Source: Macrostomum lignano (taxonomy: Eukaryota). Taken from it: a stretch of DNA of 64,000 nucleotides. Shown piece after piece: positions 1-64,000 of this stretch. Every line of letters starts with the position of its first letter. Within the stretch, counting starts at the first letter, position 1. The notes under the pieces are model-generated. The model made no database searches and was not told where the DNA came from. It was given only the letters and a program-made list of their open reading frames with translations. A program made the position numbers and the translations under genes. The stretch is taken from positions 62,001-126,000 of the forward strand of contig NIVC01000650.1 of assembly GCA_002269645.1 (NCBI GenBank), read 5' to 3'.

Positions 1-772
1 TAAATTTCACTTATAGCTATAGTTCAAGGGCATAGGCTATCTGGAATGTAGCATTTTATTGCTCAAGCCAATATAGACAATAATTACTCCTAAAGACCTA
101 AGAGCAAGCGATTTTTGTTATTGATTGTAATAGGCCTACTTAGAAAAATCCATTTTTTATAGATAAGGCCTAGTAGTGCAAAAAGCCTTGTGTATAATAT
201 ACACAAGGCTATGGCATATCATAAAATTCATATTAAATGACACAATGATACAAATTTGCTAATTCTTTAGACAATATAAAAATAGAGCATCAAAATATAT
301 AACAAGAAAACCTTGTATTTTTTCTTGAATTCAATTGTTATGCAATATATTTGTTTTTGGTCATGATACATGGTAAGTAATGATTGCCAATTACAAAGCA
401 ACATTTCTGTATGACTTTTTTATTTGTTTAAAAAAACTGGCACATATGTCCAATGGATAATAAAAGAAATTGATGGAAAAGACTGTTGCCAATGACATTA
501 GTATTAATATTTACTTCATTTAAAATAAAATACTAACTGTAAGGATGAAAACGTTGAAAACTAAATAATACTAGAATTGATTGTGCCTTTTTTAGCACAA
601 TTCCAACAAAGCCAATTATATTTTCAACTTCGGAATGTCATAACAAGACTAGGACGCAAATAATAAACATCCATAATTATTTTTTCTAGCCTTTAGATGG
701 AATTTAGTATATTTAGAAGATTGTGAAATTACAACTGTGTTTCAGACAGAAGTAAAAACCCACACTTGTCAA

Positions 773-3700
773 ATGCAGCTTGGCAATTTGACTTTTCAGG
801 AGTGCCTGCTTTTGCAGTCTTGTCGACTGCATTCCAAAAGGCTGCCATTGTCACGTCTACCTGTGATTTATGGCCATCGTCTAGCAAGCACTGATAGTGG
901 AAGCAGTGGCGGCAATGCTGCCCCAAATAGATTGAATAATGCCTCAGCTAAGTCTTTATTCTTGTGTGGTCAGGAGTTCGAATCTGATGACTATACAAAT
1001 CTAACTGATCGAATTATTGAACAGGTTAACTGTGGACTGCACAGGCAACGGGGCCATCCGCTGTGGCTGCTGACTAACAGAATTGTGGGCCACTTCAATG
1101 CCAACTATACTAGGTTTGTCCTTGGCAGATAATATATTAATTTATGGTCGCCAAAACTCCATTCAAGATATCAATCCCATGTCACCACAATAGTACACTG
1201 AAGTTGTTAATCCCCTGTCACAACAAAAGTACACTCAAGCTATCAACCCCCTGTAACCAGAAAAGTACACTCAAGTTAATAATCCCCTGTCATCACAAAA
1301 GTACACGCAAGCTATAAATCCCGTCACCACAAAAGTACACTCAATGTATAAATCCCATCACCACAAAAGTATATTCAATGTATAAATCCCGTCACCACAA
1401 AAGTACATTCAATGTATAAATTCTGTCACCACAAAAGTACACTCAATGTATAAATTCTGTCACCGCAAAAGTACACTCAATGCATAAATCCCGTCTGAAC
1501 CACAAAAGTACTGAACTTATAAATCCCCAGGCGCCACAAAAGTACACTCAAGTTATAAATCCTGTCACCAAAAAAGTACACGCAAGTTATAAATCCCGTC
1601 ACCACAAAAGTACACTTGAGTTAATAATCATCTGTCATCACAAAAGTACACTCAATTCATTAATCCCGTCACCACAAATGTACACTCAATTTATCATTGC
1701 CTGTCACTCACTGTCAGTATAAAAGTACTGGTACACTCGAGATATATATCCCCTGTCACTACAAAAGTACACTCATGATATCAGCCATCTAATTGTGTGT
1801 ACATACACAATTCTTAGTACCCTACATATCCCGAATGTACGCGGAAATACCAGAACCAATGCAGCTTAAAACTAAAGTACAACTTTTTTATAACCATCTA
1901 AAAATTGGTAACCCTAAACCCTCCAATCGAATCCGCAGGTCCCGCTCCCGACCGCTATTCACAGTGGTGGACAATCTGTCGCCAATAGTGACTCCCGAGC
2001 AGAACTTTGACAGCCTGCTAATCCCGGCCGACCATCCCAGCCGGCGGCCGTCGGACGTGTACTATCTGAACCGGGGCCGCCTGCTACGCGGCCATACCAG
2101 CGCCCACCAATGCGACCTGCTCCGTCAGGGCCTCGACGCTTTCCTAGTCGTTGGCGACGTATATCGTCGCGACGAAATCGATCGCAGTCATTTCCCGGTG
2201 TTCCATCAGATGGAGGGAGTTCGAATCTATTCGCAGGAGCAGCTGTTTGCCGGGGCAAAGGATTCGGCTGACAGTTTGAGAATGTTCGATCGGAGCAGAA
2301 ATCGGACAGACGAGCAACAGGTGTGTCTTCACTGTCGTTCATTTGATACAGAAGTATCTTAGATTAAGTGCTCTTAAAATCAGAATGTTGTATAGATCTG
2401 AAAAAGTTTCGTCTGAGTAACAATCTTCCTGAAAACCAGATACTCCGTCTTTTCTAGAAACCAGATACAAGTCTCCTAGAAGTAGAAACCAGGTATTCCC
2501 AGTATTTTGTAGAAATCAAGTATACCTATCCTTTTCTAAGAAACCATGTATACCCAGTCTTTCCTAGAAACTTAAACCATGTATACCAAGTCTTTCCTAG
2601 AAACCAAGTACCCAGTCTTTTCTAGAAACCAAGTATACCCGTTCTTTCCTAGAAACCAAGTATACCCCGTCTTTCCTAGAAACCAAATATACCCAGTCTT
2701 TCCTAGAAACGAAGTATACCCAGTCTTTCCTAGAAACCAAATATACCCAGTCTTTCCTAGAAACCAAGTTACTCAGTCCTTGCTAGAACTCAAGTATACC
2801 CGTTCTTTCTTGGAAACCAAGTATACCCAGTCTTTCCTAGAAACCAAGTATACCCGTTCTTTCCAAGAAACCAAGTATACTCAGTCCTTGCTAGAACTCA
2901 AGTATACCCTTTCTTTCTTAGAAACCAAGTATACCCAGTCTTTCCTAGAAACCAAGTATACCCGTTCTTTCCTAGAAACCAAGTATACTCAGTCCTTGCT
3001 AGAACTCAAGTATACCCGTTCTTTCTTAGAAACCAAGTATACCCAGTCTTTCCTAGAAACCAAGTATACCCAGTCTTTCCTAGAAACAAAGTATATCCAG
3101 TCTTTTTAGAAACCAAATATACCCAGTCTTTCCTAGAAACCAAGTGTACCCAGTCTTTCCTAGAAACAAACTTTCGAATTCACACCAAACCAACTCGCAC
3201 CGCTCGCAGGCTGGCCACAGCGTGGAGACCAGCAAGCTGCTTGAGCACGAGCTCAAATCGTGCCTAGAAGGCCTGGCCCGCAGGCTGTTTGGCTCCTCTA
3301 TCGCGTACCGCTGGGTACCGGCGTATTTTCCTTTCACTCATCCGTCCTGGGAATTGGAGGTCCGGCACAGCCAATCAGACGGCGGGGAAGCCGATTGGAT
3401 GGAGATGCTGGGCTGCGGCATCGTCGAGCAGCGTCTGCTAGACGGCTGCGGCTTGCCCAATAGGACTGGCTGGGCCTTCGGTCTCGGCCTGGAGCGCTGG
3501 GCTATGCAGCTGTTCAGCGTGCCAGATATTCGCCTGTTCTGGTCCAAGGATCCGGCATTTCTGGCCCAGTTCGCCCAGCCCTGCCAGCCGGGCGCTGACC
3601 TGTGGCAGCCGGTCCAGTACAAGCCTATCAGCGTCTATCCGCCCTGTCCAATGGATTTAAGCTTCTGGTTACCAGCGGCAGATGCCAGTTTCCATAGCAA

Positions 3701-3917
3701 CGATTTCTACGATTTAGTCAGATCGATTGCCGGCGACCTGGTGGAGCAGGTGTCGCTAATTGATGAATTCCGGCATCCGAAGGACGGCCGAATGAGCCTG
3801 TGCTATCGGATTGTTTACAGATCGCACGAGCGGACCCTGACTAGCGAGGAGGCTCGAACAGTTCACGACCAGATTGCCAAGTCTGCTGTGACTCGTTGGG
3901 CCGTGCAGATTCGGTGA
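773..3917 (+). CDS. FARS2: Mitochondrial phenylalanyl-tRNA synthetase; join(773..1113,1939..2320,3210..3917), about 476 aa
   Basis: The translation follows human FARS2 from memory ([59 protein letters not shown]-terminal FDX-ACB domain [10 protein letters not shown]). Junctions AG|gtttgt..cgcag|G (phase 2) and CAG|gtgtgt..cgcag|GCT (phase 0) keep the frame. The N-terminus is R/L/S-rich like a presequence. The start ATG at 773 is tentative. Confidence 0.95.
1170..1780 (+). repeat. 34-bp minisatellite (aatgtataaatcccgtcaccacaaaagtacactc) in FARS2 intron 1
   Basis: Unit read directly; caccac recurs at 1325 and 1359. Confidence 0.95.
2430..3172 (+). repeat. 27-bp minisatellite (agaaaccaagtatacccagtctttcct) in FARS2 intron 2
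   Basis: Tandem units read directly; explains the repetitive ORF 2579..3109. Confidence 0.95.
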
Positions 3918-3971
3918 TAGCTCTCGGAGTGAAAGCTGTTTAGGGTCCTGGTTTTATAGTCTTTATTTAGC

Positions 3972-4250
3972 TCTCCCAATCCTTCATCTTCCAGTCTCCC
4001 AATCCCTCATCTCCCAGTCTCCCAATCCTTCATCTCCCAGTCTCCCAATCCTTCATCTCCCAGTCCCCCAATCCTTCATCTCCCAGTCTCTCAACCCTTC
4101 ATCTTTCAGTCTCCCAATCCTTTATCTCCCAGTCTCCCAATCCTTCATCTTCCAGTCTCCCAATCCCTCATCTCCCAGTCTCCCAATCCTTCATCCCCCA
4201 GTCTCCCAATCGTTTATCTCCCAGTCTCCCAACCCTTAGTCTCCCGGATC
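3972..4250 (+). repeat. 23-bp minisatellite (ctcccaatccttcatctcccagt) just 3' of the FARS2 stop
   Basis: Tandem units read directly. Confidence 0.95.
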
Positions 4251-4664
4251 TCCCAGTTTTCCAATTCCAGTTTTTCATCGTAATAAGTCCTATAAAATTA
4301 ATTGCTAGATAATAATACTCATTTAGTCTGGATTTCGCAATTCATAACATATTTTAGGCCAATTTCAACTGTTAGCTTGTGTCAGTTTTCTAGCATCAGA
4401 TTTTTGTCACGGCGATTTCAATTAAAATTGTACTAACTGCTACTCTGTACTTTATACGAGTATTTAATAAAGGATATCAAATTCGTTCGTAAAAAAGTTT
4501 TTCTACGTTTTATCATTTTCTGTTAAATTGCTTAGCTCGCTACTATCAGTACAATGAAGGAAGAGGGTTTGTTTCTATTTAATTGCATTCTTGGCGTTTC
4601 TTCTCGACGGCATTCCATATGACCTGCCTATAATAGAACTGTCCATCGGTTTTAAATCGGCTAC

Positions 4665-5082
4665 AGCTACTGGACCCTGCTTAGGAAACTGCCCCTGCGG
4701 CTACTGAGCCCTGCTTAGGAAACTGCCCCTGCAGCTACTGAGCCCTGCTTAGGAAACTGCCACACAGCTACTGAGCCCTGCTTAGGAAACTGCCCCTGCA
4801 GCTACTGAGCCCTGCTTAGGAAACTGCCCCTGCAGCTACTGAGCCCTGCTTAGGAAACTGCCCCTGCAGCTACTGAGCCCTGATTAGGAAACTGCCCCTG
4901 CAGCTACTGAGCCCTGCTTAGGAAACTGCCCCTGCAGCTACTGAGCCCTGCTTAGGAAACTGCCACACAGCTACTGAGCCCTGCTTAGGAAACTGCCCCT
5001 GCAGCTACTGAGTCCTGCTTAGGAAACTGCCCCTGCAGCTACTGAGCCCTGCTTAGGAAACTGCCACACAGCTACTGAGTCC
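4665..5082 (+). repeat. 34-bp minisatellite (gctactgagccctgcttaggaaactgcccctgca), about 12 copies
   Basis: Tandem units read directly. Confidence 0.95.
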
Positions 5083-6170
5083 TTTATAAACCACTTCTTT
5101 GCCTTTGTGCCTGAAGCACAGGTACAAGTGTCCTATAGCTCTGTAAAATCGTAGTAGCTCATTGTACACTAAGTTGGTATATTTTCGCAACAAGCTATAC
5201 TGTCACACTTTCACAAATATGCATATGTATCATTTTCAATCGTTAATGCGTTCCATACAAGCCCATATAATTTATTACCGTCAGCAATGGCTCAGTCTCA
5301 CATAGCAGAGTTTTCATGCTGTAGCAACATCAGGAAACTAGCTAGCTAGCTACTCATTGCTCCCTCGGGTTTTAGTAACAATTTTGTCGATAAGCGAGCG
5401 TGAGAACTAATAGCGAGAAAGCAGATAGCAGATAGAGAGAGGAACATGAGTAGAGAGTAGAGACGGAACTTTTTGTCTGCCTTATGCTCAGATCGACAAG
5501 ACGTTTTGCCTCGCCGAGCGCATATCCGTTCTGGCGGAAGCAAACTGGTTTTTTAGAGTAACATCAGCAGAGGCAGCGATGCAAAGCAACGGCACAGGGG
5601 TTAGCCCTTTCTTATCTTGTTTGCCTGTTGCAAAACGAATAGCTTATATTGCTGCTACTAGAAGGAAGCAAATCCCTCAGGCATATTCTAGCATATAGCA
5701 AACCAATGCCCCTAGGTAGGGAAGCGCATTATACCTGTTTTTATAACGAAGCTAATCAAGTGTACCCCGACGCGAAGAATCCTAAATTAGACGAAAGATC
5801 CGCAGCCCTCTTAGTCTGCGCTCTTTTTGAGTAGCATTAGCTAGCATTTTTTCTGCTGATTTTTCTACACCTTAATTTCTGCTTCAGCGCTTTTTTGAGC
5901 TGCTTTTTCCAGTGCCTACCTGTTCTTAGTCGCCTCTGTCAAATTATAATCCCTTCTTCTTTAAAGAATACTGTCATTGCAGGCTGTGTTAGTCTGTTCC
6001 TATGCTATTCTCTTCCCCCCTCCCATGTCTCACAAAGCGCGGAGCCACGGACATCTGGAATAGGGAATCTGGAAAAAGATTTAAAAACCGTTAAAGGGTA
6101 CAAGTAGAGCAGCTCAGCGTTAGAATAGCTGAATTCTCGCTCATAAGAGCCCAGAGATGGGAGTACGACG

Positions 6171-6918
6171 TTTGCTTGCGAGAAGTCTGCTTGCAGGAAT
6201 TTTGCTAGCCGAACTTTGCTTGCCGAGCTTTGCTTGCGGAATTTTGCCTGCCAAACTTTGCTTGCCGAAGTTTGCTTGCGGAATTTTGATGTCTGCTTCC
6301 TAGAAATTCGCAATCACAATTGCAAGGTTTTAACTTGCCGAATTAGAATATTTTCTTGTCTGCTTGCTTGTTTTGATTGCTTGTGAAGTGGGTCCGTCAA
6401 TTATTACTTAATACAGATGCTTTGCAAGTGGATTCTTATCAGCGTCGACGTAAACTGACTTGACACTGAGCTTTCAAACTAGGCTTATAGAGTTTCATTC
6501 TAAGAATTTAGGGGTTGCAATATAGAGCTGTCGTAGCGTAAGTTCGATCGTACGTCGGAACTTTTACACTACGGAGATGGGAGCTAAGAACGATCTTATC
6601 TTACGATGTTCTGCATTAGGGCTTTACAAATCCGCCATATCCTCATACAAAATCATAACACTATAGGCGACTTCCACGAATCTTAGAAAACAAAAATTAG
6701 AAATACAAGAGCTCAATAATAGATTCTCTAAGGTTCCGCAAGAAAACTGTGGCTGGCAAATCTCGGCAAGCAAAGTTCCTGCAAGCAAACTTCGGCAAGC
6801 TTATGTGCAGCAAGCAAATTTCCTGCAAGAAAAATTCTGCAAGCAAAGTTCGGCAAGCAAAATTCGGCAGGCAAAGTTCGGCAAGCAGACTTCGGCAAGC
6901 TAACTTCTCACGAGCAAA
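6171..6918. mobile_element. Foldback-like element: inverted arms built from ~14-15-bp sub-repeats (tttgcttgccgaac) around a ~450-bp spacer
   Basis: Left arm 6171-6300 starts tttgcttgcgagaagt. Right arm 6755-6918 ends acttctcacgagcaaa, a near reverse complement. No TSD found. Confidence 0.55.
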
Positions 6919-7426
6919 TTTCATAGACCCCCCAGAGATTGTACATGCTTGATGATGATTAGAAAGTCAGGGTCGGTGTACACCCTGTGTGAGCGTACAT
7001 GCCTGCAGTACAGTATTCGCGCGCATTTTCATGCCCACTTCTTGACTTACTTAAATTAGCTTCCCCTATTATTCTTTTAGTTGATTTATTCAAATTAAGT
7101 TTGTTAGTTTATTATGCTTCGTAAATTGGAACATGTTAATAACAGTTAGGTTTTCATTCCAGAATTTGCGCTAGTGTAGAAGTCCTTGACTCGGCCATTT
7201 TTGTAGCGTCCCACAGCTACAGCTAGTTATTAATCGGATTGGATGCTGCAGCTAGCGGAGAGTATGGGCGGACATGGGCGGCTGGGTGTTTTTTGCTTAT
7301 TTCCTAACCTCTAGTCTATCCTCTCTGCCCCTCTCGATTCAACTGAATATTAACTAACCTCGCTTTTAGCGCTCTGCTAAACCCCGTGACAGTTTCGCAT
7401 TGCCTGATATTCCTTAATTCCTACAG

Positions 7427-8220
7427 GTGTCGCTTCGCTTTTTTCAGCATCTTCTGTAGCAATTCTACTAGAGGCTATGCCTGATCCTGCAGTTAGAGCA
7501 GCTAATAGAGTAAGATTAATTTTTGCATGACTTCATGTTACATCTCAGCGTCGCTTTTATGTTATAGTTATAAGTATATTTATTGCATTTGCGTTTCCAT
7601 TCCAGGCGCAATACGACAGTCAAGTTTCTCTAGAAGCAGCAGCGGTAGTAACGACAGATAGAGAAGTTTCCGAATATTTAGTTTCAACACTAACGCCCCC
7701 AGTGGCTGGTAATGCAAGCACAGTAGTATCTGCTGCAACCGCTCCTACCGCAGAGTTCTTACCAGGTCTAACCATTCTGCTTGGCATTGCCGTCATAGTA
7801 TTGTCACTAATCCTATTAGTAATCTGCTGTCGCCACTATTGTCCTTGTTGTCGTTGGTATCGACGAGATCATCGATTTAACTATAATGATAATAACAATA
7901 TTGAACAGTTTTACGATCACAGCGATGCCTCGGTTGGTGGTGCGTTTCTACATGACGCCTTAGTTGGCAAGAAGCATGTGCCGGTGATCTTTGCCGAAGA
8001 GCTGGAAGCTGCCGCCGAAGTTGAAGCGATGTCATTGGGCACGTCCCGTCCGATGGTGCTACCTGTGGAAAGGCCGCCTGTTGAAATGCCGGCCATTTTC
8101 GATGACGAAGAAGAGAATGGCGAACACATGGACGCAGACGAAGCCGTTCGCATGGTGGGTGGAGTTGGCAGCTTTGAGCGCCTTCGCTATGGTAACAAGC
8201 CACCGCCGCCTCCGCCTTGA
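7427..8220 (+). CDS. Uncharacterised single-pass membrane protein; probable join(7427..7509,7606..8220), 5' end unresolved
   Basis: The frame is open from acceptor ttccag|GCG at 7606 to the stop at 8220. It encodes an S/T-rich segment with an NAS sequon, a hydrophobic helix LTILLGIAVIVLSLILLVI, juxtamembrane CCRHYCPCC and an acidic tail ending KPPPPPP. Upstream exon 7427-7509 (tacag|..AGA|gtaaga) is open in the same frame. Confidence 0.6.
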
Positions 8221-9639
8221 CGAGACCAGCTGGCTGACCAGCCTTCAAGCTGACTTGGATTAGGTTTCTGACTTGGATCAATGCTACTCTGCCTGAAATA
8301 ATAATCATAAATATTTTTTCTAAGAAACACTGTTGACGATTGGGAATTATTGTAACAAGAAAAACAGCTGCCATCGTCTTAAACAATTTCGGAGAATCCT
8401 CCTTATCTATTTGTAAAAAGTTGCGTTTAAACAGCGTTGAAAAAATCTCCCTAAGCGATATGAAAGAATAACCCTTACTGTAAAGTCACATAATCTTAAT
8501 ATCCTTTAAAAGTCTTGAACGAGTCTCACTTCGTTCTCTCGAGTCTTAAACAATTGACCTTGATGGGTCCTTACTAATCGCCTATAAACTGTCCTAAAGA
8601 ATCTCCCTTTAGTAGGAATCGCACTTGAACGTTCTTAAAGAATAGGCTTGAACAGACTTGGACTATCTTCTTAAAACAGTCGTGAAGCATTGCCCTTGAA
8701 CTGTGTTGAAAAATTACCGTGAAACAGACTTGAAGAATCGCCCTTAAAACAGTCCTGAAGGATTGCCCTTGAATTGTCTTGAAAGATTACCGTGAAATGC
8801 TTGAAGAATCGCCCTTAAACAGTCTAACTTGGATTGTGTTGAAAACATACCAAGAAACAGTCCTAAAGAGTCGCTGGGCAAAAGTATTTCCTTATTACCG
8901 CTAAAGTATTCCGCACAGACCAGTTGCACGCGTTCGTGCATTCAATCTTTTTCTTTCTGCGAAGAATAGGTTTTTTGTATCGAAACATTTTTTGCTCAAT
9001 TTGACTCTAAGTGGAACGGATATTGCTTTAAAAAATGCACATTTTTAGTAGCGCCCAAACTACGAGTGTACTCGCGTTTTCGTTTGAGATTTTTTGCACC
9101 AATGCAGCTTTGGTTTCAGCATGTATAAGAGCGTACCATAATCTAGTAGCCATCAATTTTTCTGTAGTTTCTCTAAAGTATTTAAGCACAGAGATATGCT
9201 CGTATATGCTTTCTTAATGTAACATGTATATTACTTTTATATGTGATTTGATTTGATTTCGCCGTATCTATTTCATTGAAACTCTAATTGGATACGAAAT
9301 TAAGCTTGTTTCGATTCAACTTAAATTGATTGATTCCGGTCACAAAATCTGGGCAGAAAAATGACAATTTATTCGCTTCTAAAAGTGTCTTCCACCGTTG
9401 CACTGCCTGTACTTCCCGTGTATTTAAAACGATTGGCTAACATAATTATATAAATGCGGTTTAGTTTTAATATATATATATATATATAGCATTTCCCACT
9501 GAATTGGGTCCTGCGAAGCCATTTAAAATCTATGTACATCTGTCGTCATGCATCTAACTAGACAACTCAATACGGAACAGCACAACAGAACAAATGAGCC
9601 ATCGTACTGATTAATCAGTTCCTAAAAGTTACCAAAACT

Positions 9640-9871
9640 CCAAGAAGATAAAGCAACGCGTGTACGTATTTGTTCATCGTGCAGTTTCTTGTGACGTCTG
9701 ACGCCTTTTTGGTGAACGATCTCGGCGTCCAGTTGTCTCGTATCGTCTTCTGATTGAGTAGAGAGTTCGGATCTTTACATTCAGCCACGGATCGCAATTG
9801 CCAATGGTGCTTCTCCACGTTCCATACTCTCTGATTGCTCCTAAATTGACTGGAACGACAGCTTTGGCCAT
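9640..9871 (-). mobile_element. Possible decayed Tc1/mariner-type transposase N-terminal HTH fragment
   Basis: Across frameshifts it reads AIRE-MERGEAPLAIA-PWLNVKIRTLYSIRRRYETTG...GVRRHKKLHDEQ, resembling the xxIAxxLNVSxSTVYRxxKRYxETG...GRPRKL pattern. No DDE domain or TIRs seen. Confidence 0.3.
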
Positions 9872-10084
9872 AGAACACCCCTATAGCTATGTGAATTCAT
9901 GTAGGCGTTTTTTTTCCTTTAGGACTCTACATTGACTGCTCGCAGGGCCAAATTAAGTGGGAAATGCTATGTCTATGGTAAATAATGTAAGTAAATACTT
10001 CACTTAGCCATAGACAATGAAGCCAGTCAAACTGATACATACAATCTATCGGACAGCTCGCAGTTCAAAGCTGCACTCTTTCCC

Positions 10085-10472
10085 CATGGATGAATGAATA
10101 GAATGGATTGCTATTCTGGCTCTGGCTATTTTCGTTTTTGACTCTTTTGCATCCGGTTCCCCCCGTGCCTTTTCATTGGTTGATGATTGCCATAGACAGT
10201 TTTCGGCCTTCGCCCCTTTCTTTCGATGCACAAGCGCAAAGAACTGAGAATGTCAGTTACTTGCAGAGAATATCGAGCGCTCGTAGGTCTTCCCCTTTAT
10301 TTCAAAACACGAGCGAAAGCGCTTGTGCATCGAAAGAAAGGGGCGAAGGCCGAAAATTGTCTATGGCAATCATCAACCAATGAAAAGGCACGGGGGGGAA
10401 CCGGATGCAAAAGAGTCAAAAACGAAAATAGCCAGAGCCAGAATAGCAATCCATTATATTCATTCATCCATG
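10085..10472. mobile_element. hAT-like MITE with ~153-bp terminal inverted repeats and a perfect 8-bp TSD
   Basis: Arms 10085-10237 and 10319-10472 are near-perfect reverse complements (catggatgaatgaat...). TSD tctttccc sits at 10077-10084 and 10473-10480. An 8-bp TSD fits hAT (or P). Confidence 0.9.
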
Positions 10473-11344
10473 TCTTTCCCCCAGACTGACAGCAAAGATA
10501 GTTGTTTCAGGCTCTGCTCTCTAGTTAAATGACAAGCAAGTTAAGAATTTCTAAGTTCTGCTTACATAACTTTACTACATTTGGTTCCGATTGTAATCAT
10601 TTAGCAACTAACAAAAGCAGTTGTTATTAAAGAAATGAGAGATTATTTATATCAAAGTTGAATTCCCACTAGAGTTTTAAAAACAGTCCAGACACACTGA
10701 AAGCAATTCTTAATTCAGCAACAAAGGACCTGTCAACACTTAGGCTCATAAAGTGAAGCCTGGGTAACCTATGTATAAAGATGTTGCATTATTTTGCTCA
10801 CAGTGTCACTAAGAAGCTGGGTTTGGCAGATAAGCGAAGAAAATTGGAATTTGGATGAGGGAGAACAAGCAAAGGGATAATCGGGGACTCCTTTTTATGT
10901 GCTTAAGTTGAAATTATAGTCCATAATCACAATCCCCAATCCCAAGATTGTGATATTGTGATTGAAAATACTCTATTATTACTACTTATTTGCTAGTTGG
11001 CTGTGAACATGTTTTTTCTATTTAAAATGATTGTATTGCTATTTTTGCGAAAATATTTTTGCTCATTTATAGCTAGTCAATTGTTATCCGCAATTTTTTC
11101 TAATTGATTGCATGCCTTTTGCAAAGGTAAACTTTTCCAAACAATGTCAATTAAGTTTACTAATTCTGCTTCCGTTACAACTAAAACTTTACTACTGTAC
11201 TAGTTTACATGTATTATAAGTATTATAGATTTTACTAGCTAAATAATAATGCAATAAAAAATGGTGCAATGTTTTTAGAAGCTATCAGCAAAGTTTTTGT
11301 TATTTATTTACACAAATCTTGGCCAACCCTATAACTATAAACCC

Positions 11345-12440
11345 TACCATTAACACAGCTCCTGCCCAACCCCTTCCCCCATGTCGCACAGCTCTTTCCT
11401 GCTATCCGTTACCATTATGTACACAGCTCCTGCCCAACCCCTTCCCCCATGTCGCACAGCTCTTTCCTGCTATCCGTTACCATTATGTACACAGCTCCTG
11501 CCCAACCCCTTCCCCCATGTCGCACAGCTCTTTCCTGCTATCCGTTACCATTATGTACACAGCTCCTGCCCAAACCCTTCCCCCATGTCGCACAGCTCTT
11601 TCCTGCTATCCGTTACCATTATGTACACAGCTCCTGCCCAACCTCTTCCCCCCATGTCGCACAGCTCTTTCCTGCTATCCGTTACCATTATGTACACAGC
11701 TCCTGCCCAACCCTTCCCCCATGTCGCACAGCTCTTTCCTGCTATCCGTTACCATTATGTACACAGCTCCTGCCCAACCCCTTCCCCCATGTCGCACAGC
11801 TCTTTCCTGCTATCCGTTACCATTATGTACACAGCTCCTGCCCAAACCCTTCCCCCCATGTCGCACAGCTCTTTCCTGCTATCCGTTACCATTATGTACA
11901 CAGCTCCTGCCCAACCTCTTCCCCCCATGTCGCACAGCTCTTTCCTGCTATCCGTTACCATTATGTACACAGCTCCTGCCCAACCCCTTCCCCCATGTCG
12001 CACAGCTCTTTCCTGCTATCCGTTACCATTATGTACACAGCTCCTGCCCAACCCCTTCCCCATGTCGCACAGCTCTTTCCTGCTATCCGTTACCATTATG
12101 TACACAGCTCCTGCCCAAACCCTTCCCCCCATGTCGCACAGCTCTTTCCTGCTATCCGTTACCATTATGTACACAGCTCCTGCCCCACCCCTTACCCCCA
12201 TGTCGCACAGCTCTTTCCTGCTATCCGTTACCATTATGTACACAGCTCCTGCCCTACCCCTTCCCCCCATGTCGCACAGCTCTTTCCTGCTATCCGTTAC
12301 CATTATGTACACAGCTCCTGCCCTACCCCTTCCCCTTATGTACACAGCTCCTGCCCTACCCCTTCCCCTTATGTACACAGCTCCTGCCCTACCCCTTCCC
12401 CTTATGTACACAGATCCTGCCCTACCCCTTCCCTCTACGT
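11345..12440 (+). repeat. 68-69-bp minisatellite (cacagctcctgcccaaccccttccccccatgtcgcacagctctttcctgctatccgttaccattatgta), ending in 33-bp truncated units
   Basis: Tandem units read directly; explains the three overlapping repetitive ORFs. Confidence 0.95.
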
Positions 12441-12600
12441 ACACAGATCACTTCTACAACCTATTTCTTTATCCTTAATCTTCATCGTAAAATAATTCTT
12501 GTGCATACAAACTGTTTCAGCTTGAAAATTGTGGCCGCTCAAAGTGGCACCATCTGCAGCGTACTTCTAGCAAAGCAGGCCAGTCCTTGTCAAGATAAGA

Positions 12601-20275
<7,675 letters not shown>

Positions 20276-20404
20276 GTGCGTACTCCTGACTTTGAATTCC
20301 TGCTTGGTAAACATTGCATATTGGCTGTACACAGAATAGGGATTAGCTGTGTACAGATTAGGGATCGGCTATGTAAAGTTGAATGATTGGTTGTGTAAAG
20401 CTGT

Positions 20405-20940
20405 TTAATTGATTTAGCTGCGTACAAATGTTGAGTTAGCTGTGTACAGATGTTTAGTTAGCTGTGTACAGATGTTGAGTTAGCTGTGTACAGATGTTGA
20501 GTTAGCTGTGTACAGATGTTGAGTTAGCTGTGTACAGATGTTGATTTAGCTGCGTACAGATGTTGAGTTAGCTGTGTACAGATGTTGAGTTAGCTGTGTA
20601 CAAATGTTGAGTTAGCTGTGTACAGATGTTGAGTTAGCTGTGTACAGATGTTGAGTTAGCTGTGTACAGATGTTGAGTTAGCTGTGTACAGATGTTGAGT
20701 TAGCTGTGTACAAATGTTGAGTTAGCTGTGTACAGATGTTGAGTTAGCTGTGTACAAATGTTGAGTTAGCTGTGTACAAATGTTGAGTTAGCTGTGTACA
20801 AATGTTGAGTTAGCTGTGTACAAATGTTGAGTTAACTGTGTACAGATATTGAATTAGCTGTGTACAGATGTTGAATTAGCTGTGTACAGATGTTGAATTA
20901 GCTGTGTACAGATGTTAAATTAGCTGTGTACAAATGTTTA
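20405..20940 (+). repeat. 22-bp minisatellite (gttgagttagctgtgtacagat)
   Basis: Tandem units read directly. Confidence 0.95.
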
Positions 20941-20955
20941 ATTGTCCCTGCACAG

Positions 20956-21403
20956 GTACATAGTAGAAAATGCTGAGGTAAATTGTTTGATATCTAATTC
21001 CGTCTGGCCTAATGATTGCTTTTCAGTGTCTGAGCAGCAACCGCAGAAGCAGTCATTTACTCGCAGCCTCTGTATGGAGTGCGGTGACAGATTTACCTGT
21101 GTGGAACTGTTGATGATGCACCACCTTCAACAGCACAGCAGGCGAGTGCCATCAAGCGCCTGCATCTGTCCGCACTGCTATCTGGTGCTGCCAACTCCGG
21201 ATAGAATCCTGAAGCACATTGCCGCTCTGCATTTGAGATTTACCGACTCGGTGGGAAATTCTCCCATCGCTAATGGTGCTAACCGGCTGGCTGATAAGGG
21301 AGCTGACAGCGGAGCTGAATATTTCTGCGGAATCTGCAGGAAATTCTTCCGTCACAAGACCTCTTTGACGCGGCATAACCGCAATTTTCATAGCGGAGCT
21401 TAA
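20956..21403 (+). CDS. Terminal exon encoding three C2H2 zinc fingers; probably the last exon of the JmjC gene
   Basis: CMECGDRFTCVELLMMHHLQQH, CPHCYLVLPTPDRILKHIAALH and CGICRKFFRHKTSLTRHNRNFH. Acceptor candidates are ccctgcacag| (20955) and tag|tag| (20963/20966). The stop is at 21403. Confidence 0.7.
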
Positions 21404-21527
21404 CGCTTGCCAGGTCGTCTACGGAAGAAGTCTCTCTTGTGTTTTTCTGCTTCAACTCACTGGTTTTTGTAGCCTCTTGAGAAAGTAAAAATTTTGTGAA
21501 AAAATGAACTTAATCTGGGAGTAGGTT

Positions 21528-22142
21528 ACCAAGTTTGGGCTTGGTGAATTTTGGGATTTGTGAAGTCTGGGATTTGAGAAGTTTGGGCTTGGTGAAGTTT
21601 GGGCTTTGTGAAGTTTGAGCTTGGTGAAGTTTGGGCTTAATGAAGTTTGGAATTTGTGAAGTTTGGGCTTTGTGAAGTTTGGGCTTTGTGAAGTTTGGGC
21701 TTTGTGAAGTTTGAGCTTTGTGAAGTTTGGGATTTGTGAAGTTTGGGCTTTGTGAAGTTTGAGCTTTGTGAAGTTTGGGCTTTGTGAAGTTTGGGCTTTG
21801 TGAAGTTTGAGCTTTGTGAAGTTTGGGCTTTGTGAAGTTTGGGATTTGTGAAGTTTGGGATTTGTGAAGTTTGGGCTTTGTGAAGTTTAAACTTTGTGAA
21901 GTTTGGGCTTTGTGAAGTTTGGGCTTTGTGAAGTTTGGGCTTTGTGAAGTTTGAGCTTTGTGAAGTCTGGGCTTTGTAATTTTAAGCTTTGTGAAGTTTG
22001 AGCTTTGTGAAGTTTGAACTTTGTGAAGTTTGGGCTTTGTGAAGTTTGGGCTTTGTGAAGTCTGGGCTTTGTAATTTTAAGCTTGGTGAATTTTGGGCTT
22101 TGTGAAGTTTGAGCTTTAATATTTCAGCTTTGTGAAGTTTGG
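21528..22142 (+). repeat. 16-bp minisatellite (gtgaagtttgggcttt)
   Basis: Tandem units read directly. Confidence 0.95.
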
Positions 22143-22544
22143 GGCATCCTGGGCATGCTAAGCTGGTGAGCTAGATATCCAAAAAAGCGTTTCTTCTGAT
22201 TTTTTAGAGATTTAGCCCAGCTTTATTTACGTTGGACTGAAGTATAGTTATTTCGCGTTTTTTAGTGTTGTTTTTTGTTTGCCTATAAAAATCTTGCTGC
22301 TCCTTTCATTCAAACTGCTATGACAGCTATTGCCATCCTTTTGTTTGTGTCATCTTTCGGTTTCTTAGTCTGTTTTTACAGCATGTTTTGGCATGTGATT
22401 GATGATTTTGCGTTTATTGCCATTGCGTCCGCTCAATATCGTAGTCTGGTAATCAGACTGCACTTTCATACTTTTGTTGATGCAGTGTTAATCAAATCAA
22501 TTCTGTTCAAACTCATCTATACCACAAGAGTGTTGGTAGATCTA

Positions 22545-22986
22545 ATCTAATCAACCTCATTTATACCTGAGAGTTGATAGATCTAAGCAAACATCTATAC
22601 TGAGAATTGATAGATCTAATCAAACCCATCTATACTGAGAGTTGATAGATCTAATCAAACCCATCTATACTGAGAGTTGATAGATCTAAGCAAACCCATC
22701 TATACTGAGAATTGATAGATCTAATCAAACCCATCTATACCTGAGAGTTGATAGATCTAATCAAACCCATCTATACCTGAGAGTTGATAGATCTAATCAA
22801 ACCCATCTATACCTGAGAGTTGATAGATCTAATCAAACCCATCTATACCTGAGAGTTGATAGATCTAATCAAACCCATCTATACCTGAGAGTTGATAGAT
22901 CTAATCAAACCCATCTATACCTGAGAGTTGATAGATCTAATCAAACCCATCTATACCTGAGAGTTGATAGATCTAATCAAACCCAT
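22545..22986 (+). repeat. 35-36-bp minisatellite (gagagttgatagatctaatcaaacccatctatacct)
   Basis: Tandem units read directly. Confidence 0.95.
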
Positions 22987-24255
22987 CGAAAGTTTTTCTA
23001 CACCCGTATTTATTTCGAATTAATTATGCTAACAGCTTTGAATCTGCATGGCTAATGCAAATTGTCTGGGTGCCAACAATTGCAATTACCTGCATTACCA
23101 ATACTTAAAATTGTTTTGCTCTGAACAGCTTATTCATTAATCAAGTTTCATTATACTACTATCATTTCTCTTAGTAACAATCAAAGCGTTTTGTTTTTTA
23201 ATCTGTCTCATGTATTTATTACAATTTATTTGTTTAGAACGAATGTGCATTTGAGTGTTTCGTTTGAAACAGCTATTTAGCTTTACTTGTAAAGTACTTG
23301 ACAAAGCTGCTAATTTAGCTGATAGAATTATTATAAAGCAGTTTTGTTAGTGTTTTTCCTCAGTTTTTAACATCATTTTTCTAGCTAATAATTTCTGCTA
23401 ATAAATAAATCAGAATAAAAATGCATTTTATTTAGCCAAATTAATTTGACTGCCAAACTCTTTGTATCTGTTTCCGTTGTCTTTCAGGCTTTTGTTACCT
23501 ATTATTTTATTATAAACTTGCTGTTTTTCAGTTTGCTAGCTAGTAGTATGTTAAGATTGTAAAGCTACAAATTTAGTTATCTTCTGGAGGATGAAAGAAT
23601 AAATAATCTGGCTGGCAGACAATCAGATAAGATAATAGGCGAGTCTGTAACTTAGTCATAAATTTTTAATTAGTCCAATAAAATCATTAGCACAGTATGC
23701 CTGCTTTTATTATCTGAAATAATCTGCCTCTGGATTCGCTGAATTAAATAGATCGGCCTCCAAATTTTGTAGTTTCCTGTCCCTAGTTATTGAGAGTCCT
23801 TGGCATGGCCATAGACTATTCATTTTTACTATTATCTGAGCGAGTAGATTAACAGTTAGGTTCTGTGGTTAAGTTTAAATGTAGATCATGAATGAAAAAT
23901 TAAATAACAAATATTCGCCAGAGGGTTGTGAGCACCCTGGCTCATCCCTATCCCTATCTTCAATTGTGACTTGAGAATGTCGCAAGCAGCCTATTCAGCT
24001 ATATATACGTACTAGATATACTAACCACGGTCAACTCTGCTTAACTTGTACTGGTGGTAGAAATTTTACAGTCCAATACAAGTTCAACACAAAAGTTAGC
24101 ATTGGTATTTACAAAAAATGAAAAGTAAATAAAACGAATACAATTACACAGTGTATTTGGTTTTCTTTAGCTAGATGATGCACTGCACTCTTATTTGTGC
24201 ATCATGCTGCGGTGCACAACAAGTCAGCCACATTGAGTCTAAGTCCGCGCTGCTG

Positions 24256-24554
24256 CTATTGGTTGATAATAGACCGGACAAAGTCCTCGTACCGGATCTG
24301 GCCCTCCCCGTCGCAGTCGGCCTCTTTAATCAACGCGTCGACCTCTTCGTCTGTGAGTCGCTCTCCGAGTTGAGTTAGCTGGTTGCGCAGCTCGGAGGCC
24401 GACACCATGCCGCTGTTCTGCTTGTCGAACACGCGGAACGCCTCGATGATGGCCTCTTCAGTGTCGCGGGCTTCATCTTCTCGGCCATGAGCGTCATGAA
24501 TGTGTTGAGCTCGAGTACACCAGTCAGCTCGGAGTCGATCTCTTCAATGTACTC
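24256..24554 (-). pseudogene. Divergent calmodulin-like exon (equivalent to CaM residues 51-149) with a 1-nt deletion at 24468-24470; pseudo-exon or alternative terminal exon
   Basis: It translates [28 protein letters not shown][fs][70 protein letters not shown]. It starts after aaag| at the same phase-0 position as calmodulin exon 2. It is not in the ORF track. Confidence 0.75.
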
Positions 24555-24737
24555 CTTTTGTTTGGTTTATTGAATGGCAAAGTAGTGTGTTATTGGCATG
24601 AATTTTATTGTCGATACACCTAATACTGTAGGCTTAATTGTGCACACCCCTTCTCTTCCATGCTACTTATAGTAATGCAACCAGTACAGGAGCGTACATC
24701 AAAGCTGCATGTATTGAAATACTGGTAGCATTGTACC

Positions 24738-24990
24738 CAGGATCGGCAAACTATAGGTCATTTCATCTATTGGGCCCTCGGGTCCTTTTGACACAATGGA
24801 TATGAAGATCTATTCTCTCCCCTCTTCTCTATTCCCTCATCCCTATCTTCTCATCTCCTCTCTCTCTCATTCCATCCACACCTCATCTCATCTTCTCTCC
24901 TCTCCCAGTATTCCTTCTCGTTTGCGCTCTTATCTGCCCCCCCCCCCAGCCACGAGCTACGAGCATAGATTCTTAATCTGCCGACCCCTG
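24738..24990. mobile_element. Short hAT-like non-autonomous element with a CT-rich interior
   Basis: Ends caggatcggcaaact and atctgccgacccctg are imperfect TIRs of the CAGGGGTCGGCAAACT type also seen at 28313. No TSD found. Confidence 0.55.
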
Positions 24991-25340
24991 TATCATTAGA
25001 AACTACGTTGTATAAATTAATATACATTTAATACATCAGGAATGTGTATATGAAATCAGCGTTGAACTTAATATGCCTGAATTTAGATAAAACGCAATTC
25101 AGTCAATTTTGGCTATTTTATGTTTATTGGAACAATCGATATATTATAATTATTAAAGATATTAGTAGATAAAAATTAGAAGCGGGTCAAGGCTGCCAAA
25201 ACGCAATTTATTGATTAGGAAAACAGGATTATCTGGTACAGCAAACAGAATTTAAAGATTTTATATATAGCACAAAAATGTCAAGTCTTTTAGTTCATTT
25301 TCGGGCGCGATGATATGGCGGACGACACGATAGATCGAGT

Positions 25341-26027
<687 letters not shown>

Positions 26028-26108
26028 TTACTGGGGGCGTAAGGCTGTGTGTTTGCAGTTTTGTTTGCGAGAGGCGGTGGTCACACAGACTGCATCGGGT
26101 CGAGCAGC

Positions 26109-26115
26109 TTTTATA
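26109..26115 (-). promoter_or_regulatory. Candidate TATA box (TATAAAA) of calmodulin
   Basis: Consensus TATAAAA on the minus strand about 95 nt upstream of the ATG, in an otherwise GC-rich context. Confidence 0.45.
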
Positions 26116-27114
26116 AAAAGCCTGCGCTTATAGTCTGTCTGCTCCGCTGTCTGCAAGAGCTCGTCTCTCGGCAAAAGCAGCACCGAGGCCCGCAACCCCC
26201 TCCCTCCCTCCGCCCACAGTCTTGACACCGAGTGAGTCCGAGAGGCGATTCAACAGTTTGCAATAAAACAGACACAAAACCTGCAGCTGCCATCCAAGCC
26301 CCCCTTTGCTTGCCTTGGCACCTCCCCCCCCCGAGCAAATGCGGGGGTGGGCCAATTACCGTCTCCAAGGCTCCAACTGACAGGGCAGTAAGGGCAAGAT
26401 GCTAAACATTAGTCTGAGTGAGTAAGCTCACCTCACCCAACCTCACGTTCGAAAAGTTGGTGGCCAAGGTAACAAACTTTTCAAGCCGCTGATTGGCCAT
26501 GGAGCGCCTCGCAATAAAACCAGCAAAATGTTCATTAATCAGTCCAACCCCAGGCCAGGGAGGGGCAAGACACAATTGCTTGTCAGTAGGTGCGGCTGCT
26601 TCATCTTATATAATAAACAACATTAATGACTCAACGAGACAGAAAACCAGTGCTGTTGTTTCATTTTCAAAATATTTGTCAACAGTTGCAGACTCGCAAC
26701 TGCAAGAATGGCAATTATAAAAATTATATTGGATATATTATGGACTGGGAATGTACGGAATGTGGCAAAGCCTAATTTATATCTGTCTTATTATTGATGA
26801 CTTGACTTTCAATTTTAAACATACGGCGATAATTTTACCAGCAAAGCAGAGAGTGGAGTCAAGAGGAAAGGCCTCACAGAAGCGACAGAGGAAATGAATA
26901 ACAAAATCTACAGATAGCATTGGAAATAAATATTAATAACTCATAATTAAGGCAATTATTATCAAGTTGAGGCAAGTTTCACATTGAGCAAAAAAACAAA
27001 ACAATTCGAAATTTTAACAGTCTGAGATTCAAGGCGTTCCTCCAACTTTAAGGCAGAAAACACAACTTATTGGCTAAATAAAACTGAGGAAAAACAAGCC
27101 CGGTTTATTTACAG

Positions 27115-27720
27115 CAGGGGGCGGAAAACTTTTTTTTTAAATCATAAGCCAGATATAGATTCTAGCGCATGACTGCGGCTCAGAGAGAAGAGAAGACAGA
27201 AGAGAGATGAGGGGAGAGGGGAGAGGAAAGGAGATGAGAAGAGATGAGATGAGAGAGGAGAGAATGGAGATGAGAGATGAGGGGAGAGGGGAGAGATAAG
27301 AAGAAATGAGGGGAGAGAGGGGAGATAAGAGGAGCGGAGAGAGAGGGGAGACGAAAGGAGATGAGGGAAGAGATGGGAGATGAGAAGAGAGGGGAGAGAG
27401 GGGAGATGAGAGGAGAGAGGGGAGATGAGAGGAGCGGAGAGAGAGGGGAGACGGGAAGAGATGAGAGAAGAGATGGGAGATGAGAAGAGAGGGGAGAGAG
27501 GGGAGATGAGGGGAGAGAGGGGAGATGAGAGGAGCGGAGAGAGGGGAGACGGGAAGAGATGAGGGGAGAGATGGGAGATGAGAGGAGCGGAGAGAGAGGG
27601 GAGACAAGAAGAGATGAGGGGAGAGAGGGGAGATGAGAGGAGAAGGGAGACGAGAGGAAATGAGGGGAGAGATGGGAGATGGGAGGAGATGGGAGAGGCG
27701 AGAGGGGAGAGAGGAGATGA
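27115..27720 (-). mobile_element. Partial hAT-like element with a GA-rich VNTR interior; inverted relative to the 28313-29125 copy
   Basis: cagggggcggaaaacttttttttt...ctagcgcatgactgc matches the reverse complement of 29065-29125. Confidence 0.6.
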
Positions 27721-28312
27721 ATATAACAGAATAATTGAACGTTGGAGTGAACCAGAGGATGCAAGCAGAGGGCGGCATTATTATACAGCTGAGCAACTTA
27801 GACAAAAGTGTAAATACGAAACAGTGGAGAAATTCGATTTAAACAGGACTGGCTGGATGGCAAACGAAGGCATTTCTTTCTGTTAGAAATATTGAAGAAA
27901 AAGCAACAAAAATCTAATTTATTAATAATATCGAAAATCTTTAGTCCAAGCTATTATAAAACATCGTTGCGGAAATGAAAAAAGATGACTACATGTAATA
28001 AATAAGTAAAAATTCATCAGGTCGATGAAAGTAGCAAGATGCAGATATTATGAAAAATTTAATGCTTATCAGTTTGCGCTGTTAAACTGGACTGACAAAC
28101 TATAAGGCGTAGATGGTTGGCTAATTTGTTAATTTGTTAGATCCTAACTATTGGCAGTAGTATAATATATATTGGTGCAAAGCCAAACAACAAAATACTG
28201 ATAAGAAAGCCATGATAGTACAGGCAAGGTAGCAGCTAATTTACTAACCTACTAATATTAAAGTTTCTATTTTGATGCGTATAAATATTTTAACTTTTCT
28301 GAACTCTGCTAG

Positions 28313-29125
28313 CAGGGGTCGGCAAACTCCGGCCCTTGGATCTTTCTGAAACTTTACAATAGCAATTCGGTCTGCTGAAGGCCGGGTCTCTTCTCAGCTG
28401 TCTACTCTCTACTCTCCTTTTCTCTCCCCTCTCTTCTCTCTCCTATCCTCTCGTCTCTTCCCTCTCCTATCCTCTCGTCTCTTCTCTCTCCTATCCTCTC
28501 GTCTCTTCTCTCTCCTATCCTCTCGTCTCTTCTCTCTCCTATCCTCTCGTCTCTTCTCTCTCCTATCCTCTCGACTCTTCCCTCTCCTATCCTCTCGTCT
28601 CTTCTCTCTCCTATCCTCTTGTCTCTTCTCTCTCCTATCCTCTCGTCTCTTCTCTCTCCTATCCTCTCGTCTCTTCTCTCTCCTATCCTCTCGTCTCTTC
28701 TCTCTCCTATCCTCTCGTCTCTTCCCTCTCCTATCCTCTCGTCTCTTCTCTCTCCTATCTTCTCGTCTCTTCTCTCTCCTATCCTCTCGTCTCTTCTCTC
28801 TCCTATCCTCTCGTCTCTTCCCTCTCCTATCCTCTCGTCTCTTCTCTCTCCCCTTCCCCCTCCTATCCTCTCGACTCTTCCCTCTCCTATCCTCTCTTCT
28901 CTCTTCTTCTCTCTCGTCTATCTCCTCTCTTCTCTAGTCTCTTCTCTCCTCTCCTCTCTCGACTCTCCGCTCTCCTCTTCTCACCTCTCTTTCTCTGTCT
29001 TCCCTCCTCTCTCATCCAATATCCTCTCCTTTATTACTTCGCCTCTCCTCTCCCCCTTTGGCCCGCAGTCATGCGCTAGTTTCTCCATCTAGCCCTTGAG
29101 GTAAAAAAAGTTTGCCGACCCGCTG
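28313..29125 (+). mobile_element. hAT-like non-autonomous element carrying a 24-bp CT-rich array (ctctcctatcctctcgtctcttct)
   Basis: TIRs caggggtcggcaaact and agtttgccgacccgctg; TSD not clearly preserved. Confidence 0.7.
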
Positions 29126-30026
29126 GGTTAGAAAGCACACCAAATTCCCCATATAAAGCTATAGCCAATGCTCAGTCAGTTAGGCTAATAAATGATGATA
29201 GCGCGACCGAAACTATAAACTTTACAAACTAGAACTTAGAAGGCTCCGCTCTCAGTCAGCCGGTGTGTCGGGGTGGGGGTGGGCGGTGCAGTCTCTGTGC
29301 ATGACAGTTTGGCCGCTTGCAGACTTAAACTTCGAGCTCAAACTTGTTCTAAAAATTTATGCATCAAACCAACTCTAAAGAAAAGCTTTCTATCACTACC
29401 TCGGGGGGGGGGGGTCTTTTATGCTTTCAGTTACCTGCTGCTTTTGCAACAACCTAACCTACTCAATGTGGAGGGAGGGGGGATAGGAAACTACTGAGAC
29501 TGGCCTAGCTAGTTTCCATTTTATGTCTCTACTAGGCAATAAGTTCGCTAACAATATTTCGAGTTAGGAATTTTCCACACCAGCGGCTAAAGTTGAAGAT
29601 AAATGTTAGCTAGAAAGCCAAGCCAGCTTCATACTTCAAAAGACAAAACAATGAAAAAAACTTACAAAAACTGATAAGAAAAGGACAAGTCAAGGCAAGG
29701 ACGTATTGATTCAAAATAATGGACACCAACAGTGTAAATCTATGTACAATAAACCGACGCACGATTCTGTCATGGCGTTAACGCTCAACTGTTAAAAAAC
29801 AAGAATAGCACTCGAGGAAAAACCAAAAAAAATAATAAAACAGACAAAAACAAAACACGAAATTAAGGCAGCTGTCGTTACAAGCACAAAAAACTATGTT
29901 AGCAAATAAAAATCTTAGTAAAAACTGTCTTTTACTGACGGACGGAGCAAAGTGAATAAAGCAAACAAACAAATAAAGGAAACAAGCTACTAAAAGGAAA
30001 ACAAAGGAGAAAGGAAAATTCCTATC

Positions 30027-31076
30027 TCAGATCAGGGTCAGCGGCACAGTCTGCCGGTGCTCGTCGCTCCCGGCGCTGCCGCCGCCGCCGCCGCCCCCGC
30101 CGTTCGCCACCACATCGTAATCGCCTGAGTAGGCGCTAGACGAGTGATTGGATGGCACAGGGATCTGCTCGGCCATGCCAGCAGATTGCTGCTGCTGCTG
30201 CAGAGACTGCAGGTAAATGGACGGGTCAGCAGCATAAGCAGCGGTCAATCCGCTGTACATTTGATGCTGCGGCTGCTGCTGCATGTCCAGAGTTGCCGAG
30301 GAGTCCAAGTTAGAAAAAGCAGACTGCTGGTCATAATGCTGCTGGTGATAGTGCTGTTGCTGCTGCTGTTGCTGCAACAGAAGAGCCGACTGCATGTGAT
30401 GCGGATCAACATAAGGAGAGTACAGATTCTGAGTCTGCTGCTGCTGCTGCTCAGGCGCTAGGAGCATTTGGTAGCCGCTAATCTGGTGATGCTGATGAGC
30501 GCTAGATAGCAGATTCAACTGTTGTTGCAGACTCTGCTGATGGTGCTGGCCTAGCAACTGCTGGTTGGCTGGGTACCCCGAGACGGCTGCATTGTTATTG
30601 TCTGGATAGGCGTGGTACAACTGCTGCTGCTGGTGCTGCACGCTCAGGTGATCTTCTGGCGTCATCGACTGCTGCTTTTGCTTCTGTTGCGTTTTGGATT
30701 TTTGCTGTGGTTTCTGCTGTTGGCCAGCGGGCGCTGCGGCTCCAGTAGAAGCTGCGCCTGCGGCGCGTTTCTTCGACTTCGGCTTGTACTTATAGCCGGG
30801 ATTCGCTCTCTTGTGCTCATCCTTGAGTCTGTTTGCCTCGTCAATGTAGCCTTTCTTCTCGTCATCCGGCATTGTTTTCCATTCTTCGCCCAGCTTCCTA
30901 CTGATCTCAGAATTGTGCATCTTGGGATTCTCTTTAGCGATGGCTTTCCGTCGCAGTTTGGCCCAAACCATAAACGGGTTCATTGGCCGCTTCACGTGGC
31001 CGGCTGGGGCTGGCGGTGGGTCGGCTGAGTCCGCTGGCAACAACTGGCCGGCTGAGTGGTCGGGAAGGCCTGTCAT
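30027..31076 (-). CDS. soxB1: SoxB1-type HMG-box transcription factor, intronless, 349 aa
   Basis: HMG box HVKRPMNPFMVW...ENPKMHNSEISRKLGEEWK...YKYKP. The C-terminal TVPLTLI resembles the SoxB1 GTVPLTHI/GTLPLSHM end. The middle is poly-Q. Confidence 0.92.
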   Translation of the reverse strand: MTGLPDHSAGQLLPADSADPPPAPAGHVKRPMNPFMVWAKLRRKAIAKENPKMHNSEISRKLGEEWKTMPDDEKKGYIDEANRLKDEHKRANPGYKYKPKSKKRAAGAASTGAAAPAGQQQKPQQKSKTQQKQKQQSMTPEDHLSVQHQQQQLYHAYPDNNNAAVSGYPANQQLLGQHHQQSLQQQLNLLSSAHQHHQISGYQMLLAPEQQQQQTQNLYSPYVDPHHMQSALLLQQQQQQQHYHQQHYDQQSAFSNLDSSATLDMQQQPQHQMYSGLTAAYAADPSIYLQSLQQQQQSAGMAEQIPVPSNHSSSAYSGDYDVVANGGGGGGGGSAGSDEHRQTVPLTLI

Positions 31077-34000
31077 GCGGGCATGCAGATAATTTCAGTT
31101 ATTTCTCTATGGTAAACATTGGCCTGTTTTCTGTCAAAAACCCAGTTTACCTCGGCTGATAAATTCAAAATCAGATAAAACACCAGCATCTCTACCTTAA
31201 CATTTACATTTTGGAGCCTCTCTGACCCACAGACTGCCAAAACAGTTAAATAAGCTGACACAAAAAGTATCTGATTCTAAGGGTTGCTATTTAAAATACT
31301 CAAATTTATTAATTTCAGTTGCTTCAATAGATGCAACTGCTGATTGGAAAAAAAGCCGCATAGATGATTATTGTTACTTATATCTATGGCCAAATCTACA
31401 ACAATCATTATGCTTGTAGAAGCCAGCAAACAATTTATTCTGATTTAGTTCAAGTGACATTTATAAGTTGATCAATAATCTACAATCATCTAGGAGATGT
31501 CTAATTGGCACCAATTTCAAAGCAGGGTTTAATAAATTAATATTTTTCTATATTTTACATTCTATTCAAAATATTAATGATTTTAAAACTAATGGGATAC
31601 TTAGAAATTAAAGACTATTCTATCTATTGTCAAAGATGAGTAATCTATCAACATCAATCTGCAGACTTCTAAAACTTCTTTGGGTTGCAGAGGCTCTTAG
31701 GTTTTTTAGTTAGAACCAAAGGATGTATGTACTCTAGCAAACTTCAAGTGACATTCTTACATAACTTGCCTATTCTACTAGTTCTCTTGGCCCTGAGCAG
31801 GCGCACATTCTGGTAAGTATATAATAGCCCCAACTTTATTTATTGTTAGGCATATACACTTTACTATGCATTGGAGGTTGGTTTCAAAGATTTTGATTAC
31901 ATAAACAGAGCTAAGATAAGATTCCAATTTAGCCTTAAACTATGACTACAATAGGAATATAGCCAATGGCATTAGCACATTTGAGTGATATAATAGACAA
32001 ATAAGCTAGAGGCTTAGCAATGAAAAAACAGTATATAAAGATAAAGATATTATATTTGATTTTTAAAATGTTGACCATTGCTAGCTAGCATCCTAGTTTA
32101 TAGTTTGGTGGCATCTTAAATTTGAATCTAGAATGTCAAATGGCATTATGATTCTGATGCTTAAAATCCAAGGTTTTTATAATTTTACAAAATAATAAGT
32201 TAATATTTTCTAATGAAAAAAGTTATTTTATATCAATCCTTTACAATACTTTACTATTTTTTGATAATAAAAACATTATTTCTATTATCTAAATCTTTAA
32301 ATCTAAAAGTTAAGTCACTATTGATGATACATAAAAGGATTATGCTACTACAATTTTCTTTGAAAAACATAAAAAAGAACCTTAAAACTCATCTAGCTTT
32401 TTCAATGAAATATTATTAATTGGCTACAAGTTATAGATAGGACATAAAAAGGCATCTACAAACAATATATACTTGTAGATAATGCACAGATAACATATAA
32501 GTAGCGGTAGCGCAAGAATGTCCCTCAAAATTTTGTTTTAAATACATGCCCAACCTTTTGATTTGCAACTTACCTTGGCCGATGGCCATTTTACCCATCT
32601 GGTTTGGACAGGTTGTTGTACTATGTTGTACTAATATACACTGTTCTACTTTCTTGACTGATGCCTAGAAACTATAATTTTCAAACAAGGATTTAATATA
32701 AAGATTTGCATTCCTATCTATTTTATCAATTGGGATAAATATTAAAACTTATTTATAAAATATATTATTTAATGATATAGCAGCTATTTAATAGCAGCAT
32801 TAAATAAAATTAAATGACTTGCTTGACTAACAATATAAATAATAAGAGGCTTTGAATAAATATTGTAATATAAATAAACACATGTTTTTAATAAATTTCT
32901 ATAGATTAATATTAATGAAAAATTCTAGTCTAGGCTTTAGTGTTCCTTGTCATTGACCTTAGCTTAGGCCTAGGCCTAATAGTCCTATAGCATATAACTT
33001 TGCTTGATAGTAACAATATAATGTTATCTTTCAATAGCTAAAAATAGCCATTTTAGTTTTTTAATTATATAATGAACAAAAAATAATAGCTTTAAACATA
33101 ATTGCAGTCCTTATTTCAGCCAATGGCCACTATTATTAGGAATAGCATCGAATATAGATTGGCCCTAGAAATGGCATAGTGCATAGCAGTAATGGCGTAT
33201 ATAGCAACAGCACAATACATAGCAATGGTAAAGGGCAAAGGCATAATAAAAGGGGCATAAATAGCAATCAAGACGCAGAAAAGGGTCTTAGTGTAGCAAA
33301 TTACCCCTTTTGGAATAAGTTAATAATTGCAGACAACTGTCTATTATGTGCTCAATATTTTTTTATATAGCATTATGATTGCAGATTTAAAAAAGGCAGG
33401 CAATGTTGTGTTATGTGGCAGAGTTAAAGTGCAGAGCAGTATTGCATATTGTAATGCATGTACAACATTACATTAGAAATGTAGTTGTCTTTTGAGATTT
33501 AGAGTATAAAATTTTAGAATGTTTACTTAATTTTTTTGGGTTTGTATTACTATCCATTATATGTTTTTTGCTATAATGATTTTTTTAATTTGTTAGTTTG
33601 TAAGGTTACAAAGAAAGAGAAAGGCAACTTACCCCAAAAAGGGGTCATTTATTGTCACAATTGCAAACCAAAAAGGTCATTTATTGTTGCAACCACCCAA
33701 TTATAGAAAATACATAGAGAATCATATGTAGGCCACTATTGCACTAGCATAGTCTAGTTTGAGAAAGAGGGCATCTAGTGCTATTCAGACCTTGGCTGCT
33801 ATAGATATTATAGTTTTGCATGTTAAATTATTTTTTTAATGGATAAACTTTTTAAGCAATAGAGTAAGCTTTATATAGAAACAAGTGTATTAGTTTTGTT
33901 AATCTAAAACTTTATAACAATTATAACATATAATAATATGATATAGAGTAGATGAAGTTCCCAAAAGTCTTGCTTAGGATAGATATTGCCAGAGATATTC

Positions 34001-35406
34001 CTATAGACATAGGCATCACTTAAACCATAAATCTGGCAAAAGGGCCTATCAACTTAAGCTCATAAAGTGGAGCCCCAGTAGGTGCAACCTATATACATAA
34101 ATGATATTGAAACACTTTATTTTTATGGGTTTCCCCATAAATGTTTCCTTCTGCCAACAGTTCAAGAAGACAATGAACAATTGACTTAATGATACTTTCT
34201 CTATGTGATCACTAGAGTCACATTCTCAAACTTAGGCAAGGATCTTTTCTCTTCAATAAATATATTTTATAAGCAACACACAGGAGGAATATGGAAGGAA
34301 AGTAGAATGGGAAGGCCCAATAGGAGCCATCAGCCAAAGGAGATTCAAGCATCACTCAAGGGTTGTATGGCTAGGCTTCTCACTTGTCAATCATCTAGGC
34401 TATTTTTAGGCATGCAGATCTTGAATATCTGGGGAGTTACTACTACAAGGCTAGATGCTTAATTCATAAATCACGGGTGTATCAGCTGATTTCTCCCATC
34501 CTTTTGTTAATAGTGCTTTCATTTCACTTCAATATATCATTCTAGGCCAAGGGTTGGCAACCTCTGGCCCACAGGCCAGATATAACCGGCAAAGACTTTC
34601 TATGCGGCCTACAAACTTCCTTTATCTTCAATATTATAATCTGGCCTGCACCTTTATTGTAAATTGTAACTGCATTGTTTTTTCTACAAAAGTTTTATGC
34701 ACTAAAAATGGGGAATTTCTTTCTTCAATTTCCTCAACCTTAATGACAAATTAGTAATAAGATACAAACTGAGTGTAAGTGACTTTTTACAAAGTCTAGA
34801 CTAGACAACATATCAGTTTAAACTTTTGAATAGAAAAGAAACAGGGGAACTGGCAGCAAAGAAAAGTGAAATAGTGATAGGCTAACAATGGGGGTACAAA
34901 TGTAGTAATGTACTAAATACCTAAGGGGTAGATTCTGGAAAGTAAAGACCCAATGGTAGATTCTGGAGGGTAAAGACCTAGAGGGAAAAAGGCAGATTCT
35001 AGAGGGTAAATACCCAGGGGGCAGATTATGGAGGGTAAAGACCCAGGGGGAGGGCAAATACTAGAGGTTAACCCCTACACTGTTGTTTGGGATTCTATTC
35101 ATCAGTGTGGCTTACACCTTACAGAATGGCTCTGCAGGCCATAGACTATTTCAGCTTTCAGCATATTTTTTGCACCCTCGTAGCCTGTGATAGCCAGCAG
35201 ATTAGCTTATACTCGTAGCAGTAAAGGATAAACATGAAAGCAAAAAACAAAGTGGAGTGGGGTAGATGGATAGGTGGGTGGTATAAATGACACAGTAAAA
35301 TTGTGGGATTCATCAAATCAAGAAAGCTTGAAGCTACATTATCAAAGTCAAGTGCCAATTAATTAATTAAATCATTAGCAGCTTTATTTAGTGCAATACT
35401 TTCTGA

Positions 35407-37109
35407 GTGTTGGACAGTGTTTGCATGGCTGCAGCTCAAGTGCAATTTGATCCAGATACTGACTCCAAACTAAAAGAGGAAGAAGGCTGGCTAACAGCAG
35501 ACGAGGGTAAAGATGAAGAAGACCTGCATCTCCAGCCAAATGAAGATGCCAGAGGCTTGCCAAATGATGCTTGGGTGGCACAGGAAGCTGGGCAGGATCA
35601 ACAGCCAGATGCAGAGCCCAAGTTCTTGGGAATGCCTGGTATCAATCCTGACTTACCGAGGCCAGAGACTGCTGATGATGATCCAGCTGCGTTTTTCAAG
35701 CTGTTTCTGACTGCTGACCTGCTGCAACAGCTCTGCGCTTGGACCAATGCGAGGGTGTGATGCAAATTTGATGAGCTACAAGCATCAATGCCAAACCTGC
35801 CTCAAAGGTTCTCTGCGTGAAAAGACATGATTGTGGACAAGATAAAGAAGTTTGTCACCATGTCGCTTTACATGGGAATAGATAAAAAGCCTGAGATAGC
35901 CAACTATTGGGGCAAAGATGATTTCTAGGCAATATCTTTCTTCCAACAACTCACTTGTCTGACAAGGGACAGGTACCAACAGATCAGTAGCCAGCTGCAC
36001 TTCTATGATTGCAACAACTTCATGGAAATGACCCGCTAGCAAAGGCAAGGCCATTTATCACGCATATAGTCAAGATACATCATGGTATATACATGCCAGA
36101 AAAAGAAATTAGTGTCGACAAAGAGCTTGTTCTGTTCAGGGGACGCCTTATGTTTTGTCAATATATTCTATCTAAGAAAGCGCAATATGGCATCAAACTG
36201 TATTGTCTCTGCAAAGCTAGATCCAGTTACATCAGCAACTTGTTAGTGCACTCTAGTAGAGCTAAAAATGAGCAATTTGGTCAAGGTCTCGGGTGTGGGG
36301 GGGCTGTCTCTGAGTGAGAAAGTCTTGGTGGAAGCAGTTAGGTATGTATTAGATTTAGGTTATCACATCTTCTGCGATAGCTGGTTCGGATCTTATCGTC
36401 TTGCGATGTATCTGCTGCAGTAGAGCACTATGATAACATGCACAATTTGCACCAATTGCAGTGTCCCAGATAGCCTTTGTGGTAGGCCTATCCAGGAAAA
36501 CCAAGCTCCAAGCTACATGTTTTATGCGCAAAGGAAATATGCTAACATTGAAAATAGTTGACAGGAAGAGCTTTTTTACTTCCTTGACACACAAGGTGTA
36601 GCCCAACTTCACCCTGTTCACTGAATTGTGCAAAACAAACTGATCATCCAGCAGAAGCAACAGATAGTTGTGTTGTACAACAGATTTATGGGTGGTGTCG
36701 ACAGGCTGGACTCTGCCTTGCAGCCATACAACCCATGCTGGCAGACTTAGAAGTGACCTACAAAGCTTGGTATGCACCTTTTTTGTATTGGCCAGAAATG
36801 CCTGGGTTGTGTACTGATTGTGCAGAGGTACACTGGAGTTTTTTTTTTTGAGACCATCATCAAGAACTTTATTGACTCCTTTGGACCAGGTTGTGTAAGA
36901 GCTGCTCGGGCATAGCAGCAGCCAGCAGTGGTAAAGTGCTAAAGCACATTGAAGCCACTAAAGCGCAAGCCCAACCAACGAAGTGGTGCAGGCAGTGCTA
37001 CAAGAATAGCCAGGCCAAGAAAATAGTCTTCTGCTGCGGCTCATGTGAAGGCAACCCTGGACTGTGTGCAGCCCCCTGCTTTGCCAACTGGCATGCCGCT
37101 CAGGTGTAA
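35407..37109 (+). pseudogene. piggyBac (PGBD) transposase pseudogene with multiple stops and frameshifts
   Basis: DPAAFFKLFLT...WTNAR; EISVDKELVLFRGRLMFCQYILSKKAQYGIK; GYHIFCDSWF (~36360); YNRFMGGVDRLD (~36680); C-terminal Cys-rich domain CRQC...CGSC...LCAAPCFANWH. Confidence 0.93.
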
Positions 37110-37318
37110 CTTAAATTTGTTTTTAGTTTTCAAAGCCAAAGGCAGCTCATATTTAATTGACAAACAATATGTGGCATAACTTTGGTTTCTCACTCTAAAT
37201 TATTTTCCGGATTCTTTAAAACTTAGTCTAAAAATTTAAAACAAGTAAAAAAGGTAAAAGGTAAAAAGTGAACATGACACAATGTTGTAGTCCAAAATCC
37301 AAACATGCTTGGGCACAA

Positions 37319-37470
37319 CCTTGGGATTCACCTGGCCATTTCTATTGGCAACACACACATGTAAGTCGCTATTGGATGGAATAGTAGTCACGTGACTGCT
37401 CTCAGCCAATAGCGACTTACATGTGTGTGTTGCCAATAGAAACAGCTGGGTGATTCCCAAAGTTGCAAAT
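37319..37470. repeat. Hairpin/palindromic mini-element with perfect 34-bp inner arms; degenerate copy at about 38893-38980
   Basis: 37342-37375 ctattggcaacacacacatgtaagtcgctattgg is the exact reverse complement of 37406-37439; the loop is 30 nt. Confidence 0.85.
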
Positions 37471-38194
37471 GTATGAATCTAAAGCAGGAATATGAAGCAG
37501 ATTTCTGAATTCCTAATCTGGAAAGGCCGGAAAATAATCAGTAAAGCAGGTTTAAAAGCATTAAAGTATTAATTTGGTGACTTAAATTAATTAAAGTATT
37601 AATTAATTAGTATTAATTTCTGAAAAAACAAGAAAATAATTTAGAGCAAGAAACTGAAGTTATACCCAATATGCCATCTGGTTACAAACAGGTTATGTTA
37701 TTATTGCTGTTTAGCTGTTAAAAATTGTTTATACATTATAGCAATTTATCTTCTTGATTTTTACTGTTTCTTATTAAAAATGACTATATCAGATAGAAAA
37801 ACTCATTGACCATGATCTATAAAATGTTTTCTGTATAGAAAATAGTTATGGCCTGCTCAGTAGGCCAAAGCTGCAAGCTACGGTTATGTAGACTTATTTT
37901 TCGAAATAGCATCAAAATGATTTACAAGCCATAGGCCTAGACCATGAGCTATGGCCTGCAGAGCAAGCCACCCGCATCCTTGGGTTTAAAGACTCAGTGG
38001 GCAGATTCTAGAAGGTAAAGACCCAATGAAAGGGGGATAATTGAGGTAGATGAAGTAATTGAAAGGGTAGAGTAATTGAAAGGGATAACCTATGGCCTGT
38101 GGTCTTGAACTAAAAACTCATTTAGCTCTCAAATGGAAAAAAAGGTTGCCAACCCCTATTTTAGGCCTATTCATAATCATGCTTGGGTGCAACC

Positions 38195-38863
38195 TAGGGT
38201 TTTTTGTGCGCAGTGTGCGTATGCTCCCTAAATTTTAAAATCGCACCTTGAAATTAAAAAAGTAGGTGCAGTTTAGGTGCGGTCTTATAACCATTTTTCT
38301 TTAAAGGCTTAACCATGCTTAACATACATGCGCAACCTCCAAAATTCGGTTGGCCATGCGACTTAGTTTAAACAAAAATGCGACATAGTTTTTGGCCAAA
38401 AATGTGACTTACATGTAAAAAACCCTAATGCAAAATTAATGCAACTTTGGGTAAGCGGCAGGAGTAACTATGACAGTCTGATTAAGTCAAAATGCCTCAT
38501 TAGCTACTTAGTACTACTACTTCTGTATTTTTTTGGGTGGGCATTTTTGCAACTTTCTTGGTTGGCCACCAAATTGGTCGGGCAGATCGGCCGACTCGGC
38601 CAACTGTTGCACATGTATGATGCTTAAGCTATTTTTCATGCACTGCCTTAAAATATGAAACAAAATAACTCTTTAACTCCTATTAAGTTATATAGGCAAT
38701 ATAGCCTATGGCATGGCTATAGCCTTATGTAAGATATTAAAATATACATTCCCAGTTGTCTAAAACAAGACTCAAGAGAAATTGCACTCTGAGCCTTAAA
38801 ATTGCACCTTGAAATTTGGCACAAGGTGTGATTTTGTACCTTGTCTCTGGCAAAAAAACCCAG
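38195..38863. mobile_element. hAT-like MITE, 669 bp, with a perfect 8-bp TSD
   Basis: Ends tagggttttttg and caaaaaaacccag; TSD gtgcaacc at 38187-38194 and 38864-38871. Confidence 0.75.
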
Positions 38864-39489
38864 GTGCAACCTAGGGTTTTACCTAGCCGTGTCTATTAGC
38901 AACATACATATGTAAGTTGCTATTGGATGGAATAGTAGTCATGTAACTGCTCTCAGCTAATTAGCAACTTACATGTTGCATATGTACAAGGCTTGTCCCA
39001 GAAATAGTGGGAAAAACTGGTATAGAAGCTGACTGACTATGATATTCAAATTTGATGCAACTTGCATCATAAGTAGAAAAAAATCCAATGGTTGCTTTGC
39101 TTTTTAAATGGGGTAAAAATGTCAATTCATTCAAAAGTTATGCCTATAATTAGAACAAGGGGTAGGGGGTAGAGTCACACTGTAACGTGGCATTAAACAT
39201 GACATGACATTTACTTTGATAATTTACATTGATATTGCATAGCTAGCTATATAACCTATATTAAAACAAGTTATTATTTTTGTAATCAATTATTATCAAT
39301 TATCTTTTATGGATAAATATTATTTATTATTATCAAACAATTTTCTATTTCTACTTGTACAATAACTAAGCAAAGAGAAGTTTATTGCGTAAATATACCA
39401 GTTTGGACCATTAGCTATCATTATAAATATCATAATTATACTTTGTGGTCATGGTGGAAGCTGGATGCAGATGTTTCAATACATTTGAT

Positions 39490-39660
39490 ATCGGGATCCC
39501 GGGATCCTGGGATTTTTTTGAACTTCGAAGCAGGATCCCGGGATTACTCTCAGTCGGGATTTTCCGGGATTAGTGATCCCCCCGGGATTTTAAACCATTG
39601 GGATTTCAGGATTTCTCAATCCGGGATTGTAAATTGTCGGGATTTTGGAATCCCTAATCA
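39490..39660 (+). repeat. GGGAT(CCC)-rich short repetitive element ending ggaatcccta
   Basis: About 12 gggat motifs within 170 bp; family not assignable. Confidence 0.5.
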
Positions 39661-39889
39661 CCATAACAATAAGAAATGTCATAAATCTGAAAGATTAAAA
39701 TTTGGAATTGGCATTAAAAATCTAGATTGATTGTTGTAAATTGAAAATGGATCTAATTTTTTGAAAGAAAATAACAATGCCAAGAGCCAGCAACAAAAAA
39801 GAAACATAGTAAAAAGTATTTTAAAAGAATAAAAACTTAATTCTGATATTTTAAGTTCGAAGTGTTGAACTATGGTCATTCATTCCATG

Positions 39890-39920
<31 letters not shown>

Positions 39921-40827
39921 GAACGATGAATGAATCATGGATCATCATGGATAATCGTATCGGATTTTCAAGGAAAACAACAAACTCGAATTAAAGCTGT
40001 ATGCATTTTAAAGTAACAAAAGTATTTAAATTACTATGCTTACAGCCAAATGGCTTTAAAAAATAATTTTTAAGAATTAAAAACTGTGTGTTGCATTAAA
40101 AGACAAGTGAAAACTTTTAACTATGTTTGCTGTGATTAAATAGATGCATGACGAAATGTTATACAGCTACAGCATTGACTATACTATACTTTTACATTGC
40201 AACTACGAGAATTACCAGCCGTCTTTCATCAATGGCTGGCATTTCAGGCACCTTTTCGGTCTGTGAATCGATGGTCACCTGCTTTTTAACTTCATACATT
40301 GTTGCCATGCAGTGATGTTTTTGTCAGCGCCCCCTGCCGTGTTTGTCTCGCCACAGATATTAACCATCATCGTCTTGGATGCTCCTTTAGCTGTTCCGGC
40401 AGAACCTGATACTATCTCAGTTTCATGCTCTTCCATTGGCAACGATCGAACTGGAGCAGGATGCAGGAGCAGAATTAAAGCATGAGCTTTCGAGCCAGCT
40501 GCATGGAGATACATGTAATGGCGCGCTAAATCACTTCTGCTGGGAAAGAGACTCACCGTATATAACGCTCCAGAGCCCCGCTGCTGTGTTCGGTGACACG
40601 CGCTATATATATCCACTACTACACATCAAGCCTGTCGTTGGAGAGAGTACATGTACTACATGTACGTCATGCACACACGTCCTGCAGAGATTGGTTGGAA
40701 CGATTAACGCGAGCTGAGCGATAATCTTTAATACGGAACCACAGCTTCTCCTGCTTAATTGCTATCAAAAAAACAATTTGCTCTGCAGCTTTGACCCCCG
40801 TTCGACTGCAAACCTTATCTTTCTACA

Positions 40828-42609
40828 CCTGGCGGTAAAAATCACGTCAAAATGACGTCGATATTCGACTTTCAAAAACTAGCGACTAATGAGTTGTCGT
40901 TTGAACCTTCATTCGACGTCGAAATTTCGATATTAATTTTTTTATCCCTCAATTTGCAGAATTGATCAGTAATAAGTATTTAAAAATATTTTTCCAACGT
41001 TGCTTTAAGTTAACTTAAAGGACAAATTAATTCAGTGTAAAACAGACACGATAATTTTTGTTTACAACGCATAAGATACACATTTTTTTAAAAATATCGC
41101 CATGCGATGTCGATTATCGATCGCATCTCGATTATTTGTCATATTGTAGACTTATAAATTAATTTTAGTGTATTTCATAATCGTATATATTTTCTGTATT
41201 ACACTTGGCAATTCATTCCTTTCATTATGTAATTTGTGTTGCATTATTTTTGTTGCTATTAATGTGCGTTAAAAATTTTGTGTTTAGTTTGATGTTTTAT
41301 AATACTGCCGCTGACTACTATATACATGTAGGATTTTATACAGGACAAATGAATTAATATCAAAGTAGCCATAAACTAGAAACTTTTACTTTTTAGTGCA
41401 GCCTATTGGAAATATTAATAGTGTAACAATGAACAGTGATGGATTCAATCCTCATACTCGTAAATGTTAAAAGGGCACAACTCTATGTAAAGTATATATT
41501 TGTTTTGAAACAAATTTTTGAGAAATGTATTAAAATATAATTTTAACTTAAAATTCATTTATATATGCATTCTAAGGAATGTTTGTTACATTCAAAGACA
41601 AAAAGCATAGCCCACCCATAGCTGCATGAATTACTACTTATACCATAATTATCTTAACTTTTTCTATGTAGGGAAAACAGGAGATACTATAATATGTAGC
41701 TATGCTATAAAAAGTTAAAAACTCTATTGTAAATGCTCTATGAGGTCTGGGATTATATTTAGAACATATTGTATTGTATTTCAATATTGTATATATATTG
41801 TAATTTTTTTCAGAAATTTATTTTATTTCAAGTATTTTACTTGTTTAGTAAAGCCACCTCCTACTCTACCAAAAATTTTCAGCAAATACCCATCTCAACT
41901 TGGCGGCCAAGGACGTCCTATGCGACGGCAGAAGACTGCGCTTTTTAGGGGTGCAGAAAAGCTGACTTTTCCACAAGGAGTAAACGCGCTGACGCCATTG
42001 ATTTTCAATGTTTCCCATTTATGATTCCAATTTGTTGAATTTGTTGCATTTGTTGCCATTGTTGTTCCTCATTTTCCATCGTTTACTTTCTGTTCCTGAT
42101 AGCTTGATGCTATTTCTATGATTATATTTCAAATTGCTAGTGAATTGAATACACTGTATACTTTTTTCATGGTTGCGAGATAATAATTGCATCTATGGTT
42201 TGGATATATATCAAATGAAACGTCATGCAGTCTTGATTGGCATTTTTATGCTTTATTTCGTTCCTCTTAGGGTAGATTATAGCTAGTGTATGAATTAACA
42301 TTATGTTTCGTCAGTTATAAGTACATGTAGCTTATGACATTGTATGAAACAATGAACTAGCATATTATTAACTAATAATGATACTATAGTATATAGATAA
42401 AAAATCGAAAATTTGTCGAAAATCGCCATCAGCTTGCTGACATCACGAATATAAACGACGTCGACTTTTCGCCATCAGTAGTGGAAAACGCGACGTCGCA
42501 TACTCGTCGTCTGATGGCGAAACATTCGACGTCGAAATCGGGGTTCAAATCGACATGAAATTTCGACGTCGCTTTTCGACGTCATTTCGACGTGATTTTT
42601 ACCGCCGGG
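40828..42609. mobile_element. Non-autonomous CMC/EnSpm-like DNA transposon, 1.78 kb
   Basis: 33-bp TIRs cctggcggtaaaaatcacgtcaaaatgacgtcg and cgacgtcatttcgacgtgatttttaccgccggg. A 2-bp CA flank occurs on both sides. There are subterminal cgacgtcg repeats and an AT-rich non-coding interior. CCC termini with a 2-bp TSD fit animal EnSpm. Confidence 0.7.
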
Positions 42610-44947
42610 CATGTAGCTCGTACAAAACGTGACAGGTATAGCCGCGTAGTAGAATAAACGGGGAATAAACTATACTTCTACAAGCCTATTGTGCAGCAAT
42701 AACATCAACAGCGCAAAAACAATTAATACGCAGCCCCTCATGCAAAGATCACAGTAGTGAGAGCAGGATTCGGAAGGGCCGTTCGATTCGGACCTGACCC
42801 CGCCTTGCTGAACGGGCCTGTTGCAAGGTGAGAGCAGCAGGAAGTCCTGAACAGGTCGAGGGCTAGGTACGAGAATAATTACGAGGGGCTAGCCCGAACT
42901 CGGCCTGTACTAAGGCAGAGAGATACAGTGTACGACTGCAGAGAGTTGACGAAGCCTCTTTGGCGTTTATTAGATCGATACGCAGGTTAAATACGATACA
43001 TGTACAACGATTGTTTACATAACTGGGTAATAAAATATGAGACAGAGGGGGTGAGTGAAAAGCACGTGTACTTAATAGCAACCCCCAACTCCGCTCTAGC
43101 GACTTGCGCATACGAAGTACACTTGCAACTTACTACAGCAGGACGCGTCCTGAACAGGTTGGGGCTGTAGCTCTCGGCCCGGATCACGCTACCCGCAAGT
43201 TGAAGTCGCCGCCGGCGGCGCAGGAATTGGACAGGCGCTGCAGCTTGTCCCTATCGATTTGTTGTGCCAGCATAGACATGCACTTAGCAAGCGTACGTCT
43301 ATGTTGCATAGTGCTTGCAGAAAATCAATTAAGACAATTAACCCCTACGCCTGTAACGTGTCTAAATTAAATTGATGTTTCCACTTGTTTAAATAAAAAA
43401 AGCGGCTCGCTCAAAATATTTGATAGAAGATAAAAGGTTAGTAATCCCTCTGTAATTTTCTACAAAAAATCAGCAACATCGAAAAGTCGCGATCACAGAA
43501 AATTCTGTCTGTGGTCGCCACTTCTGAGAGTGCAGGTATAAAAGTCTCTCATCTTTACGAGTTGCGGCCGACTTGAGTTGAGGAATGAAGTGGGGGGGCA
43601 GCGGTGTGCGAGGCTTGGACGGATTAAAGCTACCCCGATCGGTTTTTTCGTATCTTTTATTTCATCAAAACAAAGAAAATACATCAGTAAACGTTTGCCA
43701 ACACAATCAGGCGAATTATAACCAGGCGTGTCAGTATTTTATTTGCTCAATATACGAGCGCAGCACTACTAATGCTACAATTGTAATTGACATTACGAGT
43801 ACTTGCAGAAAACTGGCGTCGCATATAAGTGTCTTCCTTAAACGTCATAAGCGTGAAGTCCTCGTTTAATCATCGTTGCCACATCGGGTTGGTTGTCAGT
43901 TGATGGAGCTCGCTTTTGGGATTGTCGGATCTCCTTCCAACGCGCTCGAACCCCCGATATTTCGGTTTGTCGACTCGGCGACCGGAATGACAGCAGCTTA
44001 TTGACTCGAACATCAGGCTCAGCAGGAGCACAAGGCATAGGCCCTTCCGATCGAATAGGTTTACTAAAATAGAAAGATTACTTCGAAGTATTAAAAACGT
44101 TAAGCATGCGGCACTGAAAGTGAGGGCCAGTTTTGAAAAGCACAGCCAACAGGGCTAAAGTGGAATGCCGAATAAAATACTCTTATGAATGTTTTATATA
44201 TTAAAATCATAACAACTGTTTTGAAATCGCAAAATATCTTTCTAAAAGTTTTGCTGAAATGTCGACCAGGGGATTGTGATGATTATTTGATGATGAGAGT
44301 TGATGATTTTCTCCCATAAGAACCAACGCCCAATCGCTTAGAGTGCAAGCAGCCTGACTATGAGACAATCGAAAACAAAAAACAGATACTGTATCTGTAT
44401 CCGTACGACCGTACTCCGGAAATCTTCCAGCCAGGTTCATTCTCATCTACTTGACCGGGCGAGGGATTCCCCCCTATTTGTGGTGAGGACCCCTTCACAT
44501 CAGTTTGTGATTTTTTGTGTGTTTGTGCTTTATTTTATGCGTCATTTTAAAGCAAATTGCGACCTAAAAAATAATCAAAGCTTGATGCCAAACTATTAAA
44601 ACTGTAACGAACACAGAACTATTCAAATATCGAGAGACTTCCAACTCAAACGATAAATATTCTGTCAAATATGGTATATGCATGCGACTCGCGGTTACCT
44701 CGGCGAGGTTTCGGTCGTCTGTCGACGTCGCTGGGAAATTGGATACTCTCAGTCTCTCAAACTGCATTGACGTTCATCAGACGAAGGCATTTTTAAGCCT
44801 AATGCGACTCAAAAAAGTATTCGTAGGTTGCTATTTCAGAAACGAATTTTCTGTCAGATTTGTTACAATCTAATTAAATAAAATTGCAATGAACGCCGAA
44901 CTACTTAAAATCAAGTGACTTCGAATTCAAACGAAAAAATCAGCCAA

Positions 44948-45385
<438 letters not shown>

Positions 45386-45647
45386 ATATCAAATTTTACC
45401 TATCTAATACGCGCGCCTATTCCCATTAGCTCAATGACTACGTCACATCAGGATGGTGCATGCTCATTCAGCTAAAATCCAAGTATGAACCGTGATTCGT
45501 GTGCAGAAGAAAGGAAGAAAAAGAGCAACAGCAATTAACTTAAAGAGTTTTGTTGTCATACATTTCGGGAGATGGAGCACTGTCACAACACTCACATACT
45601 GTGCGTTCTCTAGAAACGCTTTAAGTAACATGCTGAGTCGCAAGAAT

Positions 45648-48600
45648 TCAATACGGTCTGGCCAGCTGTCTCAGCTGCAGCTGGCGAATCTTCTCGTCCA
45701 GCTCTCGCTTCAACTCGGTGTCGGGGCTGCAGTACTTCTCAGCCACCAGCAGCTCCTGCTCGTCTGCGTCTTCTCGTTGAGACACATCCTCAATCCATTC
45801 CGCCGCGGCATCCTCGCTTTCAGTCCCCAGCTCGAGTCTCAGAGCCCACACCAGCGCGTCGAAGTTCATGTAGAAAAATGAGACACTGTTAAGCCCCATC
45901 TGCAGCGGAAAGCACTCAGCCAGGGCACCAGTCACGAACTGAAGCTGAGGACGCTGCTCAAACCGCAAGCAGAACTTCCAAGCCGAGTCACAGCTCAGTA
46001 GGTGTTGCCACACAGCCTCGGGTGTAGCCTCAGACAGTGACCTCTCAGCAGGCCAATCGATACCTCTGCTCACCTCGTGACCTCGGCAGTCGCCTATGAC
46101 TTTTGCTGCGGCATGTCGGTTGCCAAACTTGAGACAGGCCAGCGCTTTGAGGGCCTCCCGCGCCGAGCGGGCGCAGTTTGGCAATCTGGCGATCAGCTCT
46201 GTCAGTGACGCTAGCGAGCTCGCGTTGACAATGCCATGGGAAAGGCGCAACAGACAGCTGTTAATTACGTCCGGAATCTCCCAGTATTCGATACTGCTAG
46301 AATCGCTTACCGGATTAGACATTACAATTGGCAGGATTAGAAATGGATGAAAGTAGAATCTGGCCGAATCATCCAGCGGCTTGAGACTGTTCTTAAACTG
46401 CATCAGCAGCGATGGCAGCTGATCAATCACTATTCTCAGGGTGTCTGCAATGTTTTTCAGTGTCGACTCGATTGAGGATTTTTTGTTGTCAACGCCTTTG
46501 AGATATAACGCGGCATCCTTCAAAAAAAAATGGCTCAGGACTTGACCATGAATATTGTCAGGAGTGCAGCTGCTCTCAACACTGTCAGCTAGCATCTGCA
46601 TTGATTGCCTTGTGAGATTGACGAGATTTTCTGGCCGCCATTCCTCGGGCGATGTTTTCTCCAGCATTCGAAACGTGATGGTTTTTACATGGTACGGCTT
46701 GACGCCCTTCACATTGTAGCCAGACTCGTGCGTTATCACCTTCTTGACGAGGTACTTCAGTGCGATGAACATCTGACCCTGGACTGTGTTGAGACTTCGC
46801 AGTAGCAGTCTCTCAAGGAAGCTGGTGCTCACCCGAAGCTCATGGCCACCTCGACCAGGAGAAGCAGCGTGCACCACGTGACAGGGCGATGTATCAAAAG
46901 CGTCAATGTGCTGCTGAAGTGACCGCAGCACCGGCTTGGGAATTTTGGACTTGGACACTCGATCTGGCAGCAGTGGCGCGATGGCCGGGTAGCTGCATAG
47001 ACGACTGGCGACCACGTGGTCCACCGCCGGTCTCAGATTGGATCCGTATGATGCTTCAGACGGGTTCGATGCTGCAATGCAAATTGTATCAATCACTTTT
47101 TGCAGACGAACCTGTGCTACATGCTACTGATGAATGTTTATTTCCAAGCTCTTACCAAATCCGGGGCACACAATGTGACCGTTGCGGAACTCTTGCTGAA
47201 CAACCGCGCCGCCGCACTTGCACACTCCCCTAGGATGGTAGAGCTTGCCCGCAATCAGCCGCATCATGTCGATGTCCGACTCGATGTCCGTTCTACCGTC
47301 CACCGTTTTCAAATTGTTTCCCCAGCCTTCTGAGTAGCTACCAACAACATAGATTCCATTGTTGTTTAGTCTTTTTCTTAGGATCTTCTGCAGTACGTCC
47401 GCAACTGAGGTTTGCAGAGCGGCTCTGGAGTCTAAGAATCCGGACTGGGAAAGTTTCGCGTGCAACTGCAGGCTGAGCTCGGCATCGCTTGGCGGAACAG
47501 CACTGAAATCGTAAGCAAGTTTTTGTCATCTATTTGTAGATACGATCGAGCTATACGAAAACATTTAGAAACCAGTTATAACTTGTATATACCCACTTTT
47601 CAACACTAGGCTCATCCATTTCTTCTGAATCCTCACTCTCTGAACTATTCTTTGACCTCAGAACGAATTTTAGCACTGTTTCTTCCACATCCGACATAGC
47701 GCCGTAGTCAAAATCCGACGCGTTGCTTAAATTCGACAAGCCGTCTGCGTCATTGAGAGATGCTTCGTCCACAAAGCGTCGCTCTACGAGGTTAGGAACT
47801 TTGATTATTTTAAATCTTTCGTCAAGAAGGATGTCAATATCGGCCTGGGCGGTTGCTAGCAAGTCCACTATATCCTGATGTAAACAAAAAATTGCAAAAT
47901 AATAAGCTGAAGAGCCTGAACTTGTCAAAATGTCGACATCAGCTTGTGCTTTGATAAGCAACTCAACAACACGTCGATGACCCTTATACGATGCAATGTG
48001 CAAGGCTGCCTCGCCAGCATTTGTTTGAAGATTGACGTCCGCTTGGGCTTTAATAAGTAGGTCAACCACTTCGTGATAACCATTCTGCGACGCGATGAAT
48101 ATCGGTGGACAACCGTCGTCTTTTTGTAGATTGACGTCTGCTTGAGCTTTGATTAGCAATTCGACCACTTTGGGGTGACCATTGTGAGCGGCAATGTTCA
48201 GCGGCGTCTCGCCTGTGACCTGCTGCAAATCTACAATGGCGTGAGCCTTGATCAGCGAGTCAACAATTTGATTGTAACCTCCATTGGCAGCGATGTAGAG
48301 AGCAGTCTCGCCGCCAGCTCTTTGCAAATTGACATTTGCTCCGGCTTCGATGAGCAATTTCACCACTTCAGAGTGGCCGTTGAGTGCTGCAGCTTGTAGC
48401 GGCGTTTCACCAGAGTATTTCTGAGGATTTAGTCTCGCATCTGCTTTTATAAGCGAGCCCACTACCGGTGCGTGGCCATTGTGCGATGCGCAGTGAATAG
48501 GTGTTTCACCATTGTGCGAGGAAAGATTAACGTTGGCCTGAGCTCGAATGAGCGCGTCAACCATCTCTTTGTGGCCGTTCTGAGATGCGACGTGAATCGC

Positions 48601-49870
48601 CTGTGTCACCATCGAGAGACTGAAGATCAACATCTGCCATCCCTCCGAGGAGTGACTGCACCGCTTTTAAGCTGTAATTCAGTGCCGCGATGTAAATTGG
48701 CGACAAGCCAAACTGGCTCTGCAGGTTAACATCAGCTTGCGCTTTAATCAGCAGTTCACCCACATCTTCGTGACCGTTTTGCAGCGCGATGTAAAGCGGC
48801 GAATAGCGGTCATTCTTTTCTTGAAGACTAACATCGGCTTTGGCTTCAAGTAAGGAGCTCACTACTCGAGTATGCCCGTTGAATGACGCGGCGTACAAAG
48901 GAGATTCTCCCGAGACCCTCTGAAGATTTACGTCGGCTTGTGCTCGGATGAGGAATTCTAGCACTCGCTGATTGCCAGTTTGCGCTGCTATGTAGAGAGC
49001 TGTAGCGCCACTATTTCTTTGTGCATCAATGTCGGCATGGGCTTTGACAAGTTCAGTCACCATTGGCAGATTGCCGTACAGGGTGGCAACGTGAAGAGGA
49101 ACGGAGCCGAACCTGTTGTCTTTTAGATTGACGTCTGAGCGAGCCTTCAGAAGTTCGCGAACTACCATGAGATGGCCTTTATCAATAGCAACGTGTAGGG
49201 CAGTGTTGCCTGTCTGCGTCTGAAGATCAGGATTTGACAACGCTCTGATTAATGACTCAACAAACTGCGAATGACCAATTTGCGAGGCGATGTGAAGAGG
49301 TGAGCAGAAATCGTTAGCTTGAGTACTGACGTCAGCTTGTGCTTTGATGAGGGTGTCAATCACTGTCATGTGACCGTTTCGAACAGCAATGTGAACTGGC
49401 GATTCGCCATCGCAATTGCCAAGATTGACGTCGGCTTGTGCTCTGATCAGCGACTGCACAACTTTCTGGTGGCCATTCTGAGCTGCAGCGAACAGGGGCG
49501 ACTCGCCGGCGACGCTCGGACAGTTGACGTCTACTTGCAGTGTGATGAGGTGGTCAACAACTTGTAGATGACCGTTTTTTGCGGCAAGGAACAGAGGCGA
49601 CTCGCCTAAATTGGATGGCGGATCCGGGTCGGCTCGAAAGCTGAGCAGCAGCTTGACGGAGGCCAGCTGCCCGAAGGCGCAGGCCAGCTGTAGCGGGGAG
49701 CCGCGCATCTGGTAGAAGTCGAAGGTGTCGCAGAGGCTCGCTCCGTTGTCTACACAACGCCGCAGGGTTTTCCCGTCTCCTGTAGCCACAGCCGACAGGA
49801 ACTCTTGCTGACTGGTGGACGGCGAATCAGATTCGCTGTCAACTCGCTGAATCCTGTCCGCGCCCTGCAT
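45648..49870 (-). CDS. Ankyrin-repeat / Mab-21 (cGAS-like receptor, cGLR) nucleotidyltransferase fusion; complement(join(45648..47071,47156..47502,47597..48600,48602..49870)), about 1,347 aa after removing 1 extra nt at 48601
   Basis: About 19 ANK repeats (GExPLxxAAxNGHxxVVxxLIxAxADVN). The NTase has VVGSYSEG, SDIDMM and VDHVVA, and the Mab-21 motifs ELRVSTSFLERLL, ALKYLVK, PYHVKTITFRM and LSHFF. Introns 47596-47503 (phase 2) and 47155-47072 (phase 1) are GT-AG and join the ORFs in frame. The start ATG is tentative. Confidence 0.88.
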
Positions 49871-50309
49871 CAGGAAGATGCAAACTGTGCTCAGTAAATC
49901 TATTAGCGAGCGCACGGCTGCTCAAAGCTGTATAGCATTGCGGAACACTCGCAGCAGTTGTGACTTAACCAGAGAGAAACATACTTGCAAATGCTTGAAT
50001 TATATAGGAGATAATTTATGCACACTGCGGGCAGAGAAACAGCCGGCGCAGTGTAGATAAAAAAGAGTACATACCGGTACAGAATGCAGTGGCCTGTGTA
50101 CTGGGTAACTGGCTGGTTGAAGCATAGGGAGAGAGAAATGAATGTTGAAAGCTCTATGTAAGCATCTTTATTGCAGTGTTATGCTATGCTATAAGGGCAC
50201 TCTGCTTATTGCTGGCCCACCAGTTTAGCTTTAAAAGTTAATATGCGACTTAATCAGCATATAACTAGCGCTGATACCTTTTTGACCATGATCTTGGTGT
50301 TTGACACGT

Positions 50310-51290
50310 GAAGTATGGTGTGGGTGCCATGGTGTGGGGTTTGGGGTGGGTGTCATGGTGTGGGGTTTGGGTGGGTGTCATGGTGTGGGGTTTGGGTGGG
50401 TGTCATGGTGTGGGGTTTGGGTGGGTGTCATGGTGTGGGGTTTGGGGTGGGTGTCATGGTGTGGGGTTTGGGTGGGCGCCATCGTGTGGAATTGGGGTGG
50501 GTGTCATGGTGTGGGGTTTTGGGTGGGTGTCATGGTGTGGAATTGGGGTGGGTGTCATGGTGTGGGGTTTGGGGTGGGTGTCATGGTGTGGAATTTGGGT
50601 GGGTGTCATGGTGTGGGGTTTGGGGTGGGTGTCATGGTGTGGAATTTGGGTGGGTGTCATGGTGTGGGGTTTGGGGTGGGTGTCATGGTGTGGGGTTTAG
50701 GTGGGTGTCATGGTGTGGGGTTTGGGGTGGGTGCCATGATGTGGGGTTCGGGGTGGGTGTCATGGTGTGGGGTTTGGATGGGTGACATGGTGTGGAATTG
50801 GGGTGGGTGCCATGATGTGGGGTTCGGGGTGGGTGTCGTGGTGTGGAGTTTGGGTGGGTGTCATGGTGTGGGGTTTGAGGTGGGTGCCATGGTGTGGGGT
50901 TTGGGGTGGGTGTCATGGTGTGGGGTTTGAGTGGGCGCCATGGTGTGGTTTTGGGGTGGGTGTCATGGTGTGGGGTTTTGGGTGATGCCATGGTGTGGGG
51001 TTTGGGGTGGGTGTCATGGTGTGGGGTTTGGGGTGGGTGTCATGGTGTGGAATTGGGGTGGGTGCCATGATGTGGGGTTTGGGGTGGCCATGAGATGGTG
51101 AGAGGTTTGGAGTGGGAGTCATGGTGTGGGGTTCGGGGTGGGTGCCATGATGTGGAATTGGGGTGGGTGCCATGATGTGGGGTTTGGGGTGGCCATGAGA
51201 TGGTGAGAGGTTTGGAGTGGGAGTCATGGTGTGGGGTTCGGGGTGGGTGCCATGATGTGGGGTTTCAGGGGGGGGGGCATAATGTGGTGT
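50310..51290 (+). repeat. G-rich ~27-bp minisatellite (ggtgtcatggtgtggggtttggggtg) about 440 bp upstream of the cGLR ATG
   Basis: Tandem units read directly. Confidence 0.95.
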
Positions 51291-51693
51291 GTGGTTTGGC
51301 GTAGGTGCTAGTGCTATAGTGTAGTGAGAGATTTTAAGAGGCTGTCTTCGCTTTTATTAAGATCGGAAAGATTTTGCTATAGACACTACTGTCTGGCTAA
51401 ACAGTGAGTATATATTGCTACGTGCTATCAGCAGTTGAATTTGCAGTTAAGGCTGTTTTATAGTCATAAAACTAGCAATCTACGCCCCCCGTTGGGGAGC
51501 CAAAGAAATGCAATACACGTTTTTTTAATAAGCTACATGTATCCTTGAAATCTTAAAAAATCTCCTGTCAAACCTTGTAAGCCTTGACATGTCAGTTATC
51601 CCCCCCACAAGCTTTAACATATCAACTTCCCCCCTTGACATCTCAGCAATGCCCCCAATAAGCCTTGGAAATCTAAAAATATCTGTCAACCTT

Positions 51694-51755
51694 CTAACCC
51701 TAACCCTAGCCTAACCCTAACCCTAACCCTAACCCTAACCCTAACCTAACCCTAA
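51694..51755 (+). repeat. Interstitial telomere-like (CCCTAA)~10 tract; degenerate echo at about 52130-52176
   Basis: Read directly; lies within a ~440-bp tandemly duplicated unit. Confidence 0.85.
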
Positions 51756-52349
51756 AGCATTGAAATTTCAGTAATTCTCCCTAAGAGTCATTATAGCACT
51801 ACTACAGCATTATAGCGATTCCTTGCAAGCCTCAACATCGTAGGGATTCCCAAATGAATCTCTTAACTTCGACATGAAGCTTCTTTTATTTTTTACATTA
51901 CGCTTTTTTATCAGCGATCCCTCCCCTGAGGAGGCATCAAATAATGTAATAAAAAGTTTTCAATAAACTACATGTAGCTTCTGACTTTAGCCTTGAAATC
52001 TCATTTATACCCCCGTGAGCCTTGACATCTCAGCTATTCCCCCCGTAAGCCTTGACATGTCAGCAATGGCCCCCATAAACCTTGAAATCTAAAAAATCCA
52101 CTGTTAACCTTGAAACCCGATAAAATATAACCCTCAACCCACACCTGACCTAAACCTAACTTTAACCCAACCTAAAGCCTTGAAATCTCGGCAATTCTTC
52201 TCCCCTAAGCCTTAACATTTTAGTGATTCTTTCTTTAAGAATCACAGCACTATAACGATTTCCACCAAGCTTTGACATCGTAGCAACTCCCAAATGAATC
52301 TTTTAACTTCGACATGACTTTTCTTTTATGTATACATAGTGCTAATTTT

Positions 52350-54722
52350 ATTTTTACATGACGCTTCTATGATTTTTTACATGATGCTTCTATGATTTTT
52401 TACATGACGCTTCTATGATTTTTTACATGACGATTGTATGATTTTTTACATGACGCTTCTATGATTTTTTACATGACTTTTCTTCTATCAGCGCCCCCCC
52501 GTGACGAGCCAACAAAGAATGCAATAAAAAAATTGAGTAAAGTACATGAACTTTGAAGTAGCTTCTGACTTTTGCTTTGACATCTCAGAAACCCCCCCCC
52601 CGTAATCTCAGTTATTCTCTGAGAGCCTTGACGTCTCAGTTTTTCTCCCCAGCACAGCATTATAGCTGCATTTAATTTTTACATGAACCCTTCATGTCTG
52701 ACATGACGTTTCTTTTATTCTACCATGATGCTTCTTAATATTTTAAATGACACTTTCATTAGTTTTTAAATGAGGCTTCTATGATTTTTTCTTGACGCTT
52801 CTATGATTTTTTACATGACGCTTCTATGATTTTTTACATGACGCTTCTATGATTGTTTACATGACGCTTCTATGATTTTTATATTACGTTTCTATGATTG
52901 TTTACATGACGCTTCTATGATTGTTTACATGACGCTTCTATGATTGTTTACAGTACGCTTCTATGATTTTTTACATGACGCTTCTATGATTGTTTACATG
53001 ACGCTTCTATGATTGTTTACATGACGCTTCCATGATTTTTTACATGACGCTTCTATGATTGTTTACATGACGCTTCTATGATTGTTTACATGACGCTTCT
53101 AAGATTTTTTACATGACGCTTCTACGATTTTTTACATGACGCTTCTATGATTGTTTACATGACGCTTCTATGATTGTTTACATGACGCTTCTAAGATTTT
53201 TTACATGACGCTTCTACGATTTTTTACATGACGCTTTTATGATTGTTTACATGACGCTTCTACGATTTTTATATGACGCTTCTATGATTTTTTACATGAC
53301 GCTTCTACGATTTTTTACATGACGCTTCTATGATTGTTTACATGACGCTTCTATGATTGTTTACATGACGCTTCTAAGATTTTTTACATGACGCTTCTAC
53401 GATTTTTTACATGACGCTTTTATGATTGTTTACATGACGCTTCTACGATTTTTATATGACGCTTCTATGATTTTTTACATGACGCTTCTATGATTTTTTA
53501 CATGACGCTTCTATGATTGTTTACATGACGCTTCTATGATTTTTTAAATGACGCTTCTATGATTGTTTACATGACGCTTCTACGATTTTTATATGACGCT
53601 TCTATGATTGTTTACATGACGCTTCTATGATTGTTTACATGACGCTTCTATGATTTTTATATGACGTTTCTATGATTGTTTACATGACGCTTCTATGATT
53701 GTTTACATGACGCTTCTATGATTGTTTACAGTACGCTTCTATGATTTTTTACATGACGCTTCTATGATTGTTTACATGACGCTTCTACGATTTTTTACAT
53801 GACGCTTCTATGATTGTTTGCATGACGCTTCTATGATTGTTTACATGACGCTTCTATGATTGTTTACATGACGCTTTTATGCTTTTTACATGACGCTTCT
53901 ATGCTTTTTACATGACGCTTCTATGATTTTTTAATGAAGCTTCTATGATTGTTTACATGACGCTTCTATGATTTTTTACATGACGCTTCTATGATATTTT
54001 ACATGACGCTTCTATGATTGTTTACATGACGCTTCTATGATTGTTTACATGACGCTTCTAAGATTTTTTACATGACGCTTCTACGATTTTTTACATGACG
54101 CTTCTATGATTGTTTACATGACGCTTCTACGATTTTTATATGACGCTTCTATGATTTTTTACATGACGCTTCTATGATTGTTTACATGACGCTTCTATGA
54201 TTGTTTACATGACGCTTCTATGATTGTTTACATGACGCTTCTATGATTGTTTACATGACGCTTCTATGATTGTTTACATGACGCTTCTATGATTGTTTAC
54301 ATGACGCTTCTATGATTTTTTACATGACGCTTCTATGATTGTTTACATGACGCTTCTACGATTTTTATACGACGCTTCTATGATTTTTTACATGACGCTT
54401 CTATGATTGTTTACATGACGCTTCTATGATTGTTTACATGACGCTTCTATGATTGTTAACATGACGCTTCTATGATTGTTTACATGACGCTTCTATGATT
54501 GTTTACATGACGCTTCTATGATTGTTTACATGACGCTTCTAAGATTTTTTACATGACGCTTCTACGATTTTTTACATGACGCTTCTATGATTGTTTACAT
54601 GACGCTTCTATGATTGTTTACATGACGCTTCTAAGATTTTTTACATGACGCTTCTACGATTTTTTACATGACGCTTTTATGATTGTTTACATGACGCTTC
54701 TACGATTTTTATATGACGCTTC
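52350..54722 (+). repeat. 23-bp satellite (ttacatgacgcttctatgattgt): short block 52350-52480 and main block 52780-54722 (about 85 units)
   Basis: Tandem units read directly. Confidence 0.97.
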
Positions 54723-55730
54723 TTTTTAAAAAGTCTTTTAGTTTTCCTGACGTTGAAAAGCTTTAATTAAAAAAATTATACTCAAATTTAAACCATCGAA
54801 AATTCAAACCATCGTCACTGCATTTAGCAGTTCAGTTTGTTCACCTTTAGGCTAGCTCTCATCGTTTTGATAACATCAACTTTTGCACTTATATAACTCA
54901 ACACTTTTAAATCCAAGCATAGAGTAAATCACACGAAGCAGTTATGACATAATCAGTTTCTCAGTCAGTCAGTATCAGTTAACAATATGGTTACGCAATT
55001 TAAATCAAGTCTGGTGCTACGCTTCCACACTGCATTTTCAATTCAAGTCGGAGTTACAATTCAGTTATGATGCAATCTATTTCAGAATTAGAATTCAACC
55101 AGTCAGTTTTTTCTCTAGCATTCTTACAATGCATTTCAAGTCGAAAAGTTTGCTTGACCTTTGCAAAAAAGCATGTTTTTCGAATATTTAATGCCTTTAG
55201 CATTGAGCAATTTCTTATCCACGATGCATGTACCGTCACGGGAAAATTTCTGATCGAACAGTGCAAGTTCGAACAAAATCGGTCCAGCCATTTTTTCTCT
55301 AATCTATCACATATATATATATATATATATAGACATCACATTTTTAGTATATAGGAAATAATATCGATTTTAACCTTCTTTAAACTAGCTAGGCTAGCCA
55401 GAAATAAAGAAACAATTATGGAATGACAGCCAACACAATAGGCACAAAAAAGAGAAAAAACTTGTCTGAAATTTTTATCAAAAGCATTGTTGTATTGATA
55501 AGCTGAAAGCAGGGGAGCTTCGGCGTGATACTGCGTGCTTGTGTGCTTGTATATTTTATTGCTAGTAGTTATATAATATACAGAAGCTGATCAAGGCTGT
55601 ACAAATTAATTAAAGGCCATTAACTTTTCTGTCTTAATATCTAGTAATGCGAGACTGGATTATTTCCTGCAAACGAAACTTTATAAACTTGAAAGTTGTT
55701 TGCTAAAACTAGCATTGCTTTGGTCAGGTC

Positions 55731-58700
55731 AGACTGGGCTTCCCCAGGTGATGGAGACTGGGGGCTTCCCCAGGTGATGGAGACTGGGCTTCCCCAGGTG
55801 ATGGAGACTGGGCTTCCCCAGGTGATGGAGACTGGGGGCTTCCCCAGGTGATGGAGACTGGGGGCTTCCCCAGGTGATGGAGACTGGGCTTCCCCAGGTG
55901 ATGGAGACTGGGGCTTCCCCAGGTGATGGAGACTGGGGCTTCCCCAGGTGATGGAGACTGGGGCTTCCCCAGGTGATGGAGACTGGGGGCTTCCCCAGGT
56001 GATGGAGACTGGACTTCCCCAGGTGATGGAGACTGGGGGCTTCCCCAGGTGATGGAGACTGGACTTCCCCAGGTGATGGAGACTGGGGCTTCCCCAGGTG
56101 ATGGAGACTGGGGCTTCCCCAGGTGATGGAGACTGGGGCTTCCCCAGGTGATGGAGACTGGGGCTTCCCCAGGTGATGGAGACTGGGGGCTTCCCCAGGT
56201 GATGGAGACTGGGGGCTTCCCCAGGTGATGGAGACTGGGGGCTTCCCCAGGTGATGGAGACTGGGCTTCCCCGGGTGATGGAGACTGGACTTCCCCAGAT
56301 GATGGAGACTGGGCTTCCCCAGGTGATGGAGACTGGGGGCTTCCCCAGGTGATGGAGACTGGGCTTCCCCGGGTGATGGAGACTGGACTTCCCCAGATGA
56401 TGGAGACTGGGCTTCCCCAGGTGATGGAGACTGGACTTCCCCAGGTGATGGAGACTGGACTTCCCCAGGTGATGGAGACTGGGGCTTCCCCAGGTGATGG
56501 AGACTGGGGGCTTCCCCAGGTGATGGAGACTGGGGGCTTCCCCAGGTGATGGAGACTGGGGGCTTCCCCAGGTGATGGAGACTGGGGGCTTCCCCAGGTG
56601 ATGGAGACTGGGGGCTTCCCCAGGTGATGGAGACTGGGCTTCCCCAGGTGATGGAGACTGGGCTTCCCCAGGTGATGGAGACTGGACTTCCCCAGGTGAT
56701 GGAGACTGGACTTCCCCAGGTGATGGAGACTGGGCTTCCCCAGGTGATGGAGACTGGGCTTCCCCAGATGATGGAGACTGGGCTTCCCCGGGTGATGGAG
56801 ACTGGGGGCTTCCCCAGGTGATGGAGACTGGGCTTCCCCGGGTGATGGAGACTGGACTTCCCCAGATGATGGAGACTGGGCTTCCCCAGGTGATGGAGAC
56901 TGGACTTCCCCAGGTGATGGAGACTGGGCTTCCCCAGATGATGGAGACTGGACTTCCCCAGGTGATGGAGACTGGGCTTCCCCAGATGATGGAGACTGGG
57001 CTTCCCCAGGTGATGGAGACTGGGGGCTTCCCCAGGTGATGGAGACTGGGGGCTTCCCCAGGTGATGGAGACTGGGCTTCCCCAGGTGATGGAGACTGGG
57101 GGCTTCCCCAGGTGATGGAGACTGGGGGCTTCCCCAGGTGATGGAGACTGGGGGCTTCCCCAGGTGATGGAGACTGGACTTCCCCAGGTGATGGAGACTG
57201 GGGCTTCCCCAGGTGATGGAGACTGGGGGCTTCCCCAGGTGATGGAGACTGGGGGCTTCCCCAGGTGATGGAGACTGGGGGCTTCCCCAGGTGATGGAGA
57301 CTGGGGGCTTCCCCAGGTGATGGAGACTGGGCTTCCCCAGGTGATGGAGACTGGACTTCCCCAGGTGATGGAGACTGGGGGCTTCCCCAGGTGATGGAGA
57401 CTGGGGGCTTCCCCAGGTGATGGAGACTGGGGGCTTCCCCAGGTGATGGAGACTGGGGGCTTCCCCAGGTGATGGAGACTGGGCTTCCCCGGGTGATGGA
57501 GACTGGACTTCCCCAGGTGATGGAGACTGGACTTCCCCAGGTGATGGAGACTGGGCTTCCCCAGGTGATGGAGACTGGGCTTCCCCAGATGATGGAGACT
57601 GGGCTTCCCCGGTGATGGAGACTGGGGCTTCCCCAGGTGATGGAGACTGGGCTTCCCCGGGTGATGGAGACTGGACTTCCCCAGATGATGGAGACTGGGC
57701 TTCCCCAGGTGATGGAGACTGGACTTCCCCAGGTGATGGAGACTGGACTTCCCCAGGTGATGGAGACTGGGGGCTTCCCCAGGTGATGGAGACTGGGGGC
57801 TTCCCCAGGTGATGGAGACTGGGGGCTTCCCCAGGTGATGGAGACTGGGGGCTTCCCCAGGTGATGGAGACTGGGCTTCCCCAGGTGATGGAGACTGGGC
57901 TTCCCCAGGTGATGGAGACTGGACTTCCCCAGGTGATGGAGACTGGACTTCCCCAGGTGATGGAGACTGGGGGCTTCCCCAGGTGATGGAGACTGGGGGC
58001 TTCCCCAGGTGATGGAGACTGGGGGCTTCCCCAGGTGATGGAGACTGGGGGCTTCCCCAGGTGATGGAGACTGGGGCTTCCCCAGGTGATGGAGACTGGG
58101 GCTTCCCCAGGTGATGGAGACTGGGGCTTCCCCAGGTGATGGAGACTGGGCTTCCCCAGGGTGATGGAGACTGGACTTCCCCAGATGATGGAGACTGGGC
58201 TTCCCCAGGTGATGGAGACTGGGGGCTTCCCCAGGTGATGGAGACTGGGCTTCCCCGGGTGATGGAGACTGGACTTCCCCAGATGATGGAGACTGGGCTT
58301 CCCCAGGTGATGGAGACTGGACTTCCCCAGGTGATGGAGACTGGACTTCCCCAGGTGATGGAGACTGGGGCTTCCCCAGGTGATGGAGACTGGGGCTTCC
58401 CCAGGTGATGGAGACTGGGCTTTCCCAGGTGATGGAGACTGGGCTTCCCCAGGTGATGGAGACTGGGCTTCCCCAGGTGATGGAGACTGGGGGCTTCCCC
58501 AGGTGATGGAGACTGGGGGCTTCCCCAGGTGATGGAGACTGGGGGCTTCCCCAGGTGATGGAGACTGGACTTCCCCAGGTGATGGAGACTGGGGGCTTCC
58601 CCAGGTGATGGAGACTGGGGGCTTCCCCAGGTGATGGAGACTGGGGCTTCCCCAGGTGATGGAGACTGGGGGCTTCCCCAGGTGATGGAGACTGGGGGCT

Positions 58701-61700
58701 TCCCCAGGTGATGGAGACTGGGGGCTTCCCCAGGTGATGGAGACTGGGGCTTCCCCAGGTGATGGAGACTGGGGGCTTCCCCAGGTGATGGAGACTGGGG
58801 GCTTCCCCAGGTGATGGAGACTGGGCTTCCCCGGGTGATGGAGACTGGACTTCCCCAGATGATGGAGACTGGGCTTCCCCAGGTGATGGAGACTGGGGGC
58901 TTCCCCAGGTGATGGAGACTGGGCTTCCCCAGGTGATGGAGACTGGACTTCCCCAGGTGATGGAGACTGGGCTTCCCCAGGTGATGGAGACTGGACTTCC
59001 CCAGGTGATGGAGACTGGACTTCCCCAGGTGATGGAGACTGGGGGCTTCCCCAGGTGATGGAGACTGGGGCTTCCCCAGGTGATGGAGACTGGGGCTTCC
59101 CCAGGTGATGGAGACTGGGGGCTTCCCCAGGTGATGGAGACTGGGGCTTCCCCAGGTGATGGAGACTGGGGGCTTCCCCAGGTGATGGAGACTGGGCTTC
59201 CCCAGGTGATGGAGACTGGGCTTCCCCAGGTGATGGAGACTGGACTTCCCCAGGTGATGGAGACTGGACTTCCCCAGGTGATGGAGACTGGGCTTCCCCA
59301 GGTGATGGAGACTGGGCTTCCCCAGATGATGGAGACTGGGCTTCCCCAGGTGATGGAGACTGGACTTCCCCAGGTGATGGAGACTGGGCTTCCCCGGTGA
59401 TGGAGACTGGACTTCCCCAGGTGATGGAGACTGGGCTTCCCCAGGTGATGGAGACTGGAATTCCCCAGGTGATGGAGACTGGGCTTCCCCAGGTGATGGA
59501 GACTGGACTTCCCCAGGTGATGGAGACTGGGCTTCCCCAGATGATGGAGACTGGGCTTCCCCAGGTGATGGAGACTGGGGGCTTCCCCAGGTGATGGAGA
59601 CTGGGGGCTTCCCCAGGTGATGGAGACTGGGCTTCCCCAGGTGATGGAGACTGGGGCTTCCCCAGGTGATGGAGACTGGGGGCTTCCCCAGGTGATGGAG
59701 ACTGGGGGCTTCCCCAGGTGATGGAGACTGGACTTCCCCAGGTGATGGAGACTGGGGGCTTCCCCAGGTGATGGAGACTGGGGGCTTCCCCAGGTGATGG
59801 AGACTGGGGGCTTCCCCAGGTGATGGAGACTGGGGGCTTCCCCAGGTGATGGAGACTGGGGGCTTCCCCAGGTGATGGAGACTGGGCTTCCCCAGGTGAT
59901 GGAGACTGGACTTCCCCAGGTGATGGAGACTGGGGGCTTCCCCAGGTGATGGAGACTGGGGGCTTCCCCAGGTGATGGAGACTGGGGGCTTCCCCAGGTG
60001 ATGGAGACTGGGGGCTTCCCCAGGTGATGGAGACTGGGCTTCCCCGGTGATGGAGACTGGACTTCCCCAGGTGATGGAGACTGGACTTCCCCAGGTGATG
60101 GAGACTGGGCTTCCCCAGGTGATGGAGACTGGGCTTCCCCAGATGATGGAGACTGGGCTTCCCCGGGTGATGGAGACTGGGGGCTTCCCCAGGTGATGGA
60201 GACTGGGCTTCCCCGGTGATGGAGACTGGACTTCCCCAGATGATGGAGACTGGGCTTCCCCAGGTGATGGAGACTGGACTTCCCCAGGTGATGGAGACTG
60301 GACTTCCCCAGGTGATGGAGACTGGGGGCTTCCCCAGGTGATGGAGACTGGGGGCTTCCCCAGGTGATGGAGACTGGGGCTTCCCCAGGTGATGGAGACT
60401 GGGGGCTTCCCCAGGTGATGGAGACTGGGCTTCCCCAGGTGATGGAGACTGGGCTTCCCCAGGTGATGGAGACTGGACTTCCCCAGGTGATGGAGACTGG
60501 ACTTCCCCAGGTGATGGAGACTGGGGCTTCCCCAGGTGATGGAGACTGGGGGCTTCCCCAGGTGATGGAGACTGGGGGCTTCCCCAGGTGATGGAGACTG
60601 GGGGCTTCCCCAGGTGATGGAGACTGGGCTTCCCCAGGTGATGGAGACTGGGCTTCCCCAGGTGATGGAGACTGGACTTCCCCAGGTGATGGAGACTGGA
60701 CTTCCCCAGGTGATGGAGACTGGGCTTCCCCAGGTGATGGAGACTGGGCTTCCCCAGATGATGGAGACTGGGCTTCCCCGGGTGATGGAGACTGGGGGCT
60801 TCCCCAGGTGATGGAGACTGGGCTTCCCCGGTGATGGAGACTGGACTTCCCCAGATGATGGAGACTGGGCTTCCCCAGGTGATGGAGACTGGACTTCCCC
60901 AGGTGATGGAGACTGGGCTTCCCCAGATGATGGAGACTGGACTTCCCCAGGTGATGGAGACTGGGCTTCCCCAGATGATGGAGACTGGGCTTCCCCAGGT
61001 GATGGAGACTGGGGGCTTCCCCAGGTGATGGAGACTGGGGGCTTCCCCAGGTGATGGAGACTGGGCTTCCCCAGGTGATGGAGACTGGGGGCTTCCCCAG
61101 GTGATGGAGACTGGGGGCTTCCCCAGGTGATGGAGACTGGGGGCTTCCCCAGGTGATGGAGACTGGACTTCCCCAGGTGATGGAGACTGGGGCTTCCCCA
61201 GGTGATGGAGACTGGGGCTTCCCCAGGTGATGGAGACTGGGGGCTTCCCCAGGTGATGGAGACTGGGGCTTCCCCAGGTGATGGAGACTGGGGCTTCCCC
61301 AGGTGATGGAGACTGGACTTCCCCAGGTGATGGAGACTGGGGGCTTCCCCAGGTGATGGAGACTGGGGCTTCCCCAGGTGATGGAGACTGGGGGCTTCCC
61401 CAGGTGATGGAGACTGGGGGCTTCCCCAGGTGATGGAGACTGGGCTTCCCCAGGTGATGGAGACTGGACTTCCCCAGGTGATGGAGACTGGACTTCCCCA
61501 GGTGATGGAGACTGGGCTTCCCCAGGTGATGGAGACTGGGCTTCCCCAGATGATGGAGACTGGGCTTCCCCGGTGATGGAGACTGGGGGCTTCCCCAGGT
61601 GATGGAGACTGGGCTTCCCCGGTGATGGAGACTGGACTTCCCCAGATGATGGAGACTGGGGGCTTCCCCAGGTGATGGAGACTGGGGGCTTCCCCAGGTG

Positions 61701-64000
61701 ATGGAGACTGGGGGCTTCCCCAGGTGATGGAGACTGGACTTCCCCAGGTGATGGAGACTGGGGGCTTCCCCAGGTGATGGAGACTGGGGACTTCCCCAGG
61801 TGATGGAGACTGGGGGCTTCCCCAGGTGATGGAGACTGGGGGCTTCCCCAGGTGATGGAGACTGGGGCTTCCCCAGGTGATGGAGACTGGGCTTCCCCAG
61901 GTGATGGAGACTGGACTTCCCCAGGTGATGGAGACTGGGGGCTTCCCCAGGTGATGGAGACTGGGGGCTTCCCCAGGTGATGGAGACTGGGGGCTTCCCC
62001 AGGTGATGGAGACTGGGCTTCCCCGGGTGATGGAGACTGGACTTCCCCAGATGATGGAGACTGGGCTTCCCCAGGTGATGGAGACTGGACTTCCCCAGGT
62101 GATGGAGACTGGACTTCCCCAGGTGATGGAGACTGGGGCTTCCCCAGGTGATGGAGACTGGGGGCTTCCCCAGGTGATGGAGACTGGGGGCTTCCCCAGG
62201 TGATGGAGACTGGGGGCTTCCCCAGGTGATGGAGACTGGGCTTCCCCAGGTGATGGAGACTGGGCTTCCCCAGGTGATGGAGACTGGACTTCCCCAGGTG
62301 ATGGAGACTGGACTTCCCCAGGTGATGGAGACTGGGGCTTCCCCAGGTGATGGAGACTGGGGGCTTCCCCAGGTGATGGAGACTGGGGGCTTCCCCAGGT
62401 GATGGAGACTGGGGCTTCCCCAGGTGATGGAGACTGGGCTTCCCCAGGTGATGGAGACTGGGCTTCCCCAGGTGATGGAGACTGGACTTCCCCAGGTGAT
62501 GGAGACTGGACTTCCCCAGGTGATGGAGACTGGGCTTCCCCAGGTGATGGAGACTGGGCTTCCCCAGATGATGGAGACTGGGCTTCCCCGGGTGATGGAG
62601 ACTGGGGGCTTCCCCAGGTGATGGAGACTGGGCTTCCCCGGTGATGGAGACTGGACTTCCCCAGATGATGGAGACTGGGCTTCCCCAGGTGATGGAGACT
62701 GGACTTCCCCAGGTGATGGAGACTGGGCTTCCCCAGATGATGGAGACTGGACTTCCCCAGGTGATGGAGACTGGGCTTCCCCAGATGATGGAGACTGGGC
62801 TTCCCCAGGTGATGGAGACTGGGGGCTTCCCCAGGTGATGGAGACTGGGGGCTTCCCCAGGTGATGGAGACTGGGCTTCCCCAGGTGATGGAGACTGGGG
62901 GCTTCCCCAGGTGATGGAGACTGGGGGCTTCCCCAGGTGATGGAGACTGGGGGCTTCCCCAGGTGATGGAGACTGGACTTCCCCAGGTGATGGAGACTGG
63001 GGGCTTCCCCAGGTGATGGAGACTGGGGGCTTCCCTAGGTGATGGAGACTGGGGGCTTCCCCAGGTGATGGAGACTGGGGGCTTCCCCAGGTGATGGAGA
63101 CTGGGGGCTTCCCCAGGTGATGGAGACTGGACTTCCCCAGGTGATGGAGACTGGGGGCTTCCCCAGGTGATGGAGACTGGGGCTTCCCCAGGTGATGGAG
63201 ACTGGGGCTTCCCCAGGTGATGGAGACTGGGGGCTTCCCCAGGTGATGGAGACTGGGCTTCCCCAGGTGATGGAGACTGGACTTCCCCAGGTGATGGAGA
63301 CTGGACTTCCCCAGGTGATGGAGACTGGGCTTCCCCAGGTGATGGAGACTGGGCTTCCCCAGATGATGGAGACTGGGCTTCCCCAGGTGATGGAGACTGG
63401 GGGCTTCCCCAGGTGATGGAGACTGGGCTTCCCCGGGTGATGGAGACTGGACTTCCCCAGATGATGGAGACTGGGCTTCCCCAGGTGATGGAGACTGGAC
63501 TTCCCCAGGTGATGGAGACTGGACTTCCCCAGGTGATGGAGACTGGGGGCTTCCCCAGGTGATGGAGACTGGGGGCTTCCTCAGGTGATGGAGACTGGGG
63601 GCTTCCCCAGGTGATGGAGACTGGGCTTCCCCAGGTGATGGAGACTGGGCTTCCCCAGGTGATGGAGACTGGGCTTCCCCAGGTGATGGAGACTGGACTT
63701 CCCCAGGTGATGGAGACTGGACTTCCCCAGGTGATGGAGACTGGGCTTCCCCAGGTGATGGAGACTGGGCTTCCCCAGATGATGGAGACTGGGCTTCCCC
63801 AGGTGATGGAGACTGGGGCTTCCCCAGGTGATGGAGACTGGGCTTCCCCGGTGATGGAGACTGGACTTCCCCAGATGGAGACTGGAGACTGGGCTTCCCC
63901 AGGTGATGGAGACTGGACTTCCCCAGGTGATGGAGACTGGGCTTCCCCAGATGATGGAGACTGGACTTCCCCAGGTGATGGAGACTGGGCTTCCCCAGAT
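55731..64000 (+). repeat. 24-26-bp satellite (gatggagactgg[g/a][g][g]cttccccaggt), more than 8.2 kb, running off the window
   Basis: Tandem units read directly; variants differ mainly in G-run length. Confidence 0.99.

What the first reader, a model, noticed from the sequence alone, without database searches (positions are those of the whole stretch)
45648..49870. Ankyrin-array cGAS-like receptor (ANK19-cGLR) with intact catalytic triad: candidate innate-immune cyclic-nucleotide synthase
Seen: four ORFs that look separate in the track join through two short phase-compatible GT-AG introns and one 1-nt indel into a protein of about 1,350 aa. It has about 19 ankyrin repeats, an acidic linker (DAD...SESEDSEEMDE), an NTase core (GSYSEG 47325-47342, D-I-D 47268-47276, third Asp in VDHVVA at 47019-47021), a Mab-21 helical lobe and about 200 further aa. 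Known: GS + DxD + D is the cGAS/OAS/Mab-21 metal-binding signature, and invertebrate cGLRs make cyclic dinucleotides for STING-type signalling. N-terminal repeat fusions are known among invertebrate cGLRs, so the architecture alone is not unprecedented. Inference: the long ANK solenoid may replace nucleic-acid sensing with protein-ligand sensing or autoinhibition. This would be a poorly characterised immune sensor in a lineage where, to my knowledge, the pathway is little studied.
Basis: partly seen in the sequence, partly recalled or inferred. Interest (0 to 1): 0.88.

Follow-up and report, generated by a model that had tools for sequence, protein, structure and literature searches.

The report
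Flatworm ankyrin-repeat cGAS-like enzyme gene
This is a real gene of the flatworm Macrostomum lignano that fuses about 19 ankyrin repeats to a cGAS-like enzyme domain, but the protein is already in public databases and its family has already been catalogued, so it is a sound but largely known candidate immune sensor.

Summary
On the minus strand, 49870..45648 encodes a 1,347-aa protein with about 19 ankyrin (ANK) repeats, an acidic linker, a cGAS/Mab-21-fold nucleotidyltransferase and a 228-aa C-terminal domain. Joining the ORFs needs two GT-AG introns and removal of one G near 48600. All motif coordinates are exact.

The window is Macrostomum lignano assembly Mlig_3_7, contig NIVC01000650.1 (100% identical over 8 kb). 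GenBank annotates a truncated 935-aa product here (PAA79144.1). UniProt A0A1I8FZN3 is 1346/1347 identical to the repaired model and reads through the frameshift site. A 96%-identical sister locus (PAA54193.1) is also intact, so the extra G is probably an assembly error.

An AlphaFold2 model (pLDDT 84) matches cGAS, MAB21L1, Sp-cGLR1 and MB21D2. The GS/DxD/D motif is intact in 85 of 92 family domains.

M. lignano has dozens of such paralogs. Li et al. 2023 already list M. lignano ANK-cGLRs and cloned five, none among their 15 selected active enzymes. Product, ligand, the role of the ANK array and the presence of STING remain untested. The basic catalytic core (pI 9.3) does not favour loss of nucleic-acid binding.

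Verdict: new member of a known kind, modest interest.

The parts
45648..49870 (-). Whole coding region of the ANK-cGLR gene (ATG 49870, TGA 45650..45648). The repaired product is 1,347 aa. It corresponds to GenBank BOX15_Mlig028332g2 and UniProt A0A1I8FZN3.
   Evidence: Gene model. Window 44000-52000 is 100% identical to NIVC01000650.1. A0A1I8FZN3 is 1346/1347 identical.
47597..49870 (-). Exon 1: N-terminal cap, about 19 ankyrin repeats and the acidic linker.
   Evidence: Pfam Ank_2 E 1.1e-162. 33-residue register. Donor GAAAA|GTGGGT, as in the annotated sister copy.
48600..48601 (-). Frameshift site: GG where the sister locus has a single G. It splits the ANK array into two ORFs in this assembly.
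   Evidence: Direct comparison with L002. UniProt A0A1I8FZN3 and A0A1I8IYS0 carry the window allele at all diagnostic positions they cover (29 of 29 and 27 of 27) and read through the site.
48631..48633 (-). ATG used by the deposited GenBank annotation (PAA79144.1, 935 aa). It lies just 5' of the frameshift site, in the reading frame that applies after it. Its first ~10 codons are an out-of-frame reading of an ANK repeat.
   Evidence: and the coordinate mapping. ORF 47551..48633.
47799..49810 (-). Ankyrin-repeat solenoid (residues ~21-690), pI 5.55.
47597..47798 (-). Acidic, low-complexity linker (residues ~691-757, pI about 4.05; DAD...SESEDSEEMDE).
47503..47596 (-). Intron 1 (94 nt, GT..AG, phase 2).
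   Evidence: Same place and phase in paralog P0003.
47156..47502 (-). Exon 2: N-lobe of the nucleotidyltransferase, with GS (47342..47337) and D-I-D (47276..47268).
47072..47155 (-). Intron 2 (84 nt, GT..AG, phase 1).
   Evidence: Identical position and phase in P0003 and in the sister copy.
46335..47071 (-). First part of exon 3: third catalytic Asp (47021..47019) and the Mab-21 C-lobe helix bundle (RVSTSFLER, YHVKT, HFFL motifs).
   Evidence: Pfam Mab-21_C 24.3 bits. Profile hits to cGAS chains. hhalign to cGAS and to a more distant Mab-21/cGLR-like protein of unknown source. Foldseek.
45648..46334 (-). Family-specific C-terminal domain (last 228 aa, pI about 4.9) plus the stop codon. It is confidently folded but has no known relative.
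   Evidence: AF2 pLDDT 86.8. Best PDB fold match E 0.76. No Pfam or PDB sequence match.

Best explanation
The locus is the Macrostomum lignano gene BOX15_Mlig028332g2. It is one member of a large, lineage-specific family in which an N-terminal ankyrin solenoid is fused to a cGAS-like receptor (cGLR) nucleotidyltransferase and a family-specific C-terminal domain.

Shown here:
- the gene structure;
- the identity of the locus;
- the cGAS/Mab-21 fold;
- the intact and family-wide conserved G-S / D-x-D / D metal-binding motif;
- purifying selection between the two near-identical copies;
- an independently predicted protein carrying this allele that reads through the frameshift site. The extra G is therefore most likely a consensus error of the PacBio-based assembly, and the true product is the full 1,347-aa protein.

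Inferred, not shown: like characterised cGLRs, the enzyme is held inactive until a ligand-induced rearrangement aligns the active site. It then condenses two NTPs into a cyclic dinucleotide or related nucleotide second messenger that activates a downstream receptor. The basic catalytic core (pI 9.3) could still bind nucleic acid. The acidic ANK array and acidic linker are the most plausible regulatory or partner-binding module, acting by autoinhibition through charge complementarity, by scaffolding, or by recognising a protein ligand.
For: Identity:
- Window 44000-52000 is 100% identical to GCA_002269645.1 NIVC01000650.1.
- UniProt A0A1I8FZN3 is 1346/1347 identical to the repaired model and matches the window allele at all 29 positions that distinguish it from the sister copy.

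Splicing:
- Both introns are conserved in position and phase in annotated paralogs.
- The GenBank annotation derives from a genome-guided RNA-seq transcriptome (PMC5730564).

Fold:
- AF2 pLDDT 84.2, pTM 0.86.
- Foldseek's top 33 hits are cGAS, MAB21L1, Sp-cGLR1 (8gjy) and MB21D2, followed by bacterial CD-NTases.
- The family profile hits only cGAS among PDB sequences with E below 1 (E 0.007-0.02).
- hhalign gives 98.5% probability to a more distant Mab-21/cGLR-like protein of unknown source.

Catalysis:
- The motif VVGS-X20-DIDM-X52-VDH fits the published definition GS X8-20 [DE]h[DE]h X50-90 h[DE]h.
- 85 of 92 family domains keep all five residues.
- dN/dS is 0.26 overall and 0.19 in the catalytic core between the two copies.

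Precedent:
- Li et al. 2023 list M. lignano ANK-cGLRs and ANK-cGLR as a recognised architecture.
Against: - No biochemical evidence exists for any member. The five M. lignano paralogs cloned by Li et al. are not among their 15 selected active enzymes.
- The residue before GS is Val, not the Q/T of the published motif.
- Sequence similarity to characterised cGLRs is confined to the C-lobe. The N-lobe assignment rests on the motif pattern and a predicted structure, and residue-level superposition of the three acidic residues could not be inspected.
- Published surveys report cGAS and STING as lost in other flatworms (PMC4117786, PMC13563047). I could not test whether M. lignano has a STING.
- The frameshift is present in the deposited assembly, and reads were not available to settle it.
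Confidence: 0.6

Rival explanations
1. The extra G is real. This copy is a recently disabled duplicate in the partly duplicated DV1 karyotype. It would yield at most an ANK-only protein of about 437 aa (49870..48557) or a poorly translated 935-aa product, while the intact sister locus carries the function.
For: The frameshift is in the deposited assembly, and the annotators had to call a 935-aa ORF. The assembly contains 180 Mb of blocks at least 95% identical, so redundant copies free to decay are common. dN/dS in the ANK part upstream of the frameshift is 0.54, though from only 8 substitutions.
Against: Two independently predicted UniProt proteins carry the window allele at all diagnostic positions they cover (29 of 29 and 27 of 27) and read through the site. 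There is no other disabling change in 4 kb, and overall dN/dS is 0.26. The change turns a single G into GG in a PacBio/Canu assembly of a duplicated region, a typical consensus error. The assembly paper itself uses intact transcript ORFs to compare assembly quality.
Confidence: 0.2
2. The enzyme is active but is not a cGAS-STING-type sensor. It would make a different product (for example linear 2'-5' oligonucleotides as OAS does, or a non-canonical nucleotide), or signal to a non-STING receptor, possibly involving the family-specific C-terminal domain.
For: cGAS and STING are reported lost in Schistosoma and Schmidtea, and parasitic flatworms score 0 cGLR / 0 STING in Li et al. Table S5. The conserved 228-aa C-terminal domain has no structural relative in the PDB. 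The five cloned paralogs were not among the selected 2'3'-cGAMP or CDN producers.
Against: The closest structural matches are cGAS-clade proteins rather than OAS. Every characterised metazoan cGLR with this motif makes a cyclic dinucleotide (PMC9980059). STING in M. lignano was not searched for, so its absence is unproven.
Confidence: 0.25
3. The Mab-21 domain is a non-catalytic scaffold, as proposed for MAB21L1/2, and the protein acts through ANK-mediated protein interactions only.
For: MAB21L1 is among the fold matches. No activity has been shown for any family member.
Against: [quoted passage not shown] Here all five catalytic residues are kept in 92% of dozens of diverged paralogs, which is hard to explain without catalysis. 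Pfam Mab-21 (PF03281) does not match, so this is not a MAB21L orthologue.
Confidence: 0.1

Closest known systems
Macrostomum lignano ANK-cGLR paralogs catalogued by Li et al. 2023 (PAA86972.1, PAA45980.1, PAA68676.1, PAA67649.1, PAA58690.1, PAA68216.1; PMC9980059 Tables S2/S3)
   Same: Same species, same architecture (N-terminal Ank_2 repeats plus a cGLR domain) and the same core motifs (GS[FY][AS]E[GA]WG, [SA]D[IV]D, RVSTSFLER, YHxKT, HFF).
   Different: These are different paralogs. Neither PAA79144.1 nor PAA54193.1 was found in the parts of the tables held here. This protein has one of the longer ANK arrays (about 19 repeats, against NTase-domain start positions of 307-974 in most relatives).
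Human cGAS (e.g. PDB 5vdq, 6ct9) and coral Sp-cGLR1 (8gjy)
   Same: Bilobed Pol-beta NTase core plus helix-bundle fold (Foldseek E 2.7e-6 to 8e-5, TM 0.53-0.58 on the target). GS / [DE]x[DE] / D motif. WRLSFS-like and SYHVKT motifs aligned by HMM and hhalign.
   Different: About 12-13% identity. No cGAS-type disordered basic N-terminus; a 690-aa ANK solenoid and an acidic linker take its place. Adds a 228-aa C-terminal domain. GS-to-DxD spacing is 20 rather than 11, and DxD-to-D spacing is 54 rather than 91. Ligand and product are unknown.
[quoted passage not shown] 2023, Fig. 4C)
   Same: An ANK-cGLR fusion in an invertebrate with an expanded cGLR repertoire.
   Different: In the coral only 3 of 42 cGLRs carry extra domains, and 87% of all cGLRs are stand-alone. 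In M. lignano the ANK fusion appears to be the dominant form.
MAB21L1 / MB21D2 (PDB 5eom, 7lt1)
   Same: Same fold (Foldseek E 6e-5 to 5e-4). Pfam Mab-21_C match.
   Different: No PF03281 match. Li et al.'s Figure 1A legend says Mab21L1/2/3 lack a predicted functional active site, although their text also counts Mab21L1/L2 among complete-site cGLRs. Here the active-site motif is complete and conserved.
Bacterial CD-NTases of CBASS (e.g. EfCdnE 7x4c, CdnG 7ljn)
   Same: The same caged NTase architecture is detectable (Foldseek E 0.014-0.08).
   Different: A much weaker match. Eukaryotic, intron-containing gene. No operon-encoded effector.

Membership tests
cGAS-like receptors (cGLR), criteria of Li et al. 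2023 | Active-site motif h[QT]GS X8-20 [DE]h[DE]h X50-90 h[DE]h | tested here: met
   VVGS-X20-DIDM-X52-VDH (definition quoted). One deviation: Val instead of Q/T before GS. All five key residues are kept in 85/92 family domains.
cGAS-like receptors (cGLR), criteria of Li et al. 2023 | Sequence homology across both the NTase core and the C-terminal helix bundle | tested here: inconclusive
   The C-lobe is clearly homologous: Pfam Mab-21_C 24.3 bits against a 24.1 cutoff; the profile hits only cGAS among PDB sequences with E below 1, at E 0.007; hhalign gives 98.5% probability to a Mab-21/cGLR-like protein from the third-Asp strand onward. No sequence method aligned the N-lobe (GS, DxD) to a characterised cGLR.
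cGAS-like receptors (cGLR), criteria of Li et al. 2023 | Predicted structural homology to known cGLR / CD-NTase enzymes | tested here: met
   AF2 pLDDT 84.2, pTM 0.86. Foldseek's top 33 PDB hits are cGAS, MAB21L1, Sp-cGLR1 and MB21D2, followed by CD-NTases. GS follows strand 50-53, DxD opens strand 77-88, and the third Asp lies in strand 132-140 of the model.
cGAS-like receptors (cGLR) | Ligand-activated synthesis of a nucleotide second messenger | not testable with these tools
   Needs enzyme assays. The five M. lignano paralogs cloned by Li et al. are not among their 15 selected active enzymes.
cGLR-STING pathway | A STING (or other) receptor for the product encoded in the same genome | not tested
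   No tool here can search the M. lignano genome or proteome with a STING profile. The literature reports loss of STING in Schistosoma and Schmidtea. M. lignano is absent from Li et al. Table S5.
Ankyrin-repeat proteins | Tandem 33-residue ANK repeats | tested here: met
   Ank_2 E 1.1e-162 and Ank E 2.3e-120 with 17 stretches. About 19 repeats in register.
MAB21L1/2 developmental proteins | Pfam Mab-21 (PF03281) full-domain match, with no conserved functional active site | tested here: not met
   No PF03281 hit at E<=1. The catalytic motif is complete and conserved.

The most novel reading that the evidence does not exclude
M. lignano keeps dozens of catalytically intact ANK-cGLR paralogs, in a phylum where cGAS and STING are otherwise reported lost. 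Each paralog carries a conserved C-terminal domain of unknown fold. The most novel reading not excluded is that this family forms a flatworm-specific sensing system. In it the variable-length ANK solenoid would recognise protein ligands (pathogen or danger-associated) rather than nucleic acid. The nucleotide signal would be read by a non-STING receptor, or would act through the C-terminal domain.
Probability: 0.15. Interest if true: 0.7.

Novelty: new member of a known kind. Interest (0 to 1): 0.3.

Why it matters
The gene shows that at least one free-living flatworm has kept and greatly expanded cGAS-like receptors. The model flatworms usually studied (Schistosoma, Schmidtea) are reported to lack the pathway.

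M. lignano is transgenic- and RNAi-tractable. The family would therefore be a practical entry point for asking what ANK-fused cGLRs sense, and what reads their signal where STING may be missing.

This particular locus adds nothing that public databases and the 2023 cGLR survey do not already contain. The exception is the note that the GenBank model at this locus (935 aa) is truncated by a probable single-base assembly error.

Tried and rejected
- **First homologue search.** It returned only M. lignano proteins at 60% identity or less, so I provisionally assumed the window came from another species. That was wrong. The word-indexed search had missed the near-identical entries, which the exhaustive representative search found.
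- **Species identification with the neighbouring mitochondrial Phe-tRNA synthetase exon.** Uninformative: the best hits were about 60% identical, from molluscs and arthropods.
- **PDB profile search with an alignment that still contained ANK repeats.** It was swamped by ankyrin proteins and was repeated with ANK-free sequences.
- **phmmer of the single sequence against the PDB.** It found nothing.
- **hhalign of the family profile against human cGAS.** It aligns only the C-lobe (probability 10%), so it cannot map the catalytic residues.
- **The C-terminal 228-aa domain.** There was no Pfam hit, no PDB sequence hit and no PDB fold hit, and it showed no similarity to the C-terminal extension of the more distant relative P0231.
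- **A 30-nt GT..AG segment spanning the frameshift site.** I considered it as a possible micro-intron and rejected it by inspecting the sequence. Its length is a multiple of 3, so it would not restore the frame.
- **Literature search for the locus tags.** It found nothing.
- **A STING search with the last word-indexed protein search.** I did not run it. Vertebrate hits would fill the candidate list, and a negative result would be uninterpretable.
Full report
**1. What is in the sequence**

Between 49915 and 45648 the minus strand carries four consecutive long ORFs of 452, 360, 113 and 482 codons.

- The ATG is at 49870.
- A one-base frame change lies near 48600, inside an ankyrin repeat.
- There are two short GT..AG introns.
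- The TGA stop is at 45650..45648.

Pfam scores the N-terminal 759 residues as ankyrin repeats (Ank_2 E 1.1e-162, with 17 separately scored Ank repeats). In the C-terminal 589 residues it finds only Mab-21_C, just above its cutoff (24.3 against 24.1 bits). Laid out in a 33-residue register, the array has about 19 repeats plus a cap. This is far beyond chance.

**2. Where the window comes from, and what is already deposited**

The first word-indexed homology search returned only Macrostomum lignano proteins, at 60% identity or less. The exhaustive profile search then found near-identical entries. Fetching their loci settled the origin.

- Window 44000-52000 is 100% identical to M. lignano assembly Mlig_3_7 (GCA_002269645.1), contig NIVC01000650.1.
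- The gene deposited there is BOX15_Mlig028332g2 (PAA79144.1). It is 935 aa and spans window 48633..45648. The annotators took the longest ORF around the frameshift site, which starts at an ATG just 5' of that site in the downstream reading frame.
- A sister locus on NIVC01002952.1 is 96% identical in DNA.
- At the critical point the window reads GACACAGGCGATT and the sister copy reads GACACAGCGATT.

Wudarski et al. 2017 (PMC5730564) describe this assembly as PacBio/Illumina/454 data assembled with Canu. It contains 180 Mb of duplicated blocks at least 95% identical, because line DV1 carries extra large chromosomes. The GenBank annotation comes from a genome-guided RNA-seq transcriptome.

**3. 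Is the frameshift real?**

The two copies differ at 65 of 4,041 coding positions, giving 29 amino-acid differences. dN/dS is 0.26 overall and 0.19 in the catalytic core.

Two UniProt proteins from an independent prediction settle most of the question. A0A1I8FZN3 carries the window allele at all 29 diagnostic positions, and A0A1I8IYS0 carries it at the 27 it covers. Both read straight through the site as ..QSLDGDTAIHVASQNGH...

A0A1I8FZN3 is 1346/1347 identical to the repaired window model and starts at the same Met. I therefore judge the extra G to be an assembly consensus error (about 0.75). A real, very recent disabling mutation in one redundant copy remains possible (about 0.2). Read data would decide.

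**4. Splice sites**

The RNA-seq-derived models of this locus and its sister read ..SVEN|AVPP.. across intron 1. At the sister locus this corresponds to the donor GAAAA|GTGGGT, and the window has the same sequence there. Intron 1 is therefore 47596..47503 and the protein has 1,347 residues.

In a 56%-identical paralog (P0003, locus L001) intron 2 sits at the identical codon and phase (PGY^A^SSP against PGF^A^SNP). In that paralog intron 1 lies at the same place in the linker and in the same phase.

I did not see the reads themselves.

**5. What the C-terminal half is**

*Fold.* An AlphaFold2 model of the 589 C-terminal residues, built with a 19-sequence alignment, is confident (pLDDT 84.2, pTM 0.86). 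Foldseek against the PDB returns, as its first 33 hits, only human or porcine cGAS, MAB21L1, the coral cGLR Sp-cGLR1 (8gjy) and MB21D2. E-values run from 2.7e-6 and TM-scores are 0.5-0.58 on the target. Bacterial CD-NTases follow.

*Sequence.* An ANK-free family profile hits only cGAS chains in the PDB at E below 1 (E 0.007-0.02, over the SYHVKT region). It aligns with 98.5% probability to a more distant Mab-21/cGLR-like protein of unknown source, from the third-Asp strand through the helix bundle.

*Published definition.* Li et al. 2023 (PMC9980059) define cGLRs by three criteria: the motif h[QT]GS X8-20 [DE]h[DE]h X50-90 h[DE]h, homology across both lobes, and predicted structural homology. 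Here the motif is VVGS-X20-DIDM-X52-VDH. It fits except for Val before GS.

*Position in the model.* GS follows the first core strand, DID opens the next long strand, and the third Asp lies in a later strand. This is the layout expected of a Pol-beta-type NTase, from general knowledge of the fold. I could not inspect coordinates, so clustering of the three carboxylates is inferred.

*Conservation.* Aligned to the family HMM, 92 M. lignano domains cover all five positions, and 85 of them keep G-S, D, D, D. This is the strongest argument available here that catalysis matters.

**6. The rest of the protein**

- The ANK array is acidic (pI 5.55) and the linker strongly acidic (about 4.05).
- The catalytic core is basic (9.26) and the last ~220 residues are acidic (4.9).
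- Li et al. associate pI above 8.5 with nucleic-acid-sensing cGLRs.
- The charge pattern is compatible with an acidic ANK array and linker masking a basic groove. That reading is inference only.
- The last 228 residues form a confidently predicted alpha/beta domain (pLDDT 86.8).
- This domain has no Pfam match, no PDB sequence match and no PDB fold match (best E 0.76). It also shows no detectable similarity to the C-terminal extension of the more distant relative P0231.

**7. Family context and prior knowledge**

The profile search of 1.84 billion representatives found 796 proteins at E<=0.001 and 83 at E<=1e-30. All nine strong representatives whose source was looked up are from M. lignano. 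A tenth, weaker hit that was also looked up (P0231, E 7e-16) comes from an unnamed ENA assembly. Those nine clusters contain fragments and products of two proteome versions, so the real gene number is "dozens", not exactly 83.

NTase domains start anywhere from residue ~300 to ~970 in most relatives, so ANK arrays vary widely in length.

[quoted passage not shown] They list ANK-cGLR as a recognised minority architecture. Their Table S2 records Ank_2 domains in six M. lignano cGLRs. Their Table S3 shows five M. lignano catalytic-domain constructs (#89-93) cloned for the screen.

Those sequences visibly share this family's motifs. None is named among the 15 selected active enzymes. The two accessions of this locus pair were not found in the truncated tables held here.

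Earlier surveys report joint loss of cGAS and STING in Schistosoma (PMC4117786) and in Schmidtea (PMC13563047). Whether M. lignano has STING could not be tested with the tools at hand.

**8. Mechanism, with what is shown and what is not**

Shown:
- a transcribed, spliced gene;
- the ANK-linker-cGLR-C-terminal domain architecture;
- the cGAS-type fold;
- a conserved catalytic motif;
- purifying selection.

Inferred from the characterised members of the fold (cGAS, Drosophila cGLR1, Sp-cGLR1; PMC9980059): ligand-triggered activation and synthesis of a cyclic dinucleotide or related signal that is read by a downstream receptor.

Unknown: the ligand, the product, the receptor, and the roles of the ANK array and the C-terminal domain.

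Rivals:
- a truly frameshifted, decaying copy (0.2);
- an active enzyme with a non-canonical product or receptor (0.25);
- a non-catalytic scaffold (0.1), which the motif conservation makes unlikely.

**9. Verdict**

However, the protein is already in UniProt and GenBank, and its family, including the ANK fusion in this very species, is already in the cGLR literature.

It is a new, uncharacterised member of a known kind. The only small new point is that the GenBank model at this locus is truncated by a probable one-base assembly error. Interest is 0.3.

The wider question has more potential than this single locus: why a free-living flatworm keeps dozens of intact ANK-cGLRs when its relatives lack the pathway, and what reads their signal.

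Noticed in passing
window 55731-63998 (runs off the window end): A 24-bp satellite (AGACTGGGCTTCCCCAGGTGATGG) with about 334 copies at 94% match and GC 0.62. It fills the last 8.3 kb of the window.
   Followed up: no
window 44947-45384 and 50316-51265: The gene is bracketed by tandem arrays: (ACAG)n of 110 copies about 260 bp downstream of the stop, and a 26-bp minisatellite of 37 copies about 450 bp upstream of the ATG. The window holds more than 20 distinct minisatellite arrays in all, in line with the 15% simple/tandem repeat content reported for this genome.
   Followed up: partly
window 43838-44038 (-): UniProt A0A1I8FZN3 replaces the final Tyr and stop with a 73-aa tail (PIRSEGPMPCAPAEPDV...HAYDV). 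This tail is encoded by the small ORF at 43838..44038, 1.6 kb further downstream beyond the (ACAG)n array. The transcript-derived GenBank models stop at 45648. This alternative 3' exon may be a prediction artefact or a splice variant.
   Followed up: partly
window 49870-48602 compared with 48599-45648; L002: Divergence between the two gene copies is uneven: 8 differences in 1,269 nt upstream of the frameshift site against 57 in 2,772 nt downstream (Fisher p 0.0006; dS 0.010 against 0.04-0.05). This suggests gene conversion or a mosaic assembly over the 5' ANK half.
   Followed up: partly
residues 89-180 of the C-terminal 589 (window ~47238-46960): Invariant His/Cys residues (H89, C94, H109, C141, C179, H180) occur across the family, in an insertion between the DxD strand and the C-lobe. 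They could form a zinc site in a different place from the cGAS zinc thumb. This was not examined structurally.
   Followed up: no
window 1793-3917 (+): Exons of a mitochondrial phenylalanyl-tRNA synthetase (tRNA-synt_2d plus FDX-ACB). A 27-bp tandem repeat array (2483-3167) lies between two of them.
   Followed up: partly
window 30027-31076 (-) and 15550-16122 (+): A 349-aa ORF with an HMG box (E 2e-24) and a weak JmjC/cupin fragment. These are neighbouring genes with no evident link to the cGLR gene.
   Followed up: no
window 49871-49990 (-); L002: Upstream of the ATG the window has an in-frame TGA 17 codons before Met1. The sister copy's annotated 5'-partial CDS runs on for 31 more codons in a shifted register. 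The copies therefore differ by an indel in the 5' UTR, and Met1 at 49870 is the likely start.
   Followed up: partly
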